A DNA stretch of 64,000 nt from the NCBI GenBank assembly GCA_050084515.1, contig CM114271.1, positions 33,976,001 through 34,040,000 on the forward strand. The letters are read 5' to 3'. The notes under the pieces were generated by a model. That model had not been told where the DNA came from, did not search any database, and saw nothing but the letters and a program-made list of their open reading frames with translations. This stretch comes from Blasia pusilla. Its lineage: Eukaryota. Shown piece after piece: positions 1 through 64,000 of the stretch. How positions within the stretch are numbered: position 1 is the stretch's first letter; the number at the start of each line of letters is the position of its first letter. Both the position numbers and the translations under genes were made by a program.

Positions 1-1563
1 GCTTGAAGAATTTGCGCGGGGCCGTGCAAATATGTTCTCAAACCTCATCCGGGCTGCAGGCACTGTTTCGTGGATCTCGGCCGTGAAACGGTGTGATCTC
101 TCATCTGATGGTTTACTCACTAGATTGCTTGCTTGCTTCCATGCCTGCAAGAAACTCAAGGCTGACTTCTCAGTTGCATTGCAGATGGAAAGATGAGATT
201 CAAGGATCACTCAAGATATAGGTGAAACCTACTGAATTATGCCTTTGGGACAATTTGCCTGTGACTATCACCCTTGGAGGTGAATAAGTGGTTTCCGGTT
301 TCCACCATCAACTGCTGAAGGGTTGTTACCCACTAATGGTGGTACCACCTGCAATCCCCACAAATGGCCCTTTTATCTTGAAAATTGTGGAGGGGCCTTT
401 TCCATCTGCAATTCTAGGGACGAACCTTGGGAAGCGCATCACTGCTCCTTTCAGAAAAGAAATTAGAGAATTGTACTATTTAATGCCTTGGTTCATGGAG
501 TACAGATTCCATGGTTTATGTGACACTTGGTTGGGGAGGGAGCAGGCCGTCTCAAGGGTAGTCATATACACAATAAAGGGGAAGGGAAATGGAGAATCCT
601 ATGGAGGACAAGAAAGTAAGTCACAAAATAAGAAAATGAAAAGGTTGGAAAAAAATAATTTTGGATGTCTAAGTTGAGTTACATGATTCGCCTGGACAGA
701 ATTTCGAAACAAAATACGGAAAAGCATCCCTATAATGGGCAGTTTGTTTTATGGGAGTGCCAATACCTAAACGGAAAATGTTGGTTGTGTTTGGCCTCGA
801 AGAAGTTGTTCAAGATAGCTCTATCTTCAAGATAAATGCCTTTAAGTCTTTCGATTGGTAGCAGTTGAGAATCTATTTGTCGTTAAAGACGATTGGAGAT
901 TGATGTGGTGTTTATTTTCCACTTGTGACCATAGTTGTATTTCCCACGTATGTAGAATGGTATAAGCCCCATAATAGTTTTAAAATAAATAAATTATGGC
1001 TATCCAAACTGCATACAATTTGCACTTGGACATGCACTGAGGATTTGCCATTCTTTCTTCCAAAGTAACCCTAATGAAGTAGCATGCCCAAAATATTCAT
1101 TAGTACCCCAAAACACAAGACCAAATTCTTAATTGAAATCCAAAGTGTAATGTGTTTCGTGGATATATTCTCTTTGTCTTTTCTTTTCCCACTAGCACCA
1201 AGGGTTGGAAAAGGAAAACCATATCTTCTTTGAGGCAGACAATAGGTCATCTCTTTGGAAGCCAACCACTTGCTAAGTCCATAAACGATGTGATTCTTGA
1301 ATTCCCCATGAAATTTTCTTTTCAATTTTTTCTCATCCATGTTTGCTTTGAATTATGCTTCTTAGTTTTACTTTGGAAAATTTCATCCTTTTCATGAAAA
1401 AAAAAGAAATTTTAGAAATTTAATAACCTATGAGGTAATATTTTGTAAGGTTAAGAACTCCATGGATGATAGAATTGTACATACTTGAGTGTAAAGGGGA
1501 AAAAAGCACCATCGGAGAAAAGGCAAGGGAAGGGAGAACCCTTGAAGTAAGAAACAAGGGGAT

Positions 1564-2565
1564 TGTCGCGACCCTCATGACCAAACAAATGCCAAGCGGA
1601 ACATCGGAACATTAACAAGCTCACGCTAAGATGGTTTGCGCGTTGGAGTAGTCTCGAAGAAGAAACAAGAGACGAGACGCGAGCGAGGCTTCACATTTCA
1701 GATGTTTGGTGGACCGAGAAACGTGGACCAAACGGAATAAGACTTGAAAGGAGTTGAGTCTAGAAAGTGGGTTGCCAAAAGGAAGAATCCGGATTTGGAA
1801 TGCCACTAGCGTTTGAGAGTTTTAGATTGTATTTATAACCATAACTTTTAGCGCCGAGATGCGTTTGGATTAAAAAAGGGTGTGTTGGAAGGCTTATGGA
1901 AAGCCGGTTCAAACGCACTAAAGATCTCTGCAAACGCATAAGCAGCAGCTGAGAAACTACCCGGAAACGATTGTAAGTGGAGTTGGGTTGAGGGCCACAA
2001 TGAAGGGCCCGACTCTCCTTTTCCAAAGGAGGAGGGGGATTATTGGAGAACCCCAGAAGTTCTAGTAAGGGGGAAGGTCTCTGAGAGTGCTCGGAACTCG
2101 AACCCCACTTTGGGCGCCACGGGGCGGCTCAAGGGCATGGAACGGAACGCAAGTTTGGGGGTTGGGTTGGAAAACCTGCACCAAGTCTATTGAGGCGATT
2201 TTAGACATCCCTCTTGGATTTCACACCGCGACTCAATTACTTGGGTCTCAGTTTGGAACTCACACGAGATCCGTTGAACATTTGGGATCGCTAGGCGCGC
2301 AAGTGCCGTTTTAGATCCCTGGACTAACCAGGAAGTCTGTTCCAAGTCTTGAAGGACTTGCCATGTGTTGGAAACTAGGAAGTAAGGAAGGTTGAGCTTG
2401 ATGAGATGCCGAGTTGAGAATTGGGTGGGTTGGAACGCTGGTTGGCCCGGACTCGACTAACGAGAGTGCGTGTTTGGGTGCAGATCGGCGATGAGATCTT
2501 GTCCTACTGAACGTACGCTTCCGCAACACTAAAGATTGGCGTTCAAGGAGAGTAGGGGCGCGACA
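1564..2565 (+). repeat. 5' LTR (~1.0 kb)
   Basis: Starts TGTCGCGACC, ends GGGGCGCGACA. Matches 7873-8455 plus 22310-22722. Confidence 0.95.
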
Positions 2566-2567
2566 AG

Positions 2568-2579
2568 TGGTATCAGAGC
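2568..2579 (+). other. Primer binding site (initiator tRNA-Met)
   Basis: TGGTATCAGAGC lies 2 nt after the LTR end, the canonical plant tRNA-iMet PBS. Confidence 0.93.
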
Positions 2580-2714
2580 TAATCCTTGGTGAGCGAGAAC
2601 TTGGGGTCGTGGGATCAATCGGACGCTTGGGAAAACTCAAGGTAGCGGCTAGACTCAGACGCTCGAGGAGGGACGCAAGAAACGAGGAGGAGATCTGAGT
2701 GAGTTGGCTTGAAA

Positions 2715-5700
2715 ATGACGATCGAAGGGGAACAACCCAAGAAGCGCCGAATCAAGCGACGTGAACCAAGAGAGGAACCAATGCCATTAGATGAGCTCTT
2801 TGGGAGACTCCCGAAGAGCTGAACGCCAGTCGTGAGGACGTTCTAGAGGCGAATCCTTCCACGGGGCCATCGGGCCCAAACTCAGGGGAACGGACCGAGT
2901 CAGGCCAGGCGTTGGACTTGTTGAAGCTGTTGGTGGAGCAGATATCCCAGCAAAGCAAGCGGATTGCAGAGTTAGAGGCCACCCGAACTCCGGGTGCGGG
3001 CAAAAAGCTCTACAAGACAAACTTGCCCACGCCATTCACTGGGGTGGGGCGCTCGCGGAAAGTGAAGGATTTCCTTATGAAACTGGAACTGTACTTCGAG
3101 GCGCAGAGGGCAGTTGAGCAGGACAAGGTGACGATAGCCGTTACTTTCTTGAAGGATCATGCGTTACAATGGTGGACAACTCAATGAGAGGAATATCTGG
3201 TCGGCGAGTCACCTGTGAGTTGGGAGGAGTTCAAGGTGTTGATTGGGGATTGATTCACTCCGGAGTACCAAGGGTTGCGCGACACGGTGGAATGCGTGCG
3301 GATGCGGCAGAGTGGTTCCTTAAGCGCGTATGTGAGGGAGTTTAGTGCGAAACTGACTTCTCTTCCAAAGATGGATGAGCACGTGAAGAAGGCTATCTTC
3401 AATAGTAGACTCAAGCCGAGCGCTGAAAAGGCCATTTACCGAATGTCGACGTTTCCAGATACCTGCGCGGATCTTCTGAAGCTAGCGGAGCGGATTGGGG
3501 ACGATGAGGTCCAAACCCAGAAATCCTTTGAGCCAAAAGTTTTTTCGAAGAAGTCGAAAAATAAGGAGTTGTTCAAATGAGTCTGGAGTGGGGGCCAGCA
3601 CGATCCAGGAGAGTCATCTGCCCCGGCAGCAAAATGAGTGGAACTTCATGCAAAGCCGAGAGGAGGACAACACTCGAAGTCAGGGAACGGCAAAGGTCAT
3701 ATGCTACAACTGTGGCGAACTGGGGCACCTGGCAAAAGTGTGTTCGAAACCGAAGGTTAGTAATGGGAGTATGATTGCGTTTGTTGCTTAGCATCTGTTG
3801 GCGGGTGATCTCGAGACGTCCCTTCAGGTCACCAAGAGGACGCACAATTTGGTGTACCTAAGATCCAAGATTTCTGATCGCGATGTGTTGTTGCTTGTGG
3901 ATATAGGTGTTTTGCACTCCTTCCTAAGCCCGAGAATCGTGAAGGAACTGGGGTTGTCTACCTCTAAGGCGGATGAGCCCATTCGAGTAGGATTTGCAGG
4001 AGGCAAGTCTCATCGGACTTCTGAATTGGTCTTGGGTTTGACTGTAGGATGCGGGGTATTTGAGTTGAAGGAGAATTTCACTGTGTGTGAAATGGATGGC
4101 ATTGACGGAGTCTTGGGGAATACATTCCTAGATGCGTATGAGGTGGAGTTAAGACGTAGACCCTTGAGGTTGAGCGTCTTGCTAAAAGGCAAACGGTTAC
4201 AGGTGCGGTTGGTCCGTGAGGTTTTGGCGAAAAAGAAGTTAGTGAACTCAATTACAAGGAGGAGCATGACCGAGTTGGAGAATGGATTTCTCTGCTTGAT
4301 GAGACAAGTGGAGGAGGCTACAAGAAGAATACCCAGAGATCAGGACACTGCTTCAAGGGGAATCCTAGAACCACTCTAGGAAGTGGTCAAGGAGTTTGAG
4401 GATGTCTTGGCAAAGGAGCTTCCGACTGAATTGCCGCCACATAGAGCCGTCGATCATAAGATAGAGATCATACCTGGTTCCCAACCGCCTTCAAAAGCAC
4501 CATATAGGTTGAATCAGGAGGAACTTCTTGAGTTGAAAAGGCAGTTAAGTGAGCTCTTGGAAAAGGGTTACATTAGGACTAGCAAGTCACCTTATGGAGC
4601 ACTAGTTCTTTTTGTGAAGAAGAAGGATGGAAAGATGAGGCTATGTGTTGATTACCGTGCGTTGAATAAAGTGACGGTTCGAAACAATTATCCTCTTTCG
4701 AGGATAGATGATCTCTTGGATAGGCTGGTAGGCGCGAGATATTTCAGTAGGATTGACTTGAAGTCAGGATATTACCAGATCCGGATTGCCGAGGCAGATG
4801 TGGAGAAGACTATGTGTAGGACAAGATACAGTTCCTTTGAGTTTGTAGTGATGCTTTTCGGTCTATGTAACGCGCCTCCGACGTTCATCACATTGATGAA
4901 CTCCATTTTTCACAAGGAAATGGATGAGTATGTTATCATCTATATTGATGACATACTTATCTATTCGAAGTCACTAGAGGAGCACGTTCGACATGTGAGA
5001 GCGGTCTTGTCTAAGCTAAGGGCAAATCAACTGTATGCGAATGTAGAGAAGAGCGAATTTGGTTTGAGCAAGATCAAATTCTTGGGTCACGTGGTCAATG
5101 CAGATAGCGTCAGTCCAGACATGGAGAAGGTGAAAGCGATTGTCGAGTGGGAACCCCCATCCACTGTAAAGGGGATGAGGAGGTTCATAGGTGCGGTGCA
5201 ATTCTATCGCACTCATGTGAAAAACTTCTCGGGAATTGTGAGGCCTCTCACGGATTGGACAGCAAAGTTTGCCAATACGACTTGGACCCAGGAAGTTAAT
5301 GAGGCATTCAGCCGAGTGAAGCAGATTCTATCGCAGGAACCAGTATTGAAGCTGCCGGAGTTTGACAAACTGTTCGAAGTGCATACCGATGCTAATGATT
5401 TCACGGTTGCAGGAATGTTGGTGCAAGAAGGGAGACCGGTAGCATACGAGAGCAAGAAGCTGAGCGATACTGAACAGAGATGTCCCACTTGCTTGAGGAA
5501 GTGGCGGCATTATCTAGGGCTCCATAGGACTTGAGTATTCACCGATAATATATCACTAAAGTATTTTGAGACCCAGGATCGAGTGACACCGAAAAAATTG
5601 CGATGGCATGATACCTTGGCGTTGATGGATGTTGAGTTGATTCACAAGCCAGGTAAAGATAATGTGATTCCAGATGCGTTGAGTCGCAAGGAGGAACACA

Positions 5701-7187
5701 TGCCATCGACGACACAGGTCTTGAGAGCAATGTTCCCTAAAGAAATAGACCTGGAAAGAAGGATTCGTGAAGGATATATGAAGGATGCTATGACGGGAGT
5801 GTCGAGGAAGTTGAAGCGGGTGAGAAGGTGGCCAACATAAGTTTTGCTTTACTAAGGTTCAAGCAGAGTAGGATCTATGTAGGGCAAGGTAGGATCGAAC
5901 CAAAGTGTTAGAGAGTGTCCCAACCCTTGGCGGACATAAAGGAGAGAAATCTCGGCCCTGTCAAAGCGGTTCTTTTGGCCCAACATGAAAGAGGATGTTG
6001 CTCAATATGTGAAGACCTATGTGACCTCCCAAGCGAATAGAGTTTCTTATGATAAGAAACAAGGCTTTCTGCATCCCTTGCCGATCCCAAGAGGACCCTT
6101 GCAAAGTGTGAGTATGGATTTCATCACGAGTCTTCCGGAATCCTAGGGATACAACGCTATACTTGTGATTGTTGATCGGTTTAGCAAAATGGCGAGATTC
6201 GTGCCGACGGTGGATTCCGCGATGGCTTATACGACGTCGCAATTGTTTCTCGATAGCTGGTGGCGTGCTCACGGTTTGCCAAGGAGCATTGTTTCAGATC
6301 AGGATCCAAGGTTTACTAGTGCTTTCTGGAAGCACTTGTTCAGGAGGTTTAAGACCAAGCTGAGTTTCAGTACGGCTTTCCACCCACAGTCGGATGGACA
6401 GACTGAAAAGTTAAACTCAATCATGAATCAATACTTAAGGAATTATATCAGTGCTGATCAACGAGATTGGGTCAAGTGGCTGAGCATGGCGGACTACTAC
6501 TACAACTCGACCAAGCATTGTGCAACTGAAGAATCTCCGTTTCTCTTGGCAAATGGACGAGAGCCAGAAGGGCCTCTTGATCTAGCCCTTTCGAAGGGTA
6601 CTACATCGGCACAAAGACAACAAGCGACGGCAGAAGGTTTGTTGGTAGAAATGCGAGAACGGGAAGAGCGAGCAAGGCGAAGTCTTACAAAGGCTCAAAT
6701 GAGGTACGTTAAGCATGCTAACAAGAGTCGGTGCCAAGTACGATTCCAAGTTGGAGAGCAAGTGTGGTTGAGTGTGAAGAATCTCACTCTTCCGAAAGAG
6801 TTTTCTGCAAAGCTGTTTGCCAAGTATGGTGGATCCTATGTGATTGTGGCAAACCCGTTTGAGGATGTGTATACATTGGGGCTGCCGGACCAGTTCAAGA
6901 TTCACCCGACCTTTCATGTGTCATTTTTGAAGAAATATCTTCAAGATAATGGACGTTTCGAGCGGAGACAGGTGGTGAGACCGCACCCGGTGATCATAAA
7001 GGAAGAGCCAGAGTTTGAGGTGAAGACCATCTTACGTTCGAGGCGTCGGGCCAACAAGTATGAATACTTGGTTAAATGGAAGGGCTACCATGTGAAGGAG
7101 GCGACTTGGATTGCGGAGGCGGATTTGGAACACACGCAAGAGTTGTTGCAAGACTTTAAGCGAATGCAAGCGAGGCACATACGTTAG
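2715..7187 (+). pseudogene. gag-pol polyprotein (Gag, zinc knuckle, aspartic protease, RT, RNase H, integrase, chromodomain) with stops and frameshifts
   Basis: CYNCGELGHLAKVC knuckle; degenerate protease site LLVDIG; RLCVDYRALN and YIDDILIYS (RT); FEVHTDA (RNase H); IVSDQDPRF...HPQSDGQTEK (integrase); FEVKTIL...YLVKWKGY...ATW (chromodomain). Confidence 0.95.
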
Positions 7188-7859
7188 TAAGAGGAGAAGC
7201 TAGAGACACGACTTGTAACCATTGGAATCTTGGGCCGAAGGCCGTTGTAACTAGAATATACTAGTGTTGCAATAAAGGAGTGTATGGATTTGGAGATTCG
7301 ATACCAGAGTTGATTGCAATTTGTATGTTGTAGTGCATGGCTATGAGTCGTTCATCATAGGCTTAGGATGTAAAGAGGACATACAAGGAGTATTTGAGGT
7401 GAGAGCTCGTATGTGGATAAGCACCTAGAATAGGACCTTGTGTTGGATTACACTCGGGCTCGCCCTAGCGTCGGCGGGGCAGATGATGTCTGTCTGGGGC
7501 TTGGGGTGATCTTACTTGTGGCTACATAAGTAAACTTAGTGACGCGCCTAAGTAGAATACGAGAGCGACCCAATAGTAGTACGATTTGTAGACCACGTAA
7601 ACAGGTGTGATGTTTATAGGAATGAGCCAGAAGAGTCTAAGGTTGCACACTTAGTTAGCTTATTTGATAGGTTAGTTCTTTGGAAACAGTTCAGGCTTAT
7701 CAAAGAGGAGAGGCTAATAATTCTAAGTGGGACAAAGCGACAACTATAGACTAAGAGGAATTGCGGGTTAGCCACCAGAACGCAATTCAATGTCAAGGGG
7801 TAGGTTGCCCGGGAGACTTGACATAACAAAGGTTTGCGTTGATGAGGGCATCAACCTCT

Positions 7860-7872
7860 AAAGAGGGGTGAG
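7860..7872 (+). other. Polypurine tract
   Basis: AAAGAGGGGTGAG directly precedes the 3' LTR start TGTCGCG at 7873. Confidence 0.85.
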
Positions 7873-8455
7873 TGTCGCGATCCTCATGACCAAACGAATG
7901 CCAAGCGGAACATCGGAACATTAGCGGGCTCACGCTAAGATGGTTTGCGCGTTGGAGTAGTCTCGAAGAAGAGACAAGAGATGAGACGCAAGAGAGGCTT
8001 CACATTTCAGATGTTGTGGTCGCGACCAAGAAACCTGGACCAAACGAGGAATAAGACTTGAAAGGAGTTGAGTCTAGAAAGTGGGTTGCCAAAAGGAAGA
8101 ATCCGGATTTGGAACGCCACTAGCGTTTGAGAGTTTCCGATTGTATTTATAACCATAACTTTTAGCTCCAAGATGCGTTTGGATTAAAAAAAGGTGCTTT
8201 GGAAGGCTTATGGAAAGCCAGTTCAAACGCACTAAAGATCTCTGCAAACGCATAAGCAGCAGCTGAGAAACTACCCGGAAACGACTGTAAGTGGAGTCGG
8301 GTTGAGGGCCACAATGAAGGGCCCGACCCTCCTTTTCCAAAGGGGGAGGGGGGCCCAGAAGTACTAGTAAGGGGGAAGGTCTCCGAGAGTGCTCGAAACT
8401 CGAACCCCACTTTGGGCGCCACGGGGCGGCTCAAGGGCATGAAACGGAACGCAAG
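7873..8455 (+). repeat. 3' LTR, left part (before the MULE insertion)
   Basis: Colinear with 1564-2153 up to ...GGAACGCAAG. Confidence 0.93.
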
Positions 8456-9119
8456 TTTTTTTTTTTGGGGGGATTGGTATTCCAGCGGGAGAGAGGAAGA
8501 GAGGAGAGTCTCTCTTAAGAAAAAAGGGCCAAATCCGCCTCCTCTCTTCAAAACTTTTTGACATATTTGAAATTTTTGTTTGCTTTCAAATTCATGAAAT
8601 CTTTAGAAGAGAATAGATAGTGGTTCACATTTGGCCCTAAAGAAACCTCCTTTTTCTAGGGGGCGAAAAAAAAGTAGACATCATAAGACCACTACAAAAT
8701 TTTTCCGCCACTCTCCATGTGAGCCTAAGTTTCTTAACATGACGTGTCTCGGTCTACAAAAAACAGTGCCCATGGGTATTTTTGTTGGAGGACCACCCGG
8801 ATGCCAACCTCTCTTTTTGCAGGAACTGCATCATGGCCTCTCTGAATTGCCCCATAACCAACTTTCTCGTTGGTTATGAATTGCTCAAGACCAACTTTGT
8901 GAAATGTGAACACATGAGAGGATAATTGAACCAAAAGATTGTTAGTCGTCTGGAGTAAAGAGGAACTGATGTCCCTTCATTGGATCCTAAAGCCGAGAAC
9001 CGAGAATCGCACCCTCCCAACCCGTAGAAAGAAAGCTCACCATAAGAAAGGAAAGATTTTTACAAGTGATTTTCTTCCACCCTCGCACCCACGACAATCT
9101 AATAGGTTGGGAATCCAAA

Positions 9120-9640
9120 ATGGAAACCGGGTAGTAGGAATCTGCACATCTTAGACAAGAAAAGAAGCCTACAATGCTGGTTTGACGAATGTAGGGAACG
9201 ACAAAAGTTAAGAAGCCCGCCACAATGCGTCTGTTGGTCTCACACGGAAAGAGTCCGATCACTCAAGCGATCAGGTCGAATCCGACAACTTGCTTGGAAA
9301 TGGTTAAAACGTTGAAGTGGGCAAAAAGCTCAAAGTTGCAACCCGTCAGAATCATATGGGTTGCAAAATTGTAATTCTGAGTAGCTAAAATAACACAATG
9401 CACTAGTCCCAAAAAACTTTCCAACAAACTTTTACAAACACCATTGTCGGTTGAAAAAATCTCGACCTTTATTACCTCCGAAGGAACCTCGGAAATGTAC
9501 ATTTGACCTAGTCTATGATTTCTTCAGCCTCGTCATCTACAAATTTACTCCTAACTCTCCTCGATGACAGTACAAAAGGAATGTCCTGGGATACAAATGG
9601 CTCCTCTAGCCGATTGTAGACGGGATCGTCGAGAGTGGTA
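9120..9640 (-). pseudogene. Diverged second copy of the C-terminus and 3' flank of the MULE methyltransferase gene
   Basis: HTTLDD...SKFVDDEAEEIID* (stop 9508-9510) parallels HTTLH...ELFDDEAKDFIT* (stop 11660-11662). 9120-9507 aligns by eye to 11298-11659. Confidence 0.7.
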
Positions 9641-11254
9641 TGTCTCACCGGGTAATACATGGCAAAGACACAACCCAGGTGAAAGCGTTGCTACCAAGTT
9701 CGGTCCCATGTAAGAGCTTAGGGCGGATCGAAGATCAGATCTGCAAGATATACTCCTTAATTTGTAAACCCCACCTCTTTACCTTAAGAGGTGGGGGAAC
9801 TCTCTCCACTTCAGTATCACAATCCTATCCTCATCCTACTAACCAAAACTCCTTCCTTTCTCTTGAGTGCTTTGAGTGGAGTGGCAGTGGAACCCAACAA
9901 GCACACTCTACTTAGAAACCCAAGGATGACCACGGCATAAGGTCCTCTGCCTTGGACTAGTTGAATGTACCAAGGCATCCTCTAAAGTACACCCGACTCC
10001 TAACCGATCAGGTAGTGCAATCACCTTCTTCTTCTCCTCGACCTTGCTGATGGTTGTTCTCCCTTCTTGTTCGGGTAGTAGGAGACTTAACAGGCTGAGG
10101 CCAACATACAGGGGAGCTCAAGCATGACCCTCTCTCTCTCCACTCACTAACTCTTATCACTTACAGACACTGGAAGTCCAAGTTGTCACACCTTGGAAGT
10201 AATCATGTGATTGGTGTCAAAGGCCAAGCTTAGGTGGGCGAACAAAGCTTTCAAGCTTTCCAAGCACACCTTGGTGGAGCACAATCTTGGAACCCAAGCT
10301 TGCCTCCCCTCACTTTGGTAGATCCTCTTGTCCTCTCCCTGCACTTTTGAATGATTAGTTGAATCATCTCCAAGAATCTCCCTTCATCAAGCCCTCCCCA
10401 ACTCATCACTCAATCATGCACATACTCGGATACAAGGCAATGGTGTGAACTCATTTCACTGGCTACCTCCCGTGTATCACAAAATCATAGAGTACATGAG
10501 AGACCTTCTTAGTCTCACCCCCCTTCAAGCACACTACACACTACCTAGACTTGGGAGCACAAAACTTTGGTTAGCTTGGCTCAAGAGATCGGTGTCTACT
10601 AGCCAACAACATGTATATGCCCCTTCAAGCAAACCCACCTGAGTATTTATAAGTGAAGTTGAGAGCCCTCTTCTTCCTTGAGCTTCTCTGGTATTCTGGG
10701 TTCCTACCTTCCTAAAAATCTACCTCCCCTAAGCATCTACTCCAAGGCATCTATGCCTGAAATTTCGACCTCATCTACTTGAACCTGTTCTCACTAGCAT
10801 TTCCCAAGCTTGCTTCTTCTCAAGCTGGTTCGAGATTCCTTGGTGCTCCTCACCTGATCTCACCTGATCTCCGCTGCTCCTCGGCTGATAATTACTTCCC
10901 GCTTCCTCACCGATCTCACCTGATCTCCAAAAAATCATTACTTGATCTCCTCGGCTGATAATTACTTCCTCGCTGCTCCTCACCGATCTCCTCAGCTGAT
11001 AATTACTTCCCTGCTGCTCCTCACCTGATCTCACCTGAGTCATGCACCGCTCCTCACCTGATCTCACCCGATCTCACCGATCTCCTCGGTGATAATTACT
11101 TCCCTGCTGCTCCTCACCGATCTCACGTGATCTCCTCACCGGCTGATAATTACTTCCCCCGCTGCTCCTCACCAGACGCCATAATGGTCTCATGTAACCT
11201 GATTTGAGTCCCACCGCTTCTCGGCAATATACCTTGTACGCCCGCAATGTGACA
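9641..11254. mobile_element. Putative solo LTR (~1.6 kb) inside the MULE
   Basis: TGTC...GACA termini, TATA-like TATTTATAAG near 10645, no long ORF. MULE homology stops at 9640 and is visible again by ~11298. No matching TSD. Confidence 0.5.
10845..11172. repeat. Degenerate tandem repeat (CTCCTCACCTGATCTCACC and GCTGATAATTACTTCC modules)
   Basis: About five copies of TGATAATTACTTCC interleaved with CTCACC(T/C)GATCT units. Confidence 0.8.
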
Positions 11255-12353
11255 CCCATCCAAGATCAATACGTGCTCCGCCCTTGGTAATACCATTATG
11301 GAAATCGGACGGGTAGTAGGAATCCAACACGTCTAAGAGAAGAAAAGAAGTCCGCCGCCTTTACGAGTTGAGGGAAGGTGCCAAGGGAAAAATGCCTCTT
11401 AAGTTGGACCAACAGGGAAAGAGTCCGATCAGCAAAGAAGAATCCGACAGGTTGCCGAAAGTGGTAAAAAGGTGTTTGTCGTCAAAAAGTGAAAAGTTGC
11501 AAGCGGGAGAAATCGGACGGGTTGCAAAATAGAAGTCCCTGGAGTACCGATCACATTCAAAAGACATAAAAATTTGAGCAAACTTTTACAAGCACCACCA
11601 TCGTTGAAAAATCATCTCCTTTATATCATCCGAACAAAGCTCGGAACTATACATTTGATCTATGTTATGAAATCTTTTGCCTCATCATCAAATAACTCCC
11701 TACTCCAAACGCTCTAGTCTTGCTGGGTCTTGAGTTCTTTGAACTCACTCGTCATCGTCCTCGAGAGCTCTTGCAAAATTACTTTTGGCCTTGCCCTCCC
11801 GATTTTGGAATCGTTGGAAGTGACGATGGAGTCACTACCAATGGTGGGTGAGGAACCGAGCTCTCGGCCGTGGAGAGTTGTATGCCCCAACGAGCCCTTC
11901 GATTCTCGCCTTTGCCTCCTTGCAAAATTCTGCCTTCCTCGAGGCAAAGAATGTTCCCGCCAGGGACGCTTTGATACTTGCCCCTGAAAGTCCCACTAAG
12001 TCGAACACCAAGTCACCCGGCCTTGAGCAGAGCTCGATGAGCGTTTTCATTAGGGCTGGCGACTTTTCCCTTCCTCCCAGAAGTGGGGTACCGTCTTGCA
12101 TGTAAATTCCCGGGGTGGAATTGTACAAACTATCTAAGCTGTACCCATCTGAGCATGGATCCACAAGATCCTGGATCTTGAACACCTGGAAATTGTGCTC
12201 GGGCCGAACGAAGCAATAAACGTAGGAGTGGTCCATCTGTAAAGAAGCACGTTGGAACCAATGTCAGCAACTTGGCATAATGTGCAACACGTCACCAAAG
12301 AACTCGTCTTGACCCTAGATAACTTTTTTTCAATTACTAACTTTGGATCAATG

Positions 12354-12616
12354 CCGGAGTCCGGCGGGTTGTTTTGTCCTCGACCAACCCGTCCGGAAGG
12401 CGACGGGTTTCGGCCTAGAGCGGCCCATGCTCGGCCGAGAGCAACTCGCTTTCGAAAACACAGGAAAAACCAAAAGCAATCGCAACCTGCCGGGTTCCGA
12501 CGGGGTTGATACACCACGGTTTTCCTGTGTTTCGAATGATGCAACCCGCTTCGGAAACCGACGGGTTGCTTTTAGCCGAGCATGGGCTGCCAACCCGTCG
12601 CCTTCCGACGGGTTGC
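12354..12616. repeat. Palindrome cluster A (~5 copies) in an intron of the MTase domain
   Basis: Example: GCAACCCGCTTCGGAAACCGACGGGTTGC at 12541. All copies lie inside intron 12315-12714. Confidence 0.85.
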
Positions 12617-14673
12617 TGAAAAACAACGGAGATATACTATCTGAAATTCAAACGCATTGAGCCTACCCAATTTGAAAATATATTTGAGATTTTACTACAG
12701 GAATTGAGCCTTACCCGATCGACTCGTCGCGGATCGGAGTGGGTACTCATTTTTTATGATCCACGATTGCGCCGTTTCCTCCACTTTAGCGACCTCTTGA
12801 CGCGCTTTGGAGGTTGAAGAGCTCGTCCTCGCTCCCTCGAATCAACACTAAGAAGCAGCCCGTGTCACTCGAGATAGGCCCGCAAAGGAGAACAATAGCG
12901 ATTTGGTCATAAGAGAGCGCACATTCGATCGGGTACTCCATCCGACGGATTCCGCAACCCCGAGGGGCAGATCAGCGATCAAGAGATCCACCGCATTCTC
13001 TTCGACCACTCCATTCATCATCCAGGCAGCGTGCCCGTTGCGTTGGAGCTTCCGTCCCAACGTTGTCAATTTATCAATGGCTGGTGTCGACGCTTGAGAT
13101 ATCAAGCTTTTCAGCTCATCCAGTAAAGGAGTGAACTGAAGGAGGATGCTTGTCCGGGTCGTTGTTTCTCTGTGTCTTCCCAAGGATGATGGACTGTATT
13201 TTCCTTGGGACAACACTGGCACCTGTTGCTTCCGCTTCTCCCGAGTCTGCGGACCGCTTGTCGGGGTCTCTATGACCTCATACTCTGGTGGGGTTTTTTT
13301 CGCCGAGGACCTAGTCCGTCCCTCTCTCCCTGCTCGCCCGGACGATTCCGCCTCTGGCCTCGAATCTTCAGCCTCTCTTTGGGAAGACTCGGCCTCGGAA
13401 TTTTTCCCTCCCCTCGCCTTGCCTTTGAGATCCGCTCTGGATTTGTCTTTGGTTGTGCGGACCTTGGAAGCCAACTCAGCTGTCTCGTGGGCTTGCTCTT
13501 CCGCATCTCCTCCGAAGAAGTCTTCAGGCTGCAAAACATTGGGGATGTCGTCTTGTCTTGAGGCCACTGCATCATGAAGCACTCGTAAATCCTTATCGAT
13601 GATGTCTTCAGGGTCGTTGAAGTCAAGCCAAATGGGGCAATTCTCCACCTCCCAATCGGACATGTGCTGCCCCATCTCCATGTCGTACATGGAGAATGTC
13701 TCTCCATCAGGCGGCAAAGCCCACAATTTCAAGGCTGCCGGTAATTTTCCCCAGGTACCTGCATTCTTACACTGGATGAGGTACCTTGAGACCATCCGTT
13801 GGGCAGATTTTACTCGAACTAAATCGGCCATCTGCTCCTGTAGATCTCGCTTCTTCTTTGCTTGATCCCGTTTGTTCCCCTCGATTTCTTCGTCAAGCTC
13901 GCATGAGGGAGGACGCAAACCTTGAACATTGTCTTGAATCTGGGTTTTTGATTGGCTTGTCCGGATGTCGCCGAGCCAAACTCAAATCTGAGAACTTTCC
14001 AGTTCATCCGAATGGGTTCTAATCTTTTGAGCTCGCTTGCGCACCGCCCAACACGGACTTCCCGATAACCCGCAACGCGCCCCTAACGACCATTCGCGAG
14101 CGGATCGACACACCGGAGGATGGTGTGCCACCCTCTTTGGGCCTCAGGCCTCGAGACTGATTTTCATCGGATCCTCATAAACTCGCTTATGCCGGACAAC
14201 GTAAACCGATGCACGCGATCCGGGGACACTTTCTCCCCAATCCGACCTTGCGGATCTTCATCCCTTTTCGGGCGCTTGATAATCGCCTTGCTCCTTGTAA
14301 AACTCCGGACCAAGTTCGGGGTTGAGAATGCTGATGTATCGCGCATCTTGCTCACCGTGTATTTCGTGGGTCTGCAGATAGTGGAGCTTGATGAATTTCG
14401 CGCGCGAGACTCGCTCGGTCAAAGACTCTTCTTCGCGACATGTATCTTCGACCAGCAAAGGATGGTTCGGCTCCATCTTGGGAAATAAACTTATTTGCCC
14501 AAGTTTTTTTTTTATCTCAGGCACCCTTTGCAAGCATCTGATTTACCAGGGCGTCGCCCAAGAACCGCTTGTACTCTCCCGGGTGCGTCGTAAGCACCTT
14601 CTTCACCCGATCGCAGTCCTGGATCCAATGGTGGGTGACATTCCCCTCCGATACAATCCTGCACATCCAAACT

Positions 14674-15419
14674 CAACCCGTCAGAAAATTTGTAAGTTAC
14701 ATGGGTTCCTGCAACCCGTCGGACTCCGACGGATCGTCTCAGCTCAAGGTCAGATTCTAGCAACGAGCTAAATGATGCAACCCGTCGGAGTCCGACGAAT
14801 TGCATTCACATTTGTGAATGCGTGGTTTCAACCCGTTGGACTCCGACGGATTGTCAGATAGTCCGTATCAAACGTGAACATAGCAACCCGTCGGAGTTCG
14901 ACAGGTTGCGCAATTGAATTGAAACTTGCAATTTGACGCGAAATTTGCTAAACCAACTTCCGAATGCAACCCGTCGGACTCGAGTTGATTTCGCCAAAAC
15001 GATTTGAGTCAAGCAACAGCCGGACTCGACGGGTTGCTTTGGGCCAAAACATACTAAACCTGTGGTCAGTCGAACAACTCGTCGGAGTCCGACGAGTTGC
15101 TTTCTTCAAAAAACATCCTGAAAAGGCGGCGAGTCCAGCAACCCGTCGGACTCCGACGGGTTGCTTTGGGCCAAAAACTTATTAAACCTCTGGTCACTCG
15201 AACAACTCGTCGGAGTCCGATGAGTTGCATTCTTCAAAAAATATCCTGAAAAGGTCGAGTCGAGCAACTTGTCGGAGTCCGACGAGTTGCTTTCGGCAAA
15301 AAATAACCTAACCCATTCATCAATCGAGCAACTCGTCGGAGTCCGACGAGTTGCATTTGGCCAAAAGCATCCCAACAATAGTGCCGACCCAAACTACTTG
15401 TCGGAGTCCGACGGTTTGC
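14674..15419. repeat. Palindrome cluster B (~13 copies, ~63-64 bp period in the right half) in an intron
   Basis: Perfect AGCAACCCGTCGGA-C-TCCGACGGGTTGCT at 15137-15165. Other copies at 14711, 14777, 14884, 15075, 15203, 15264 and 15328. Confidence 0.92.
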
Positions 15420-16693
15420 AGCAAGAAGATACTTACGTGTTCATGGCATGCATTGCCATCTCCACCGTCGCCATGTGATGAGGGAATGGATGAAGGACCA
15501 CTGCCTTCACGCAAAAATGTGCCTCCAAGGAGTTGGACCGCTCCTCTGCAAACTTGCTCCACGCCATGAACTCGTGATTTCCAGATGAAACTGATTCCTC
15601 ATCCGCTGAATTCTGTGCCCTCTACTTGCCTTCTGAAATCCTGGTCTCTCATCCTCCAGAATGTGTCGAGCTTATCCAAGTCCTCCTCCGTAACGAGGGC
15701 TTGGGTTCCATGCTTGTCGTAAGGCTGAACATAGAAGGGAGGAAAGCTGTCGCCGCCGATTGTTTAAGCTTCGCGATGTCCTTGTCGGACTGAATTTCGT
15801 GGACGTATTCCATTGTCCGCAATCGGCAGAGTGGAATCCTTGCGGCGTTGTGGCCCTCCATCAGTGCCATCTGCTTTACCACCTATCAGAACCGGGACAA
15901 GATCAATAGGCTACACTGAATTCCCAATGAATTGCAATTCACATAATTCAGAAAACCCAGATCCTCTCTTACCTGCTCGAAAATTGGGTCGGTTTCTTCA
16001 CCATCCAACTTGTCTGAGATAGTAGCTGGAAAATCGACTGGGAACTCATCGATCCGATAGAGGTCGATGTCTTCCACCGGTCTTGGAGACGAGAATGACC
16101 GCTCTCCGGCTTCTTCGGCAATGTCCACCATCTCCACGCTGGCGGTCGTCATCACCTCATCGTCCGTGATTTGAACTTCTGGCGTTTTCGCTATGTTGAT
16201 TGTGTCCCCGGACTTCATCGGGGACATTTCCTACAGCTCAACACTTTTGGTTGGATGGGCAGGGCTGTCGTAAATGGCTATTGCTTTTTCCCTCCTCGCT
16301 TTAGCCAATTCTGCTCTCCTCACCGACGCGTCTAGACGATTCTTTTCTCTCTTTTCGTCGGCGATCCTTTTCTTCAAGGCCTACGACGTCTCAGCCTCTG
16401 CGTTCTCTCTATCGAGCGACTCTTGAACACGTCTCGCAAGAAGCTCCTGGTTGTGCATCTCCGCTTCCCTTTCCCGCTCCTCGATTTCCTGCTCCCTAAT
16501 TTCATTTGCCGAACTAGGCCCTGGAGATGCTGACGCAGGAGTTCTAATGGACTTCGGAGTGAAGCTCCGAGACATGTTTGCTTGAGCTTTTTTCCTCGTC
16601 ATTTTTCCGGGAAATATCTCCACCTATGTCCACGATGAATCGCTTGATCAATCGCCTTGTTGATGTCGAGATGAGTTGCCTTGATGGGTAGCT

Positions 16694-16791
16694 CGAATCG
16701 TCTCGCGATCGTTCAGTCGAACCGTCTCCCTCTCGTTCGGTCGAACCGTCTCGCTCTCGTTCGGTCGAACCGTCTCGCTCTCGTTCCCTCG
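16694..16791. repeat. 24-bp tandem repeat (~4 copies) in the predicted 5' leader of the MTase gene
   Basis: Unit CGAACCGTCTCGCTCTCGTTCGGT. Confidence 0.85.
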
Positions 16792-16909
16792 TATCGACTC
16801 GCGATGACTCGCCGTGTGAAACGCCCCTTGGTATCCGATCAGCTGCTGCGCGGGAGAGAGAGGAATGGAGATCGCGAAATGAGAAACCGGAAATGAGCGA
16901 TTTCTGCCC

Positions 16910-16917
16910 TATTTATA
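16910..16917 (-). promoter_or_regulatory. TATA box of the ParB-like/MTase gene
   Basis: TATAAATA on the minus strand with CTCATTTC initiator-like motifs 20-35 nt downstream. Confidence 0.6.
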
Positions 16918-17007
16918 CTTTTCTAGCCGTTGGGCTGACCGTTGGGTCCCGTCGTCCTTTCGACGGCGACGTGCCGGCCGTTACGGAAGTCCGAACGTGA
17001 AAAATGG

Positions 17008-17753
17008 CAACTCGTCGGACTGCGGGTTGCGTGCCTCCGCCGTCCTGGGAAGATAACGCGAGGTGCGCGAGCAACCCGTCGCAGACCGACGGGTTGAGCG
17101 CCTCCGCCGTCTTCGGACAAGAACGCGAGGTACCTGCGCAACCCGTCGGAGACCGACAGGTTGCGCGCCTCCGCCATCTTCGGAGAAGAACGGGGCGTAC
17201 CCGTGCAACCCGTCGGAGACCGACATGTTGCGCGCCTCCGCGTCTTCGGACAAGAACGGGACGTACCCGCGCAATCCGTCAGAGACCGTTGGGTTGCACG
17301 CTTCCCTCGTCAAGGGTTAACAACGCGGGCTTCCCGCGCAACTCGTCGGAGTCCGAGAGGTTGTACGCTTCCTTCATGTAAGCGAAACAAGGCGAGGCCC
17401 TTGCGCAACGCGTCGGAGGGCGACACGTTGCAGGCCTCGCCGTCTTTAGGCAAATAGGTGCGGCACCCGCGGAACTCGTCGGGAACAGACGGTTTGCACG
17501 CTTCCTTCATGTAAGTGTTACACCATGAGATAATTGGGCAATCCGTCTGATGCCGACGGGTTGCAAGCCTCCGGCATCTTTGGGCAAGAAGGAGCGGTAT
17601 CCGAGCAACTTGTCGGAGAGCGACGGGTTCCCAGCTTCGACCATGTTTGCGTTTGAAGGTAAGGCAGAAGCGTGCAACCCGTCCTAAGCCAACGGGTTGC
17701 AGGCTTCGCTTAGCTTGGGTTAATTGTTGAGTTACCAGGACTCCGACGGGTTC
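17008..17753. repeat. Palindrome cluster C: ~12 copies at 66-67 bp period between the two divergent promoters
   Basis: Palindrome starts (GCAA(C/T), GGAAC at 17471) at 17071, 17138, 17205, 17271, 17338, 17405, 17471, 17538, 17605 and 17674. Confidence 0.93.
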
Positions 17754-17929
17754 CAACAAAATGAAGTATGCTTCGCAACCCACGTCTCTGCTTCCCAAAT
17801 CCCGGTAACACATTGCAACAGAATTGAATCTGTTGCAGCAGAATTGGATCCATTGTGTCAGACAATGTCACCTACTGAACTTCATCTTGACAATAAAAAT
17901 CTGTAAGGAGTATCTATTTTCCTATTCAC

Positions 17930-17936
17930 TATAAAT
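17930..17936 (+). promoter_or_regulatory. TATA box of the transposase gene
   Basis: TATAAAT followed by a pyrimidine-rich TCATT-repeat initiator region (17943-17980), then coding-like sequence. Confidence 0.55.
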
Positions 17937-17999
17937 TAAAAATTCTCATTCTCATTTTCATTTTCATTCTCACCCTCCTCCCGTACAAAATTTCTGGGA

Positions 18000-20900
18000 G
18001 TGGATAATTATGTGAAGTTCACTTGTGGCAGTCATCTAGCGGGCCTTCCTCAATCAGAAATCATTCGACCGCAAGCTCGTGAGTCTTTCATAGCAGTGGA
18101 TGAAAATTTTCTCTCTGTTGGATTTCTTCTCCAAATTGGAATCATCTTTGTATCCAAAGATGTTAGGGTGGACAGTACGGAAGATATAATAGGTGAGACA
18201 GTCCAGCCAGTGACTGCAGACCGTAAAGTATGGAATCTCCTACCTCAAGAAAATGGTCAATACAGAGTTTACGGCCTGCCCTTGAATTCGTCTGTTTCCC
18301 AAGTAGACGGTGGAGAATTCCCTAGTGCTCCGGCTCTACGTTTGCAACTCCTAGCTTAGTACATCCGGCTTCGACTCCAACTTCACACGCTCGTATCAAT
18401 TTTGTTCTTCCTAAAGAGATTCTGGATGTTATCAACCTCAGTGGATCTGTCGGACACCAACCGGGCCCTCTGTCCGCCTACTCGTTCCTCTTGCGAGTAT
18501 CAGGCAATAGTTTGCTTTCGTCTTTGGCCTTGAAAATGTTCAAGCACATTCTTGTCGACGAGCTGCCGCCCACGTACGATGGTAATTGCATTTTTGAGTT
18601 GCCTCCACTGGCTTTTTGACGCCTGAAGGGTATGGACAGAAAGTCTGATTGTCATCGATGGTGTAGGCTTCAACGGACTAGTGCTTCAATTCCAGATGGT
18701 CCTTGGATTGTATCCCGCCGCCAATGCATGGGAGCCTTGGAGTGTAGAAGTCTAGCATGCTCGTATCTGGAGCCCAACGGGCGAGTCGATACGTCGCAAT
18801 TCCCCCCCAAGAATGCAGAAACTCCATATGAGGTCGGTGCCACCATACCGCCGGGAGGCCATCGATGTCCTCATTGTCAGGCATCGCCCTTCTACGTTGG
18901 AGCGTGTCCTGCATACATATTTTTCATTGTCCACGACTTGGGCTCCACGTCAGAGTACACAAGAATGGCAGTTCATGTTGGCTCCTACACTCATCCTGTG
19001 ACCGATGCAATTCAAAGACACATCAAGGAGGATGTGGCGAATAAAAGTTGTCGAGGTCTCCGAAAACTCTCCGGGTTCAAAGCCCGGAGTGATCAAGATC
19101 ACAACGGCATCACAAATTTGTGAAGAATTGCTTGGAATCCCTGGACAGGGCAAGATCACGGCGGCTGAGGAGAAAAAACTCTGGATAAATCTCGCATTTC
19201 TCGCTGATCCTGAATGCTTCCGGAATTTGCTGCTTCAAATACGAGTTTTGGATGGAAAGACGGCCGAAATGGATGCCATCGCCAGAACTAAGGCCAACTC
19301 CAGATTTCCATTCATTCAGAGATGGCAGTTCATGGGCCAAGGAGGCGAGGGATCCAGGGCCTATGTCTTCAAAATGTCAACCACAGGTCCGTCGAGTGGC
19401 CTCGATCTTATAGATTGAATGAGGGAAGGGGAAGATCTTTACGGCAGCTGGGTAAGCTTTGATATTTGCTCTGAGTCTTTGAACGGATAGTTGACGATGG
19501 GTGCTCACGTTTATGACCATGTGGAGAAGGGACTCAAAACTATATTTGTGCGTGAAGTAAAGGCGTAAGACGTTGGCGGTTTGAAGATGTTTGGTTACTC
19601 TTATTGGAGGTGGTGAAGGAAAACAAAAGGCCACCTCCGGAAATTTATGGGTTCATGGCAGATAATGCACAACCTGGGTGGATTGCTATCCGGGAAGTGT
19701 TCTGGGGTGGAGAGGTTCAACCGGAGAGGGAAAGGTTGGATGCTTTCCATTGGCAATGATCTGTGACCGGTACACCAAATCTTGCATCAAGGAGGATAAG
19801 AGGACAGAGCATTCACTCTACTCCAACGCTGCAAGGACAGCAAAACCTTGAAGCAGGACATGGAATGCCAGGAAGAACTTCATGGGTGGTGGAGGAAGCA
19901 TGCGATTGAGGGGAAGGACAATGAGTTGTGCTCTTGGTTGAGTTGGTGGACTGTACGTATGAGATAATGGGGAAACTTCATGCGGCAGGTGAGTTCACTA
20001 TTTTGTCTTGTCAAGCTCACGCTAAGAATTGTTTGTAAAGTTGCAACTCAGGTTGAGAAGCCGACGAAAACCGACGAGTTGCCCGAGTGTGTAACCCGAC
20101 GGAAACCGACGGGTTGCATCCAGAATTTTGGTGCAACCCGAGTGTGCAACCCGACGGAAACCGACGTGTCGCAGAGTCGTTCATGGGATGCCTCGGCCTT
20201 GCAACCCGTTTGAATCTGAGGGGTTGCAGTAGGTGGGTTTAGGGTTGCAACACGTCATGACCCGACGGGTCGCAGAGTCGTTCATGGGATGCCTCGGGCT
20301 TGCAAACCGTCTGGTTCCGATAGGTAGCTTATGTCTTTGACTGCTGAGTTATCTTCGTTCCCTTCTAACATTGCTGTCGTTGCAAAGATTGAACGTTCAT
20401 GAAAATGCCCTCTTCCCCAACACAAGTGGAGCAGAAAGTGTTCATTCCTCCTGGAGGTTGTCATAAGCATGCCAACAAATTTCACTTGTGGAGGCATGCT
20501 AACAAGACCAGGCAAGAGCAATGCTACAGTCTGCAGCATCCCATATCTTCCTCACAAAAGGCATAACAAAAGGAAGGGGGTCGTGGATCTACGAGCTCTA
20601 TGTCAAGGCGGCTATGAGATTTGGTGATGAAAAAATGTATGTGGAAGCCTTCAACCGGTGCGTAGCTGGAACTCCCCTCGAGCAAGACGTACACATTGGT
20701 GGGGATATTCGTGGGCGGGTTTCAAGACGTCCCATACAAATGGTGGTAGAGCAGTCCGAGCGAGACTCGTGGAGACCAGATAAGTATCTTGACTTCAGGG
20801 AGGTGAAGAGGCAGCATCGAGGAACGAATCCGGTGATTGATTTGGATGAGGAAATTACGCCGCCCAGGTATTAGGGGACCCCGCACCCGTCCCAAATCCG

Positions 20901-21885
20901 TGATGGAGTTACTTATCCAAAATCAGTGAATTTTTTATTTCAAAATCCCTCCGTTCTTTGGAAGTTGAACATCCCCATCCGGGGTGGTTCAACAATATGG
21001 GATTCCGGTAATGGAGGTGGATTGCAACCTTAAACAGTGGCATATATCTCGGAGCAATCCACGACGTGGACCCACTGCAGGGCAGGATCTGATGGCATTA
21101 GGAGAGCATGCGACACTTTCCTAAATAAGAATTATACAAGGATTGGACGACCACTGCCTGGGTTTTGGGGACTCAAAACCTTTGATCGTTTCACTTGGAC
21201 CGGGGATCAATTGAAGTACTTCTTCTGCCCAAATGAATCTTTCGCTTTCCGGAAGTCTTATCCGGCTGCCATTGGAGCTCCGGGGAATATCCCCACGATT
21301 TGGCCCATCGCCGCAGGTACAAACTGCACTCAAGATGAAGTGGACAATCTTACAAGTGTCGGTTTGAGACTCGTAGACGGGGGAAGTTCGGGGCATGTTC
21401 TCATTACAGAGACCTTCGCATTTCGTATTCAACCCAAGATTGATGTCAACATGTTCTCCGAGAAGGTGGATGATCTCAATCCACTATTTCTGTTTGAGTC
21501 TAGAAATGGGGTGAAGAGAAACAGAATGTGTAGGCCAACGGTGGAGAGAGCAAAGCAAATTGCATCAGCTCAGGAGGCAAAAATGGAGATCATCGCCACA
21601 AAAGATGTCGTGTGTGGCAATGGAATAGGAAGGATGTATTGGGTCAGGAACAACACTGTAAATTCAAGTGTCACAAGGATGTATGTGGTGCACATCTGTT
21701 GCTTTCCCACATGTTCATGTGATGACTTTGTCCAAAGAGAGACAAGTGGCAAAAGGTATTTCCCTTGTAAGCACATGAACTATGTGTTGCTGGTAGTTTT
21801 AAGAGAGTCGGAGGTAGGAATAGGAATCCACCAACAAATTCTGTCCCTCAAAGAAGTGTGAAGTATTTTAAACAAACCACTTTGA
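18000..21885 (+). pseudogene. MULE-family transposase: GCM-like Zn domain, DDE core, SWIM finger; many stops and frameshifts
   Basis: QCMGALEC...C...CPHC...ACPA...HVGSYTHP (GCM-like). WVSFD (D, 19461), GFMADNA (D, 19661), DAFHW (CxxH position), WLSWW, NTSGAESVHSSW (E, 20434). CSC...CKH SWIM at 21712-21774. Intron ~19989-20387. Confidence 0.82.
20043..20329. repeat. Palindrome cluster D (~6 copies) in the transposase intron
   Basis: AACCCGACGGAAACCGACGGGTTGC near 20093 and GCAACCCGTTTGAATCTGAGGGGTTGC at 20201. Confidence 0.85.
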
Positions 21886-22309
21886 GGATGCAAAATGAGG
21901 TTTTAGATTGTACTTTTATTTTTCCTGAACCTTCATTTTGAGCTTGAACTCTATTCAGCCCGGGGCAAATGATAGATTTTTTCCAGACCTTGGATGGAAA
22001 AAGTGATTGGTTCCACACTTATGATTCCACTGATTTTTCAGTTTTCTAAATTTTGTGCAATTGGCAACTCTTCGGACTCAGAGGGGTTGCCAAAATATGG
22101 AAGAGGAAAAAAAACTATGGGACTGCTTAATATATGAACAAAAAAGTGCAAAAAAATTCAAAAAAAAAGTTTCCTCTCTTCAACCCAACGGAAACTCTCT
22201 TAAAAAAAATGTATCTATTTCGGTTGAAGGTAGTTTCCTCTCTCCTCTCTCCTCTCTTCCCCTCTCCTCTCTCCTCTCTTCCTCTCTTCCTCTCCTCTTA
22301 CCGCACCTC

Positions 22310-22722
22310 GTTTGGGGGTTGGGTTGGAAAACCTGCACCAAGTCTATTGACACGATTTTAGACATCCCTCTTGGATTTCACCCCGCGACTCAATTACTTG
22401 GGTCTCGGTTTGGAACTCACATAAGATCATTTGAACATTTGGGATCGCTAGGCGCGCAAGTGCCGTTTCAGATCCCTGGACTAACCAGGAAGTCTGTTCC
22501 AAGTCTTGAAGGACTTGCCATGTGTTGGAAACTAGGAAGTAAGGAAGGTTGAGCTTGATGAGACGCCGAGTTGAGAACTGGGTGGGTTGGAACGCTGGTT
22601 GGCCCGGACTCGACTAACGAGAGTGCGTGTTTGGGTGCAGATCGGCGATGAGATCTTGTCCTACTTAACGTACGCTTCCGCAACACTAAATATTGGCATT
22701 CAAAGAGAGTAGGGGCGCGACA
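22310..22722 (+). repeat. 3' LTR, right part (after the MULE insertion)
   Basis: Colinear with 2153-2565 and ends GGGGCGCGACA. Confidence 0.93.
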
Positions 22723-22757
22723 TGGATAGTCAACCAATCCAAGTAAAAAGTCATAGT

Positions 22758-23462
22758 TGTCATGCGCATACACATCGCTACACAACATACATCGTTGTCA
22801 CCAAACACACACACAAACACGCACGATCCCATGCTAACTCATGGCATCCAAACAACGAGACAAGAAGTACCAAAATATCTCCAAAAACAGCGAATGACCA
22901 GCGAGCTCCCCCATGAAGCTCTCTCACTCTCTCATTCTCTCTTAGTAAAATAAGATCCAATATCTCTCACAACACCATAATTCTCACATGTGTGCACTCT
23001 CATATGTATCTCTCAATGTCAAACCAAACCCACTCTCCTAATGAGAGGCTTGGGTTACACACACAAGGCAAGCAAGACCATAGCTCCGCCACCTCATGCC
23101 AAGAGGTTCAACAAAGAGAGAATGAGCTCTCAAGCTCTCTCTCCTTGAGGTATACCCCTTCCCTCTCCCAATCTCTCTCCATGGTAACCTATGCTCCCAA
23201 TTCACCTCCTTGGCTCTTGACCTGATGTAGGAGGTGAAGGGCCACTTACCAAAAATAGAAAGTTGATCATATACTCAAAATGGTGCTTGCGTAAAATAGT
23301 AAGTTCCTCAATATGGCTCCAAATGAGCCGAAATGAAGGGGAAACCTGCTCTCTCAGGTTTCCCGTGGCCTCAAGAGTCATCTTCAACCTATTGAGCATG
23401 TCCTCCACTACTCACAAAGACACTCTACTAGATCTGACCGATCTATCCTTGAAGATGTGACA
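22758..23462 (-). mobile_element. Solo terminal repeat (705 bp) of the family of the DNMT/PHD Gypsy element
   Basis: TGTC...GACA with 4-bp TSD TAGT (22754-22757, 23463-23466). Its reverse complement matches 48222-48798 followed by 58378-58505. Confidence 0.9.
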
Positions 23463-24455
23463 TAGTTAGCCAAACTAATTAAAGAGAAGAGGTAGAATCT
23501 CCTATGACCTAACCTTGCTGAGAACACAAAAAATTCAATTAAATTAATGGAAAACATAACTTCTAGAAAAACCACCCCAAAAGCCCATTGGTTTGGGTAT
23601 GTTGCCATGTTATGGAGACTCAATATATCATAGAGTTTGAGCTCTACTTCTTCTAGTTTGGTCATGAAGCACTCATGAACTTGAGCTTTGCAAGCAAAAG
23701 AGTTACGTTGAGTCCCAAAGACTCAACCACTTGTGCAAGAAACCGTAGGTAGTCAAGAAACCGCCAATGGTAATCGGATCTAGTCTCACTAAGTTTGTAC
23801 CGTCTCCCTAAGAAGTCACTTCCCTAAGCCGATCAATCTCCCCACAGCCCTTGCTTATATCAGATTGAGTTGGTTAATTTCTCAAGGTGCATCCCTCGGT
23901 TCAAACCTAAAACATGGGCAAACACACATCACAATTAGTTCCTAGTCCAAGGACTTGAATGGGTAGAGAAGGAGAGTGCCCCCCCCCCCCCCTATAGGTA
24001 CCTTTCCTAATTTCCCCAATGGACCTTTAATTATGGTCCTCGACTTAAATATGGTTTGCAACTCGCGCACGGAAATTTGACTAGTTATCCATGGGGATGG
24101 CTTGGTGGAGGCATCCTATAGATTCTGCAACTCCCTGCTCTCCAAATACATCTTGTAGCTTGGATCCGCATTTAATGTGTCTCATGGCTAGTGCCTATCT
24201 TGACTCCCTATTTGGTTCTCATGGTTGTCTTGTTGCCCTTTACGTTTCATGACTACTCTCGTGGCGTATTGCCCACCTTCACTACTCACATGTTCCTTGC
24301 TTTTTCCCCTTGACTTGGTGCTTGGCTCCAAGATCTCAATCCTTGCTTGCCTTACCATTGTAGCCTTACGTGAGAAAGGGGCATCTCTATGCCCCTTTTT
24401 CACGTAAGGCTAGGTACTACACAAGTGCGTATCTCACCTAACGTAAGTCTCGCGG

Positions 24456-25486
24456 TGTCGTGCGCCTACTCTCCTCGAACGTTAATCTTGTTTGTTGCGG
24501 AAGCGTGCGTTCAGTAGGTCATGCTCTCAACGCTGATCTGCATCCAAACACGCACTTTGGTTAGTCGGGTCTTGGATCAATCAGAGGGATTACTTTCCGA
24601 GTTCTCGTCTCGGACTCTCATCAAGCTCAACCTTCCTAGTTTCGCGGTTTACAACACGGGCAAATCTCGAAAGACTTGGGACAGACTTTCTGGTCGGTTC
24701 AGGAACCTGAAACGGCATTTCGCGCCTAGCGGTTCCAACTGTCCGATGGACATCCAATGAGTTTCTCATCCAAACTCGCACGAAGTGAATCTCGGGTTGG
24801 AATCCAAGTGTGGCGTACAAAGTCCACTCCCTTGGATCAGGTTTGGGTTTGGAGTTCCCACGCCAAACTCCCGTTCCATCTCGTGCCTCTGAAACGCCGT
24901 TTGGCGCCCAAAGTGGGAATTCGTTTCCCGAGACATCTCGGAGAGAGTCCTCCCTTAGTAGTTCTTCTGGGGATCTCCGGGGGCCCCCTACATTTAGGGA
25001 AAGACACCCGAGCCTCTCCAATTGGCCCTCAACCCGATTGCTCTCTCAATCATTTTCGGCCAATATCTCAGCCTGTACTTATGCGTTTTTTGAGATCTTT
25101 GGTGCATCGGAAGCGTCTTAAGATCAGCTTTCCAACGCGCCCTTACTTGTACCAAATGCATCTTGGAGCTCAACGTTATGGTCCTAAACACAGTCAGATT
25201 CTCCCAAACGCTAGTAGTGTTCCAAACTGGTTCTCACCTCTTTGGCAACCAACCTCCCAAGACTCAACTCATCTCAAGTCTTGGCTCGCGTTTGGTCTAG
25301 GTTTCCTGGTCGCGACCACTAACGCATGAAACGCATGACTCTGTTCCGCATTTCGTCTCTTAGACTTTTCCAAGAGACTTTTCCAAACGCCTCTCCAAAG
25401 CGCAAACCTCGCAACGTGAGTTCCTTTGAGTTCTGATGTTTCACTTGGCGCCTATTTGGTGTTGTTTGGTTATGAGGGTCACGACA
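24456..25486 (-). mobile_element. Solo LTR (~1.03 kb) of a relative of the chromovirus
   Basis: TGTCG...CGACA with 5-bp TSD CGCGG/CGTGG. Its reverse complement aligns by eye to 1564-2565. Confidence 0.88.
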
Positions 25487-28449
25487 CGTGGCCTGTTCTG
25501 TCACCCTTCCAAGTGTCGCCATTAGCTAGTATAGGTTTTGTCTTTGGTGGGTCATATCGACGTCTTTCCTCCTTGGACCCCCATTGACTCGCTTCCCAGG
25601 TTCTCACTAGCGTGGGAGTCATAGACTTAACTATTCGCAACGCAATGTGCTAAATAGTTGGCGTATAATTACCCATTACTCAAATGAAATATTTAAACAA
25701 TGGAGGATATCATATGAGGCAACATCAAAATCTTTTTCAAGTTGTTACAAATGGAATCTCCACACCCTACCTAAGAACCTAGGACCTCACAACCTAATCA
25801 CACATATCACACATATCATCCTATTTGATCCATGGATAAGTTGAAAGTTCCTAGACCTTTCTTCTATGCCAAATGAAAATGAAAAGAGTCAAAGAGAGGC
25901 GTAGCAAATATAGACTTGGCATAAGAGTCCCCATTGAGTTCATATAACTTAAGGGAAGAAAGGGAAATTTAGGACAAGATCATTGCTCATGGGAGAAAAA
26001 AATCACAAAATTAAGTAGAGAAGAGGAAAAGCTTTAAAAAGATACAATCCAAAAGGGAGTATCATTAGAAGTACCATGTTTGTATAGCATGTTGATTTAT
26101 CTCCAAGCTCAAGTTAATCTACGTTAATTACTTAGGTGATATTTAGAGTAATAACTCAAAAAGCGATGAGGGAAAGTTGATGTAACATGTGTCCGCAAGT
26201 TACAATCTACGATAAGATATTAGGCCTTTGTGTGATTGCAGGATTAGCACTCTTTGTCCCTACCTTATACATGGAGTGGAAGATGGGACTTACTATTCTC
26301 TTTATGAATATGCTCTTCATACTTATGCAAGATAATCTCTCTTTGTGTATGTGTGTGTGAGTGTAGAACTCTTAAGGTTGGAAGTTTATACATGGTATGA
26401 GAGTTTTAAAGCCTACGAGAGAAATCATAAGATTCCAAAATAGAACAAGAATATATTTTCAAAGAGGAGAATACGACTAGTTGAGGGAAAATCCACTTCA
26501 AAAGAAAAGAAATTTGTTTTGGAGGTTAAAATAATGTCAAAGGAGTAAAATCATGGGGTGTCATTTGCCATCAACATAAGTTGGCTTCTACTTACATTCA
26601 GAAATTTTGTCTTTTAATCGCCTTCATTTTGAAATTATATGTATTTATGATTTCAAATGCCAAAGTATACAACATTTAAAAAAACCCAAGGCCATTTTCT
26701 TTTATTGGGAAAACATTTCTAATTTCAATCAAAAAAGAATGCCATAAAATTTAGTTATTGATTAGACGTTAGAAATCAATTATTTTTGCTACATAGTAAG
26801 ATCATAAATCCAAGAAAAAATTTTGAGGTTCCTTAGAGATGGAAGAATTGATTTCTTTTTATTTCTGTGATATTTGAAGTAAAGTGAAAAGCAATGGGAG
26901 AGAAACTATTCCTCACAAAAGTTCACGATTATGAATTTCTCTATGGATTATGAATTTTTGGTTCAAATCTAAAATGATAAGTCCAAGCCCAAATGAGTTT
27001 CGAGCAAACCGAAAGTTTGAGTGGGGAATAAGAGGACAAGATAGGTAATCATTCATATAATTACCATTAATGCTCTTTAGAACATCATGTTCAAGACAAA
27101 GAGATACCAAAGGAATTAAGGGAGTCATCTACTAAAGTTAGGAAGTTGGAATTGAAAAAGAAAAGGGAATTAAGTTAGGAAAGGATTTCAAAATATAAGC
27201 AACTGCGTCCTTTACATTACATCTACCATTTATCAATTAGGAAATATTACAATATTTCTAGATACATGATCTCATTCCAACAATTAGGAAATCCTTTCCC
27301 AAAAATATCCATCTCCATTAGACATACATTCTCAATATTTCCTGAAAATGAACTAGTTTATGGGTGTGGGATCTCGCATCTTTATTTTGAAATGAGATCG
27401 CCCATCCAAATCTCACACCAGATAGAAGCTATAGACAAGAGGCAAAAGAGTGAGTTGAGTAAGGCTATAGTCAAGGTAGCAAGATTGGGATTCAAGGGGT
27501 AGGATGAGATGGGATGTCGAGAAGGATTTGGGGATTGGTGGGGCCATGGAAAAGGCACATTAGGGATGGAGGGCCGCCCTGTCTTGCCTTAACCATCTCT
27601 CTTATCCTTGCATATGAGCAAGTCAAGGTTGGGATCAAGGTTGCACAAAAATGGACATGTTTGTGCATGAAATGGACATGCCCAATGGATCCCCCACATT
27701 GGTTTATTTGTATCCCGGTGGCCCACCCTTGAAGCTTGCACCCGTTCCACCGGGAGGTGGGAACGGGTGCAAGCATACATAAAGGGAGGCAAGTAGGGAA
27801 CGAGTGGGTGTGCACGTTATGAGCCCTCGATCGGCCCTCATTGCGTAGGTTACAACCTACGCGGGCTAGCCACGAGCCTCGTGCGGGCCTTATGCAGGCA
27901 TGGCGCGAGCTTGTGTGGGCTTAGGGTAGGCTTGGTGCACGCTACAAAATGGGTAGCAAGAATGGGTGATGAGTTCCTAGACTAGGTGCGCGTTGGTCGA
28001 GCCTCGATCTACATTGCGGATGGGGCGAGCTCAGGTGTGGGTCATGGGTACCCGCACTCATAGAGACATGGACATGTCTTTGCACATGGACTTTGCCAAT
28101 GTGCAACCTTGGTTGGGATGGAATTTTGGGGGACACTTTCTCTGGGTTGTTGAGGTCGGGGTGTAACCTAAGTCACCATTGATAATATCGATCAACTCTT
28201 TGAAATTTTTACAAGAAAAATCCTATGCAAGCAATTATTCCTATGTCATGGACCTTATCCGCATGCAATTTTCTATATTCCGTATTCTTAAATTAAAAAT
28301 TAAGAGTTAATGCATGGATATTTAGAGAGATATCTTGGAAAGTGATATTTGTGTATTACCTGATGTCAAGATAAGGTATTGGTCTTTGCTAGAATTTTAG
28401 GGTAAACACTTTTTGTCCTTACTTCAAAAGAAAAATATGAGACTTCAGT

Positions 28450-29340
28450 TGATTGATGACGAAAGGGTTTGATCGACTTCACGAGCATATCTCAGAGAAT
28501 TTGCACCAAATCAACTTTTCCAGCATTCTCTCTAAGGTATCGAGTTTGTCTGCATACATGTGCAAGTACCAAAGCGCGCGCATGGCTTACTGCAAATCCT
28601 CTTATTCTTCCATTTCATCTTCCTCGAATTATATTCTCAACACCTTTACGATTACGCCTTGGACTTCCCCATCCTTCTCTGTTAGGTGTGCCAAATTTTC
28701 TATGCGGGATCCCATTAATGCAAAGGGTATCTATATTCTCCAATGTGTACATGGTGGAGAACGAACGACCACACATAATGTCATTAGAGAGGCGGTAGCA
28801 TCGGTGGCTCGTACATCGTTGGGCAAGAACAACTCCATGTCCTACCTTCAACCACACAAGCAACCTCTCATCGGAGAGTTGATCTTGTTATGTCTCGAGG
28901 TGGATTCCGGACACAAGGTGATGTGATAGTTGTTGATCCAACACGTTCTGACTTGGTGTGTCGAGTCGCACATAACAAAGGTTTGGCAGCCGAAGCTCTA
29001 GCAAGAATCAAGGAGTTAAGTTATGCTGTGAGACATGCAATTGATGGATTTATTCCTTTTGCGATGAAAGTATTCGGTCATTTACATATGTCTTTTGATA
29101 TTTTCGTGAAAACATGTGCTCAGCACTCCCTCGAGAATCATCACCTTACCTCTTCACGTAGTCCTTCTCTCCCTGTAGTTACTACTTATTTTTGGCAATG
29201 CATCTCAGTGACCTTACAACGTGCACAAGCCTTGGCATTGATACGGCTTGTAGAGGTGGTGGGGGGCCGCTCGCCTCGTCATCCGTTCATGTCTATCCAA
29301 CCACTAGTGTTCTTGGAAGTTTTTTTTTCAGGCTATCAAT
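28450..29340 (+). mobile_element. 5'-truncated non-LTR retrotransposon: zinc knuckle plus restriction-like endonuclease (CRE-like clade), decayed
   Basis: ARAWLTANP...LRLRLGLP...CG...LQCVHGGERTTTHNVIRE...RRVDLV...DVIVVDP...KELSY...FIPFA...FG...ISVTLQRAQA. Confidence 0.8.
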
Positions 29341-29636
29341 CGTGTAACTCGTTGAGTTGGTGTTTGCATTCGCTAGTTGCCATTTTCTTTTTGCATTCCA
29401 TTATGCATTTTTTGACTCCTGTTTTTAGATGTTATTACCTTCCTTTGTCCTCTTTTGAGGTTTGTTTTTATAATAAAGTGGATATTAGGAGACCATACTC
29501 ACTTGTTCTCTTTGTGCCATTCTCACAATACATTTTAATGCAAAATGCAATCTCTTTACTTGTGTGTAAAAGTTTTAACACACAAAGGTGGGCAAAAACT
29601 CTAAGGGATCAATTTTGGATTCCAATTACTCCATTA

Positions 29637-31826
29637 CTAGTGAGAATGCCCGTGCGATGCACCGGCATCAAATTTTTCACTGAAATAAATCTTAACTTTA
29701 TTTTTAAGTAATAACATACATCCAATTTCACACCCAACCTACGTGCACTCGTATTCGAGCATGCAACTTCCCAATCCTCTAGCCTTCAACCCACGAACGT
29801 TCCACACTGTCCACCATGGCCGGTAGACGATATGGTCTCTACTTATAAGATACTATGTGATCCTCATAAGAAAGTTTGTAAATGAATGGCGTGTATGGGA
29901 CATTCTTGTGTTCAATCCAAAGGATTTCCATGAATACACTCTCCAACCAATGCAATGCCAAGTTCTCAAGAGCGATGGCGGCAGACTCCAGAATCATGCT
30001 CGCCATCGGATTACTAGCCCTGTTGTACTGCACCACCAAATCACCCAGATTTGCCACGCACTCTTTGGTGATCATATGAGTCTCCCGCACATATGTGACA
30101 GTGAGGTTAGCAAATGCTTTGATGGCCTCTTACGCAAGCTTGTGTGCTTGTGTTGTGACAACAATGTCACGAGAGACTGTCACCAAGCCCCAAAGATTGG
30201 GGAACTCGAGAACATCAATTCGTTCTCCGATAGGCATTTGAGATTAGCCAACGCTCTCGCCGCTGTTCTGCGTGTTGGGGCTTCGGTTTTGGACATCGAT
30301 GAATCAAACCCCGAAAGCAGCGGGGCATTTTGCAATTTTCTAATTGGCCTCGTGGGCGTGGGAAAGATTGGCCAACGCCCCATGCTGCTGCTGCTCGCCC
30401 ATCGGGGTTCGCATTTGGAACAGAAGGTCCATCAGAGCGGGTAGAGCTTTGTGGTAGTCCACGATCTTGAGGCCATTGTTTTGGGCCAGCGAGGTTCCCA
30501 GAGCCATGGCGGCATACTCCACCAGAAGAGGATCTTCATCGCGGTAAAGACACAGCGCTACCTCTTCCAGGATGCCCGGGTAGTCAGCGATTTTAATCTG
30601 AATCTCCTCGGTGGCGGAGAGATTGGACAAAGTGAGAACGGCCGATTTCTGCAGAGCATAGTTCTTGTGGCCCTTGCTTTTGATCAGCAATCCAAGAAGA
30701 CCACGCAGAGCGCTCGAATCCCCCGAGTGTGCAATCGTCGCATTCTGCGGCACTGTGAGAGGCGGGGGGCGAGTCTTGCCTGCATTGTCCAACAACATCC
30801 CCTCCGCCGGTCCGGCCAGTTGAAGGAGCTGGTCTCCGACCTTGAGGGAGATGCTAAACCGGAGAGGCAAGCGGTGGCGTGAAAGCCATCATGGGCCTGG
30901 CGTTGTCGGAGGAAAATCGAGTAAATATTTGTGAGAACCCTCAAGCACTCGCTGCTCGTGGCGCTTCTTTGTTCAAGGATGACAATCGGTCTTGCGAGAA
31001 TCATGGAACGCTCACATTGGGCGTTCTCGCCGGGGTGCACCAAAATGCTTTGAAGATGGCACAGTAGCCTTTCGCGCTGGAAGGTTTGATCAGATTGCAC
31101 CATTCTTGCGACTTGTCCGTCAAAATCCAGGATATGAGACACCGGCATGAAACAAAAGATTCGGCTGCTTCTGGATCCCATAGGAGTGCGAGAGCAAGAG
31201 GAGTGCGATTGGGCTGAATCCTACACTCAAACTTTCCCTCCTCCTAAGCTCCAACGGATACACCTCCGACAACACGATTTCACCCACATCGATTCACCTC
31301 CATCGATTCATTTCACCTCCACCTCCATAGTTCCACCCACAGTGATTCACCTCCACGATTCCACCCACGTCGATTCACCTCCACCTCTACCCACACCTCC
31401 ACCTCTACACGCAGATGAAAGTTCCTCGACACCAACTCTAGCTATGAGGCTCTGAGTCTCTAACTATGGCAGTGCAGGCTCAACTTATACTTGAGTAACG
31501 ATCATAACTATCACACACTATTGTGTGGATACAATAGCCCCTGCCTCCTCACAATGACACATGTAACTAAAAGGAGCAGAAACTGAAACGACTCCACTTT
31601 TAGGTAGCAGATTTGATTGGGAGGGGAAAATTAGCGTTGGGTCCCTTATAACAATACTCCATGGCTTCACTTCTTCTAGAAAGACTCTTTCAGGTTTTTC
31701 TTCTCCCTTCCTCCATTTAGTAACCCCCCATGTTAAGAGTATAGATTATTTATGGAGGGCTTCACTTCTTTGGGAAAATTTTTTTCCAAAAGAGGTAACC
31801 CCCCCTTCCTCGCATTATAGTATAGA
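29637..31826 (-). mobile_element. Non-autonomous Helitron carrying a gene fragment
   Basis: Minus strand 5' end A|TCTATACTATAA at 31826, with a second 5'-like end TCTATACTCT at 31745. 3' hairpin CCGGTGC-ATC-GCACGGG, 8 nt, then CTAG|T at 29637. Confidence 0.75.
29850..31150 (-). pseudogene. Armadillo (ARM)-repeat protein fragment with stops and frameshifts
   Basis: Recurring ARM-like units: AVLTLSNLS...IKIADYPGIL; AAMALG...KIVDYHKALPALMDLL; GALANLS; AIKAFANLT; AAIALENLA. Confidence 0.7.
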
Positions 31827-33015
31827 TTCTTGCTTTACAAAAGAATAGGAACTAGCCATAACTAGGGATGACAAAACCCTGTAAGTGGAAAACATGGGGA
31901 TTCATGAATCAACCATGTGGAAGTCTTCTACAACTAATTATACTCGTAAGGAACGGGGGGCCAGTATGTACTTGGCACGTCCATGCCTATAATGAAGGAA
32001 GGAATTGACATTTTTATTGGAATACTACAAGGTATCCACTCGGAGCCTACTTCAAATCTGGCAGCCACGCAACACTAGAGTGGAGACAAGAATGCCTTTA
32101 CTTCTCTCATCCCAACGGCTCAAAATCCACGAGCGTTTCGTGGGTGGATAAGACTTAAAAAATGCTTTCCAATTGCATGATGTACACGAAAATGTTCCTC
32201 GTTTACCTCGCTCGCTACTCCAGCCTGGTTAGAGTTAGAAGTACCGGTGTGTCAACACGCCCGCCCTTTATTAGAAATGACATAAAATTAAAAAGGTCTC
32301 CTCAATTAGAAGAGTTCAAACTGGAGGCGAAACTTTTTCCCCTACCTGGAAAGATTCGTGTCGTTATATTCTCTTGCATAAATCGAAAAGTGTCAATTCA
32401 TGTTTTATGGTTGGAATGGAGTCCACAACTTTAGGAGGAAAGATATGGGAATAAAAGTACCCGTACTTGCTCGCTCAAGCTCAATTGGCTCCGACATGTG
32501 CTCGCTGGGAGTCAACGACGCTACCAACATTCCTTCGCCCATTCTCGTCCGACCAAGATGCGGAATGTTGGGATCTTAATCGGTGCTGTCGAGTCTTTCA
32601 TCGGAAGAGAACCTGGACGTTTACATTGGTCCACATTCTCTGCAGTTGCATCTTGTTGGTGCTGAACGAAGTTGCCTCTCACTTCACCAACGCGGCCAAT
32701 GGAAGGGAATTCGAGGGAAATGGAGTAGGAGAGGTCTTGGAGAGGTTAAGGAAGTGAAGGATCACAAGAAATAAGCTCAGGATGTGCGTGTGTCAGGATC
32801 TGACACAATATGTAATTCTCTTACAAAATTACCATCGTGGGGCGGTGGGAAAATTTTAATAAGGAGCTAAGGGCTTCAAGTAGTCTTGACTTTTGTATTG
32901 GATTTTATGAGACAACTTCATTATTTGCCCACTGTGAAATAAAAAACAGGGTAGAGCAGAGAAGACCAGGCAGCAAAACGCTGAAAGGCAAATTGATGTG
33001 TGGATGCGAGTGTTG

Positions 33016-36000
33016 TCAAGGAGTGTTATCGTAATAAAACACCTCCAAATTTTCTTCATCGCATGGCATGGAGAATTTGGTGGCTAGGGGATGCGAAGGA
33101 TGTTCTAAATCCCACGAAGCGGAAACCATACTCTCCTGGTCGACAGTCAGTTCACACAGCTCAGGCAGCGACAAGCTTGGTTGAAAGCGGTTGTGGTCTT
33201 CTTGACCTGCTGGAAGAACCACTGGAGATACCATGTAGGTCAATCTGCAATCTGTTGTACTTTGGTCCAAACTTTCCAAGTCTTGAAAAATATGGTAAAT
33301 GCTCAAGCCCTGGTCATTGTTCTGTTTGTAGACATTTGATTGTTCGTCCTGATCTGTGCATGCTATGTCGAGTGCAACATCGTCGGAATCGCCGTCAGGA
33401 TATGCCGGTTGTAAATGCTCGTGAAACCAGCCAGAGTCGCCCGCTCCAGATATTAGAAGCGACTCGTCCTTGCATGATCTGAGATGCTTTTGCTCCTCCC
33501 AGATCTGTGATATGAGGTGTCGACTTTCTGAATGATCCACGCTCGCACTCCGATTTGAATGTGTGTCCTCATGCCATGAAATTAAACCCGATAGCGCAGT
33601 AGTGGACCACTCAGTGACAAGGAGATCCGAATTAGGACTTTGATTGTCTAGTGTATCAGACTCTCTACATTGGTTACAGTCCACGAAGTTCCGGCGATCA
33701 CCAGGAATGAGCTGTGTATCGGTGCTGGAAGGATAGATCTCCGATGTATCATCGGGTCTCGAGTAGCATATTTCGACATTCATATGATGTCTTCTCATAA
33801 GCTTCGACGCGGAAGGTAACTCATGAGACTCGTGAATCTCTGGTTCCAACGCCCACGAAGTAGATTGACGAGTCTCTAGATCTTGAAGATAAGCATAATT
33901 CCAGTGCTCATGCCAATTGGTTAAGGCGTGGTGACTACCCATCAGATCATCAGGAATAGTCTCTCGCAGACTACCGTTTATCTCCCGTATGCAGTGAGCA
34001 GGTAATTCCAACAACTCGTCCAGTTCCTTATTCCTGCCATTTGTATCAAGATCGCGTTGCAAAACTATCGATGTTTCCAGGGAGCATTTGGTTGAGTGAA
34101 GGCACTTAGTCTGCATCAGTAAATGACAGATTAGCTTCTGTAACGATTGTAATTACACTTTTCGATGAAAGTAACCGGAAACATACAACGCTGATCCGTT
34201 GCAATCAAGCTGATCGTGAGTGATAGACTACTTGTAAAGTCCTGATTTTATTCAGATTTTAATGTGAGCAAAGATAAGATCCTTGGGACCGGCGACCCAA
34301 AAGTATTCTGACATATACATCCTGGTGTCTAATATCATGCATCTGCAACCAATGATCTGCCTTGAATCATCTCGAATACTTAACGTGGAGAGAAACACGT
34401 TGATTCATTTTAGAAGATCGAATCATATTTTAGGTCTAATTTCTACAAATCTCTTTTCTTCTCTGGAGTCCTGGAAAACCTATATCCGAGTGGCATCTAA
34501 ATTTTGCTCCATCTTAAACCACCAGCGTGGCTAACGCGAGTCATGTGTGCGTCAATATTCCTTTCGTGACATAGTCTTTTACGATGTTGTCAACTTATCA
34601 ATCATGTCGGTCTCTCTAGTAATGCGCGAACCAGGCTGACATCGACGTAGACTTCAAAGTGCAATGTATCTAGATAGCATTACGTGATATTTCCTCTGTA
34701 AGAAATCGTTCTTTCAAATCTGGAATTTGCAATCTTCTTGGTCTTGCCCATCGCGTGGACGTACCACGCTACGTTGATGATAGCTCGGCATTCTGTATGT
34801 TGAGTTGGAAAAAGTGTAAGGAATGGAGGCGAGAGAATAATGAGTAATTGGGAGTTCTGAACATGACCTTCGAGTGCCTTAACCAAAAGGCATTATGGCT
34901 CTCCTTAAAAAAATGTATAGTCGTGTACTACCCCCCATCAGACACTCACCTTGGCATCAGATGACAGATCCACGGAACTTCGGACAGATAAGATGGTGAG
35001 CCTTCTCAGAAGTTCATCTACAGCTTGTGTCCTGAAAGAGAGTTGAAAGTGTCGGTCAAACTAGAACAAGGATGCTTTCTCTAATGATTCTGATCAAACT
35101 TCAACTTCTTCTGTAACATGTAGACGACTGACATAGAAAAGCTTACCCAGAAAATGTTCGAAAACCACGCTCCGGCTTTGGCAACCGAAGAGCAGTGTGT
35201 ACAAGATGCTGCAACCCGTTTCTCAATTGATTCATAAGGTCTTCGTGTGGTATGAGTCGTGATACTGTAAAGAAATAATAGACAAAAGTTGGGACGGAAA
35301 GTGATCACATAGAATAGAAAAATAAAAACGAAAACAAAAAACAAACATTTTAGATGCCAGTCATAAAAACTCCTACCATTATGAATGCCCTCCAGAACTT
35401 CGTCGTCTGAACCCGCGTTCACAGTTTCTTGGTTCAACTTCTTATTATTTTCATCCTCTTTTTCAACGAGGTTCCTAAACCTGGTGGGACAGAACAAGCC
35501 GCATCGCTCTCCAAACTCGCATATACGTAACTGGGGTTGAAAGATAGACTGGGACGCTGCTCGATAATACTTGGAGCGCGATGTGTAATTGCTGTACTCG
35601 GATCCAGCGAAGCGTCTAAGATCTTTCTGAGTTTCGTCACTACTGCAGATAAAAGCTATGATTCAGTAACTTCCAACAAACTAAGAGATGATATACTTGA
35701 AAGAACCAATCAGAATAGAAACTGCCGAAATGACGTTCCAAATCATCCGTGAAATAGGGATCTATATTTGGTTCTCATAAAGCCGACGAAGTCTATCAGC
35801 CTGTCATTGAGAATGAGGTAATTATGAAGTAGTTGTCCTTTCAGAGTTTGATCTGGATTGAACGGTTGATTCCATTGAGATTGCACAACCAAGATATCGA
35901 TGTTAATCTTTTGGCCAGAAACTCCAACCAATTACACCGTGCCTTGAATTACAACATGTAACACTGTGACACTTCTGGGAAGTTGTAATAGATAAGTCCC

Positions 36001-37077
36001 CTATCTAATCTAGGACAAACCTGCAACGCCACTTGGTATTGTAATCTTTCTCGAAACTGTTCCTCCTCTCCGCCGCTTCCTGTAAGAGAATTGCAGCTAA
36101 CAATATCTTTTTACGACGTGTAAGAGCCCTACGCAAGCAGGAGTTTCACAGCGTAGACGTCGTAAAGTATTCCACAATGCTATACCGATAAAATTGCAAA
36201 TCCTAGGAGAAAAAATCCGGTACATTTGATTTCTAGAGTCTGAATGAAACTTCTCGTCGTCTTAGGTCTCAGACATTTTGACCGTTGCAAAGATTCTGAA
36301 GAGACATGGACCTGGTAGCATTTGCTGATTGGCTTTTTGTCTGTGCAGATTTGCATTTGCGGCGAGCCATTGAACGAAGTGCCTGATGCAGAACTCGGAC
36401 ATAATTTAGATTCTTCATTGTAAATTTGGAAAGAGTGTGCACGGTAATCTAATATTGTGTACCGAAGATGCTTCGGTTTCTTCGGAAGTTACCAACCAGG
36501 TTATCCAGAATCTCGCGTTTCAAACCGATTATTCACAATATAGATGACGGCTACCCAGTCTATAGTCTCCAATAGTCATGGAAGCCTTTAATCAACGTAC
36601 CGCGATTGAAGGCTTGCGGTTGCCGACGTTTGCTGTACTTGATAGAGCGCGAGGGTCAGAATTTCGACCTCGCTCCACCGCTGCGTGTTGAAGGTCTTGA
36701 GCTGATGTGTTGGACTTATCACACGAGCGTTATATGACAGGCGAAACAGCATATGACGGTGAGCAACCAGCATCGTCTGCACCACTATCTGTCTCATACT
36801 GACGTAGGCGCATTTAGTCGGAAAAGCAGGACTCTCCGCTCTCTTTTGCTTGTTAAATTGCTCCTTAAATAACAAATTTCCTGCCAGACCTTACAAACAC
36901 GTGAATCCCTTTATGAAAGATCGAACATACGCCGATACCTCCGGTTGAAGCGAGTAGAAGCTTGAAATTCCTTAGATTTTCGATTCGATCCGTTTGTGCT
37001 CGAGCAGTCTGCACAAAATCTTCGGGCTGCACAGCAGATAGCATCGCCTCGGCCTTGATAACTGGCACAGACGTCAT
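33016..37077 (-). CDS. Probable multi-exon gene of unknown function
   Basis: 366-codon terminal ORF (33016-34116) plus GT-AG-bounded exon-like segments near 34950-35032, 35377-35643, 36020-36080, 36312-36381 and 36892-37077. No recognisable domain; exon joins not fully resolved. Confidence 0.5.
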
Positions 37078-38510
37078 CCTCCTTCCTACTGATCCGTTAC
37101 TATCCTACTGAAAGTCTTTTCTGCCTAACCTTATCTATTTGTGGCTGACCGCAACGATATCCAGCGATTCCGAGGCACAATCGTCTCTCCCGTCTCCGCC
37201 TGACCACTTCATAGCTAAACGTAATGCTGTCCAGCAATTCTAAGAGCATAAGTTTCTCGTCTCCCAGTCTATCTCTCTCTGTGTGCGCGAAAATTTCGTT
37301 GCGAATTGGCTTATGGTTTGAATCCGTACCAACTCATGTTATGTACAAACTAGATCGGCCCCATAGCAGAGGAGGGTAAGGAACAATAGGGGAGTGAGAC
37401 TGGGATAGATCGACATTTAGGCCTTCTAGGGTGGCACAATAGCTTGCCTCAGGGCTCAGCGGGAAAATAGGAATCTATTGAGTGGCTACTTAAAAATAAG
37501 ACTTCTAAATTTGATTAAGAATTGTTTTAAAATATATCAACAGTTATTTCCGATAATATTATCTATCATGACATAAGTTGTTTTCTGTATTTAATTGTTA
37601 ACATTTTCTTTCTCTTTTCCATTTCTTTTCTCGTATGCCTTTTTTTTCTTGGGATGTTGTTGACTTTCCTCTTATGAAACTTGTTTACACAGCAAGTGAA
37701 TTTGGTTAAAAGTCCACTTCCAAATTTGATTAATTCATACGATAAAATTATTGTTTTCAATTAAAGAAATAAAGACCTTTTTTTCCCGGTACACATGGCA
37801 CAAGATGATTGGATATTTCTCTCCAAAATTGTTATTGGTACGGAATAAATCATGTTATGAAGTGTCGTTCTTTAGAAGTTCCCTCACTATTTTATTTCTA
37901 ATTGGAAATACTTTTCTAGAAATTCAACAATAACAATATTTTTAAAAATTTATGCAACTACCATCTTATTGTCACGGCTACCGGTGAGTTTGGTCATGTG
38001 GTTTCAATAATTCCCAACGTAAGCTTTGTGATATCCCAACTTATGGGACTTGCACCTTCCCAAGAATTTTCTTTGAACCTTGAAACCTATAGTTTATAGT
38101 TTCATATCTTTGCTAAAATAAGATCCGAACAAAAGTAAATGGACGAACCAATCTAAAGTAAAAACGGAGAAGTCAAACACTAGGTGTAGGTCCAAGCAGA
38201 TTTTCGCTAAACCGGTACCTTTCCAGCTATCGGCTGTCGGAAACGATAATTCTCCTCTGGGAACTGGATTTTAGATAGGGTTTTAGATAGAGACACGCTC
38301 CTATTTCCGAGCAGTTCTTATCTGGGAAATTTGAAAGTGAACCAATCGAAGCGGCTGGCTCTGCACATAACCCGAGATATCCCAACACAAAGACCAGTGC
38401 TCGGATAGTATTTTTCACCTCTCCATTTTTGGCCGGCACATGGGTAAAAGTTCTAGGTATTCTCTAAAAGCAATCAGTTCTCCCCCGACTTTTCACTCGG
38501 TTGTTCTCAT

Positions 38511-39120
38511 CTAATTTTCCCATGTTCCAGTTATAGCCGGCGAGTATAAGAATGCTCGGCAAGTTTCCGTCCTCCCCCAAGTCTCTAGCAAGAATTTAGT
38601 CGGGTGCCCGGTTTAGATAAGCTTTTAATGCTAGCTAAGGTACCATAACGTACCTATTACCCTAGTACCAACCCTAATTTTCCCATGTTCCAATTATAGC
38701 CGGCACGTACAAGAATGCTCGGCAAGTTTCCGTCCCCCCCAAGTCTCCAGCAAGAATTTGGTCGGTTGCCCGGTTTAGATAAGTTTTTAATGCTAGCTAA
38801 GGTACCATAACGTACCTATTCCATGGAAACACGTATGGCCGTACCCGAAAAATTCATTTTTACCCGAAAGATATAAGAGGTCTGGAAATGTAATTCGGGA
38901 ATATTACCGATCTCTCCTGAGCAGCTTGCAGATCATTAGATTTTTCTCAAGAATTTAGTCCGGTGCCCGCTTTAGATAAGCTTTTAATGCTAGTTAAGGT
39001 ACCATAACATACCTATTACCCTAGTACCAACCCTAGTCCCATGAAAACACATATGACCGTACCTAACAAATTCATTCTTATCCCGGAAATGTAATTCAGA
39101 AATATTACCGATCTCTCCCG
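38511..39120. repeat. Local direct repeats (~162-bp unit twice plus partial third copy and a second duplicated block)
   Basis: CTAATTTTCCCATGTTCCA...GGTACCATAACGTACCTATT at 38511 and 38673, partial copy from ~38948. Block 38821-38917 recurs at ~39039-39118. Confidence 0.85.
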
Positions 39121-40644
39121 AACATTTTCCAAACAAGCTGCTCGGTTAGAACATTTTCCAATTTTCTAACCGGGCAGCTTGTTTGCGATCATTCGATTTT
39201 TCTTCCCGGTCTTTACAACGAATGCCGGTACTTCAGAAATTCAGACTTTACAAAGAATGCCGGTACTAGCCCAGCCTAGACAACGACCATGAAACTCTGC
39301 CTCCCATTGGGGTAACAGGTGTAATGCGTACACACGGCCACCAAATGTGGCGCTTTTTCCTGGTAACGCTCGAGGCGATCATGCCCAGACCCTCGCTTCC
39401 AAACCTAGGCATCCATCTCGAACCGTCTACGGAAAGGAATATCATGTATGTGATCTTTCCCCTCCAGAGTTCCGTTCCCAGAGTTTCCGCATGGAAGATG
39501 TGCTTCAATTGCAGGCAGGCATGGCAAGACAAGTTCCTCTCGTTTCGCTTTCTTCTGAAAGCGTGAGATTATGGTATGGATCCAGGGCCACTTGCGATCA
39601 CGGAAAGCCCAACTGCCTGGAAGCAAACTAGAAAACCCTGTGTCAAACTAAGACACGAGTGCTTTTCTTTCCTTGCACCATGTTAGGTAATTTGAAACTA
39701 CAGGACTGGCATTTAGGAGCGCTCGCATTGATGGCTAACATGCGCCAGGGAATAGTCACCTCCTCCTGCCGGTCTAGAATCAGAGTTGCGGGGAGCACTT
39801 CGATGAGAGGCGCAGCGTTCAGAACCTAAATGCCCTGTGTCTCCTGACTGCCACTACGGTCGGGTTGTAATGTGACGCTATCTCCAGATTGCCTGACCAT
39901 CCCTGTTGTAAGAATCACAAAGTGCTTGCACTGGTGCGACCAACTATGAGACCTCCACCCCCTTACACAAGATGGGGTGGGTCGGCCGGCCTCCCAACCG
40001 ATGGAAGTGACCCAATTGGCCGACTGCAGAAATTGATATCTGAACCATCGTCACGGTCAAAATGCATTTGACTCTGATACCCTCCCCTTGCCATCTCCGC
40101 AGATGGGAGAGAACCACGAACTCCATACCATTGCAGGCAGCCGCTTCCATATTGATGCATGAGGCCGCGCGACCATCTTGTATTTAGAATGCAGGCCAGC
40201 CACTTCCATATTGATCCATGAGGCCGCGCAACCGTCTCGTATTCAGAAGAGAGGCCAGCTCTCGTGAGCGTTGAGGTTGGCACAGTGGAGGAGGAGGTTG
40301 GCAATTCGACGAGAAGGATCCTCACACACAGGAGCCCCCGTAGAAAGCAAGTCACATTACATTAGCTTTTGGTGGGAATGCCCTCAGACGATGGAACACA
40401 AAACCAGACTAGAATCGCACGAGTACGGAGGGTGTCAATTCACCGACTCGATATATCATCTATCATCTACAACCGGAACCCCACACAAGAGGGCAGCACA
40501 CGCTGCCATCACAACATGAAATCTGTATCGGAGGATGCAGTTTTTTGTAGCTGCTCCTCCGTTCGACCCGTATCATTAGATGTGTCTCAAAAATGCTTAT
40601 GGTCACGTTAATTGAGGGTCCGGGGTCACATTTGAAACGGGGCT

Positions 40645-40680
40645 CCGTGCATCGCACGGTCCCTTACGGGTCCTTACTAG
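40645..40680 (+). mobile_element. Helitron 3' terminus
   Basis: Hairpin CCGTGC-ATC-GCACGG followed by CTAG|T, the same hairpin family as at 29649-29665. 5' end uncertain. Confidence 0.6.
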
Positions 40681-41317
40681 TCCAAGATAAGACGGTGTAG
40701 AAAGTGCCGTAATCATCCAATTAAATTTCAGAAATTGATTTCAAATTTTGATAGCTTCATTTTTCTTCCTTTCGTATATAGAGACTCCTCCAAGTAGTAA
40801 AATCGTACCAACAACAATCCTCCTGCAGTTCCTATCTAGTGTCAAATCTGCATACACTTTCTCTATGATAGGACTGATCTAGTGTATCCTATGACGAACT
40901 AGCAAAACTTGACAGAAGATTTTCTATGCATCCACAGATGGGATTAACTACAACACTGCGTGTAAATACCCCACTATAGTCGTCCAACGGACCAGTGGAA
41001 GGCGAAGACGAAATCTAAGAAATTTCAGGATCAGCGGATGGCTGGGATTTCGAATCAGCACAGGCACAAATGTGGCCCACGGCAATATATCTATCACCCA
41101 GATAAGGACAGGGTAAAAGATGTGAATGGGTGCGGAAGCGTGAATGTTACAACCTACATAAATAAGATTCAGACCTCAAAAAAGGGCACTTTCGTCTTGA
41201 GCGCTCGCCCAACCAGAACTCAGGGATTTCATAGAACATGGCCGACACAAGTAACTCATGCCGTTACTGCTCCCTCTTGCTTCCCAGACCAACCTCCTTT
41301 GTCTACTCAAGCAATCC

Positions 41318-43623
<2,306 letters not shown>

Positions 43624-44586
43624 CGCTGCTGCTCCACGCATAGACACTCGAAACGAACGGGAAATCGCACGCACTCGAACGATGGTTTCGTTCGTTATTT
43701 GGGCTTCCTGCGCTAAATACCGCTAGGGGCGCCTCCACGTCCCCGACGCCGGTCTCCTTCCTTACGTGGCAGTCGCCAATACGCAGGCCTTCGATTTCGG
43801 ATCTGTTGGTGTGCTAAAGTTGCTAGGTTATTGTAGGTTAGTATGGAGAGTGCTAGCTGAGGGTATTTTCGCACTCTTACATATTTCGTCCCTTGCGGCC
43901 CTCCGTTTGTCCTCATAGATCCGAGTGGAATTCCAAGTCGTGCGTGTGCCAAGATGAGGATGCATTGGCACGGGGATCCCCACTCCTAGTTCGTGAACAA
44001 TTTCCATTCGTGCGTAAATCTTCGTACCCGTTTCTCTCACGAATTGAGGAATCCTCAAGTCCGGCTTGTGATGAGGACGTGGTTGGCTCGACCCCTTTTG
44101 GATTTTCACTCTTGGGGCTCTTCTTGTTAGGGATTTTCGAAACAGCGCACTTCTTTTTTTATCTAAGGTGCAAGGGTGAGCTGCCTCCTTGGGGCGATCT
44201 TCATTTTGAAAGTTCGGGACTTTCAATTAGGCTGAGGTCACCACGACTCGGTCCCATGCGACCGAGGACGCCCGGACCCGGCCCTAGAGCTCCGGATCTT
44301 GGTTGATCCGACAGATGGGATTCAAGGGACATGAACAAAATTCGCCTCGTTAGAACATGGGGCGCAAGTCTCTGCGACTTTGTTACCACCCGACGAGAAG
44401 GAAATAACACTTTTCTTGCCGTTGCTATACTACCATCGCAACGACCCCAATTGCGACTGGGCAGGGACCCGGCCACATAGGTCCGGGCCCTTTTTAGTGT
44501 TATTGGTGTCGCATGCACTTTGCCATAACTAGTTTTGTTGTTGTTGAAGTTTTAAGACTCGCTTGTGCAACTCTTTGGTCGGAGCT

Positions 44587-45755
44587 TGTAATCTACAACT
44601 CAAGGTAAAAGATACTCTTTCTATCGCAAAGTACTAAGTTCGTTTCCAAGAGACCACTATTTCCTAAGTAAAGAGAGGTTTTATAAAGAATATCAAGAAA
44701 AACTCTTTCTTCACTAAAATGCGTCACTAACTCCAACGACACTGTCTTACAAGTACAAAAGAATAAAAGGCTTTTCTTTCTTCTTGGAAAAGACTCTTCT
44801 CAAGTGCACACGAAGACTCTTGTGAATGTGCAATAACAAGGCTTCACGAAGACCTCAAAGAGACCTCAAGAATGGCGGCTCATCCTACTTTCAGAACTAA
44901 ATCTGTCATGGCAGGTTACTCACTGTCTAACAGCTTTCCTACGCTTCTTCCTGATTAACTTCTAGAATTCTGAAACTACAAGACTCAACTCTCATCTCTA
45001 CTGCATCCCAATAAGATTCACATTCAATTTTGCACCTTAGAAATAATGAGAGAAGACTCTTCTTCTACATCAAAGAGTGGAAAGAACTATAAAAGTATTA
45101 CAAGCTTCAGAAAGTAAAAGACTCTTTAGCTTGGATCATCCCTCAACAAAACTTCCTACACACTCACCAAGATTGTTGAGAAAACTCAAGATACACGGAA
45201 CAGTATTGAGGAATTCAAGACACAAGGGAATGATCCCTTCTTCTACTAATTTGCTCTTTAAATAGTCTTTTACAATCCCTCATTGATCTTCCTATTCTAA
45301 TCTAGATTTCTAACTGCTAATCCTAACCTCCTCGGTTTGAATTCTCCAACCCTCCACCTTCCTAAGTTGATTGGTTGCCTTGGTGATTCATTTTCGCTCC
45401 CTTTAAACCGAAGCGTTGCTCCATTTTCGGCTTCCAAAACCGCCGTAACTGTTCACTCTTTGCAGTCCTATCTTCGCAGTCCAATCTTCGCGAAGACTCT
45501 TTGATCTTCGTTCTTTGTTCACAATCTTCGCTCTTTGCTCTTCATTTACAGTCTTTGTTCACAATCTTCGCTCTTCGCTCTTCATATGTTCTAAGTTGTG
45601 AAGACTTGAGGCATCCATAGTTGTGCCTTATTTATTGCTTCCACATGTAGCTCCTCAATCCATTGAGCTCCACTTCTCTCCATGCGTGAGGACCTTCTTC
45701 GCGTGATTGAAAACTCGGATCACCTGAAACCAGATCAAAGGAACTTGGACTTACA
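44587..45755. mobile_element. Possible solo LTR upstream of HEMC
   Basis: TGTAA...TTACA termini, recurring AAGACTCT and ATCTTCG motifs, no long ORF. No matching TSD. Confidence 0.35.
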
Positions 45756-48221
45756 ACCCATAGAGTGCAAATTTTAACTTCTCCTGTACATGTGACAGTG
45801 AATGTAGAGGAGTTGGACTACATTCCTAAAATTACTTTCCCTTGCAGGTTGTGACTGGACTAGCATATATGGGCCGGAAGTGGTATCGTGGGCTTTTGTT
45901 GTATGACACTACATTGCTGTACGGTTAAGTCCTTGCATTCCTATTAGCATTATCTTTCAGGCTCAAGACTATCAATGGTAGTTTTTTTGTCGTTGATAGT
46001 CTTTATAGTTGAACTCATGTCGTTGATAGTCGATGATAGTCTTGATATAAAGTCGATGATTAAAAGTATGCAGAGTCAAAACAAAAGCATAATTATAGAG
46101 AACTCATTTTTGGATTGTTATCCTCATGAAAAAACTTCACTTGCTATAGTGCACAAGTGAAATGTCTCCCCTCAAAAAGACACGGAGCTAGAATGGCCTC
46201 CTACTCAGTGTAGACACCGTATACCGCACCACCAGAAGGTTCCTCTCTGGAATGGGTAAAAAAAAATCATCCTTAAGGTCTCTAATTTTGAACTCTCAAA
46301 ACCGGGTTCCGCTTGAACTAGGTAAAGACTTCACTCTCCACCAACTTGTGTCTTTCTCCAACATACATCTACAATGTCGATGGTGAAAAGGTTTCTCTGG
46401 CTCTCCTTAGTGGCCGTGTTTATTTTCTCAAGCATTGGTGGTGGTTGGAATGTTGCAAACTTACAACAGCGAGTCGACCAAGTCATAGGTAAGCATTGGG
46501 GGAATCAGGCCTAGGGTCCCTTGTTTTTAAATTGGTGTCACACACCGTAGAGTTAATAGGCTATCAACCTTCAGATAGAGCAACAATGATAGAAAAAACT
46601 TTTAGAACAAAATTTCTACGTCTTAATGTATACAAGCCCTATGTTTGGCATATTCATGTGGGAATCAAAGAAATTTTGGCAGATTATGTTCACCATGTGC
46701 GTGGATATGAATGAATGGTTAAAGGCAATAGTTGAAGACGGAGGATATTTCTATAGAAACAATCGAACTCATCCTGACATATGTGAATACGTGGTTCAGG
46801 GATTTGTAAAATTGAATATTTAAATGAAAGGAAGTTGGTATGAGGATTGTTGTCTTCCATCTCTAATATCTTATCAGTGGCAAAAAGTCCAAACACTCTT
46901 TAAGAACCATAATGGAGCCACTGAAGGATATAGTAATGATTAGGGACTAGCACGGTGATACATAGCTTGGAGGATTGACACGCATAAAGATCAAGTAGGG
47001 TGGAAAAAGCTTCACGATTGAGAAGTCATTAGTCTAAAAGAAAAAAATTTAGTCTCGGTCAACCAACAACCATTCGCAGTTTCTATCGCAAGGTTCCGCA
47101 CTACAGTGTTTATATGCAATACGAAACATGGAGAGCTGAATTTGCATAAAAATGCACTGCTACAATGAGAGAGAAAAACGCACCGCTACAAGAAGGTAAA
47201 AATCTGAAGAGAAAATAATGAAGTGCAAATCTGAAAGGTTTTATAACATTATATCACATTGATAGAAGGAGAAGAGTTTTCTTACAGTGAATTTAAGAGA
47301 AAGCAATTCACAAGAATATTGATTCTCTTACTACATTATCTATCTACATTTTTTTTGAAATAAAGTGTCTATGTTTCTGCAATTCTCTATCTACATATTA
47401 TTGTCTGAAACGAAATGTCTATGTTTCTTTATATCTATCTACATGTCACCGAATCAAGTTTGAGACATTATGGAGATCTAATTTCGTATTCTAGTCTCCA
47501 TTATGGTTAGCTCGTTTTGGATAGTAGCTTTGCAACCTTGGAAGTTATTATCAAGCATGGCTTTCTCGAGCTGCAAAGGTTCAACAGTTTGTTAAATTTG
47601 TAAATTATAATCATTATAAATGTATTGGAATCGAACTATCCTGGAGTTAAGGAACTGATCCGAACAGAGTTAAGGAAATGGTCCGGAGTATTGGAACAAA
47701 CTTAGTAAAAGGAAATACTCACAATGTAGAAGGAGAAAGCCGCCTGCTCAAGAGATCTCACCAAGGGCATTCTCGTATCAAATCTGGCCCCCTACATAAC
47801 ACGAGAATTTAGTGACACTATAGCATGCAACCCGCAAGGATCCAGAGTATCCTCTTGAGTGCGCCATGAATTTCTTTCTCGCAAGGAAGCAAGTTGTGTA
47901 TGAAATTTTTCTTTGTTTTGGAAATCATGTTTATATTTACTCAAGTCCAGTTGATGATATAATTTTGTCCGTAAAGTTTGTATTGATTTCTATGAAATGT
48001 GAGATCTAGTGTCTTATTTGTAAAATAAATGTTGAGATATGATCATAATACAGAAAGGAAGAAAGTACCATTGTAATTTGTCCCTTCCTCTACCTCATAA
48101 ATTTGTTCAAGATAGATCGCGGATTTGTGCCTTGAGGACCCCATGCAACATAAAAATCCTTATGAGCCTTTCGTCATTCAGGGAAATCTTGAATTCTTCC
48201 TATATAGACTCATGTTGGAGT

Positions 48222-48798
48222 TGTCGCGTCTTTTAGGATAGATCGGTGGGATCTAATAGAGCGCCTTCATGAGTAGAGGAGGACACGCCCAGTAGGTCGA
48301 GGGTGACCTGTTGAGGCCCTTGGAAACCTGAGATAGCAGGTTTCCCCTTCGTTTCGGCTCATTTGGAGCCATATTGAGGAACTTACTATTTTAGGTAAGT
48401 ACCATTTTGAGTATATGATCGACTTACTATTTTTGGTAAGTGGCCCTTGACCTCCTACATAGATCAAGAGCCAAGGAGGTGACTTGGGAGAATAGGTTAC
48501 CATGGAGAGAGCTTGGGAGAGGGGAGGGGTATACCTCAATGAGAGAGAGCTTGAGAGCTCATTCTCTCTTTGTTGAACCTCTTGGCATGAGGCGGCGGAA
48601 CTATGGTACCTTGCTTTGTGAGTGTAACCCAAACCTCTCATTAGGAGAGTGGGTTTGGTTTGACATGAGAGAGAGTGCACACCTTTGAGAGCTATGGTGT
48701 GAGATGGTGGAGAGAGAGATTGGAGCTTACTTTACAAAGAGAGAATGAGAGAATGAGAGAGCTTCATGGGGGAGCTCGGTGGTCACTCGCTGTTTTTG
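48222..48798 (+). repeat. 5' terminal repeat, block A plus short M segment; lacks block B
   Basis: Matches 57866-58376 and the reverse complement of ~22883-23462. Confidence 0.88.
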
Positions 48799-51700
48799 CA
48801 GGTTGGGGACCGTGTTCCCCGTTCAGCGGCTCATGGGAGTGCTCACCGGAGCAAGGGCTGCTTTCATTATTCTTTGCATTTGCCGATTTTTGTGTGGAAG
48901 AGTGGCGCGCGGAAGCGCTGCCCAATTTCTGATAGGGATTGAGTATGGGGGCGGGTTGCCCCATGCTGGTGCTCTCGGGAGCACCATGTAGCTTATTGAT
49001 TTGTATTTTTACAGATGTTACATTTTCGTTGAGAGAAATCATCGCGGGAGCGCTGCCAAATTTTGTGTAGGAGAAAGAGACATTGGGCTTTACGACAATC
49101 CCCGTCAGTTTTTACTGAAATGTTCGATTCTAAATATTTTTTGATACTAGCGTAGATCTTGAAGATGTGCACTTTATGCAACAAACAATGCACAATTTGG
49201 AGTTGCGAGAAAAAAGTTATGGTCAATCTTGTAAAGATGCCATTGCTAGGCGATTTTTAGGGTTAAATTGTGCAAACCCTAAATCAGCCGCCACACCAGC
49301 GGCGGCCATCGCCATCATAGTCACCGTCAATGGTCGACGGTCAACTGTCACCGTCAACCGTCACCATCATCGGTCGGCCGTCACCATTAGCGGTCAACCG
49401 TCACTGTCAACGGTCCACCGTCCATTGTCCACCCTTTGGGTGCCATTGCCGCCATTACGGAGTGGAGGGTCTTCCACGACGTTCGTTGATTCCTTGACTT
49501 GCGTCGCCACCACGTACTTTGTTTTGGCCACCACCGTCATCGCAGTTTCTTCATCAACTAGTGATGCAAGATGACCTCCAATTATGGTGTTTGAGTTTTG
49601 ATTTCATGCTGCTAAGTTGTGATTGGTAGCCGCTCGACGACGATCGAGTATCGTGGTCGCGTGCCCGTAAGCGCAACGCGCGCCGCCGCGCCGTGCCGCT
49701 CGTGGCCGCACCGCACCATCTCAATCGCGGAGCCGCATGGTCATTGTGGAGCAGAGTGTGGGATTATTATTGATTGAGGATGGTATGCCGCCGAGTGCCG
49801 CATCCCACCATCGAGGGCCGTGCCGTCAGAGCCGTTCGCCGCCGCCGCAACGCCGCACCGTTCGTTCGGGGACCGCATTGTCTATCGAGGAGTTTTGAGT
49901 AGCATCGAGACGGGAGGAGTATGACTTGCTGATTGGAGGAGTTGTCTCCACGATCGAGTTGGGGTCGAGATTTGCGATTCTTTGAGGAGCGACATCGACA
50001 TGTGTTCGGGTTACCCATTACGGTCCTTTACCCCGCACGTGTGAGGTGAGGATTTATTTGGGGATATTGGGTGTGTGGATCTTTGAGAGCATCATTTATG
50101 TATGTGGTCTAGGGACATAGACCTGTGTGGGATGTCCGGAGTTGAGGGTAGGTTGTCGATGAGATGATAGCTGGTCGATTTGCGGCACCACGCCGCGTGT
50201 TGCCGCACGTTACACGTCTCGGGGAGAGAGAGTGTAGATCGAGTGCCGCATGTTTGGGATGAGTGATTGAGGGATTCCTCACGAGGTTCAGAGTGATCAG
50301 GTGAGAGGGGCACAAGGGTCATCAAGGAGTCCGTTCGGGACTTTGAGAGGCGAGGTGGTGAATCCGAGAGTAGCTCTAGAGGTTTTACGCGGAGTGGCGT
50401 GAGGTTCCGAGGGTCTCCACGTGAGGGACCACCTCGACCTCCTTCTGTGTCATCTTCAGACAAGGGGGAGGGTATAGAGGAGTTTGTGAGCACATCGCCA
50501 CACATTGTGAGTGGTCCTACCAGTTGGGCGTACGAGATGGACGACCGGGGTAGAGGACCGCGTAGGTTTTCAGTGCGATGAGGCACGATTGAGTTTACGA
50601 TTTTATAGCAGAGTTTAGGAGTTGGTGCGACTCCCAGCGGGCCAGGAACTCTAGAGACTTTAACCCGTTTACAGCATGGAACGGTATGTTCCAACATTTA
50701 GAGGAGGCACCCATGGACGATTACCATGAGTTCTCTCAGAGATATGCACGTGAGATCGAGGCGTGGAGGCTCTACTATGACCCACATTATGTGTCATGGA
50801 CGGAGCCGTTCCCAGACAAGGAGGAGGAGTCAGGAGAGGCTACTGCCTCTTCCACTAGTGACGTTTTAGGAGGGGTCACTCGCACAGGAGCAGTTGCACC
50901 GTCTAGTCGGGTTCGTCCCAGGTTCAACCCTGTGGTTGAGTTCTTTGCTGAGTTGAGGGCGAGCTACCAGGGGGTACGGACGGAGAAGTTGCGGAGCATC
51001 CACGACTTCCAGAGGCGCCCAGGTGAAAGTTTGCGTGAGGCTTACACTCGCTTGCGCCGGTTGATCAACGTCACTCAGGGGGTGACAGAGGCTCAGGCTA
51101 TCCTGTCATGGTACGCGATACTGGACCGGACCCTACGGACACGGGTGCGGGAGGGGGTGCTTCTTATGAACACCTCCCCTACGTTGAGAGATGTTTTTTG
51201 GAGCGCCGAGAACATTGAGCGCAACATGGCGGAGGCGAGCGTAGCTCCCATGGGTTCTGGGCGAGAGCAGTCATGATTGTCTACACCACCTGTGCAACAA
51301 CATGGACTCCAAGATAGGTCGACTGTGGCACCACAAGCTTAGGGAGGATACCAAGAGGCCGTGCCACAGAGACCTGTGCCTTCATATGCAGCTCAGCAAC
51401 TACCGCCTACTATTACTTGTTGGTCATGTGGTGGAGCCCATCATCAACGCGATTGCACTCGTCAGGGTCATGGACGTGTGCCTCAGCATGGAGGAGGAGA
51501 TGGTGCTGCACCATGAGGTTATCATTGTGACTATTGTCAGAGGTATGGTCATACACACGCCAGGTGTTTCAGTTGACATCCTGAGTTACGTCCGGACCGA
51601 GGGCCAGAGAGGGCACTAGAGCGAGTAGCCGGTCCGGTTGGGCCTAGAGATCGTGCACCAGGTGGTCCCATTTGGGGACGAGGAGCTGGAGTTGCCCGAC

Positions 51701-53258
51701 AGGGTGGTGGAGCTACCCGTGGAGGAGATAGAGTACCACCACCTAGACGCGCCGAGGGAGACGCCGGACGTGAGGTTGGGATGGCTGCTCAGATACAGCA
51801 CCTACAAGAGCATATTGCCGCTATGGCATTGAGGTTACCCGATGCCGGATCCGTGGCATCGACATCATATGGAGCAGCTAGAGATCTGTAGGATGCTGGA
51901 TGGATGTGCGGGGTTGCCCAGATGGAGGCCGCTGCAGTGGTGACGTGTGGAGCAGCCGCAGAGTTGGATCCACAGCGAGGGGAAGCCAGAAGACAGACTA
52001 GACTTCCTCAGTCTTTCACATTGTCCGAAGCGATGAAGACCCCATCGATGGGTCCTCATCAAAGTTCCTAGAGAGTTGGTAATGTTGTTGGTGTGCAGGC
52101 ACGGAGGGCGATGGGAGAAGCGAGTGCGACGACTCCTATTGATGATGCTCAGGAGGGGCATGTGTCGAGCACGTTGTTGGGGGCGGCCACCGTTGTGTAC
52201 CGCACTCCTTTATTTTCTGCTTCCGATGTTGTGACGTTGGGGGGTATGCCCGCCGAGGCTTTTTGGTTGGCCGCTTCACTATGTGAGCGCGGAGTTGGAG
52301 TTCTTGCATCACGTTCAGAGGTGATTGCAGAGGAGGTGATGGACCTGCCCTTGGAGCAGATGCTCGGGCCGTCCACGTCAGATTCATGGCAGGCTGCAAC
52401 TGCTAGGATGGCGGAGATGCCCGCTAGAGCCGCGATAGAGCGTGCCATGGCTTTTCCTAGTGTTGTGTTGCTGGATAACCGAGGAGAGGTCTTCCAGTTG
52501 GTGAGTTCTGGAGGTAGAGCTTTTTAGTCATGGCAGCAGCGTCTTGTTGATTCAGAGCGCAACCCTTGATGTTGGGGAAAGCGTCATTCAGAGGATTGGG
52601 CTTGACGAGAGCTGATGTGGAGTGTTGTCCATTTCGGATACAGACATCCTTGGGTGGAGCGAGTACCACAAAGTATATCACTTGACAGGAGGTCGTGGTG
52701 AGGATTCGCTCGGGACATCCTACAAATATGTCTATGGTGCGCGCCAAGGCGATAGTGACTGATGCTGAGTCCTACGACATCTTGGTTGGTGGAGCAGTGT
52801 TATACCCAATGGGGTTTTCCCTGGATTACTGGGAGGAGTCAGCGTCCTACAGACCAGGATGGCAGTCAGGTGATGGGCGCCTTAGCTCATTACCCGTTCG
52901 ATTCACAAGTGCAGTGATCGAGCATTGGCCAGGAGAGATGGCGACCTTAACAGCATTTAGCAGTGCCATCACTTGGCCTAGTGATTTGATTGAAGGACAT
53001 GTCCATGCAGAGGATACTCCCGTTCCTGACATTTCTATGGAGAGGAGTGTTATGGTAGTTGCATCATTCCGTGGAGGAGAGGTGCCGCTGTGGGGCTCGA
53101 CTGAGGAGCTTCAACGATTGGCAGATGAGCACGTGCAGACCGCGTGGAGAGAGGCGTTTGCACCAGAGCGTGACGGGTCTGAGGAACCCGAGGTAGCAAG
53201 GAGTGCTACAATGACACCCTTGGATACCACACCCATTGTGTGGTGTACCCCGGAGGAG

Positions 53259-54174
53259 GGTATTCGAGTGTAAGATCTCTTTGGAGGGATTAGCACCGGG
53301 TTAGTTGTTGTTTTGCAGGTAGGAGTGCGAGTACAACAGTCTCTGTATGTGGAGAGTGATGATGTTACAAGGCGCGTCTCACTACGACATGTGGCGCAAT
53401 TACGCCTACGTTTTCCCGACTTATTGTCTGCGTCCGCAGTATAGGGGTACTAGAGTTCCCTACCGAGGGATATTTTGTTGTTGGGGGCGCAGGACTTAGA
53501 GCCGGTAGGAACCATTGATTTGGTCATTGCCGGTTGGCCATGTCAGGGCCAATCGAGTGCTGGACGAGCAGCGGGTTGGCTGACACTCGGTCTAGGTTGT
53601 TTTGGGAGATGTTGAGGGTCTTACGGCGATGTGGGACCACCCGTCTCGTTCTCCGGCCTACATTCTCGGAGAATGTGCCGATCTTAGAGACTCAGTCACG
53701 GGTCGTGACGAGTGCTCATCAGGTGCGTGCCTGGATCGGCCCAGCAGTGTTCTTGGATGCGGCGAGTGTAGGTTCTAGAGCCCATTGCCCGCGTCTATGG
53801 TGGACCAACTTGGTGCCCCATGCGGTGTTATGGAGGGCGTATGCGAGAGTGGAGCGCCCCTCCCCTTTGTTAGTGGATTCCATTCTAGATCCAGGTCGTC
53901 GATCACATGCAGTGAGGCACGATGATCGACCACCGCTGACTGTGGTCAACATGGTAGGCAGGCCGCAGGCAGCCTTGCCCATGTTTGTGAGTTTTCCCGC
54001 TTCCTATGCATACAAGGAGACCAATCCTGGCTTGGTTTGGGATGACCACGTTCAGCGGTTGGTGGAGCCCAATGCCGACGAGAGAGAGCGAGCGATGGGA
54101 TTTCCCACAGGAGTGACGGCAGTACCATCGTGTCGAGAGGCATCACGACGCCATGTCTTGGGTCAGTGATGGAC
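53259..54174 (+). pseudogene. DNMT3-like cytosine-5 DNA methyltransferase domain inside pol
   Basis: Motif I DLFGGISTG (53274), II YVE, IV IDLVIAGWPCQG (Cys codon 53541), GLADTRSRLFWE, VI ENV (53669), VIII LDAA...AHCPRLWWTNL, IX ERERAMGFPTG, X RRHVLGQ. Confidence 0.92.
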
Positions 54175-57100
54175 TGAATCGCTTGACATGGATCCTCGGC
54201 TTGGGAGAGGTGGCGGCGTCGTATGAGATCGCGACAGATCACAGCGGTTGCGTTGGTGAGCCCCATGCCTACCGAGACGGTGGAGGCAGTAGCTGGGGGC
54301 GAGACCCGAGGAGATCTACGCACCTGGGGAGATCGGGAGAGACACCCTTGGACTTCTTGGGATGTTTTGAAGGTACGCAAGGAGATGATAGCCACAAAGA
54401 TCGGCGTGGTTTCGGAACGCACGTGGAGGAGATCACGATTTGCGATTGGCAGGAGAGCGGCCGAGTGTTGTCGTTCGAGACGGGTTGCACCATAGCAACC
54501 ACCGATACCCGTGTCAGAGAGTCCTACCGTAGTCACGATGGAGACTTGGGAGCCAGATATGGGCCCTAAGTTGACAGGAGGAGAGCGGCGCCTAATACAT
54601 CATTTCCTCATGAGTTATAGGAGCTGCTTTGCGTTTAGTATGGAGGATTTGGGTACGCTAAAGGGACCGGGATCCGCATTGAGTTGTCGAGTGATATGCC
54701 GATCTTCCGCGACCCTCACAGTCTGATGATATGGAGAGGGCTCTAATTCAGAGTAGGAGCCAGGACTTGGTCGGAGCAGGACTAGTGGAGATGTCGCATG
54801 GGGAGTATGCATCTGCCACTGTCATGCCCGCCAATAAGGATGTGCATGGCAAGCCGGGCGAGATAGGCGGATGTGTGGGGATTACCGACCTATCAATCGG
54901 CGAGACAAAGTCCGATAGGTATGCCATGCCCACCCCGAGAGATCTTTGATGCGATTGGTCACGCAAAGCTCTTGATTCATTGATTTATGAGCCGGATACC
55001 GTACCCTATCGATTGGAGGATAGGCAGAAGACGGCATTTTGGGGCATCGATTCTCACGGAAAGGATTGTTTGTACCAGTGGCGGTTCTTACCATTTGGGT
55101 TAAAGAACGCCTCGGCTAAGTTTCAGAGGGTCATGGATAAGATCTTGGCTGGTATGGATTTTGCTAGGTGTTATATTGATGACATCGTAGTCTTTAGCGC
55201 CACGGTTGAGGAGCATGAGAAACATCTAGAGGAGGTGTTTCGACGATTGCAATTACATGGGCTGAAGCAACATCCAGGCAAGTGCAAGTTCTTCTACGAC
55301 CAGATTGAGTACTTGGGTCATATGATATACCCAAGGGGCCTTGGTGTTCAACAGACGAAGGTAGAGGCTATCTCACGCATTCCACGCCCTACAGATGTGA
55401 GCCATGTTCGCGCATTCATGGGATTGGCGAACTTCTATCGGCGATACGTCAAGGGATTCAGTTTGATTGCAAAGCCGTTGACCTTGCTGACCAAGGTGGA
55501 TCACGAGTGGCACTGGGGGGATGAGTAGGAGCGAGCATTTCAGTTGCGGTTGACGTCCGCACCCATCTTGAGGAGACCGATCAAGGGGCGTCCTTTCCAG
55601 TTGCACACAGATTGGAACATGTTGGGGCTTGGAGCGGTGCTCACCTAGCATGATGATGAGGGTAGAGAGTTCGTGGTGGCTTACGCTAGCCGCTCGAACA
55701 ACGCTGCAGAGGCGAAGTACAGCTCGTATGAGGGTGAGTGCTTGGCTACGGTGTGGGCTGTCGCGCATTTCAGGTATTACTTATTCGGCAACCCCTTTAC
55801 CATCATCACTGATCATCAACCACTGAAGTGGTTGATGGAGTCCGACAAGCTTACATGGAAGCTTACAAGATGGGCTCTGTTGTTGCAGGAGTATGATATT
55901 TAGGTGGTACATAGACCTAGGATGCTCAACCAGGATGCAGATGGGTTGAGTCGTAACCCATGCCCGAGTCAGCGAGATGCGACTGGAGCTCGATGGCATG
56001 AAGAGAGTGATGACGAGTCGGTGCCAGGATGGCACGTTGGCTATGGAGAGCCAGAGTGTGGAGACTTCGATGGCGAGGTCTAGTGGAGAGTCCTTGGATC
56101 CCGAGGCCAATTAGGACACGACAAGTGGCCGAGATATTCATGATGATGGAGTAGTCTTAGAGTACCTTCGTACTGGCAGCCTTGCGAGCACCATGGATGC
56201 TAGAGAGCGGGATCGGATCCTACAGCGGGCCAGACGGTTCTATTGGGAGGGGACACATATTTTGAGGGTTTGGGAGGATGGCAGAGTACGCGTAGTGCCG
56301 CATCCTTCGCAGAGAGCACGACTAGTACAGCATGCCCACGAGGAGTTGGGTCACCTTGGGGTGAAGCAGATGTATAGCTTGCTCCAGATTCAGTATTGGT
56401 GGCGAGGCATGCAGACTAACGTTCAGCAGTTTGTTGCCAGGTGCATGGTGTGTGATCGGGTCCGAGCATCGTTCAATGCTCCAACTCCACAGTTGCATCC
56501 ATTACCGATCATGGGCTGGGTATAGATGGAGTTTGGATTTTGCAGGACCTTTGCCCTTGACGGAGCGTCACAGTCGTTATGTGTTGGTGATGGTCGAGCA
56601 CTTCTTGAAGTGGATCGAGTTGGTTGCATTGCCTGACAAAGCGAGTGAGGGAGTAGCTTATGCCTTCCTTGACAGAGTGTTGAGTCATTATGGCGCATCG
56701 GCTTAGGTGTTGACAGACCAAGGTACCGAGTTTTGCGGTGAGCTCCAGGCCTTGTGTGATCAGGCGCTGATCGACCACCGCACGACTTCGCGAGATCATC
56801 CTGAGGCGGATGGATTAGCGGAGAGAGTTGTGCAGACGGTGAAGAGGGGTTTACGCAAGTATGGCTTGCAGAGAGGTCACCTAGGAGATTGGGACCTCCA
56901 ATTGCCATGGTTGGCGATGGGATACAGATTCAGCAGGCAGGCATCCTTAGCGTCTTTTTCACCGTACTTGCTACTTTATGGCCAAGAGCCAGATTTACCT
57001 GCGGCCATTCGTCGAGATGCTGGTGAGGTGCTGAACCTTGATGACCCAGATGTTTGGGTGCGAGCATGTTCTTAGAGGGCTGAGTTATTTCGGAGAGTGA

Positions 57101-57432
57101 TGCCCATGGCGTTCGAGAACTTGACGATTGCACAGCATCGGGATATGTTGAGGTATGCGACTATTCGAGGTGGTGGTTATCGACCAACTATCCAGAGGTT
57201 TTATCAAGGAGATTATGTCTACTTGCAGCAGATGGCACCGACGACGTTGGATGTGACTGCAAGGCGCACTATCCTGAGAGTGCGTGACATTTTGCCATCG
57301 GGTGTTCTCTTGCTGGAGGGACGCGATGGTATGGTATGGAAGGACCATGTGCGTAATTGTGCGCCATATCACCTTCCTAACATTGATGGTACAGTAGATC
57401 CGAGCTTAGCAGTAGTTCCTGCAGGCTTGCGT

Positions 57433-57570
57433 TGTATGTTGTGTGGTTCTACCCGTGGTGCGGCCACGATGCTAGTATGTGATGGGTGTTCGAGAGGATG
57501 GCATATGGCATGTTTGACGCCACCTCTCACTAGGGTTCCTCAGGGACGATGGATGTGTCCCAGATGTACA
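57433..57570 (+). other. PHD finger at the integrase C-terminus
   Basis: CMLC...MLVCDGCSRGWHMACLTPPLTRVPQGRWMCPRC is a complete C4HC3 pattern. Confidence 0.95.
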
Positions 57571-57750
57571 TAGAGAAGGTAGTTCTACATTCCGACTTGT
57601 GTCTGTGACATGGATGACAAGGAGGCGGCTAACGATGGGGCCACATGAGCACCCGGCCTTCTTGCTCTTAGCGTCAGAGAGATGTATGTCATGGTAGGTA
57701 GGGATAGATGGCTATCGGAGTTAGAGGACCTAACCACCAGCTAGGGGGCG

Positions 57751-57863
57751 ATTGGAGATATTTTGGTACTTCTTGTCTCGTTGTTTGGATGCCATGAGTT
57801 AGCATGGGATCATGCGTGTTTGTGTGTGTGATGTATGTTGTGTAGCGATGTGTATGCGCACGA
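57751..57863 (+). repeat. Internal copy of terminal block B (B1)
   Basis: ATTGGAGATATTTTGG...TGTATGCGCACGA, repeated at 58378-58503. Preceded by AGGGGGCG. Confidence 0.88.
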
Positions 57864-57865
57864 GT

Positions 57866-58505
57866 TGTCACGTCTTTTATCATAGATTGGTGGGATCTAA
57901 TAGAGCGCCTTCATGAGTAGAGGAGGACACGCCCAGTAGGTCGAGGGTGACTTGTTGAGGCCCTTGGAAACTTGAGATAGCAGGTTTCCCCTTCGTTTCG
58001 ACTCATTTGGAGCCATATTGAGGAACTTACTATTTTAGGTATACCATTTGAGTATATGATCGACTTACTATTTTTTGGTAAATGGCCCTTGACCTCCTAC
58101 ATCAGGTCAAGAGCCAAGGAGGTGACTTGGGAGAATAGGTTACCATGGAGAGAGCTTCGGAGAGGGGAGGGGTATACCTCAAGGAGAGAGAGCTTGAGAG
58201 CTCATTCTCTCTTTGTTGAACCTCTTGGCATGAGGCGGCGGAGCTATGGTACCTTGCCTTGTGAGTCTAACCCAAGCCTCTCATTAGGAGAGTGGGTTTG
58301 GTTTTACATGAGAGAGAGTGCACACCTTTGAGAGTTATGGTGTGAGATGGTGGAGAGAGAGATTGGATCTTACTTTAATTGGAGATATTTTGGTACTTCT
58401 TGTCTCGTTGTTTGGATGCCATGAGTTAGCATGGGATCATGCGTGTTTGTGTGTGTGTTCGGTGACAGCGATGTATGTTGTGTAGCGATGTGTATGCGCA
58501 CGACA
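57866..58505 (+). repeat. 3' terminal repeat, blocks A2 + B2 (M segment absent)
   Basis: TGTCACG...CACGACA. A2 is 57866-58376 and B2 is 58378-58505. Confidence 0.9.
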
Positions 58506-60799
58506 GAGTCTTTCCCAAGGTCTCAAAGTACACTTGAGAGAATCTGCCAACAACATGGACAAAATTACATAATTTAGTGTCTTTGCGACTATCTTGGGAT
58601 CACAATGCGGCGAAGGTCTAATTTCTCTTTTCAGTGCTTGTTGTGTAGTATGCTTGAGTAAATCTACAATGTCTTGTTGCCGTTTGCATTGTGCTTTCAA
58701 TGCAATTAGTTAATGCCTTTTGGTTGAAGATATTGTTTGTCCCTCCTGATTGTGATGCTTATCATATTGTTGCTCGGGAAGCAAGTGAGAGCCTTGATTT
58801 TCACCATCTATTCTCGATCTCTTACATCATGGACCATCTAAATTTGGCTAAAGGTCTTACTCCCTAGAATGTATGGGTAGTTTGCACGACGACTCCACAT
58901 CATTTTTTATCGAGAGAGATTTGAATCTAGGAAGAACTCTTAATCGATTGTAAGTAAACTTATCAAGGGAATTCGGATCTCCCTCCATTATCCCTAGAAC
59001 TTGTAAAATACTGAACACACTCTGTGATTTACATGTTTCTCTTTTCTATGAGGGAAGGAGTGGATGGAGTTGGAGGTGGAGATGTACGAGGGGTGACAAG
59101 AGCACAAATCTACGGAGCAAGAGAAGGATATCGTGCCAAATCGATAATTTCAATAACTTTGCATTCTACTATATCAAGGATTATCCAAGGTTCCATTCTA
59201 GAAGAGGAAAGGTGCTATAGACCTCGAGCCAAATCCCAAAGTAGGTGATAAAATGAGGTTTTGATTTTAGACTTATTAATAAAATATGAAAGGGACATGC
59301 ATGAGGGGTTCTTGTGCAAATATCCCACTCTCCCGCCCTCCCAAAATTCTCACTTGTGTAATATCCCGCTCTCAAGATGAATCAAATCCAATAATCTTGA
59401 TGGGATTCAAATCACGACGCTAACAAATGGTAGCTTCTCTAACTATTGGGATTGCACTACAATGTGTGCTTGATGCAATACGTAGACCACCCTCAATTTG
59501 AAGGTAAGCAGGAACACCTCATCTCATTCTTTTTTTTAATTTAGATAAAATTGAAGCGCACAATTACTACGGGCAGATTAGATTTATCGTTGGTTCGGAA
59601 ATCAAAGAGATAGCTCCCAACACAAGGATCTACAAAGCTGCGTGGAGGCTTCGTGGGAGAAGGAGCATGAATTCAGAAGATTATTTCAGAATATTGACCA
59701 TTTAGAGGAAATTATTATAGGAAGATCGGATCGATGAAAGAAGGAGATTGAAGCGAGTATAATTGTTACATGCTTTGAATGCAACTTGGGGGGATGGATA
59801 TAGATAGGACAACACCTCATCATAATATAAAAAATGTGGAGAATTGAGATCATAATGGTGGAACTCGTGAGGGTCGTAATTGATGGATTCCTTCGACACC
59901 ATGGATTACACTCGGGTATCAATCACCTTCCTCAAGTTTGGAGACTACTAGTTGAAAACCATCTTTCATGTTTGGTTCATACGCTGAAGGAGGTTTCAGC
60001 TTGAGATGGCATTCTATATATTATGTCATCTCTTGACCTCTTACTAATTATTAACTGAGTTAGATGGATTGCATGTCTATTTTTTATAAGCTTGTTGTGC
60101 CTTCCCTCACTTTTTAATTATCAAACATCTGTTGATCAGGTAGGATGCTTTAGCAAGAAATTGCTTGTTTTAAAAACTTTCTTCAAGGATTGATGAAGAA
60201 ACTATATCATGTTACCTTTACTCTCATGTTGGTAGATGAAGGTGTCATAGTGTTGAGTATTTTACCTAGAACAAGATTACAAGAAGCGCGCAAGATGCTC
60301 CCTATTTATCAAGAGACCATCAACCTTCCGAAGAGATCTCTGCCAGTCTTGAGTGTTGTGATTCAAACTAAGCCAAGTGAGATTGTCACAAGAAAAGTGG
60401 AAGCTTTGGTTGAAGATTGGAAAGTCCCTTTAGTGTTGCTTTGTGGAAATTATTTTTAGGGAGTTCGGATCGATGAAAGAAGGAAATTTAAGTGAGTACA
60501 ACATACTTTGAGTGAACCTGACAAACCATGAAACAAAATTGTTATGCTGCATGGTTATCCGCGACCAAGGGTGATGGGAGAGAGTAAGAATTCACAGGTA
60601 TGTTGAGGCGCTGCCAAACATTGAGGAATAAAATGAATCACTTTGATGAGTTTTTTGGAAAAGATGTAATGAGCATGATCAATGTATCGTTGGGTAATCC
60701 TGAAAATTCATCAACGTTGATTCCATTCATCATTTTTCCTTAACTGATATTCCTCATCTGCTGTAATAGCATCAATGCGCTATTTTGGAATCTTGAAAG

Positions 60800-61560
60800 T
60801 CATAGAGGCGATTAGGATTGTCCGTTCTAATAGCCTCAATGTGCACAAGGACCGTGATCAGGATTTTGATTGCATAAATCTCCAACTAGACTTCTCCAAT
60901 CTTAGCGAGCCACAAATTATGGAAGGTTGACATCCTAACACCAAGGCATCTATACATTAATAGTTTTTATAGGATGTCTAGTCCCTTGGGCCATTCTTGG
61001 GTACTTGGGCCCCAAACTTCCGAAGCATTTGAAGTGGCTCAAATGACTATCCACTTGAAGAGGTGGAGTTTTTGTTGTGTGTACCACATGTCTTCTCTTG
61101 CAGTTGGATTTCAGTAGGTGAAAAAGTTTCATCTCCACGTTAGCCAATTTTTATTTGCTTTGAGCTTAACCACGAAGTATATTTACTTGTCAACAATCTC
61201 AATACCTTCTTTGTTCTCACCTTGTCTATAAGTTAATGTGTGCAAATGTTGTGTTGTTGGTAGTATAGATCTAAAGATAACTACTTTGGTCTTTTGTAAA
61301 TTGACCTCTACCCCTAATCTACTGCATAATCCCCAAAGTGCATTCAGATATGGTTATAGACTGATTTTTGGGACATCAAAATGATGTCCGCAATTTTTTT
61401 GGGGAATATTCTGAAATTGGTCGATTCAAGCAGGTCTCTATTTACCTCCTCAAGTTCATTTATGTAAACTCCTAATATTGTAGGAGGCAATAGGCGGCCT
61501 TGTTTGACTCCAATGTTAGACAACAATGTCTTTGATTGTGGTACTGAATCAACCAATTTT
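60800..61560 (-). mobile_element. Decayed non-LTR (LINE) reverse transcriptase fragment
   Basis: NIGVKQGRLLPPTILGVYINEL...IADII resembles the GVKQGxPLSP...YADD motifs. Heavily disrupted. Confidence 0.7.
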
Positions 61561-61683
61561 TGCTAAAGGGAAGGTTCTTGATCAATACGAAGGGTTGGGT
61601 ATTGATTGAAGTATCAAGAAAGACGATCAAAGTGATTTAGAGCTCATTTTCATGCCTTTGTATTTCCGCCATCAAATCCTATA

Positions 61684-62553
61684 TTGGTGGAAGGGGATGA
61701 GATATTATGTGATATTTCCTCACAGTATTATTGTCAACAGTATGAGGTGGTATCTGTAGATGGAGTGTTGGTGCCCCTAATTGTAGTACATTCAACTAAA
61801 GTGCAATTGGATGGAGAGAACCCTGCCATATGCATGCTAATAGGCTATGGTGCCTACGGCAAGCCAATGGAACTAGAGTGGTGTAGTGAATATCTTAGTC
61901 TGTTGGACCGGCAGTGGGTCGCAGCATTTGCATATGTAAGGTACTCTTTTTCTTGCCCTACCTTCTTCACTGGGGTTGTTTTTGTTAAGTTGCAAGAGGC
62001 ACTACGCAAACAAAATTCTCTGACTTCATTCACGTTTCAATTTGCCTTATAGAAATATGTAGGAGAAATAGCCGTGGGACCCCGACATTGTGGCATCGGA
62101 AGACTAATATGAAATTTTTTTCTCCATGTAGGGGAAGTGGAGAATTGGGGAGATTATGGCATCAAGCAAGGAAACTTTTGCAAAGAAGAACTCTCGTAGT
62201 GATTTTATTGCATCTGCCAACTTTCTCGTTGAGAAGAACTATGCTCATCGGAGAAAACTTTGTGCTATGGGTATAAGTGTTGGCGGTCTACTAGTAGCCA
62301 ATCCCATGAATCAACACCCGGATCTATCCCAGGCAATTATTCTTTAGGTTTGCATGAATGTTGGAGTGGCGGGACTAACCACACTACTACATCTAATTGA
62401 TGAAGGATGATGTTGTGGTAGTGAATGACCCAATTGTCGCTATACAAGTGTAGAATGAATAATGATTTCTTATGCCCAGATAAGTTATTGAATTTCCTAT
62501 GGGTTATGTTACAGGTTCCCTTCTTGGACATCAACAACACTCTCTCAATTTAA
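61684..62553 (+). pseudogene. Prolyl oligopeptidase family S9A (protease II-like) C-terminal fragment
   Basis: SVDGVLVPL...GYGAYG...SLLDR...AYVRGSGELGRLWH...KKNSRSDF...GISVGGLL...VPFLDI. Two GT-AG introns, a frameshift near 62175 and premature stops. Confidence 0.85.
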
Positions 62554-64000
62554 GTGGTCTTTTCAACCTGCTTACAATCATTACTTCATAGTTGGATACA
62601 TTCTATAATAAATACAATTTTCTTTGGGATAACTATTTACAAAAATGGAGTGGGTGGTCTTCTATCAACACGGCCCCCCAATGAAGAACGTGATTTTTTT
62701 AGTAATTTTTGTACACCGTTCCCAGCTACACAAGTGGACATGCTCTGCAATTATAAAATTGCACTCAAGTTAAGGGCAGAAAAGTGTGTCTCCGTCCAAA
62801 CTATAAACTACCAACATTTTCACCGAAGTTTTTTTATATCACTTAATCTTGGCCTCATACAAATTTAACTTTTGTAAAGTTTCTACTTATATCATATTCC
62901 AGGCTTAAAAAGAGGATAGAACCTATGAAGGAAAGGTCAAGCCTTGTCCCTTGTCACATCTTAAGTTCTAAGCAAGTTGTAAGTTGTGGTGTTCGTGGTT
63001 TCTAAACAAGACTTCTATGTGTGATATTGTCATCCACTTTTGGTCATAATGTAAATTAATGGCACTCGAGGTAATCGCCAACAAAAAATAGTTGCTTTGG
63101 TGTGGTGTGGCTCATAGTGTTGAAAAGGTTATACTATTTGAAGATGGCGGAGTATGAGCACGAGTTACAAGCAGAAGTTGTGCAAGATGCTAAAAGCCTC
63201 GTGAATTCGTCTAAGAACATGCAATGCCCAACTTTTAAAACTGCACAAATTTTGCAACCTTGAAACTCATATTGGTGATCATATGAAAGCATGGCAATGA
63301 GAGGGAGAAACTCTGATAACGTGAAAACTAATGCCAGTATGAACTTACATAGGTATTTATAGTCTTATCCCTGGTTGCACTCTTACGTGCAGTGTTCGAA
63401 TGAATTGTTGTCCAAATGAGTGATTTTTTTAAACAAATTTTGTATTTTTAAAATAAATAATTTTGGTGGATTAGTGATTTTTTTCACTCCAATAAGCTCT
63501 TGATCATCATCGACATCTAAGTTTATCATTCTTATGTCTTGTACTTCAAGATTTTTCTATTCAATTGTTACAAACTAACATAAAAAAGAGCATTGCCCAA
63601 CTCGATGTGGTTGTAGTGCTCGGAGATATCTTAAGTGAGGAGGCAAGTAAGTACGGTGATTTCCAAAAATCAGCTCTCGTGCAAGGCATGCAAGATTTTC
63701 TCAACAAGTCAAGGATAGGAAAAGATATTTTTTATCGAGATTCCAGTGTACATGACATGTAATTAGCAAACTTGTTTTTTGTCATATTGTGCCCTTCAGA
63801 TGTACCCCCTACAGATTTCTCTAAAGTCAACAAAGGCTCAAGAATTCTCTAGACCAATCGTGTATTACAATGGAGATAAGTTGTTAAATCCTCAGTCATG
63901 TATCAAAAGCTTAGTAAGCATGTGGGCACTATTGAAGACTGAGTTGCAGTCAAGCTCATCAGACATCCAAAAAACTACATTCGGTACTCACACGAAGTAG

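Follow-up and report, generated by a model that had tools for sequence, protein, structure and literature searches.

The analysed window, a 64,000-nt stretch of the Blasia pusilla genome (assembly GCA_050084515.1, contig CM114271.1, positions 33,976,001–34,040,000, forward strand), contains a Ty3/gypsy chromovirus with gag, protease, RT, RNase H, integrase and a chromodomain (2795–7184). One LTR of this retrotransposon is interrupted by an inserted element of 13,838 bp (8472–22309), which was delimited by flank alignments and by comparison with the uninterrupted copy, the other LTR of the same retrotransposon. The left flank (8001–8458) aligns to 1692–2156 with 91.9% identity over 470 nt, and the right flank (22310–22722) to 2153–2565 with 96.4% identity over 413 nt. 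Since these matches are to adjoining stretches, the second LTR copy has both element flanks joined, with the unbroken target at 2153–2161. The empty site reads ...CGCAA GTTTGGGGG TTGGG..., and the filled site carries GTTTGGGGG on the right (22310–22318) and GT(11)G(5) on the left (8455–8471), a copy of the same sequence with its T-run grown to 11 T. The element is bounded by a 9-bp TSD. A preliminary description of this DNA had proposed a TSD-bounded element with the same boundaries, which the empty paralogous site confirms, and had regarded the copy as pseudogenised, in agreement with its numerous stops and frame changes. The whole case presented here is based on this one decayed copy of the transposon family.

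The sole terminal inverted match pairs a GA-rich arm of 25 nt at 8484–8508 with one at 22269–22293, the two being identical as reverse complements at 23 of 25 positions. Its local alignment score of 40 exceeds the shuffle maximum of 33 (n = 200), the arms begin 12–16 nt inside the element ends, and this low-complexity match represents at most a weak TIR. An internal direct repeat of ~450 bp (9107–9559 and 11284–11714, 66% identity) contains one copy of the palindrome described below in each of its units. The long open frames of the element form two divergent sets, one on each strand, so the earlier proposal of two head-to-head genes is borne out.

Candidate transposase gene

The plus-strand set includes a Cys/His-rich frame of 167 codons (18620–19120), which is a candidate for an N-terminal DNA-binding finger of the WRKY-GCM1 type. 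An Atlas feature search, which provides leads and not alignments, returned as its top match (0.93; 168 of 256 features) a cluster in which 12% of the members carry GCM, followed by clusters of FLYWCH, DBD_Tnp_Mut, FAR1 and ZSWIM3_N; no Pfam or PDB sequence match was found for this frame. Putative remnants of the transposase core were read from the plus-strand frames at 19419–20020, where they are broken over three frames (e.g. ...GFMADNAQPGWIAIREVF...LDAFHW...) and gave neither a profile match nor a homologue. The predicted C-terminal exon is a 275-codon frame (21034–21858, plus strand), a length reached in only 2 of 300 simulated sequences, and it contains a SWIM-type CxC...CxH pattern at nt 21703–21777 (Pfam SWIM, E 0.26; Atlas SWIM clusters, 0.83–0.85). 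The DDE/MULE (PF10551), FAR1, DBD_Tnp_Mut, GCM and other transposase-core profiles had no match at E ≤ 1 in ORF pieces or read-through frames, although decay, that is, the breakage of the core over three frames, could account for the missing match. The transposase was previously described as GCM-like/DDE/SWIM; from this description the SWIM pattern is retained at a weak E value, GCM as an Atlas lead with no profile behind it, and the DDE part found no profile.

MULEs typically have TSDs of ~9–11 bp, and the 9-bp TSD of the element falls within this range. The best reading of the locus is a large TSD-bounded DNA transposon, whose superfamily we infer to be Mutator. The absence of DDE/MULE, FAR1, DBD_Tnp_Mut and GCM profiles at E ≤ 1 and the low-complexity 25-nt TIR argue against this assignment. 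They raise the question whether the element instead belongs to a different DDE superfamily that has SWIM-type fingers and duplicates 8–9 bp, such as the Zisupton/KDZ-like group, an alternative that gains from the weak terminal repeats and from the failure of the MULE-domain profile even in the frame with the putative second aspartate. We consider it unlikely, with the 9-bp TSD and the Mutator-related Atlas neighbours of the finger frame (DBD_Tnp_Mut, FAR1 and ZSWIM3_N) against it and with KDZ and other transposase families also giving no match.

Palindrome arrays in the non-coding DNA of the element

The 27-nt palindrome has 13 matches in the window at up to three mismatches, compared to 0.00 expected (100 shuffles). 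All 25 matches with up to five mismatches are located within the element, as are all 33 with up to eight mismatches of 26, leaving none in the remaining 50 kb of the window. At up to nine mismatches, 37 of 39 matches are within the element (the outside pair is at 3252 and 3279), and the half-sites at up to two mismatches include 63 of 65 inside it (outside pair at 45408 and 54477). A manual count had given 35–40 non-coding copies restricted to the element, which is close to the 33 found at up to eight mismatches.

The copies avoid the long open frames and are found between the two gene sets, in gaps within the span of each gene, and as singles. Array 1 (14711–15419; 11 copies, with a period of ~64 in its regular part) and array 2 (17071–17700; 10 copies, period 67) fall in the 3.9-kb interval (13981 to 17940) that parts the first long frame of one gene set from that of the other. 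Array 3 (20056–20328; six copies, period ~55) occupies an intron-like gap within the transposase gene span, and a cluster of three copies (12482–12616) a similar intron-like gap between two open frames of the minus-strand gene. Single copies are present in the two units of the direct repeat (9338–9364 and 11499–11525) and 220 bp from the right end of the element (22064–22090). Mean alignment scores between spacers of different arrays were 2.1–3.0, versus 1.7–2.3 for shuffled sequences and 12–14 within an array. Because the spacers of the three arrays (periods 64, 67 and 55) are no more alike than shuffled ones, the palindrome is the unit kept through independent amplifications.

Arm pairing was found in 78.6% of cells versus 78.7% in shuffles, and it is explained by the same consensus being kept in each arm, with no covariation. 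This pattern is easier to reconcile with a dimeric protein bound to duplex DNA than with a hairpin. The centre of the consensus is GANTC, the site of CcrM; it occurs in only 14 of the 33 copies, and nowhere is the palindrome less conserved (position 15, 58%). Each arm contains a CCGAC core, that of plant DRE/CRT elements.

A methylase-like region in the minus-strand gene

The minus-strand gene (gene 2) has a large exon with a 377-codon frame (12851–13981), which exceeds every open frame in 300 of 300 simulated sequences. Its product, predicted to contain a long helix and rich in K/E/S in its middle, is an orphan showing no matches among 1.84 billion representatives and belonging to no Pfam family. 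Within its final ~50 residues, the string VDLLIADLPLG is colinear with methylase motif IV in an alignment that is not significant (−1.6 bits). Between arrays 1 and 2, the centre of the element (15420–17070) has further minus-strand frames, 114 and 122 codons long, that could be assigned to no family, and this stretch may represent a third gene or the 5' exons of gene 2.

Another gene-2 frame, of 142 codons (11838–12263, minus strand), shows weak but repeated similarity at residues ~54–122 (nt 11898–12104) to the AdoMet-binding C-terminal end of beta-class N6/N4 DNA methylases. This frame aligned to positions 165–193 of 221 in the Pfam profile N6_N4_Mtase (E 0.0045; 17.4 bits against a gathering cut-off of 26.7), and its best sequence match among solved structures was CcrM (6pbd, E 0.04, CcrM residues 200–262). 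Five PADLOC MTase models matched gene 2 at E 0.002–0.07, and a tblastn search with the 142-codon frame retrieved 151 phage records, with annotated methylases under 19 of 20 of the matches listed. An HMM built from three phage methylases, which is partly circular since they had been chosen for matching this frame, gave E 1e-8 on it, and the runner-up among 2143 ORF pieces of the window had E 6.9. Every methylase match is below curated cut-offs and spans about 30–70 residues.

Gene 2 resembles beta-class methylases in a C-terminal block, K-P/S-x-x-L-M...GD-x-V-x-D...G-x-G..., which aligns with the same CcrM residues and with the three phage methylases, and in an order in which the putative motif IV precedes motif I. 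In contrast to CcrM and the ParB-methylase loci of phages, it has no DPPY/SPPY motif or ParB domain and a sub-threshold profile score (17.4 vs 26.7 bits), and unlike bacterial and phage methylases it sits in a eukaryotic intron-bearing gene within a transposon. The FxGxG core of its motif I is degenerate, reading DLVGLSGAS. The catalytic pattern (D/N/S)PP(Y/F/W) gave three strings in the six frames of the element, all of them outside the gene-2 frames and none on the minus strand where gene 2 lies. At the colinear catalytic place gene 2 reads ADLPLG instead of (D/S)PP(Y/F), in an alignment that is not significant there, and in view of this DLPL the methylase-like domain may be inactive in this transposon family. 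The beta-class MTase motifs proposed earlier thus survive as a sub-threshold AdoMet-binding region of ~70 residues, and the catalytic motif IV does not.

With detectable methylase limited to these C-terminal residues, gene 2 might simply carry Pack-MULE-type cargo, a captured fragment with no function taken from a methylase gene of host or foreign origin, and the arrays might be promoter or enhancer repeats for host factors or mere satellite DNA. The position of arrays 1 and 2 between the gene sets and the CCGAC cores of the DRE/CRT type could be read in the same way. The methylase-like frame is located on the same strand as, and downstream of, a 377-codon frame far longer than chance, suggesting a real multi-exon gene and not scrap. 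Among 477 word-sharing candidates from a collection of 5.8 billion proteins, none resembled the fragment at E ≤ 0.1, which means that the fragment was not captured recently from any catalogued gene. The palindrome is also conserved in intron-like gaps of each gene and over three arrays with dissimilar spacers, which goes beyond a simple promoter duplication. MULEs are known to capture gene fragments readily (PMC6431247), and bryophytes can own N6_N4-type methylases, the DN4MT1 genes of Marchantia being reported to cluster with prokaryotic N4 methylases (10.1101/2021.02.12.428880). On balance we regard cargo as a possible but doubtful explanation, more probable than the other alternatives considered.

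Search for a ParB module

Gene 2 had also been credited with ParB-like motifs, but a ParB module is not supported, for lack of a profile match in any of the six frames. Pfam profiles of the ParB clan had no match in the six frames of the element with stops read through (E ≤ 1; 0.5 for frames opposite genes), ParBc and its clan relatives had none at E ≤ 1 in 108 ORF pieces, and NCBIfam and PADLOC searches of seven gene-2 frames returned no ParB family. Strings of the GxRRxxA type occur on the minus strand, where four of six are the translated palindrome (e.g. QPVGLRRVA) and the other two lie in short open stretches with no profile support; the palindrome-derived strings may explain the ParB-like appearance. 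AlphaFold models had a mean pLDDT of 47 (377-residue frame, single-sequence) and 34, too poor for a fold search. The ParB component, which was the source of the apparent exceptionality of the element, is not there as far as these profiles can tell.

These results bear directly on the proposal that gene 2 encodes a ParB-methylase fusion, which would load on the palindromes like ParB on parS and deposit 6mA or 4mC on the element's own copies for anti-silencing or self-recognition. Consistent with it are the methylase-like C-terminal region, the confinement of the arrays to the element, and a consensus centre that is the site of CcrM, itself the best solved-structure match by sequence. With no ParB profile match this model is left without its loader, the 377-residue N-terminal part has no relatives among the 1.84 billion representatives, and most GxRRxxA strings result from translating the palindrome. 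GANTC lies where the site is least conserved and is present in fewer than half of the copies, the catalytic place reads DLPL next to a degenerate motif I, and the low pLDDT values made fold comparison infeasible. Although fusions and linkage of ParB and adenine methylases have been described in phages, chlorophytes and chytrids (PMC4738411), we consider such a fusion very unlikely here.

Comparison with known systems and proposed model

The resemblance to VANDAL/VANC arrays noted in the preliminary description is upheld by palindrome arrays that are element-restricted and non-coding. VANC proteins bind tandem repeats located in the non-coding DNA of their own VANDAL copies, and the VANDAL21 (Hi) MULEs of Arabidopsis, like the element, combine an accessory gene next to a Mutator-type transposase with short motifs tandemly arrayed in their own non-coding DNA, such as promoters and introns (PMC10398659). 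VANDAL21 arrays are reported to diverge fast with the motif kept (PMC10398659), and the element has one palindrome in three arrays with unrelated spacers. The VANDAL21 motif is short and asymmetric, whereas that of the element is a 27-bp palindrome, and its accessory gene ends in a methylase-like region; the proposed likeness to VANC is one of array layout.

The DAM-LTR and DAM-DIRS retrotransposons also carry a bacterial-type DNA amino-methylase, proposed to tune their own chromatin (10.64898/2026.05.21.726589); a word search of the available text of this preprint found no mention of MULE, Mutator or ParB. They are retrotransposons with a Dam-type adenine domain, whereas the element belongs to the DNA transposons and its methylase remnant is beta-class (N6_N4_Mtase). 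Its methylase-like domain may be inactive, as has been stated for the methylase domains of DIRS1 (PMC4738411). Fungal DNA transposons with TET/JBP dioxygenase genes likewise have a gene for a DNA-modification enzyme beside the transposase, but differ in enzyme class and host kingdom, and the part of the source consulted describes no palindrome arrays for them (PMC12730594).

As a moderately probable explanation, we favor a dead MULE with a finger/SWIM transposase, a methylase-derived accessory protein and family-specific palindrome arrays bound by a protein. A large cut-and-paste Mutator-like element would have entered the 3' LTR of the Ty3/gypsy chromovirus, having formerly coded, in divergent orientation, for two proteins. 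One would be a transposase bearing a WRKY-GCM1-type zinc finger at its N-terminus and a SWIM finger at its C-terminus; the other, an accessory protein, would join an N-terminal orphan portion to a C-terminal part derived from a beta-class (N6/N4) amino-methyltransferase. The 27-bp palindrome would be a putative family-specific target of a DNA-binding protein that acts as a dimer and reads a specific sequence. We infer that this protein is most likely encoded by the element, as its accessory protein or as the finger of the transposase, with a host transcription factor as a less likely candidate. Independent amplifications would have spread the sites as arrays through promoters and introns of both genes, comparable to VANC target arrays, and these arrays may control the expression, chromatin state or transposition of the element itself. 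Any role of the methylase-like domain is likewise conjectural. It is quite unlikely, though somewhat less so than the ParB-based proposal, that the accessory protein of this land-plant family used its bacterial-type amino-methylase fold, active or as a dead reader or binder, to recognise the palindrome and so gave the family its own means of marking chromatin or countering silencing, a methylase analogue of VANC, and self-methylation of the element by gene 2 is offered as a guess.

At title level, a literature search retrieved no description of an N6/N4-type methylase gene in a MULE or any other DNA transposon. Few transposons bring their own chromatin tools, known cases being VANC in VANDAL elements, Dam-type methylases in retrotransposons and TET/JBP in fungal DNA transposons, and such elements reveal how mobile DNA evades or exploits host silencing. 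If the proposed explanation is true, a plant DNA transposon joining a methylase-derived gene with private palindromic arrays would represent a new combination.

Insertion into a chromovirus LTR

Comparison of the window with itself revealed that the stretch 8001-8458 matches 1692-2156 (91.9% over 470 nt) and that 22310-22722 matches 2153-2565 (96.4% over 413 nt). Since both matches meet at the empty site (2153-2161), the sequences flanking the element are contiguous elsewhere in the window. Side-by-side reading of the two copies gives ...CGCAA-GTTTGGGGG-TTGGGTTGG... for the empty one, and for the filled one a GT(11)G(5) run preceding the element and GTTTGGGGG following it. GTTTGGGGG is the 9-bp target-site duplication of the element, whose limits are 8472 to 22309 (13,838 bp). 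The uninterrupted copy and the duplication reproduce exactly the bounds assigned in the preliminary description.

Between the matching stretches, Pfam identified gag, protease, reverse transcriptase, RNase H, integrase, an SH3-like domain and a chromodomain (2795-7184). The stretches are therefore LTRs belonging to a Ty3/gypsy chromovirus, whose 3' LTR contains the element. This host chromovirus spans 1692-8458 and 22310-22722, and its LTRs are 92-96% identical, which limits how old the insertion can be. A third, more diverged LTR-like copy (72-77% identity) is found at 24456-25319 on the minus strand. A second retrotransposon (54950-57570) encodes a reverse transcriptase, an integrase zinc-binding domain and an integrase core, with a PHD finger (57076-57570, E 6.5e-12) in the place of the chromodomain of chromoviruses. 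The only clear host gene in the window is a porphobilinogen deaminase gene represented by two exons (42071-43121, minus strand; Pfam E 2e-48 and 2e-23).

The sole inverted match common to the two termini of the element is GA-rich and 25 nt long, with 23 of 25 positions identical and a score of 40; the highest score among 200 shuffles was 33. It hints at a weak terminal inverted repeat of low complexity.

Candidate transposase

Two open frames of the element were compared with 300 simulated sequences that matched its first-order composition. The length of the 377-codon frame (12851-13981, minus strand) was reached in none of them and that of the 275-codon frame (21034-21858, plus strand) in two, so both frames were coding not long ago. 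They point in opposite directions, in agreement with the head-to-head gene pair described previously. Outside them the element is full of stops and frame changes; the copy is therefore dead, and its earlier designation as pseudogenised is borne out.

The 275-codon frame ends in a CxC...CxH pattern (Pfam SWIM, E 0.26), and its neighbours in the Atlas, a feature-based protein cluster search that provides leads and not alignments, are SWIM clusters at 0.83-0.85. The Atlas also gave a lead from a Cys/His-rich 167-codon frame (18620-19120, plus strand) to a GCM-bearing cluster (0.93, 168 of 256 features; GCM on 12% of the cluster members), followed by FLYWCH, DBD_Tnp_Mut, FAR1 and ZSWIM3_N clusters. 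As leads, all of these indicate Mutator-type transposases with their WRKY-GCM1 fingers. The candidate catalytic core (~19419-20020) is broken across three frames and produced neither profile nor protein matches. A search of a 5.8-billion collection (longer proteins only) with the 275-residue, methylase-like and read-through core frames returned no matches, a PDB sequence search with the finger and core frames gave chance antibody matches only, and no viral contigs matched the methylase-like and finger frames.

Thus, the proposed GCM-like/DDE/SWIM transposase retains its SWIM pattern and a GCM-type lead, and its DDE part has no profile match. Together with the 9-bp duplication, these features make Mutator-like the best label for the element as judged from sequence, with a DDE domain not demonstrable in this copy; an origin from another DDE superfamily appears unlikely.

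Probable methylase remnant in the second gene

The minus-strand gene (gene 2) comprises the 377-codon frame and a 142-codon frame (11838-12263, minus strand), which includes ...EKSPALMKTLIELCSRPGDLVFDLVGLSGASIKASLAG...AEFCKEAKARIE.... The 142-codon frame matched Pfam N6_N4_Mtase (E 0.0045; 17.4 bits with a cut-off of 26.7; profile 165-193 of 221) and five type II/III methylase models of PADLOC (E 0.002-0.07), and its best match among PDB sequences was CcrM (6pbd, E 0.04, residues 200-262). In phages, tblastn found 151 records (E 0.02-1), and among the best 20 of these, 19 matches lay beneath annotated methylases and one record was unannotated. A custom HMM built from three phage methylases scored the frame at E 1e-8 versus E 6.9 for the runner-up among 2,143 ORF pieces of the window, a value that is partly circular because the three phage sequences were picked for matching this frame. 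Taken together, the Pfam, PADLOC, PDB, tblastn and HMM results argue for a real methylase remnant, apparently the AdoMet-binding end of a beta-class amino-methylase whose remaining domain is not demonstrable.

NCBIfam had nothing relevant for the gene-2 frames, and the 377-residue part has no relatives among 1.84 billion representatives and no Pfam family. The sequence colinear with motif IV lies where the 377-codon frame ends and is VDLLIADLPLG (HMM placement only -1.6 bits). Strings of the form (D/N/S)PP(Y/F/W) occur three times in the element, each time away from the gene-2 frames and from the minus strand of the gene-2 span. The beta-class methyltransferase motifs noted earlier are partly borne out for the AdoMet-binding end, at a Pfam score below the cut-off, and not for the catalytic motif IV, whose colinear place reads DLPL. 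The methylase-like domain may be inactive, which would parallel the DIRS1 methylase domains called inactive by Iyer and colleagues in the available part of their article (PMC4738411); DLPL could equally represent decay in this single copy.

It is possible that the fragment was captured in the manner of Pack-MULEs and that the palindrome arrays of the element are bound by host factors. According to the accessible portions of two sources, MULEs take up gene fragments (PMC6431247) and N4-type methylases can belong to bryophytes (10.1101/2021.02.12.428880), but a significantly long open frame precedes the methylase-like fragment on its strand, and the fragment resembles no catalogued protein. With one dead copy as the basis of all our readings, the element is most likely a decayed Mutator-like element that formerly combined a transposase with an accessory gene, and the C-terminal part of this accessory gene would derive from a bacterial-type amino-methylase.

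Palindrome arrays

The 27-nt palindrome GCAACCCGTCGGANTCCGACGGGTTGC has 13 matches in the window at up to three mismatches and none in 100 shuffles. All 25 matches at up to five mismatches and all 33 at up to eight are located within the element, as are 37 of the 39 at up to nine (the other two are at 3252 and 3279) and 63 of the 65 half-sites (single arms) at up to two mismatches. The 35-40 palindromes, none of them outside, reported in the preliminary description are upheld for this window. The copies form array 1 (14711-15419, period ~64), array 2 (17071-17700, period 67), array 3 (20056-20328, period ~55) and a cluster of three (12482-12616), with single palindromes at 9338, 11499 and 22064; the arrays and the cluster are placed between the divergent genes and in the intron-like gaps of both. 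The element also contains palindrome-free tandem repeats at 10836-11176 (periods 41/70) and 16692-16805 (periods 24/48), the latter encoding a RERDGSTE-type repeat on the minus strand.

Across metagenomes, a 20-nt palindrome pattern matched 78 loci, and these are chance matches in bacterial DNA given their single match apiece, median GC of 0.69 and lack of arrays. The half-site strings in full-text literature led to unrelated subjects throughout, among the matches listed, and Rfam had no matches in the whole window. Among sequencing runs, the DNA runs contained at most 0.25 of the sampled words, and no RNA run was among the matches listed.

Mean alignment scores of the array spacers were 2.1-3.0 between arrays, compared with 1.7-2.3 after shuffling, and 12-14 inside one array. 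The spacers of arrays 1, 2 and 3 are thus mutually unrelated in either orientation, indicating that the arrays arose by separate amplifications with the palindrome as their common part. The same result rules out arrays 1 and 2 as inverted copies of one promoter module.

A selected hairpin was ruled out by the covariation of the arms, which did not go beyond shuffles: 78.6% of cells were paired versus 78.7% in 500 shuffles, and only three pairs had double changes versus a shuffled mean of 4.1. The palindromy is explained by both arms retaining one consensus, as expected of a site for a dimeric protein on duplex DNA. Conservation is concentrated in the outer arms, and the centre is least conserved (position 15 at 58%). 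Where C or G has changed, the change is mostly a transition; we infer that this fits a silenced copy in which methylated cytosines were deaminated. Four array 1 copies (15074-15354) share matched C-to-T and G-to-A changes at the mirrored positions 6 and 22 (CTCG...CGAG). Such changes do not exceed the shuffle level when all 33 copies are considered, and the double change probably spread when one unit carrying it was tandemly duplicated.

On the best reading, the palindrome is a predicted binding site of a dimeric, sequence-specific protein, and this site would have been repeatedly amplified within non-coding parts of the element itself; candidate binders are the transposase finger, the gene-2 protein and a host factor.

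Proposed ParB module and self-marking

The gene-2 protein had been described as having ParB-like motifs. With an E threshold of 1, no ParB-clan families were found among 108 ORF pieces of at least 35 residues or in three frames of each gene's own strand with stops read through. The frames opposite the genes likewise gave none with a threshold of 0.5, and NCBIfam and PADLOC identified no ParB in seven gene-2 frames. Single-sequence AlphaFold models had mean pLDDT values of 47 and 33.6, too low for judging a fold. The palindrome itself translates in several frames to strings such as QPVGLRRVA, which resemble the arginine-rich ParB box (GxRRxxA). Four of the six GxRRxxA-type strings on the minus strand are such translations, and the other two lie in short open stretches without profile support. 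It is likely that the translated copies at 14711-20328 produced the ParB impression through a misleading by-eye motif reading, and this part of the description found no support.

The model in which a ParB-methylase marks the element's own copies retains the methylase remnant and the palindrome arrays but loses ParB. It also drew a hint from the consensus centre GANTC, the CcrM site, with CcrM as the best PDB match. This hint fades, and a CcrM-type target is weakened, because GANTC occurs in just 14 of the 33 copies and no part of the palindrome is less conserved than its centre. We consider this model very improbable.

Relation to known systems

Mobile elements bearing their own DNA-modification genes are already known. 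In the available text of the respective sources, Dam-type methylases are reported in LTR and DIRS retrotransposons (10.64898/2026.05.21.726589) and TET/JBP genes in fungal DNA transposons (PMC12730594); the text of the former mentions neither MULE, Mutator nor ParB. The closest known arrangement to the palindrome arrays, as far as the accessible part of PMC10398659 describes it, is that of VANDAL elements, where fast-diverging tandem repeats in an element's non-coding regions are bound by the VANC proteins that the element itself encodes. None of the literature matches listed, as far as their available text goes, described a DNA transposon in which an N6/N4-type methylase gene accompanies palindrome arrays private to the element. 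Provided that such a family exists, this combination in a DNA transposon would represent a new variation.

Follow-up and report, generated by a model that had tools for sequence, protein, structure and literature searches.

A pseudogenised copy of a repeated, intron-bearing methyltransferase-like gene in Blasia pusilla, probably an accessory gene of a large DNA transposon

The minus strand at 11835..16602 of the window analysed here, a 64,000-nucleotide stretch of Blasia pusilla DNA, holds a pseudogenised version of an intron-bearing, methyltransferase (MTase)-like gene that exists in many copies and is probably an accessory gene of a large DNA transposon. This copy is dead: its reading is interrupted by nine or more in-frame stops, and it has two deletions that are absent from the reads of other copies. 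The stops are two TAG codons in proposed exon 1 (16383-16381 and 16233-16231), a TGA (15651-15649) and a TAG (15626-15624) in the straight frame of proposed exon 2, four that are left in proposed exon 4 after its two deletions are bridged (14166-14164, 14085-14083, 12850-12848 and 12844-12842), and a TGA in the proposed last exon (12266-12264). Alternatively, exon 2 could have, instead of its two stops, a pair of frame changes near 15765 and 15610 that compensate for each other. Both deletions are confined to this copy: two additional bases appear in 96 of 99 DNA reads at 14289, and one additional base in 68 of 69 at 13900. The first-pass annotation had missed the decay of the gene.

In translation, the minus-strand reading extends from an ATG at 16602 to a stop at 11837-11835, and the exon sums give a conceptual protein of ~1,140 aa. 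Proposed exon 1 (15973..16602) encodes a K/E/R-rich N-terminus and gave no family match in a profile search that included the stop-read-through translation. It is followed by proposed intron 1 (15883..15972; 90 nt, GTAAGA..TAG), which contains stops and whose length is a multiple of three, by proposed exon 2 (15437..15882; IPLCRLR.., ..SGNHEFMAW..) and by proposed intron 2 (14659..15436; 778 nt, GTAAGT..CAG), which keeps the frame. Proposed exon 3 (14547..14658; ..IVSEGNVTHHWIQDCDRVKKVLTTHPGEYKRFLGDAL) and proposed intron 3 (14477..14546; 70 nt, GTAAAT..AAG) lead to proposed exon 4 (12716..14476). With the deletions bridged, this exon forms one frame of 588 codons. Along with the N-terminal half of the MTase-like domain, the frame includes a block that is conserved (13301-13900) and a low-complexity linker of charged residues. 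Proposed intron 4 (12308..12715; donor GTAAGG at 12714) separates it from the proposed last exon (11835..12307), which encodes the C-terminal half. All four donors read GTAAR, and the GT..AG introns are plausible from these signals; no splice junctions of the gene were seen in the sparse reads of three RNA runs. The previously proposed junction 15437/14658 is confirmed as a GT..AG pair that keeps the frame, whereas 12715/12314 is one base out of frame: an in-frame join requires the acceptor at 12309-12308 and not that at 12316-12315, so that the junction would be 12715/12307. A TATA box had also been claimed. The sole TATA-like heptamer upstream on the minus strand, TATAAAT at 16911..16917, lies 309 nt 5' of the ATG, and TATAWAW occurs no more often than by chance in the window (18 seen, 22.9 expected).

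The gene belongs to a mobile or repeated family, as supported by the finding that other copies account for nearly all of the DNA reads: 5390 of the 5674 placed reads are 95-99% alike and only 284 reach at least 99%. Depth ranges from ~7.5x to 294x. It amounts to ~149x at 15401-15700 over part of exon 2, ~165x over the proposed last exon and ~290x at 18401-19000 in a neighbouring divergent gene, and falls to ~10x around DLLIADLPLG (12959-12988), the candidate motif IV and the least conserved region among copies. The stretches best kept among copies are exon-like (11801-12400, 13301-13900 and 15401-15700). The three RNA runs contributed 19, 29 and 18 reads, all but one at 95-99% likeness. Among the bins with depth inside the gene, 6/8, 9/9 and 6/7 in the respective runs had the first mate on the plus strand only, while from 17201 rightwards, on the side of the divergent gene, the RNA was mostly first-mate-on-minus. 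Relatives of the gene thus yield sparse RNA in the direction expected for sense transcripts. Such reads on the exons would also be expected of a functional host gene, namely a domesticated bacterial-type N4C/N6A methyltransferase like DN4MT1 or N4CMT. However, the stops and private deletions described above, the origin of 65 of the 66 RNA reads from other copies, the multi-copy state of the gene and the absence of an SPPY/DPPY motif leave this reading with hardly any credibility, and at this locus it is close to refuted.

The enzymatic relationship is carried by the C-terminal 142-aa exon. Against Pfam PF01555 it reached an E value of 0.0045 (17.4 bits, against a gathering cut-off of 26.7) over profile positions 165-193 of 221 only, and the other pieces of the gene did not match PF01555. 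Its best sequence match in the PDB was the motif X-I region of CcrM (6pbd, E 0.04), and the PHROGs 67, 6952 and 3008, all 'DNA methyltransferase' families, matched it at E 5e-4 to 3e-3. In the ESM Atlas, where the top score was 0.95 with 190/256 features shared, 28 of 30 matches fell in clusters with PF01555 as the only common family, and the remaining two in PF01555 clusters that also contain a minor second family. A tblastn search of phages matched 278 records; the best 20 rows all lay under methylase genes bar one unannotated record, as did 35 of the 40 'spread' rows. Comparison with a phage MTase profile in hhalign gave a probability of 96.6%, and with three home-made MTase profiles the C-terminal piece ranked first among 169 six-frame pieces; this support is partly circular, because the phage MTases behind the hhalign profile and the home-made HMMs were picked by their likeness to this very exon.

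The weak matches from independent resources coincide on residues 66-103 of the C-terminal segment and share a colinear motif pattern, (K/S)P..L....I...S.PGD.V.D...GSG....A. Within it, EKSPALMKTLIELCSRPGDLVFDLVGLSGAS aligns with the SAM-binding motif X-I segment (..KP..L....I...s.pGD.VlDPFxGSGTT) in CcrM, the PHROGs and the phage MTase profiles. The EKS..LVFD string of the first-pass annotation, EKSPALMKTLIELCSRPGDLVFD, was found at 12068-12000 on the minus strand, followed at 12002-11982 by DLVGLSG, a degenerate form of the glycine-rich core of the SAM motif. Every match to MTases spans ~35-80 residues (motifs X-I) and lies below the curated or conventional threshold. This sub-threshold level, the exhaustive phmmer search of 1.84 billion representatives, in which no real relative appeared at E<=1e-3, and the unusable structure models would be compatible with a convergent or chance likeness and a protein lacking an MTase fold. 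We nevertheless regard such a coincidence as very unlikely, since five resources agree on the family and on the residues and the motif pattern is colinear. Each test is weak alone, but all agree, and judged by these alignments the match exceeds chance and supports homology of the segment to the SAM-binding half of beta-class PF01555 amino-methyltransferases. The assignment to N6A/N4C methyltransferases is accordingly upheld in part, as a PF01555-like C-terminal segment recognised in several concordant tests but below the curated cut-off. Large DNA viruses are rich in amino-MTases, viruses commonly have MTases of the PF01555 family, and phage genes gave the best tblastn matches, so that the gene might be regarded as what remains of an endogenised large DNA virus or of some other viral element; the four GT..AG interruptions with GTAAR donors, the tens of copies at 95-99% identity and the lack of any noticeable viral hallmark ORF among the window ORFs of at least 130 aa make this origin highly improbable.

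The domain is interrupted by frame breaks and by an intron, and its N-terminal half gave marginal and mutually inconsistent alignments. DLLIADLPLG is present at 12988-12959 on the minus strand, N-terminal to EKS..LVFD, so that both strings noticed earlier are real and in the order described. Also as described before, the catalytic and SAM motifs of this copy are non-canonical, DLPL and DLVGLSG: motif IV, [DNS]PP[YFW], is absent from the decayed copy, where DLPL is the best candidate and TPLL the other. One subfamily profile aligns DLLIADLPLG to DLIxTDPPY (0.1 bit, i-E 0.017), in conflict with other profile alignments that put it between later motifs, and all of these are marginal. If either candidate is right, the gene would have the permuted order, with the catalytic region N-terminal to the SAM-binding region. 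A 377-aa ORF, upstream of and colinear with the C-terminal match, ranked second of the 169 pieces against the MTase profiles (E 0.16), and its single-sequence AlphaFold model was unusable (mean pLDDT 47).

The ParB-like part assigned to exon 2 had been recognised by eye, and every statistical test of it came back blank. Neither the separate pieces nor the stop-read-through translation matched ParB_N (PF02195) in Pfam at E<=10, and no ParB-like match appeared in PHROGs, NCBIfam or a phmmer search of the PDB. Against phages, tblastn returned one unrelated match per query, and the ESM Atlas gave 0.82 with recognition 1275 and no ParB support. A custom HMM was built from 14 MTase proteins of phages whose N-terminal extension is the size of a ParB domain; 12 of the proteins match Pfam ParB_N. 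The HMM scored the segment at -2.2 bits, against a mean of -2.0 (SD 1.1) for shuffled sequences, 773 of 1000 of which had a reportable score. The nucleotide-binding box of ParB/Srx reads GxxR or GxHR. The candidate box here is SGNHEFMAW, in which E takes the place of the expected R and neither form of the box is present.

The MTase-like gene is one of a divergent pair in a repeat unit no shorter than 13 kb. The minimum extent of this unit, 9338..22090, is given by the 33 copies of a 27-bp palindrome family, GCAACCCGTCGGAnTCCGACGGGTTGC. At up to 7 mismatches none of the 33 sites in the 64-kb window falls outside these limits, and each of 30 shuffles contained none; another count gave 17 sites where 0.06 were expected. 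None of the 33 lies inside a proposed exon of the MTase-like gene. They occupy its proposed introns, the shared upstream region and the gaps between the ORF pieces of the divergent gene: intron 2 contains an array of 11 in units of ~64 bp, with GANTC central in 10 of them, intron 4 contains 3-4, an intergenic array of 10 copies at ~67 bp spacing extends over 17071..17700 between the two genes, and six lie at 20056-20328 on the side of the divergent gene. The latter is a plus-strand, multi-exon gene at 17940..21861 with a CxC..CxH string at its end; no family or relative was found for it and its fold model was unusable. Both RNA and DNA reads join the hairpin unit to unrelated sequence elsewhere (loose ends at 15118, 15133-15164 and 14776), and cross-joints between palindrome arrays occur (12617 to 15139).

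The repeat unit could instead represent a 'Pack'-type, non-autonomous element, or the product of segmental or satellite-like duplication. It would then carry a captured and already inactive MTase-like fragment, and the palindromes would be an unrelated hairpin repeat that spread into non-coding DNA. No transposase family, terminal (inverted) repeats or target-site duplication was identified in the unit, the candidate motif IV region is poorly kept among copies, and the joints of the hairpin unit to unrelated sequence and between arrays would suit such an origin. Since the best-kept stretches are nonetheless exon-like, a former ORF of 588 codons is preserved and all 33 palindromes of the 64 kb lie inside one unit, we consider it unlikely.

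On the transposon reading, which we prefer, the repeat unit is most likely a large DNA transposon and the MTase-like gene its accessory gene. The intact form would be a protein of ~1,140 aa with a charged N-terminus, a middle part corresponding to the proposed ParB-like segment, a low-complexity linker and a C-terminal beta-class PF01555-type domain. The identity of the unit as a transposon, the binding to palindromes, the catalytic activity and the target base are inferences: the intact protein would bind SAM and methylate adenine N6 or cytosine N4 in DNA, probably in the element's own DNA, and the palindrome arrays are candidate docking sites. A more specific version, which we hold tentatively and consider rather unlikely, is a giant DNA transposon family of the plant lineage with a 'write-on-self' epigenetic module, in which the ~1,100-aa protein would dock on palindrome arrays within the introns of the gene that encodes it and in the promoter region shared with the partner gene, and would place 6mA or 4mC marks, possibly at GANTC in the palindrome centres. 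If true, such a system would be known outside algae for the first time, and its DNA-binding part would have diverged from ParB beyond recognition.

As in CcrM (PDB 6pbd) and phage PF01555 MTases, the motif X-I segment aligns and the catalytic region would be N-terminal to the SAM-binding region. The similarity to these enzymes is below any curated cut-off, however, and the protein described here is about three times longer, is encoded with introns and has, in this copy, DLPL for DPPY and DLVGLSG for DPFxGSG. The phage ParB_N+N6_N4_Mtase fusions have ~400-440 aa (loci L016-L083), and their ParB part finds no match here. Rotifer N4CMT (PMC8885841) and Marchantia MpDN4MT1a/b (bioRxiv 10.1101/2021.02.12.428880) are eukaryotic genes with introns whose N6_N4 MTase domain is permuted and of bacterial type; the present gene resembles them in its bacterial-type MTase-like domain, its proposed introns and the order that its motif IV candidates would give. 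Both are expressed host genes of low copy number that have a TSPPY-type motif and demonstrated activity, whereas the gene described here comes from a repeat family, is decayed and has no SPPY motif. No sequence kinship to either was detected in the 1.84 billion representatives searched with phmmer, a library that may not include both, and the kinship suggested earlier found no support. Of the proposed mobile reservoir in bryophytes, the repeated family is borne out (5390/5674 reads 95-99% alike) but the link to N4CMT/DN4MT1 is not; no family members were found outside this species label.

The nearest parallels come from algal transposons. In the Plavaka element of Bostrychia moritziana, PAG2 combines an N6A-MTase with SET and PAG3 combines ParB with a 2OG oxygenase, and tandem inverted-repeat arrays, proposed by the authors to be ParB docking sites, adjoin the accessory genes (bioRxiv 10.1101/2025.02.11.637652). 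The domain combinations differ from ours, and our arrays are found inside proposed introns and between the two genes, upstream of both, but in both cases inverted-repeat arrays stand beside an accessory gene and docking is a proposal. ParB-plus-MTase accessory genes of eukaryotic transposons have already been published from brown, green and red algae (PMC12477816), and by analogy this accessory gene of algal giant transposons appears to be the closest precedent. The giant transposon Sola1-1_Ec32 of Ectocarpus has, on the strand that does not encode its transposase, the gene for a ParB+MTase accessory protein of 1104 aa; this protein is proposed to bind and modify its own element (PMC12477816). 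Compared by description and not by sequence, our gene differs in that a ParB domain is undetectable, its opposite-strand neighbour matches no Sola or other transposase and the host, which carries chromovirus elements and an exon for a plant-type porphobilinogen deaminase, is not a brown alga. Like the Sola1-1_Ec32 protein, its product would be large (~1,140 aa conceptual against 1104 aa) and end in a prokaryote-type amino-MTase-like domain; in both cases, too, the other strand of the long repeated element encodes a second large gene.

The minus-strand gene with similarity to methyltransferases (MTase-like gene) can be read from an ATG at 16602 to a stop codon at 11837-11835, with four GT..AG interruptions that match breaks in the open reading frame (ORF) and each start with a GTAAR donor. 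These proposed introns, all on the minus strand, are located at 15972-15883 (intron 1, 90 nt), 15436-14659 (intron 2, 778 nt), 14546-14477 (intron 3, 70 nt), and 12714 to about 12308 (intron 4), and the exons together would encode a conceptual protein of ~1,140 aa. One of the two splice junctions proposed in a first-pass annotation, 15437/14658, is in frame, whereas the other, 12715/12314, is out by one base; 12715/12307 is in frame. Both strings quoted in that annotation were found, DLLIADLPLG at 12988-12959 and EKSPALMKTLIELCSRPGDLVFD at 12068-12000, the latter followed by DLVGLSG at 12002-11982. The TATA box claimed for the gene was not supported.

Intactness of the gene was not borne out either, and the copy in the window is dead. 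In-frame stop codons are present at 16383-16381, 16233-16231, 15651-15649, 15626-15624, 14166-14164, 14085-14083, 12850-12848, 12844-12842, and 12266-12264. Moreover, deletions in exon 4 (12716-14476) are supported by DNA reads from other copies, 96 of 99 of which carry 2 additional bases at 14289, and 68 of 69 of which carry 1 additional base at 13900. When these two sites are bridged, exon 4 forms a single frame of 588 codons with only 4 stops, compared to ~27 expected for random sequence (588 x 3/64, our own arithmetic), and therefore represents a former long ORF. Alternatively to true stops, two of the stop pairs could reflect compensating frameshift pairs near 15765/15610 and 12945/12795, and the alternative frame appears more protein-like at both sites. 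For the N-terminal half of the MTase domain, two frame changes and a single frame with two stops scored 33.2 versus 38.1 bits with one profile and 19.1 versus 20.6 bits with another, which favours neither decisively.

The MTase signals of the 142-aa last exon (11835-12307), each weak alone, agree with each other and point to an MTase-like C-terminal domain, as had been suggested before. The exon matched the Pfam family PF01555 at profile positions 165-193 (E 0.0045, 17.4 bits versus a cut-off of 26.7), and the top match of a phmmer search in the PDB was CcrM (6pbd, E 0.04), across the SAM-binding segment of CcrM. The top score in the ESM Atlas was 0.95, with 190 of 256 features in common; 28 of 30 matches belonged to clusters with PF01555 as the sole common family, and the other two to PF01555 clusters that also bear a minor second family. 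Three PHROGs (67, 6952, and 3008), each designated 'DNA methyltransferase', matched with E values of 4.7e-4 to 3e-3. A tblastn search of 50,697 phage records yielded 278 weak matches (best E 0.02), the best 20 of which lie under annotated methylase genes in 19 cases, the remaining record being unannotated, while 35 of 40 rows spread over the matches also lie under annotated methylase genes. Alignment of the exon to eight such phage MTases with hhalign gave a probability of 96.6% (E 5.6e-10, 79 columns), a value that is inflated because the phage MTases were selected via the same similarity. Selection was less direct for a profile of 14 phage MTases from viral contigs, which were chosen from 80 viral loci by an N-terminal extension of ~180 aa (12 with and 2 without a Pfam ParB_N match; locus L032 was left out owing to a coordinate error). 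With this profile, the last exon ranked first among 169 six-frame pieces (E 2.7e-4). When a phage MTase served as query, all homologues recovered were close relatives with at least 69% identity, which contributed little to profile diversity.

Evidence for a putative N-terminal half of the MTase domain is marginal. A 377-aa ORF, an upstream piece of the same gene, ranked second among the 169 pieces with two of three home-made profiles, colinear with the C-terminal match, and fifth with the third one, which was built from the 14 phage proteins. One profile pairs VEENAVDLLIADLPLGVAESVGW with lpdnsiDLiatDPPYfkvkscaW, equivalent to the earlier reading of DLLIADLPLG as motif IV (0.1 bit, i-E 0.017), and another pairs LGRKLQRNGHAAWMMNG with the RvLkpgGsl motif (5.2 bits), which would place DLLIADLPLG later in the fold. 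The canonical [DNS]PP[YFW] is absent from this copy under either alignment. AlphaFold models based on single sequences were unusable, with a mean pLDDT of 47.0 for the 377-aa ORF and of 34.5 for a 275-aa ORF of the divergent plus-strand gene.

No support was obtained for the label 'ParB-like', which had been assigned to proposed exon 2 (15437-15882). Neither the gene pieces nor a stop-read-through of exon 2 matched ParB in Pfam, and there was likewise no ParB match in PHROGs, NCBIfam, or the PDB (phmmer), while tblastn of this part against phages gave one unrelated match per query. In the ESM Atlas, its best-conserved 62 aa reached a top score of 0.82 with unnamed clusters (recognition 1275). 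The frame-corrected read-through scored -2.2 bits with the 14-protein phage profile, and 773 of 1000 shuffles were reportable with the same profile, with a mean of -2.0, a SD of 1.1, and a maximum of 4.3. ParB_N was not found in four phage records, for which no control loci were returned. Since even true phage ParB-MTase fusions score only 21-36 bits on ParB_N, a diverged ParB domain may be present, and the resemblance of exon 2 to ParB seen by eye (IPLCRL..DIAKLKQSI, ..SGNHEFMAW) may be taken as a lead only.

The suggestion that the gene is mobile and multi-copy was supported by DNA reads of one whole-genome run with the same species label, which were mapped on positions 10001-19000. As many as 5390 of 5674 reads are merely 95-99% alike, and only 284 are at least 99% alike. 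The depth ranges from about 7.5x (11501-11800) to about 294x (18401-18700), with ~165x for the last exon, ~149x at 15401-15700, 82-102x at 13301-13900, and merely ~10-13x at 12701-13300, the stretch with the candidate motif IV. Since the reads that are at least 99% alike amount to ~5x depth, we infer, very roughly, that the best-conserved exon of the MTase-like gene exists in ~30 copies or more. Tandem repeats of 41-70 bp are located directly downstream of the gene (10873-11173), where the DNA reads likewise indicate multiple copies (combined depth ~22-57x at 10301-11200).

Transcription was assessed in three raw-read RNA runs with the same species label, of which ~10-12 million reads each (6-12% of each run) were examined, and 19, 29, and 18 reads matched, respectively. 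All except one are 95-99% alike and therefore originate from other copies. In the MTase-like gene, 6 of 8, 9 of 9, and 6 of 7 RNA-covered bins contain first-mate-on-plus reads only, and rightwards of 17201 first-mate-on-minus reads predominate. Assuming the usual stranded library, this pattern agrees with both divergent genes being transcribed in the sense direction. No RNA splice joints were found at the listing threshold in the examined 6-12% of the three runs.

The most testable new feature is the palindrome arrays, which are a candidate target. The 27-bp palindrome GCAACCCGTCGGAnTCCGACGGGTTGC occurs at 33 sites with no more than 7 mismatches, all located at 9338-22090 and none elsewhere in the 64 kb, and 0 sites were found in each of 30 shuffles; a stricter 17-mer core yielded 17 sites versus 0.06 expected. 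Eleven sites lie in proposed intron 2 (14711-15419), 3-4 in proposed intron 4, 10 between the two divergent genes (17071-17700, ~67 bp spacing), 6 within the span of the plus-strand gene between its ORF pieces, and 3 as single sites in the flanks, while none lies in the proposed exons of the MTase-like gene, to which the exon model is confined. A GANTC centre (GACTC or GAGTC) is found in 10 of 11 intron-2 palindromes versus 1 of 10 in the upstream array, where most have a GGAGACC centre. GANTC is the target of CcrM, the top PDB match of the MTase-like exon; this may be a coincidence, because an odd-centred GGAnTCC palindrome gives GANTC automatically.

The plus-strand gene (17940-21861) is multi-exon and divergent and has its upstream region in common with the MTase-like gene, with TATAAAT at 17930-17936. 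Its end reads CSCDDF..CKH, which forms a CxC..CxH string; a D..H-containing stretch lies at 19556-19759, and the DNA depth is ~290x at 18401-19000. No Pfam family, PDB structure, or homologue matched this gene, which could be an unrecognised transposase. The repeat unit consisting of both genes and the palindromes is probably a transposon. No terminal inverted repeats were detected between its flanks, only low-complexity GA/CT matches, and no Rfam family was found at 9000-22500.

Word-based searches with the 377-aa and 275-aa ORFs, set to 'longer' lengths, found no homologues. An exhaustive phmmer search with the 142-aa exon, run against 1.84 billion representative proteins (E<=1e-3), revealed no true relative, indicating that the family is far from every annotated protein; the sole match, a tandem-repeat protein, was judged spurious. 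Neither the protein nor the palindrome pattern gave a match when metagenomes were scanned. No such gene is reported for mosses, liverworts, or hornworts in the main texts of the openly available papers searched; supplements may hold relevant lists.

The window represents eukaryotic nuclear DNA. At 1552-8458 (+), a Ty3/gypsy element with RT, RNase H, integrase, and chromo domains is bounded by LTRs that are 92% identical (1552-2156 and 7860-8458), and related fragments are found at 22310-22722 and 24456-25305. In a second retroelement (50000-57600, +), an RT is encoded at 54950-55528, an integrase zinc domain at 56115-56525, and a C-terminal PHD finger (Pfam E 6.5e-12) at 57076-57573. The 'ENVP' string in an ORF at 53519-54169 is reminiscent of motif IV of C5-MTases, but the ORF has no match in Pfam. 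Three copies of a ~0.5-kb repeat (22882-23462, 48222-48798, and 57866-58377) are 87-96% identical, and two of them flank this retroelement and resemble its LTRs. The clearest ordinary host gene is represented by a porphobilinogen deaminase exon at 42621-43121 (-; Pfam Porphobil_deam, E 2.2e-48).

Bacterial-type amino-methyltransferases are rare in eukaryotes, and the few cases studied, rotifer N4CMT and Marchantia DN4MT1, have altered views on eukaryotic DNA marks. Transposon-borne amino-MTases have to date been reported from algae, and that class would be widened by such a family, multi-copy and weakly transcribed, in a genome that carries plant-type genes. The locus itself is only a dead copy, and its worth lies in the family. 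N4CMT (PMC8885841) and MpDN4MT1 (bioRxiv 10.1101/2021.02.12.428880) are, in the excerpts of these sources, active genes of the host that occur in low copy number and bear TSPPY-type motifs. Nothing in our analysis ties the MTase-like family to either, and the link to N4C enzymes drawn in the first-pass annotation is not supported. In the relevant excerpt, Iyer et al. derive eukaryotic MTases from phage ParB-terminase loci (PMC4738411). The locus is most likely a pseudogenised accessory-gene copy of a large repeat unit of a kind already described in algae. Excerpts of an Ectocarpus survey describe a 21.5-kb Sola1 element in which a 1104-aa ParB-like and DNA methyltransferase protein is encoded opposite the transposase and is proposed to bind and modify its own element (PMC12477816). 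In Bostrychia Plavaka elements, inverted-repeat tandem arrays adjoin ParB-domain accessory genes, and the same proposal is made in the preprint, as excerpted, with the arrays as putative docking sites (bioRxiv 10.1101/2025.02.11.637652).

Follow-up and report, generated by a model that had tools for sequence, protein, structure and literature searches.

The closest described systems are retrotransposons that carry a DNMT3-like cytosine methyltransferase (DNMT) in their polyprotein. KnitGypsy-Dnmt3 of Klebsormidium nitens is a Gypsy element with such a domain (de Mendoza et al. 2018, PMC5890265), and it bears out the statement in our initial annotation that DNMT retrotransposons were already known in charophyte algae. 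As that report presents it, KnitGypsy-Dnmt3 has a Gypsy pol whose polyprotein includes a DNMT3-like domain in unpermuted order, with its catalytic residues kept and purifying selection reported (Ka/Ks<0.2), and repeats arranged "as in DIRS" (A-coding-B-A-B) that are combined with Gypsy domains. SymbioDIRS-Dnmt3 of Symbiodinium, described in the same passages, likewise carries a DNMT3-like domain in pol and occurs with two domain orders within its group, and the figure legends give the A-coding-B-A-B layout for it and, by reference, for KnitGypsy-Dnmt3. In the same source, methylation was undetected when the KnitGypsy-Dnmt3 domain was assayed in yeast, a result for which the authors' word is inconclusive, and K. 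nitens, a host of such elements, has an ordinary plant-like methylome (PMC5890265). Two later papers place such elements "in streptophytes" (PMC12344493; bioRxiv 10.64898/2026.05.21.726589). Our search covered the openly accessible literature, with subscription papers and supplements outside it, and found no description of a bryophyte or chlorophyte Gypsy-DNMT3 element, of two domain orders in such Gypsy elements, or of a stop or PHD finger in them.

The DNA analyzed here is a stretch of 64,000 nucleotides from Blasia pusilla (contig CM114271.1), referred to in full as the window. BLAST, repeat finding, Pfam, and tblastn identify in it one Ty3/Gypsy element of 10.3 kb (48222-58505, + strand), in which the order is Gag, protease, DNMT, a stop, reverse transcriptase (RT), RNase H, DDE integrase, and PHD finger. 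In our judgment, this is very probably an old copy, now inactivated, of a Ty3/Gypsy family of bryophyte type with a built-in DNMT3-like enzyme, for which a function is proposed below. The features of the KnitGypsy type are present, namely a Gypsy pol with a DDE integrase, an in-frame DNMT3-like domain, and A-coding-B-A-B repeats. By this architecture, and with K. nitens represented by its published description, the window element is of the KnitGypsy-Dnmt3 kind. The two differ in that the host of KnitGypsy-Dnmt3 is a charophyte alga, whereas the window family belongs to a bryophyte-type land plant, where it is present in high copy; in addition, three features described here, a stop downstream of the DNMT, a PHD finger, and target-site duplications of 4 bp, are unmentioned for KnitGypsy-Dnmt3 in the accessible passages of PMC5890265. 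SymbioDIRS-Dnmt3 encodes a tyrosine recombinase and belongs to a different retrotransposon class, unlike the window family with its DDE integrase.

The element has the ends 5'-TGTC...GACA-3' and is flanked by a 4-bp target-site duplication, GAGT (48218-48221, with its twin at 58506-58509). Its first repeat, A1 (48222-48801), begins with TGTC and has its end defined by a solo copy. On the same strand, a degraded gag-like region with 8 in-frame stops (50599-52581) aligns at 41% identity with aa 25-648 of Marchantia Mp_4g09160 (P0163), and the tblastn alignment of this protein as a whole joins its aa 25-1258 to window positions 50599-54411. A protease-like region and linker follow (52557-53270), with stops at 52683 and 53271 and a frame that leads into the DNMT; the protease active-site motif D[ST]G[AS] was not found in the three frames of 52300-52900. 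Downstream of the DNMT lie RT and RNase H (54544-55984; RVT_1 E 4e-22, RT_RNaseH E 2e-28), interrupted by 4 stops and frame changes, then the DDE integrase (56133-57075, with Pfam Integrase_H2C2 at 56304-56468 and the rve core at 56518-56802), and, at the integrase C-terminus, the PHD finger (57433-57567; PF00628, E 2e-11). A purine/G run that resembles a polypurine tract (57740-57750) abuts repeat B1 (57751-57863), which is followed by 2 nt (GT), by repeat A2 (57866-58377; both A1 and the solo copy are ∼60 nt longer), and, without a gap, by repeat B2 (58378-58505), which ends in GACA. Repeat A measures 516-580 bp at both ends of the element, and B measures about 113-126 bp on each side of A2. 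The solo copy is an A-B unit of the same family on the - strand (22758-23462), 87-97% identical, with the same ends and a flanking 4-bp duplication, ACTA.

Compared with intact relatives, gag-pol of the window copy is interrupted by in-frame stops at 18 places and changes frame at least 7 times, so the copy is dead. A1 and A2 are 95.6% identical in 519 aligned bases (over 48218-48734), and this divergence of 4.4% indicates that the copy is not young. Elsewhere in the window are a chromovirus (a Gypsy element with a chromodomain) at 3792-7187, which contains no DNMT, and a porphobilinogen deaminase exon, which matches 4htg ("chloroplastic") with E 2e-70, the entries ranked after it reaching 2e-39. 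The exon marks the host as a green plant, most likely a bryophyte. Scans of the whole window for Rfam families and for tRNAs returned nothing.

The DNMT3-like C5 cytosine methyltransferase domain, recognized from its frames, motifs, relatives, and family profile, spans motifs I-X at 53274-54174 (+). Motif I (DLFGG) has its first letter at 53274, an intact motif IV (GWPCQG) with its PCQ complete is found near 53535, the ORF 53519-54169 holds motifs VI (ENV), VIII (DAA..GS.AH.PRLWWTNL), and IX (ERERAMGFP), and motif X (LG..MD) is at 54157-54174. The canonical order of C5-methyltransferase motifs, the intact PCQ, and the location on the pol strand that the initial annotation had reported are all found here; motifs I, IV, VI, VIII, IX, and X are in order and unpermuted, and in the window copy they are scattered across three frames. 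The stretch is interrupted by two frameshifts (about 53573 and about 54150, the latter just ahead of motif X) and by in-frame stops at 53442, 53451, 54175, and 54184, and the stop at 53271 precedes motif I and cuts the DNMT off from the protease frame. The claim that the DNMT continues the frame of the protease is thus correct as to the frame itself but not as to an open path through it, which is broken by the stop at 53271, the frameshifts, and the further stops. The first Arg of motif VIII is a Cys in the window copy, the sole such row among 210 aligned, and reads and contigs from sister copies disagree with the window at this codon. The working enzyme implied by the initial annotation could not be made from this copy, given its stops and frameshifts; read from its sequence, the window copy of the methyltransferase is inactivated and does nothing any more.

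Because the domain is split by frameshifts, its fragments in the window fall below the Pfam gathering cut-off for PF00145 (E 0.012 and 15.5 bits compared with a cut-off of 22, in a search at E<=10). When ten window ORFs were submitted to Pfam, this sub-threshold match was the only one for the DNMT, and a PDB search with the C-terminal ORF as a single sequence produced noise alone. With the ORF of 216 residues (53519-54166) as query, an exhaustive search by HMMER retrieved 673 proteins at E<=1e-3, 340 of them at E<=1e-10, with a best value of 6e-61. The broken N-terminal piece, searched with X replacing its two stops, matches, in the same proteins, the stretch that immediately precedes the C-terminal match, so that the two pieces are collinear (199-295 then 299-495 in P0011; 1293-1389 then 1392-1590 in P0006). 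PF00145 was detected in 14 of 16 relatives at E<=0.001 (13 above the cut-off) and in 16 of 19 in a second scan. The HMMER check suggested at the outset therefore gave a positive answer for the relatives and a score short of the cut-off for the window pieces.

A family profile built from 21 relatives and both window pieces was searched against the PDB and matched 53 sequences at E<=0.01. The best 29 are all DNMT3A/B/C (1e-22 to 8e-18, 83.7-67.5 bits), in agreement with the DNMT3 resemblance noted from the motifs, and they stand ahead of two DRM-type entries (4e-13), M.HhaI (9e-10, 41 bits), and DRM2 (3e-9); the DRM scores are 52 and 39 bits. No entry named DNMT1, DNMT2, CMT, or DNMT5 is among the profile matches in the PDB at E<=0.01. 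In the DRM alignments, the N-terminal half of the profile falls on the C-terminal part of the chain, and the unpermuted order in the window is unlike DRM. The best-matching host DNMT3A/3B/3C catalytic domains (PDB 2qrv, 6u8p, 8tci, and others) have the motif order and the wording of motifs VIII and IX in common with the transposon domain, which differs from them by having no PWWP or ADD companions and by its place in a retrotransposon polyprotein. An assignment as DNMT3-like is supported by the profile scores, the trees described below being composed of transposon-borne domains only.

Relatives of the element occur in two domain orders. When 299 relative proteins were sorted, 36 have the order PR-DNMT-RT (class B), which is that of the window, 165 have RT-RH-DNMT-IN-PHD (class A), and 98 contain the DNMT only. 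The class B order is present in single ORFs, P0280 (2358 aa, PR-DNMT-RT-RH-IN-PHD) and P0152 (2327 aa), and in 71 of the 80 metagenome loci that match the family alignment (the others are 7 class A and 2 DNMT only). Class A Gypsy elements have the backbone in common with the window (RT, RNase H, H2C2-rve integrase, and C-terminal PHD), and their DNMT is 35-45% identical; they carry it after RNase H and before the integrase, whereas in the window family it lies between protease and RT. The DNMT tree has 210 tips, and the smallest of its clades to contain all 25 class B tips has 43 members (25 class B, 18 DNMT-only, and 0 class A; support 0.993); the RT-RNase H tree has 119 tips, of which the 4 from class B, including the RT of the window, form one clan (support 0.999); both are unrooted FastTree trees of transposon sequences only. 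Because the same class A/B split is found in the DNMT and the RT trees, the two orders are sister lineages of one backbone, in which the domain may either have changed place within pol or have been captured on two occasions.

The results above bear on two simpler explanations of the DNMT stretch. A chance occurrence of the motifs in GC-rich, degraded DNA might account for fragments that miss the Pfam cut-off and give noise in a single-sequence PDB search, but the likeness is carried by the relatives (673 proteins at E<=1e-3, with a best match of 6e-61 and 340 at E<=1e-10) and by the family profile (1e-22 to DNMT3A) and not by the window fragments alone; we rule this explanation out as having a negligible probability. 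The stretch could also be a fragment of a host DNMT3 gene, or a separate nested insertion, within a Gypsy copy, and the stop at 53271 and the frame changes that bound the domain speak in favor of this. The same order, however, recurs in uninterrupted ORFs of relatives and in 71/80 loci, the DNMT tree and the RT tree agree on the architecture split, and a repeat search found no repeats or duplications around 53259-54174, so that an origin as a host fragment or nested insertion is extremely improbable and is ruled out by the ORFs, trees, and loci together. The initially annotated placement of the DNMT in a Gypsy element, after the protease and before the RT, is accordingly that of the class B order at large; sister copies do carry the domain (P0280, P0152, and 71/80 loci), and a nested insertion with its own duplication was not found. 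Its recurrence in relatives shows the DNMT to be a regular part of the polyprotein, as opposed to an insertion nested within the element.

Named class B relatives are found in land plants. The closest of those named here, with 64% identity to the window ORF, is from Calypogeia fissa, Marchantia polymorpha has ∼16 class B gene models at 55-56% identity (including Mp_4g09160, Mp_6g11220, Mp_8g17980, and Mp_2g26090), and others are from Sphagnum fallax, S. jensenii, and S. troendelagicum. Named class A members include those of chlorophytes, among them Scenedesmus sp. PABB004, Monoraphidium neglectum, Haematococcus lacustris, and Chromochloris zofingiensis. No protein of Klebsormidium nitens is among the named matches of the family searches, and the gene-model names of the Marchantia copies were not found in the openly accessible literature. 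For annotation, this means that Marchantia models such as Mp_8g17980, which carries the UniRef name "DNA (cytosine-5-)-methyltransferase," are transposon ORFs and not host genes.

At the level of the family, the catalytic residues of the enzyme are retained. Among the aligned domains, the motif IV Cys is present in 207/210, the Glu and Asn of ENV in 210/210 and 208/210, respectively, and the two Arg residues of motif VIII in 206/210 and 208/210. At 13 loci the DNMT match extends for 300 codons or more without a stop, and these loci provide three same-class pairs with a usable dS. The best pair, L004-L005, has a dN/dS of 0.12 (dS 0.26), comparable with the value below 0.2 published for KnitGypsy-Dnmt3; L007-L022 has 0.35 (dS 0.05), a figure with few changes behind it; and L002-L009 has 0.89 (dS 0.06), which is near neutral, as for recent dead copies. 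pN is lower than pS in 36/36 same-class pairs. The dN/dS check proposed in the initial annotation thus points to constraint in the best pair and to near-neutrality in another, with three informative pairs in all.

Three RNA-seq runs of low depth from one study place 445, 452, and 506 reads over 48800-57750, with the DNMT bins covered. Nearly all of these reads have 95-99% identity to the window, and only 1, 4, and 6 reads per run reach at least 99%, so the window copy is probably not their source. Coverage climbs toward the 3' end, and first mates map mostly to the minus strand, as expected of sense RNA in the majority of stranded libraries. One DNA run contains 104,725 contig pieces on the element. 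The identity range of the reads and the contig counts indicate that the family is in high copy and that sister copies are transcribed. Based on these residues, ratios, and reads, the family-level enzyme keeps its catalytic residues and is under purifying selection in a high-copy, transcribed family. As a possible footprint of methylation, CpG observed/expected does not distinguish the element (0.81) from the window (0.78).

Between the DNMT and the RT, the window has an in-frame TAG (54493-54495) followed by CAA CCA, a type I leaky-stop context, and the same frame continues into the RT N-terminus. Conservation of this stop was assessed in 46 loci anchored on the peptide downstream of it. In the subgroup nearest to the window, 18 of 19 loci have TAG (13) or TAA (5) at the homologous codon, followed by CAACC[CT], and the 19th has TAC; the context CAA CCC in these relatives is an imperfect CARYYA. 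Two loci of a subgroup far apart from this one (L004 and L005; pN 0.36) have TAG CAG TTA with the RT ORF in frame after it, and in L005 that stop alone separates ORFs of 1369 aa and 1047 aa. A third subgroup, 25 of the 46 anchored loci, is without a stop at the homologous codon, and L007, L021, P0280, and P0152 read through with no stop. Six database ORFs end at the alignment column of the stop, and 5 Marchantia models end ∼30 columns further on.

A stop that is inherited in most copies of two proliferating subgroups would have been present in their active masters, and we infer programmed readthrough from this inheritance together with the readthrough-type context. The predicted major product is Gag-PR-DNMT, and the RT-RH-IN-PHD extension would be a minor one. 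Retroviral gag-pol readthrough provides a comparable separation of an upstream product from the polymerase by a stop. Plant viruses have UAG with CARYYA after it as their type I readthrough signal (PMC5382211), and the window shares with the leaky UAG of the tobamoviruses described there an in-frame UAG with CAA CCA that parts an abundant product from the polymerase. In contrast to the tobamoviruses, the upstream product of the Gypsy family ends with protease and DNMT, and readthrough here is a prediction from sequence. The suggestion that the enzyme is packaged with Pol has to be revised for the lineage of the window, where the conserved stop at 54493-54495 places the DNMT on the Gag-protease side.

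The split arrangement of the repeats recurs in the family. When 20 full class B loci were scanned, A1-coding-B1-A2-B2 was found in L007, L015, L021, L053, and L056, of which L053 and L056 have identical coordinates and may be one sequence. L007, L015, and L021 have the ends TGTCA...CGACA, 2 nt between B1 and A2, contiguous A2-B2, and a G-run abutting B1; 4-bp duplications flank L007 (GGTC) and L021 (CCAA). With respect to a primer-binding site, the window, L007, L015, and L021 show no conservation in the sequence that follows A1, and no obvious tRNA match was seen there. A search of the openly accessible literature for Gypsy elements with split direct repeats returned only descriptions of DIRS. 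DIRS elements have a tyrosine recombinase and no target-site duplications (PMC8969392), and membership in DIRS was rejected on the evidence of the DDE integrase and of 4-bp duplications at the element, the solo copy, L007, and L021.

With a polypurine-like run ahead of B1, reverse transcription would give LTRs of the form B-NN-A. If the LTRs are B-NN-A, the integrated form resembles a two-LTR circle that has been opened at a near-palindromic B|A site, and such a circle-opening step may be how the integrated form arises.

The solved PHD fingers nearest to that of the element are those of CHD4, PHF12, KAT6A, KDM5B PHD1, DPF3, PHF21A, ATXR5, AIRE, and UHRF1. Most of these read the unmodified H3 tail. 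Chromoviruses likewise have a chromatin reader at the integrase C-terminus, but theirs is a chromodomain, whereas that of the DNMT family is a PHD finger, and membership of the element in the chromoviruses was rejected on this difference. In Chlamydomonas transposons, PHD fingers are reported to be common as accessory domains (PMC8557442).

Cytosine methylation is the main weapon of the host against transposons, and a transposon with its own de novo methyltransferase is for this reason a paradox. The option that we favor, tentatively and at somewhat less than even confidence, is that the enzyme serves to methylate de novo either the newly made DNA of the element itself or the DNA where it inserts. 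With a leaky UAG after the DNMT, as predicted for the lineage of the window, the enzyme would be made with Gag and protease in excess of RT and integrase, and an enzyme in excess on the Gag side would be in the particles where cDNA forms. A new copy would thereby look like host-methylated chromatin, and the PHD finger would steer integration to nucleosomes with unmodified H3 tails. A more complete model, in which the DNMT is made as the C-terminal part of the Gag-protease product upstream of the leaky UAG, is packed, and methylates cDNA, and in which the DDE integrase inserts an opened two-LTR circle, is unlikely to hold in all of its parts. If the circle were opened at a palindromic site in its interior, the A-coding-B-NN-A-B layout, the TG..CA ends, and the 4-bp duplications would be accounted for together. 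To our knowledge, such a replication cycle is undescribed for any integrase-bearing retrotransposon.

Other roles for the enzyme have to be weighed against methylation of the element's own or insertion-site DNA. It might act in trans on the host, either on chromatin near insertions or by titrating or mimicking the host de novo pathway and so blunting silencing. A Gag-like dose, if the stop is leaky, and the high copy number of the family would suit this role, and possible effects on the host epigenome are discussed in PMC5890265; the same paper reports the ordinary plant-like methylome of K. nitens despite such elements, and as the present results do not separate cis from trans, we regard action in trans as rather unlikely while keeping it in view. 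It is quite doubtful that the family retains the domain for a task without catalysis or without DNA as substrate (such as binding of nucleic acids, methylation of RNA, or a structural part in the particle), as proposed for other TE-borne methyltransferase folds. The lack of detected activity of the KnitGypsy-Dnmt3 domain in yeast, inconclusive to its authors (PMC5890265), would fit such a role, but 206-210/210 relatives retain the catalytic Cys, ENV, and RxR, which a purely structural role does not demand, and the profile matches DNMT3, with no DNMT2 entry in the PDB at E<=0.01. Methylation of the element's new DNA or of its insertion site therefore remains the reading that we carry forward, with the reservations given above.

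The purpose of a transposon-borne DNMT has been open since 2018, and the sole test of a Gypsy-borne enzyme, that of KnitGypsy-Dnmt3 in yeast, was inconclusive. The main value of the locus described here is the family behind the dead copy. An enzyme on the Gag side, a PHD finger on the integrase, split repeats with target-site duplications, and a sister lineage with the DNMT in another position supply hypotheses about its dose, timing, and targeting. Marchantia polymorpha is a transformable model liverwort for which methylomes have been published. With a lineage in land plants (Marchantia, Calypogeia, and Sphagnum), the question of why a transposon would carry its own methyltransferase moves to organisms in which an answer is within reach.

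Among the metagenome relatives of the DNMT-bearing family, the locus L005 (positions 976-8226 of its contig) contains a nearly intact element with the PR-DNMT-RT order of the window copy (class B). A 1369-aa ORF encodes gag-PR-DNMT and a 1047-aa ORF in the same frame encodes RT-RH-IN-PHD; the two are divided by one TAG that is followed by CAG TTA. At the loci L071 (1865-11851) and L073, which have the RT-RH-DNMT-IN-PHD order (class A), the open frames are very long, with 3329 aa in L071. L073 also carries a 3.5-kb direct repeat (1-3474 and 6557-10030, 99.97% identity) that could reflect a tandem or circular assembly.

Analysis of annotated proteins showed that ∼16 Marchantia polymorpha "genes" of 950-1330 aa, including those encoding P0161 and P0163, represent gag-PR-DNMT ORFs that belong to this transposon family; UniRef names one of these models DNA (cytosine-5-)-methyltransferase. 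The DNMT domains of these models are 82-95% identical to one another, a level of sequence identity that suggests recent activity.

Within the window, a solo A-B unit of the DNMT-bearing family is present on the minus strand at 22758-23462, with TGTC..GACA ends and a 4-bp duplication (ACTA). This unit could be the product of recombination between A1 and A2, or it could be an A-B fragment that inserted independently. In the leader of the DNMT-bearing element, between A1 and gag, a ∼40-nt GTCACC/GTCAAC-rich unit occurs in five overlapping copies (49320-49439, plus strand). The flank 3' of this element (58510-64000) has a low GC content (0.38) and a CpG observed/expected ratio of 0.49, far below the 0.77-0.87 found in the remaining window.

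The window also contains a host gene exon for a chloroplast-type porphobilinogen deaminase (42624-43121, minus strand), which matched PDB entry 4htg with an E value of 2e-70 (runner-up entries, 2e-39). Four long open frames of 275-378 aa (12851-13981 and 33019-34152, minus strand; 28788-29708 and 21034-21858, plus strand) had no Pfam match at E ≤ 0.001 and could represent additional repeats or unknown genes.

A second Ty3/Gypsy element, a chromovirus of a different family from the DNMT-bearing element, is located at 3792-7187 (plus strand), where Pfam identified protease, RT, RNase H, integrase, SH3-like, and chromodomain regions. Because this chromovirus lacks a DNMT and has long open frames, it can serve as a convenient internal control within the window when methylation is compared.
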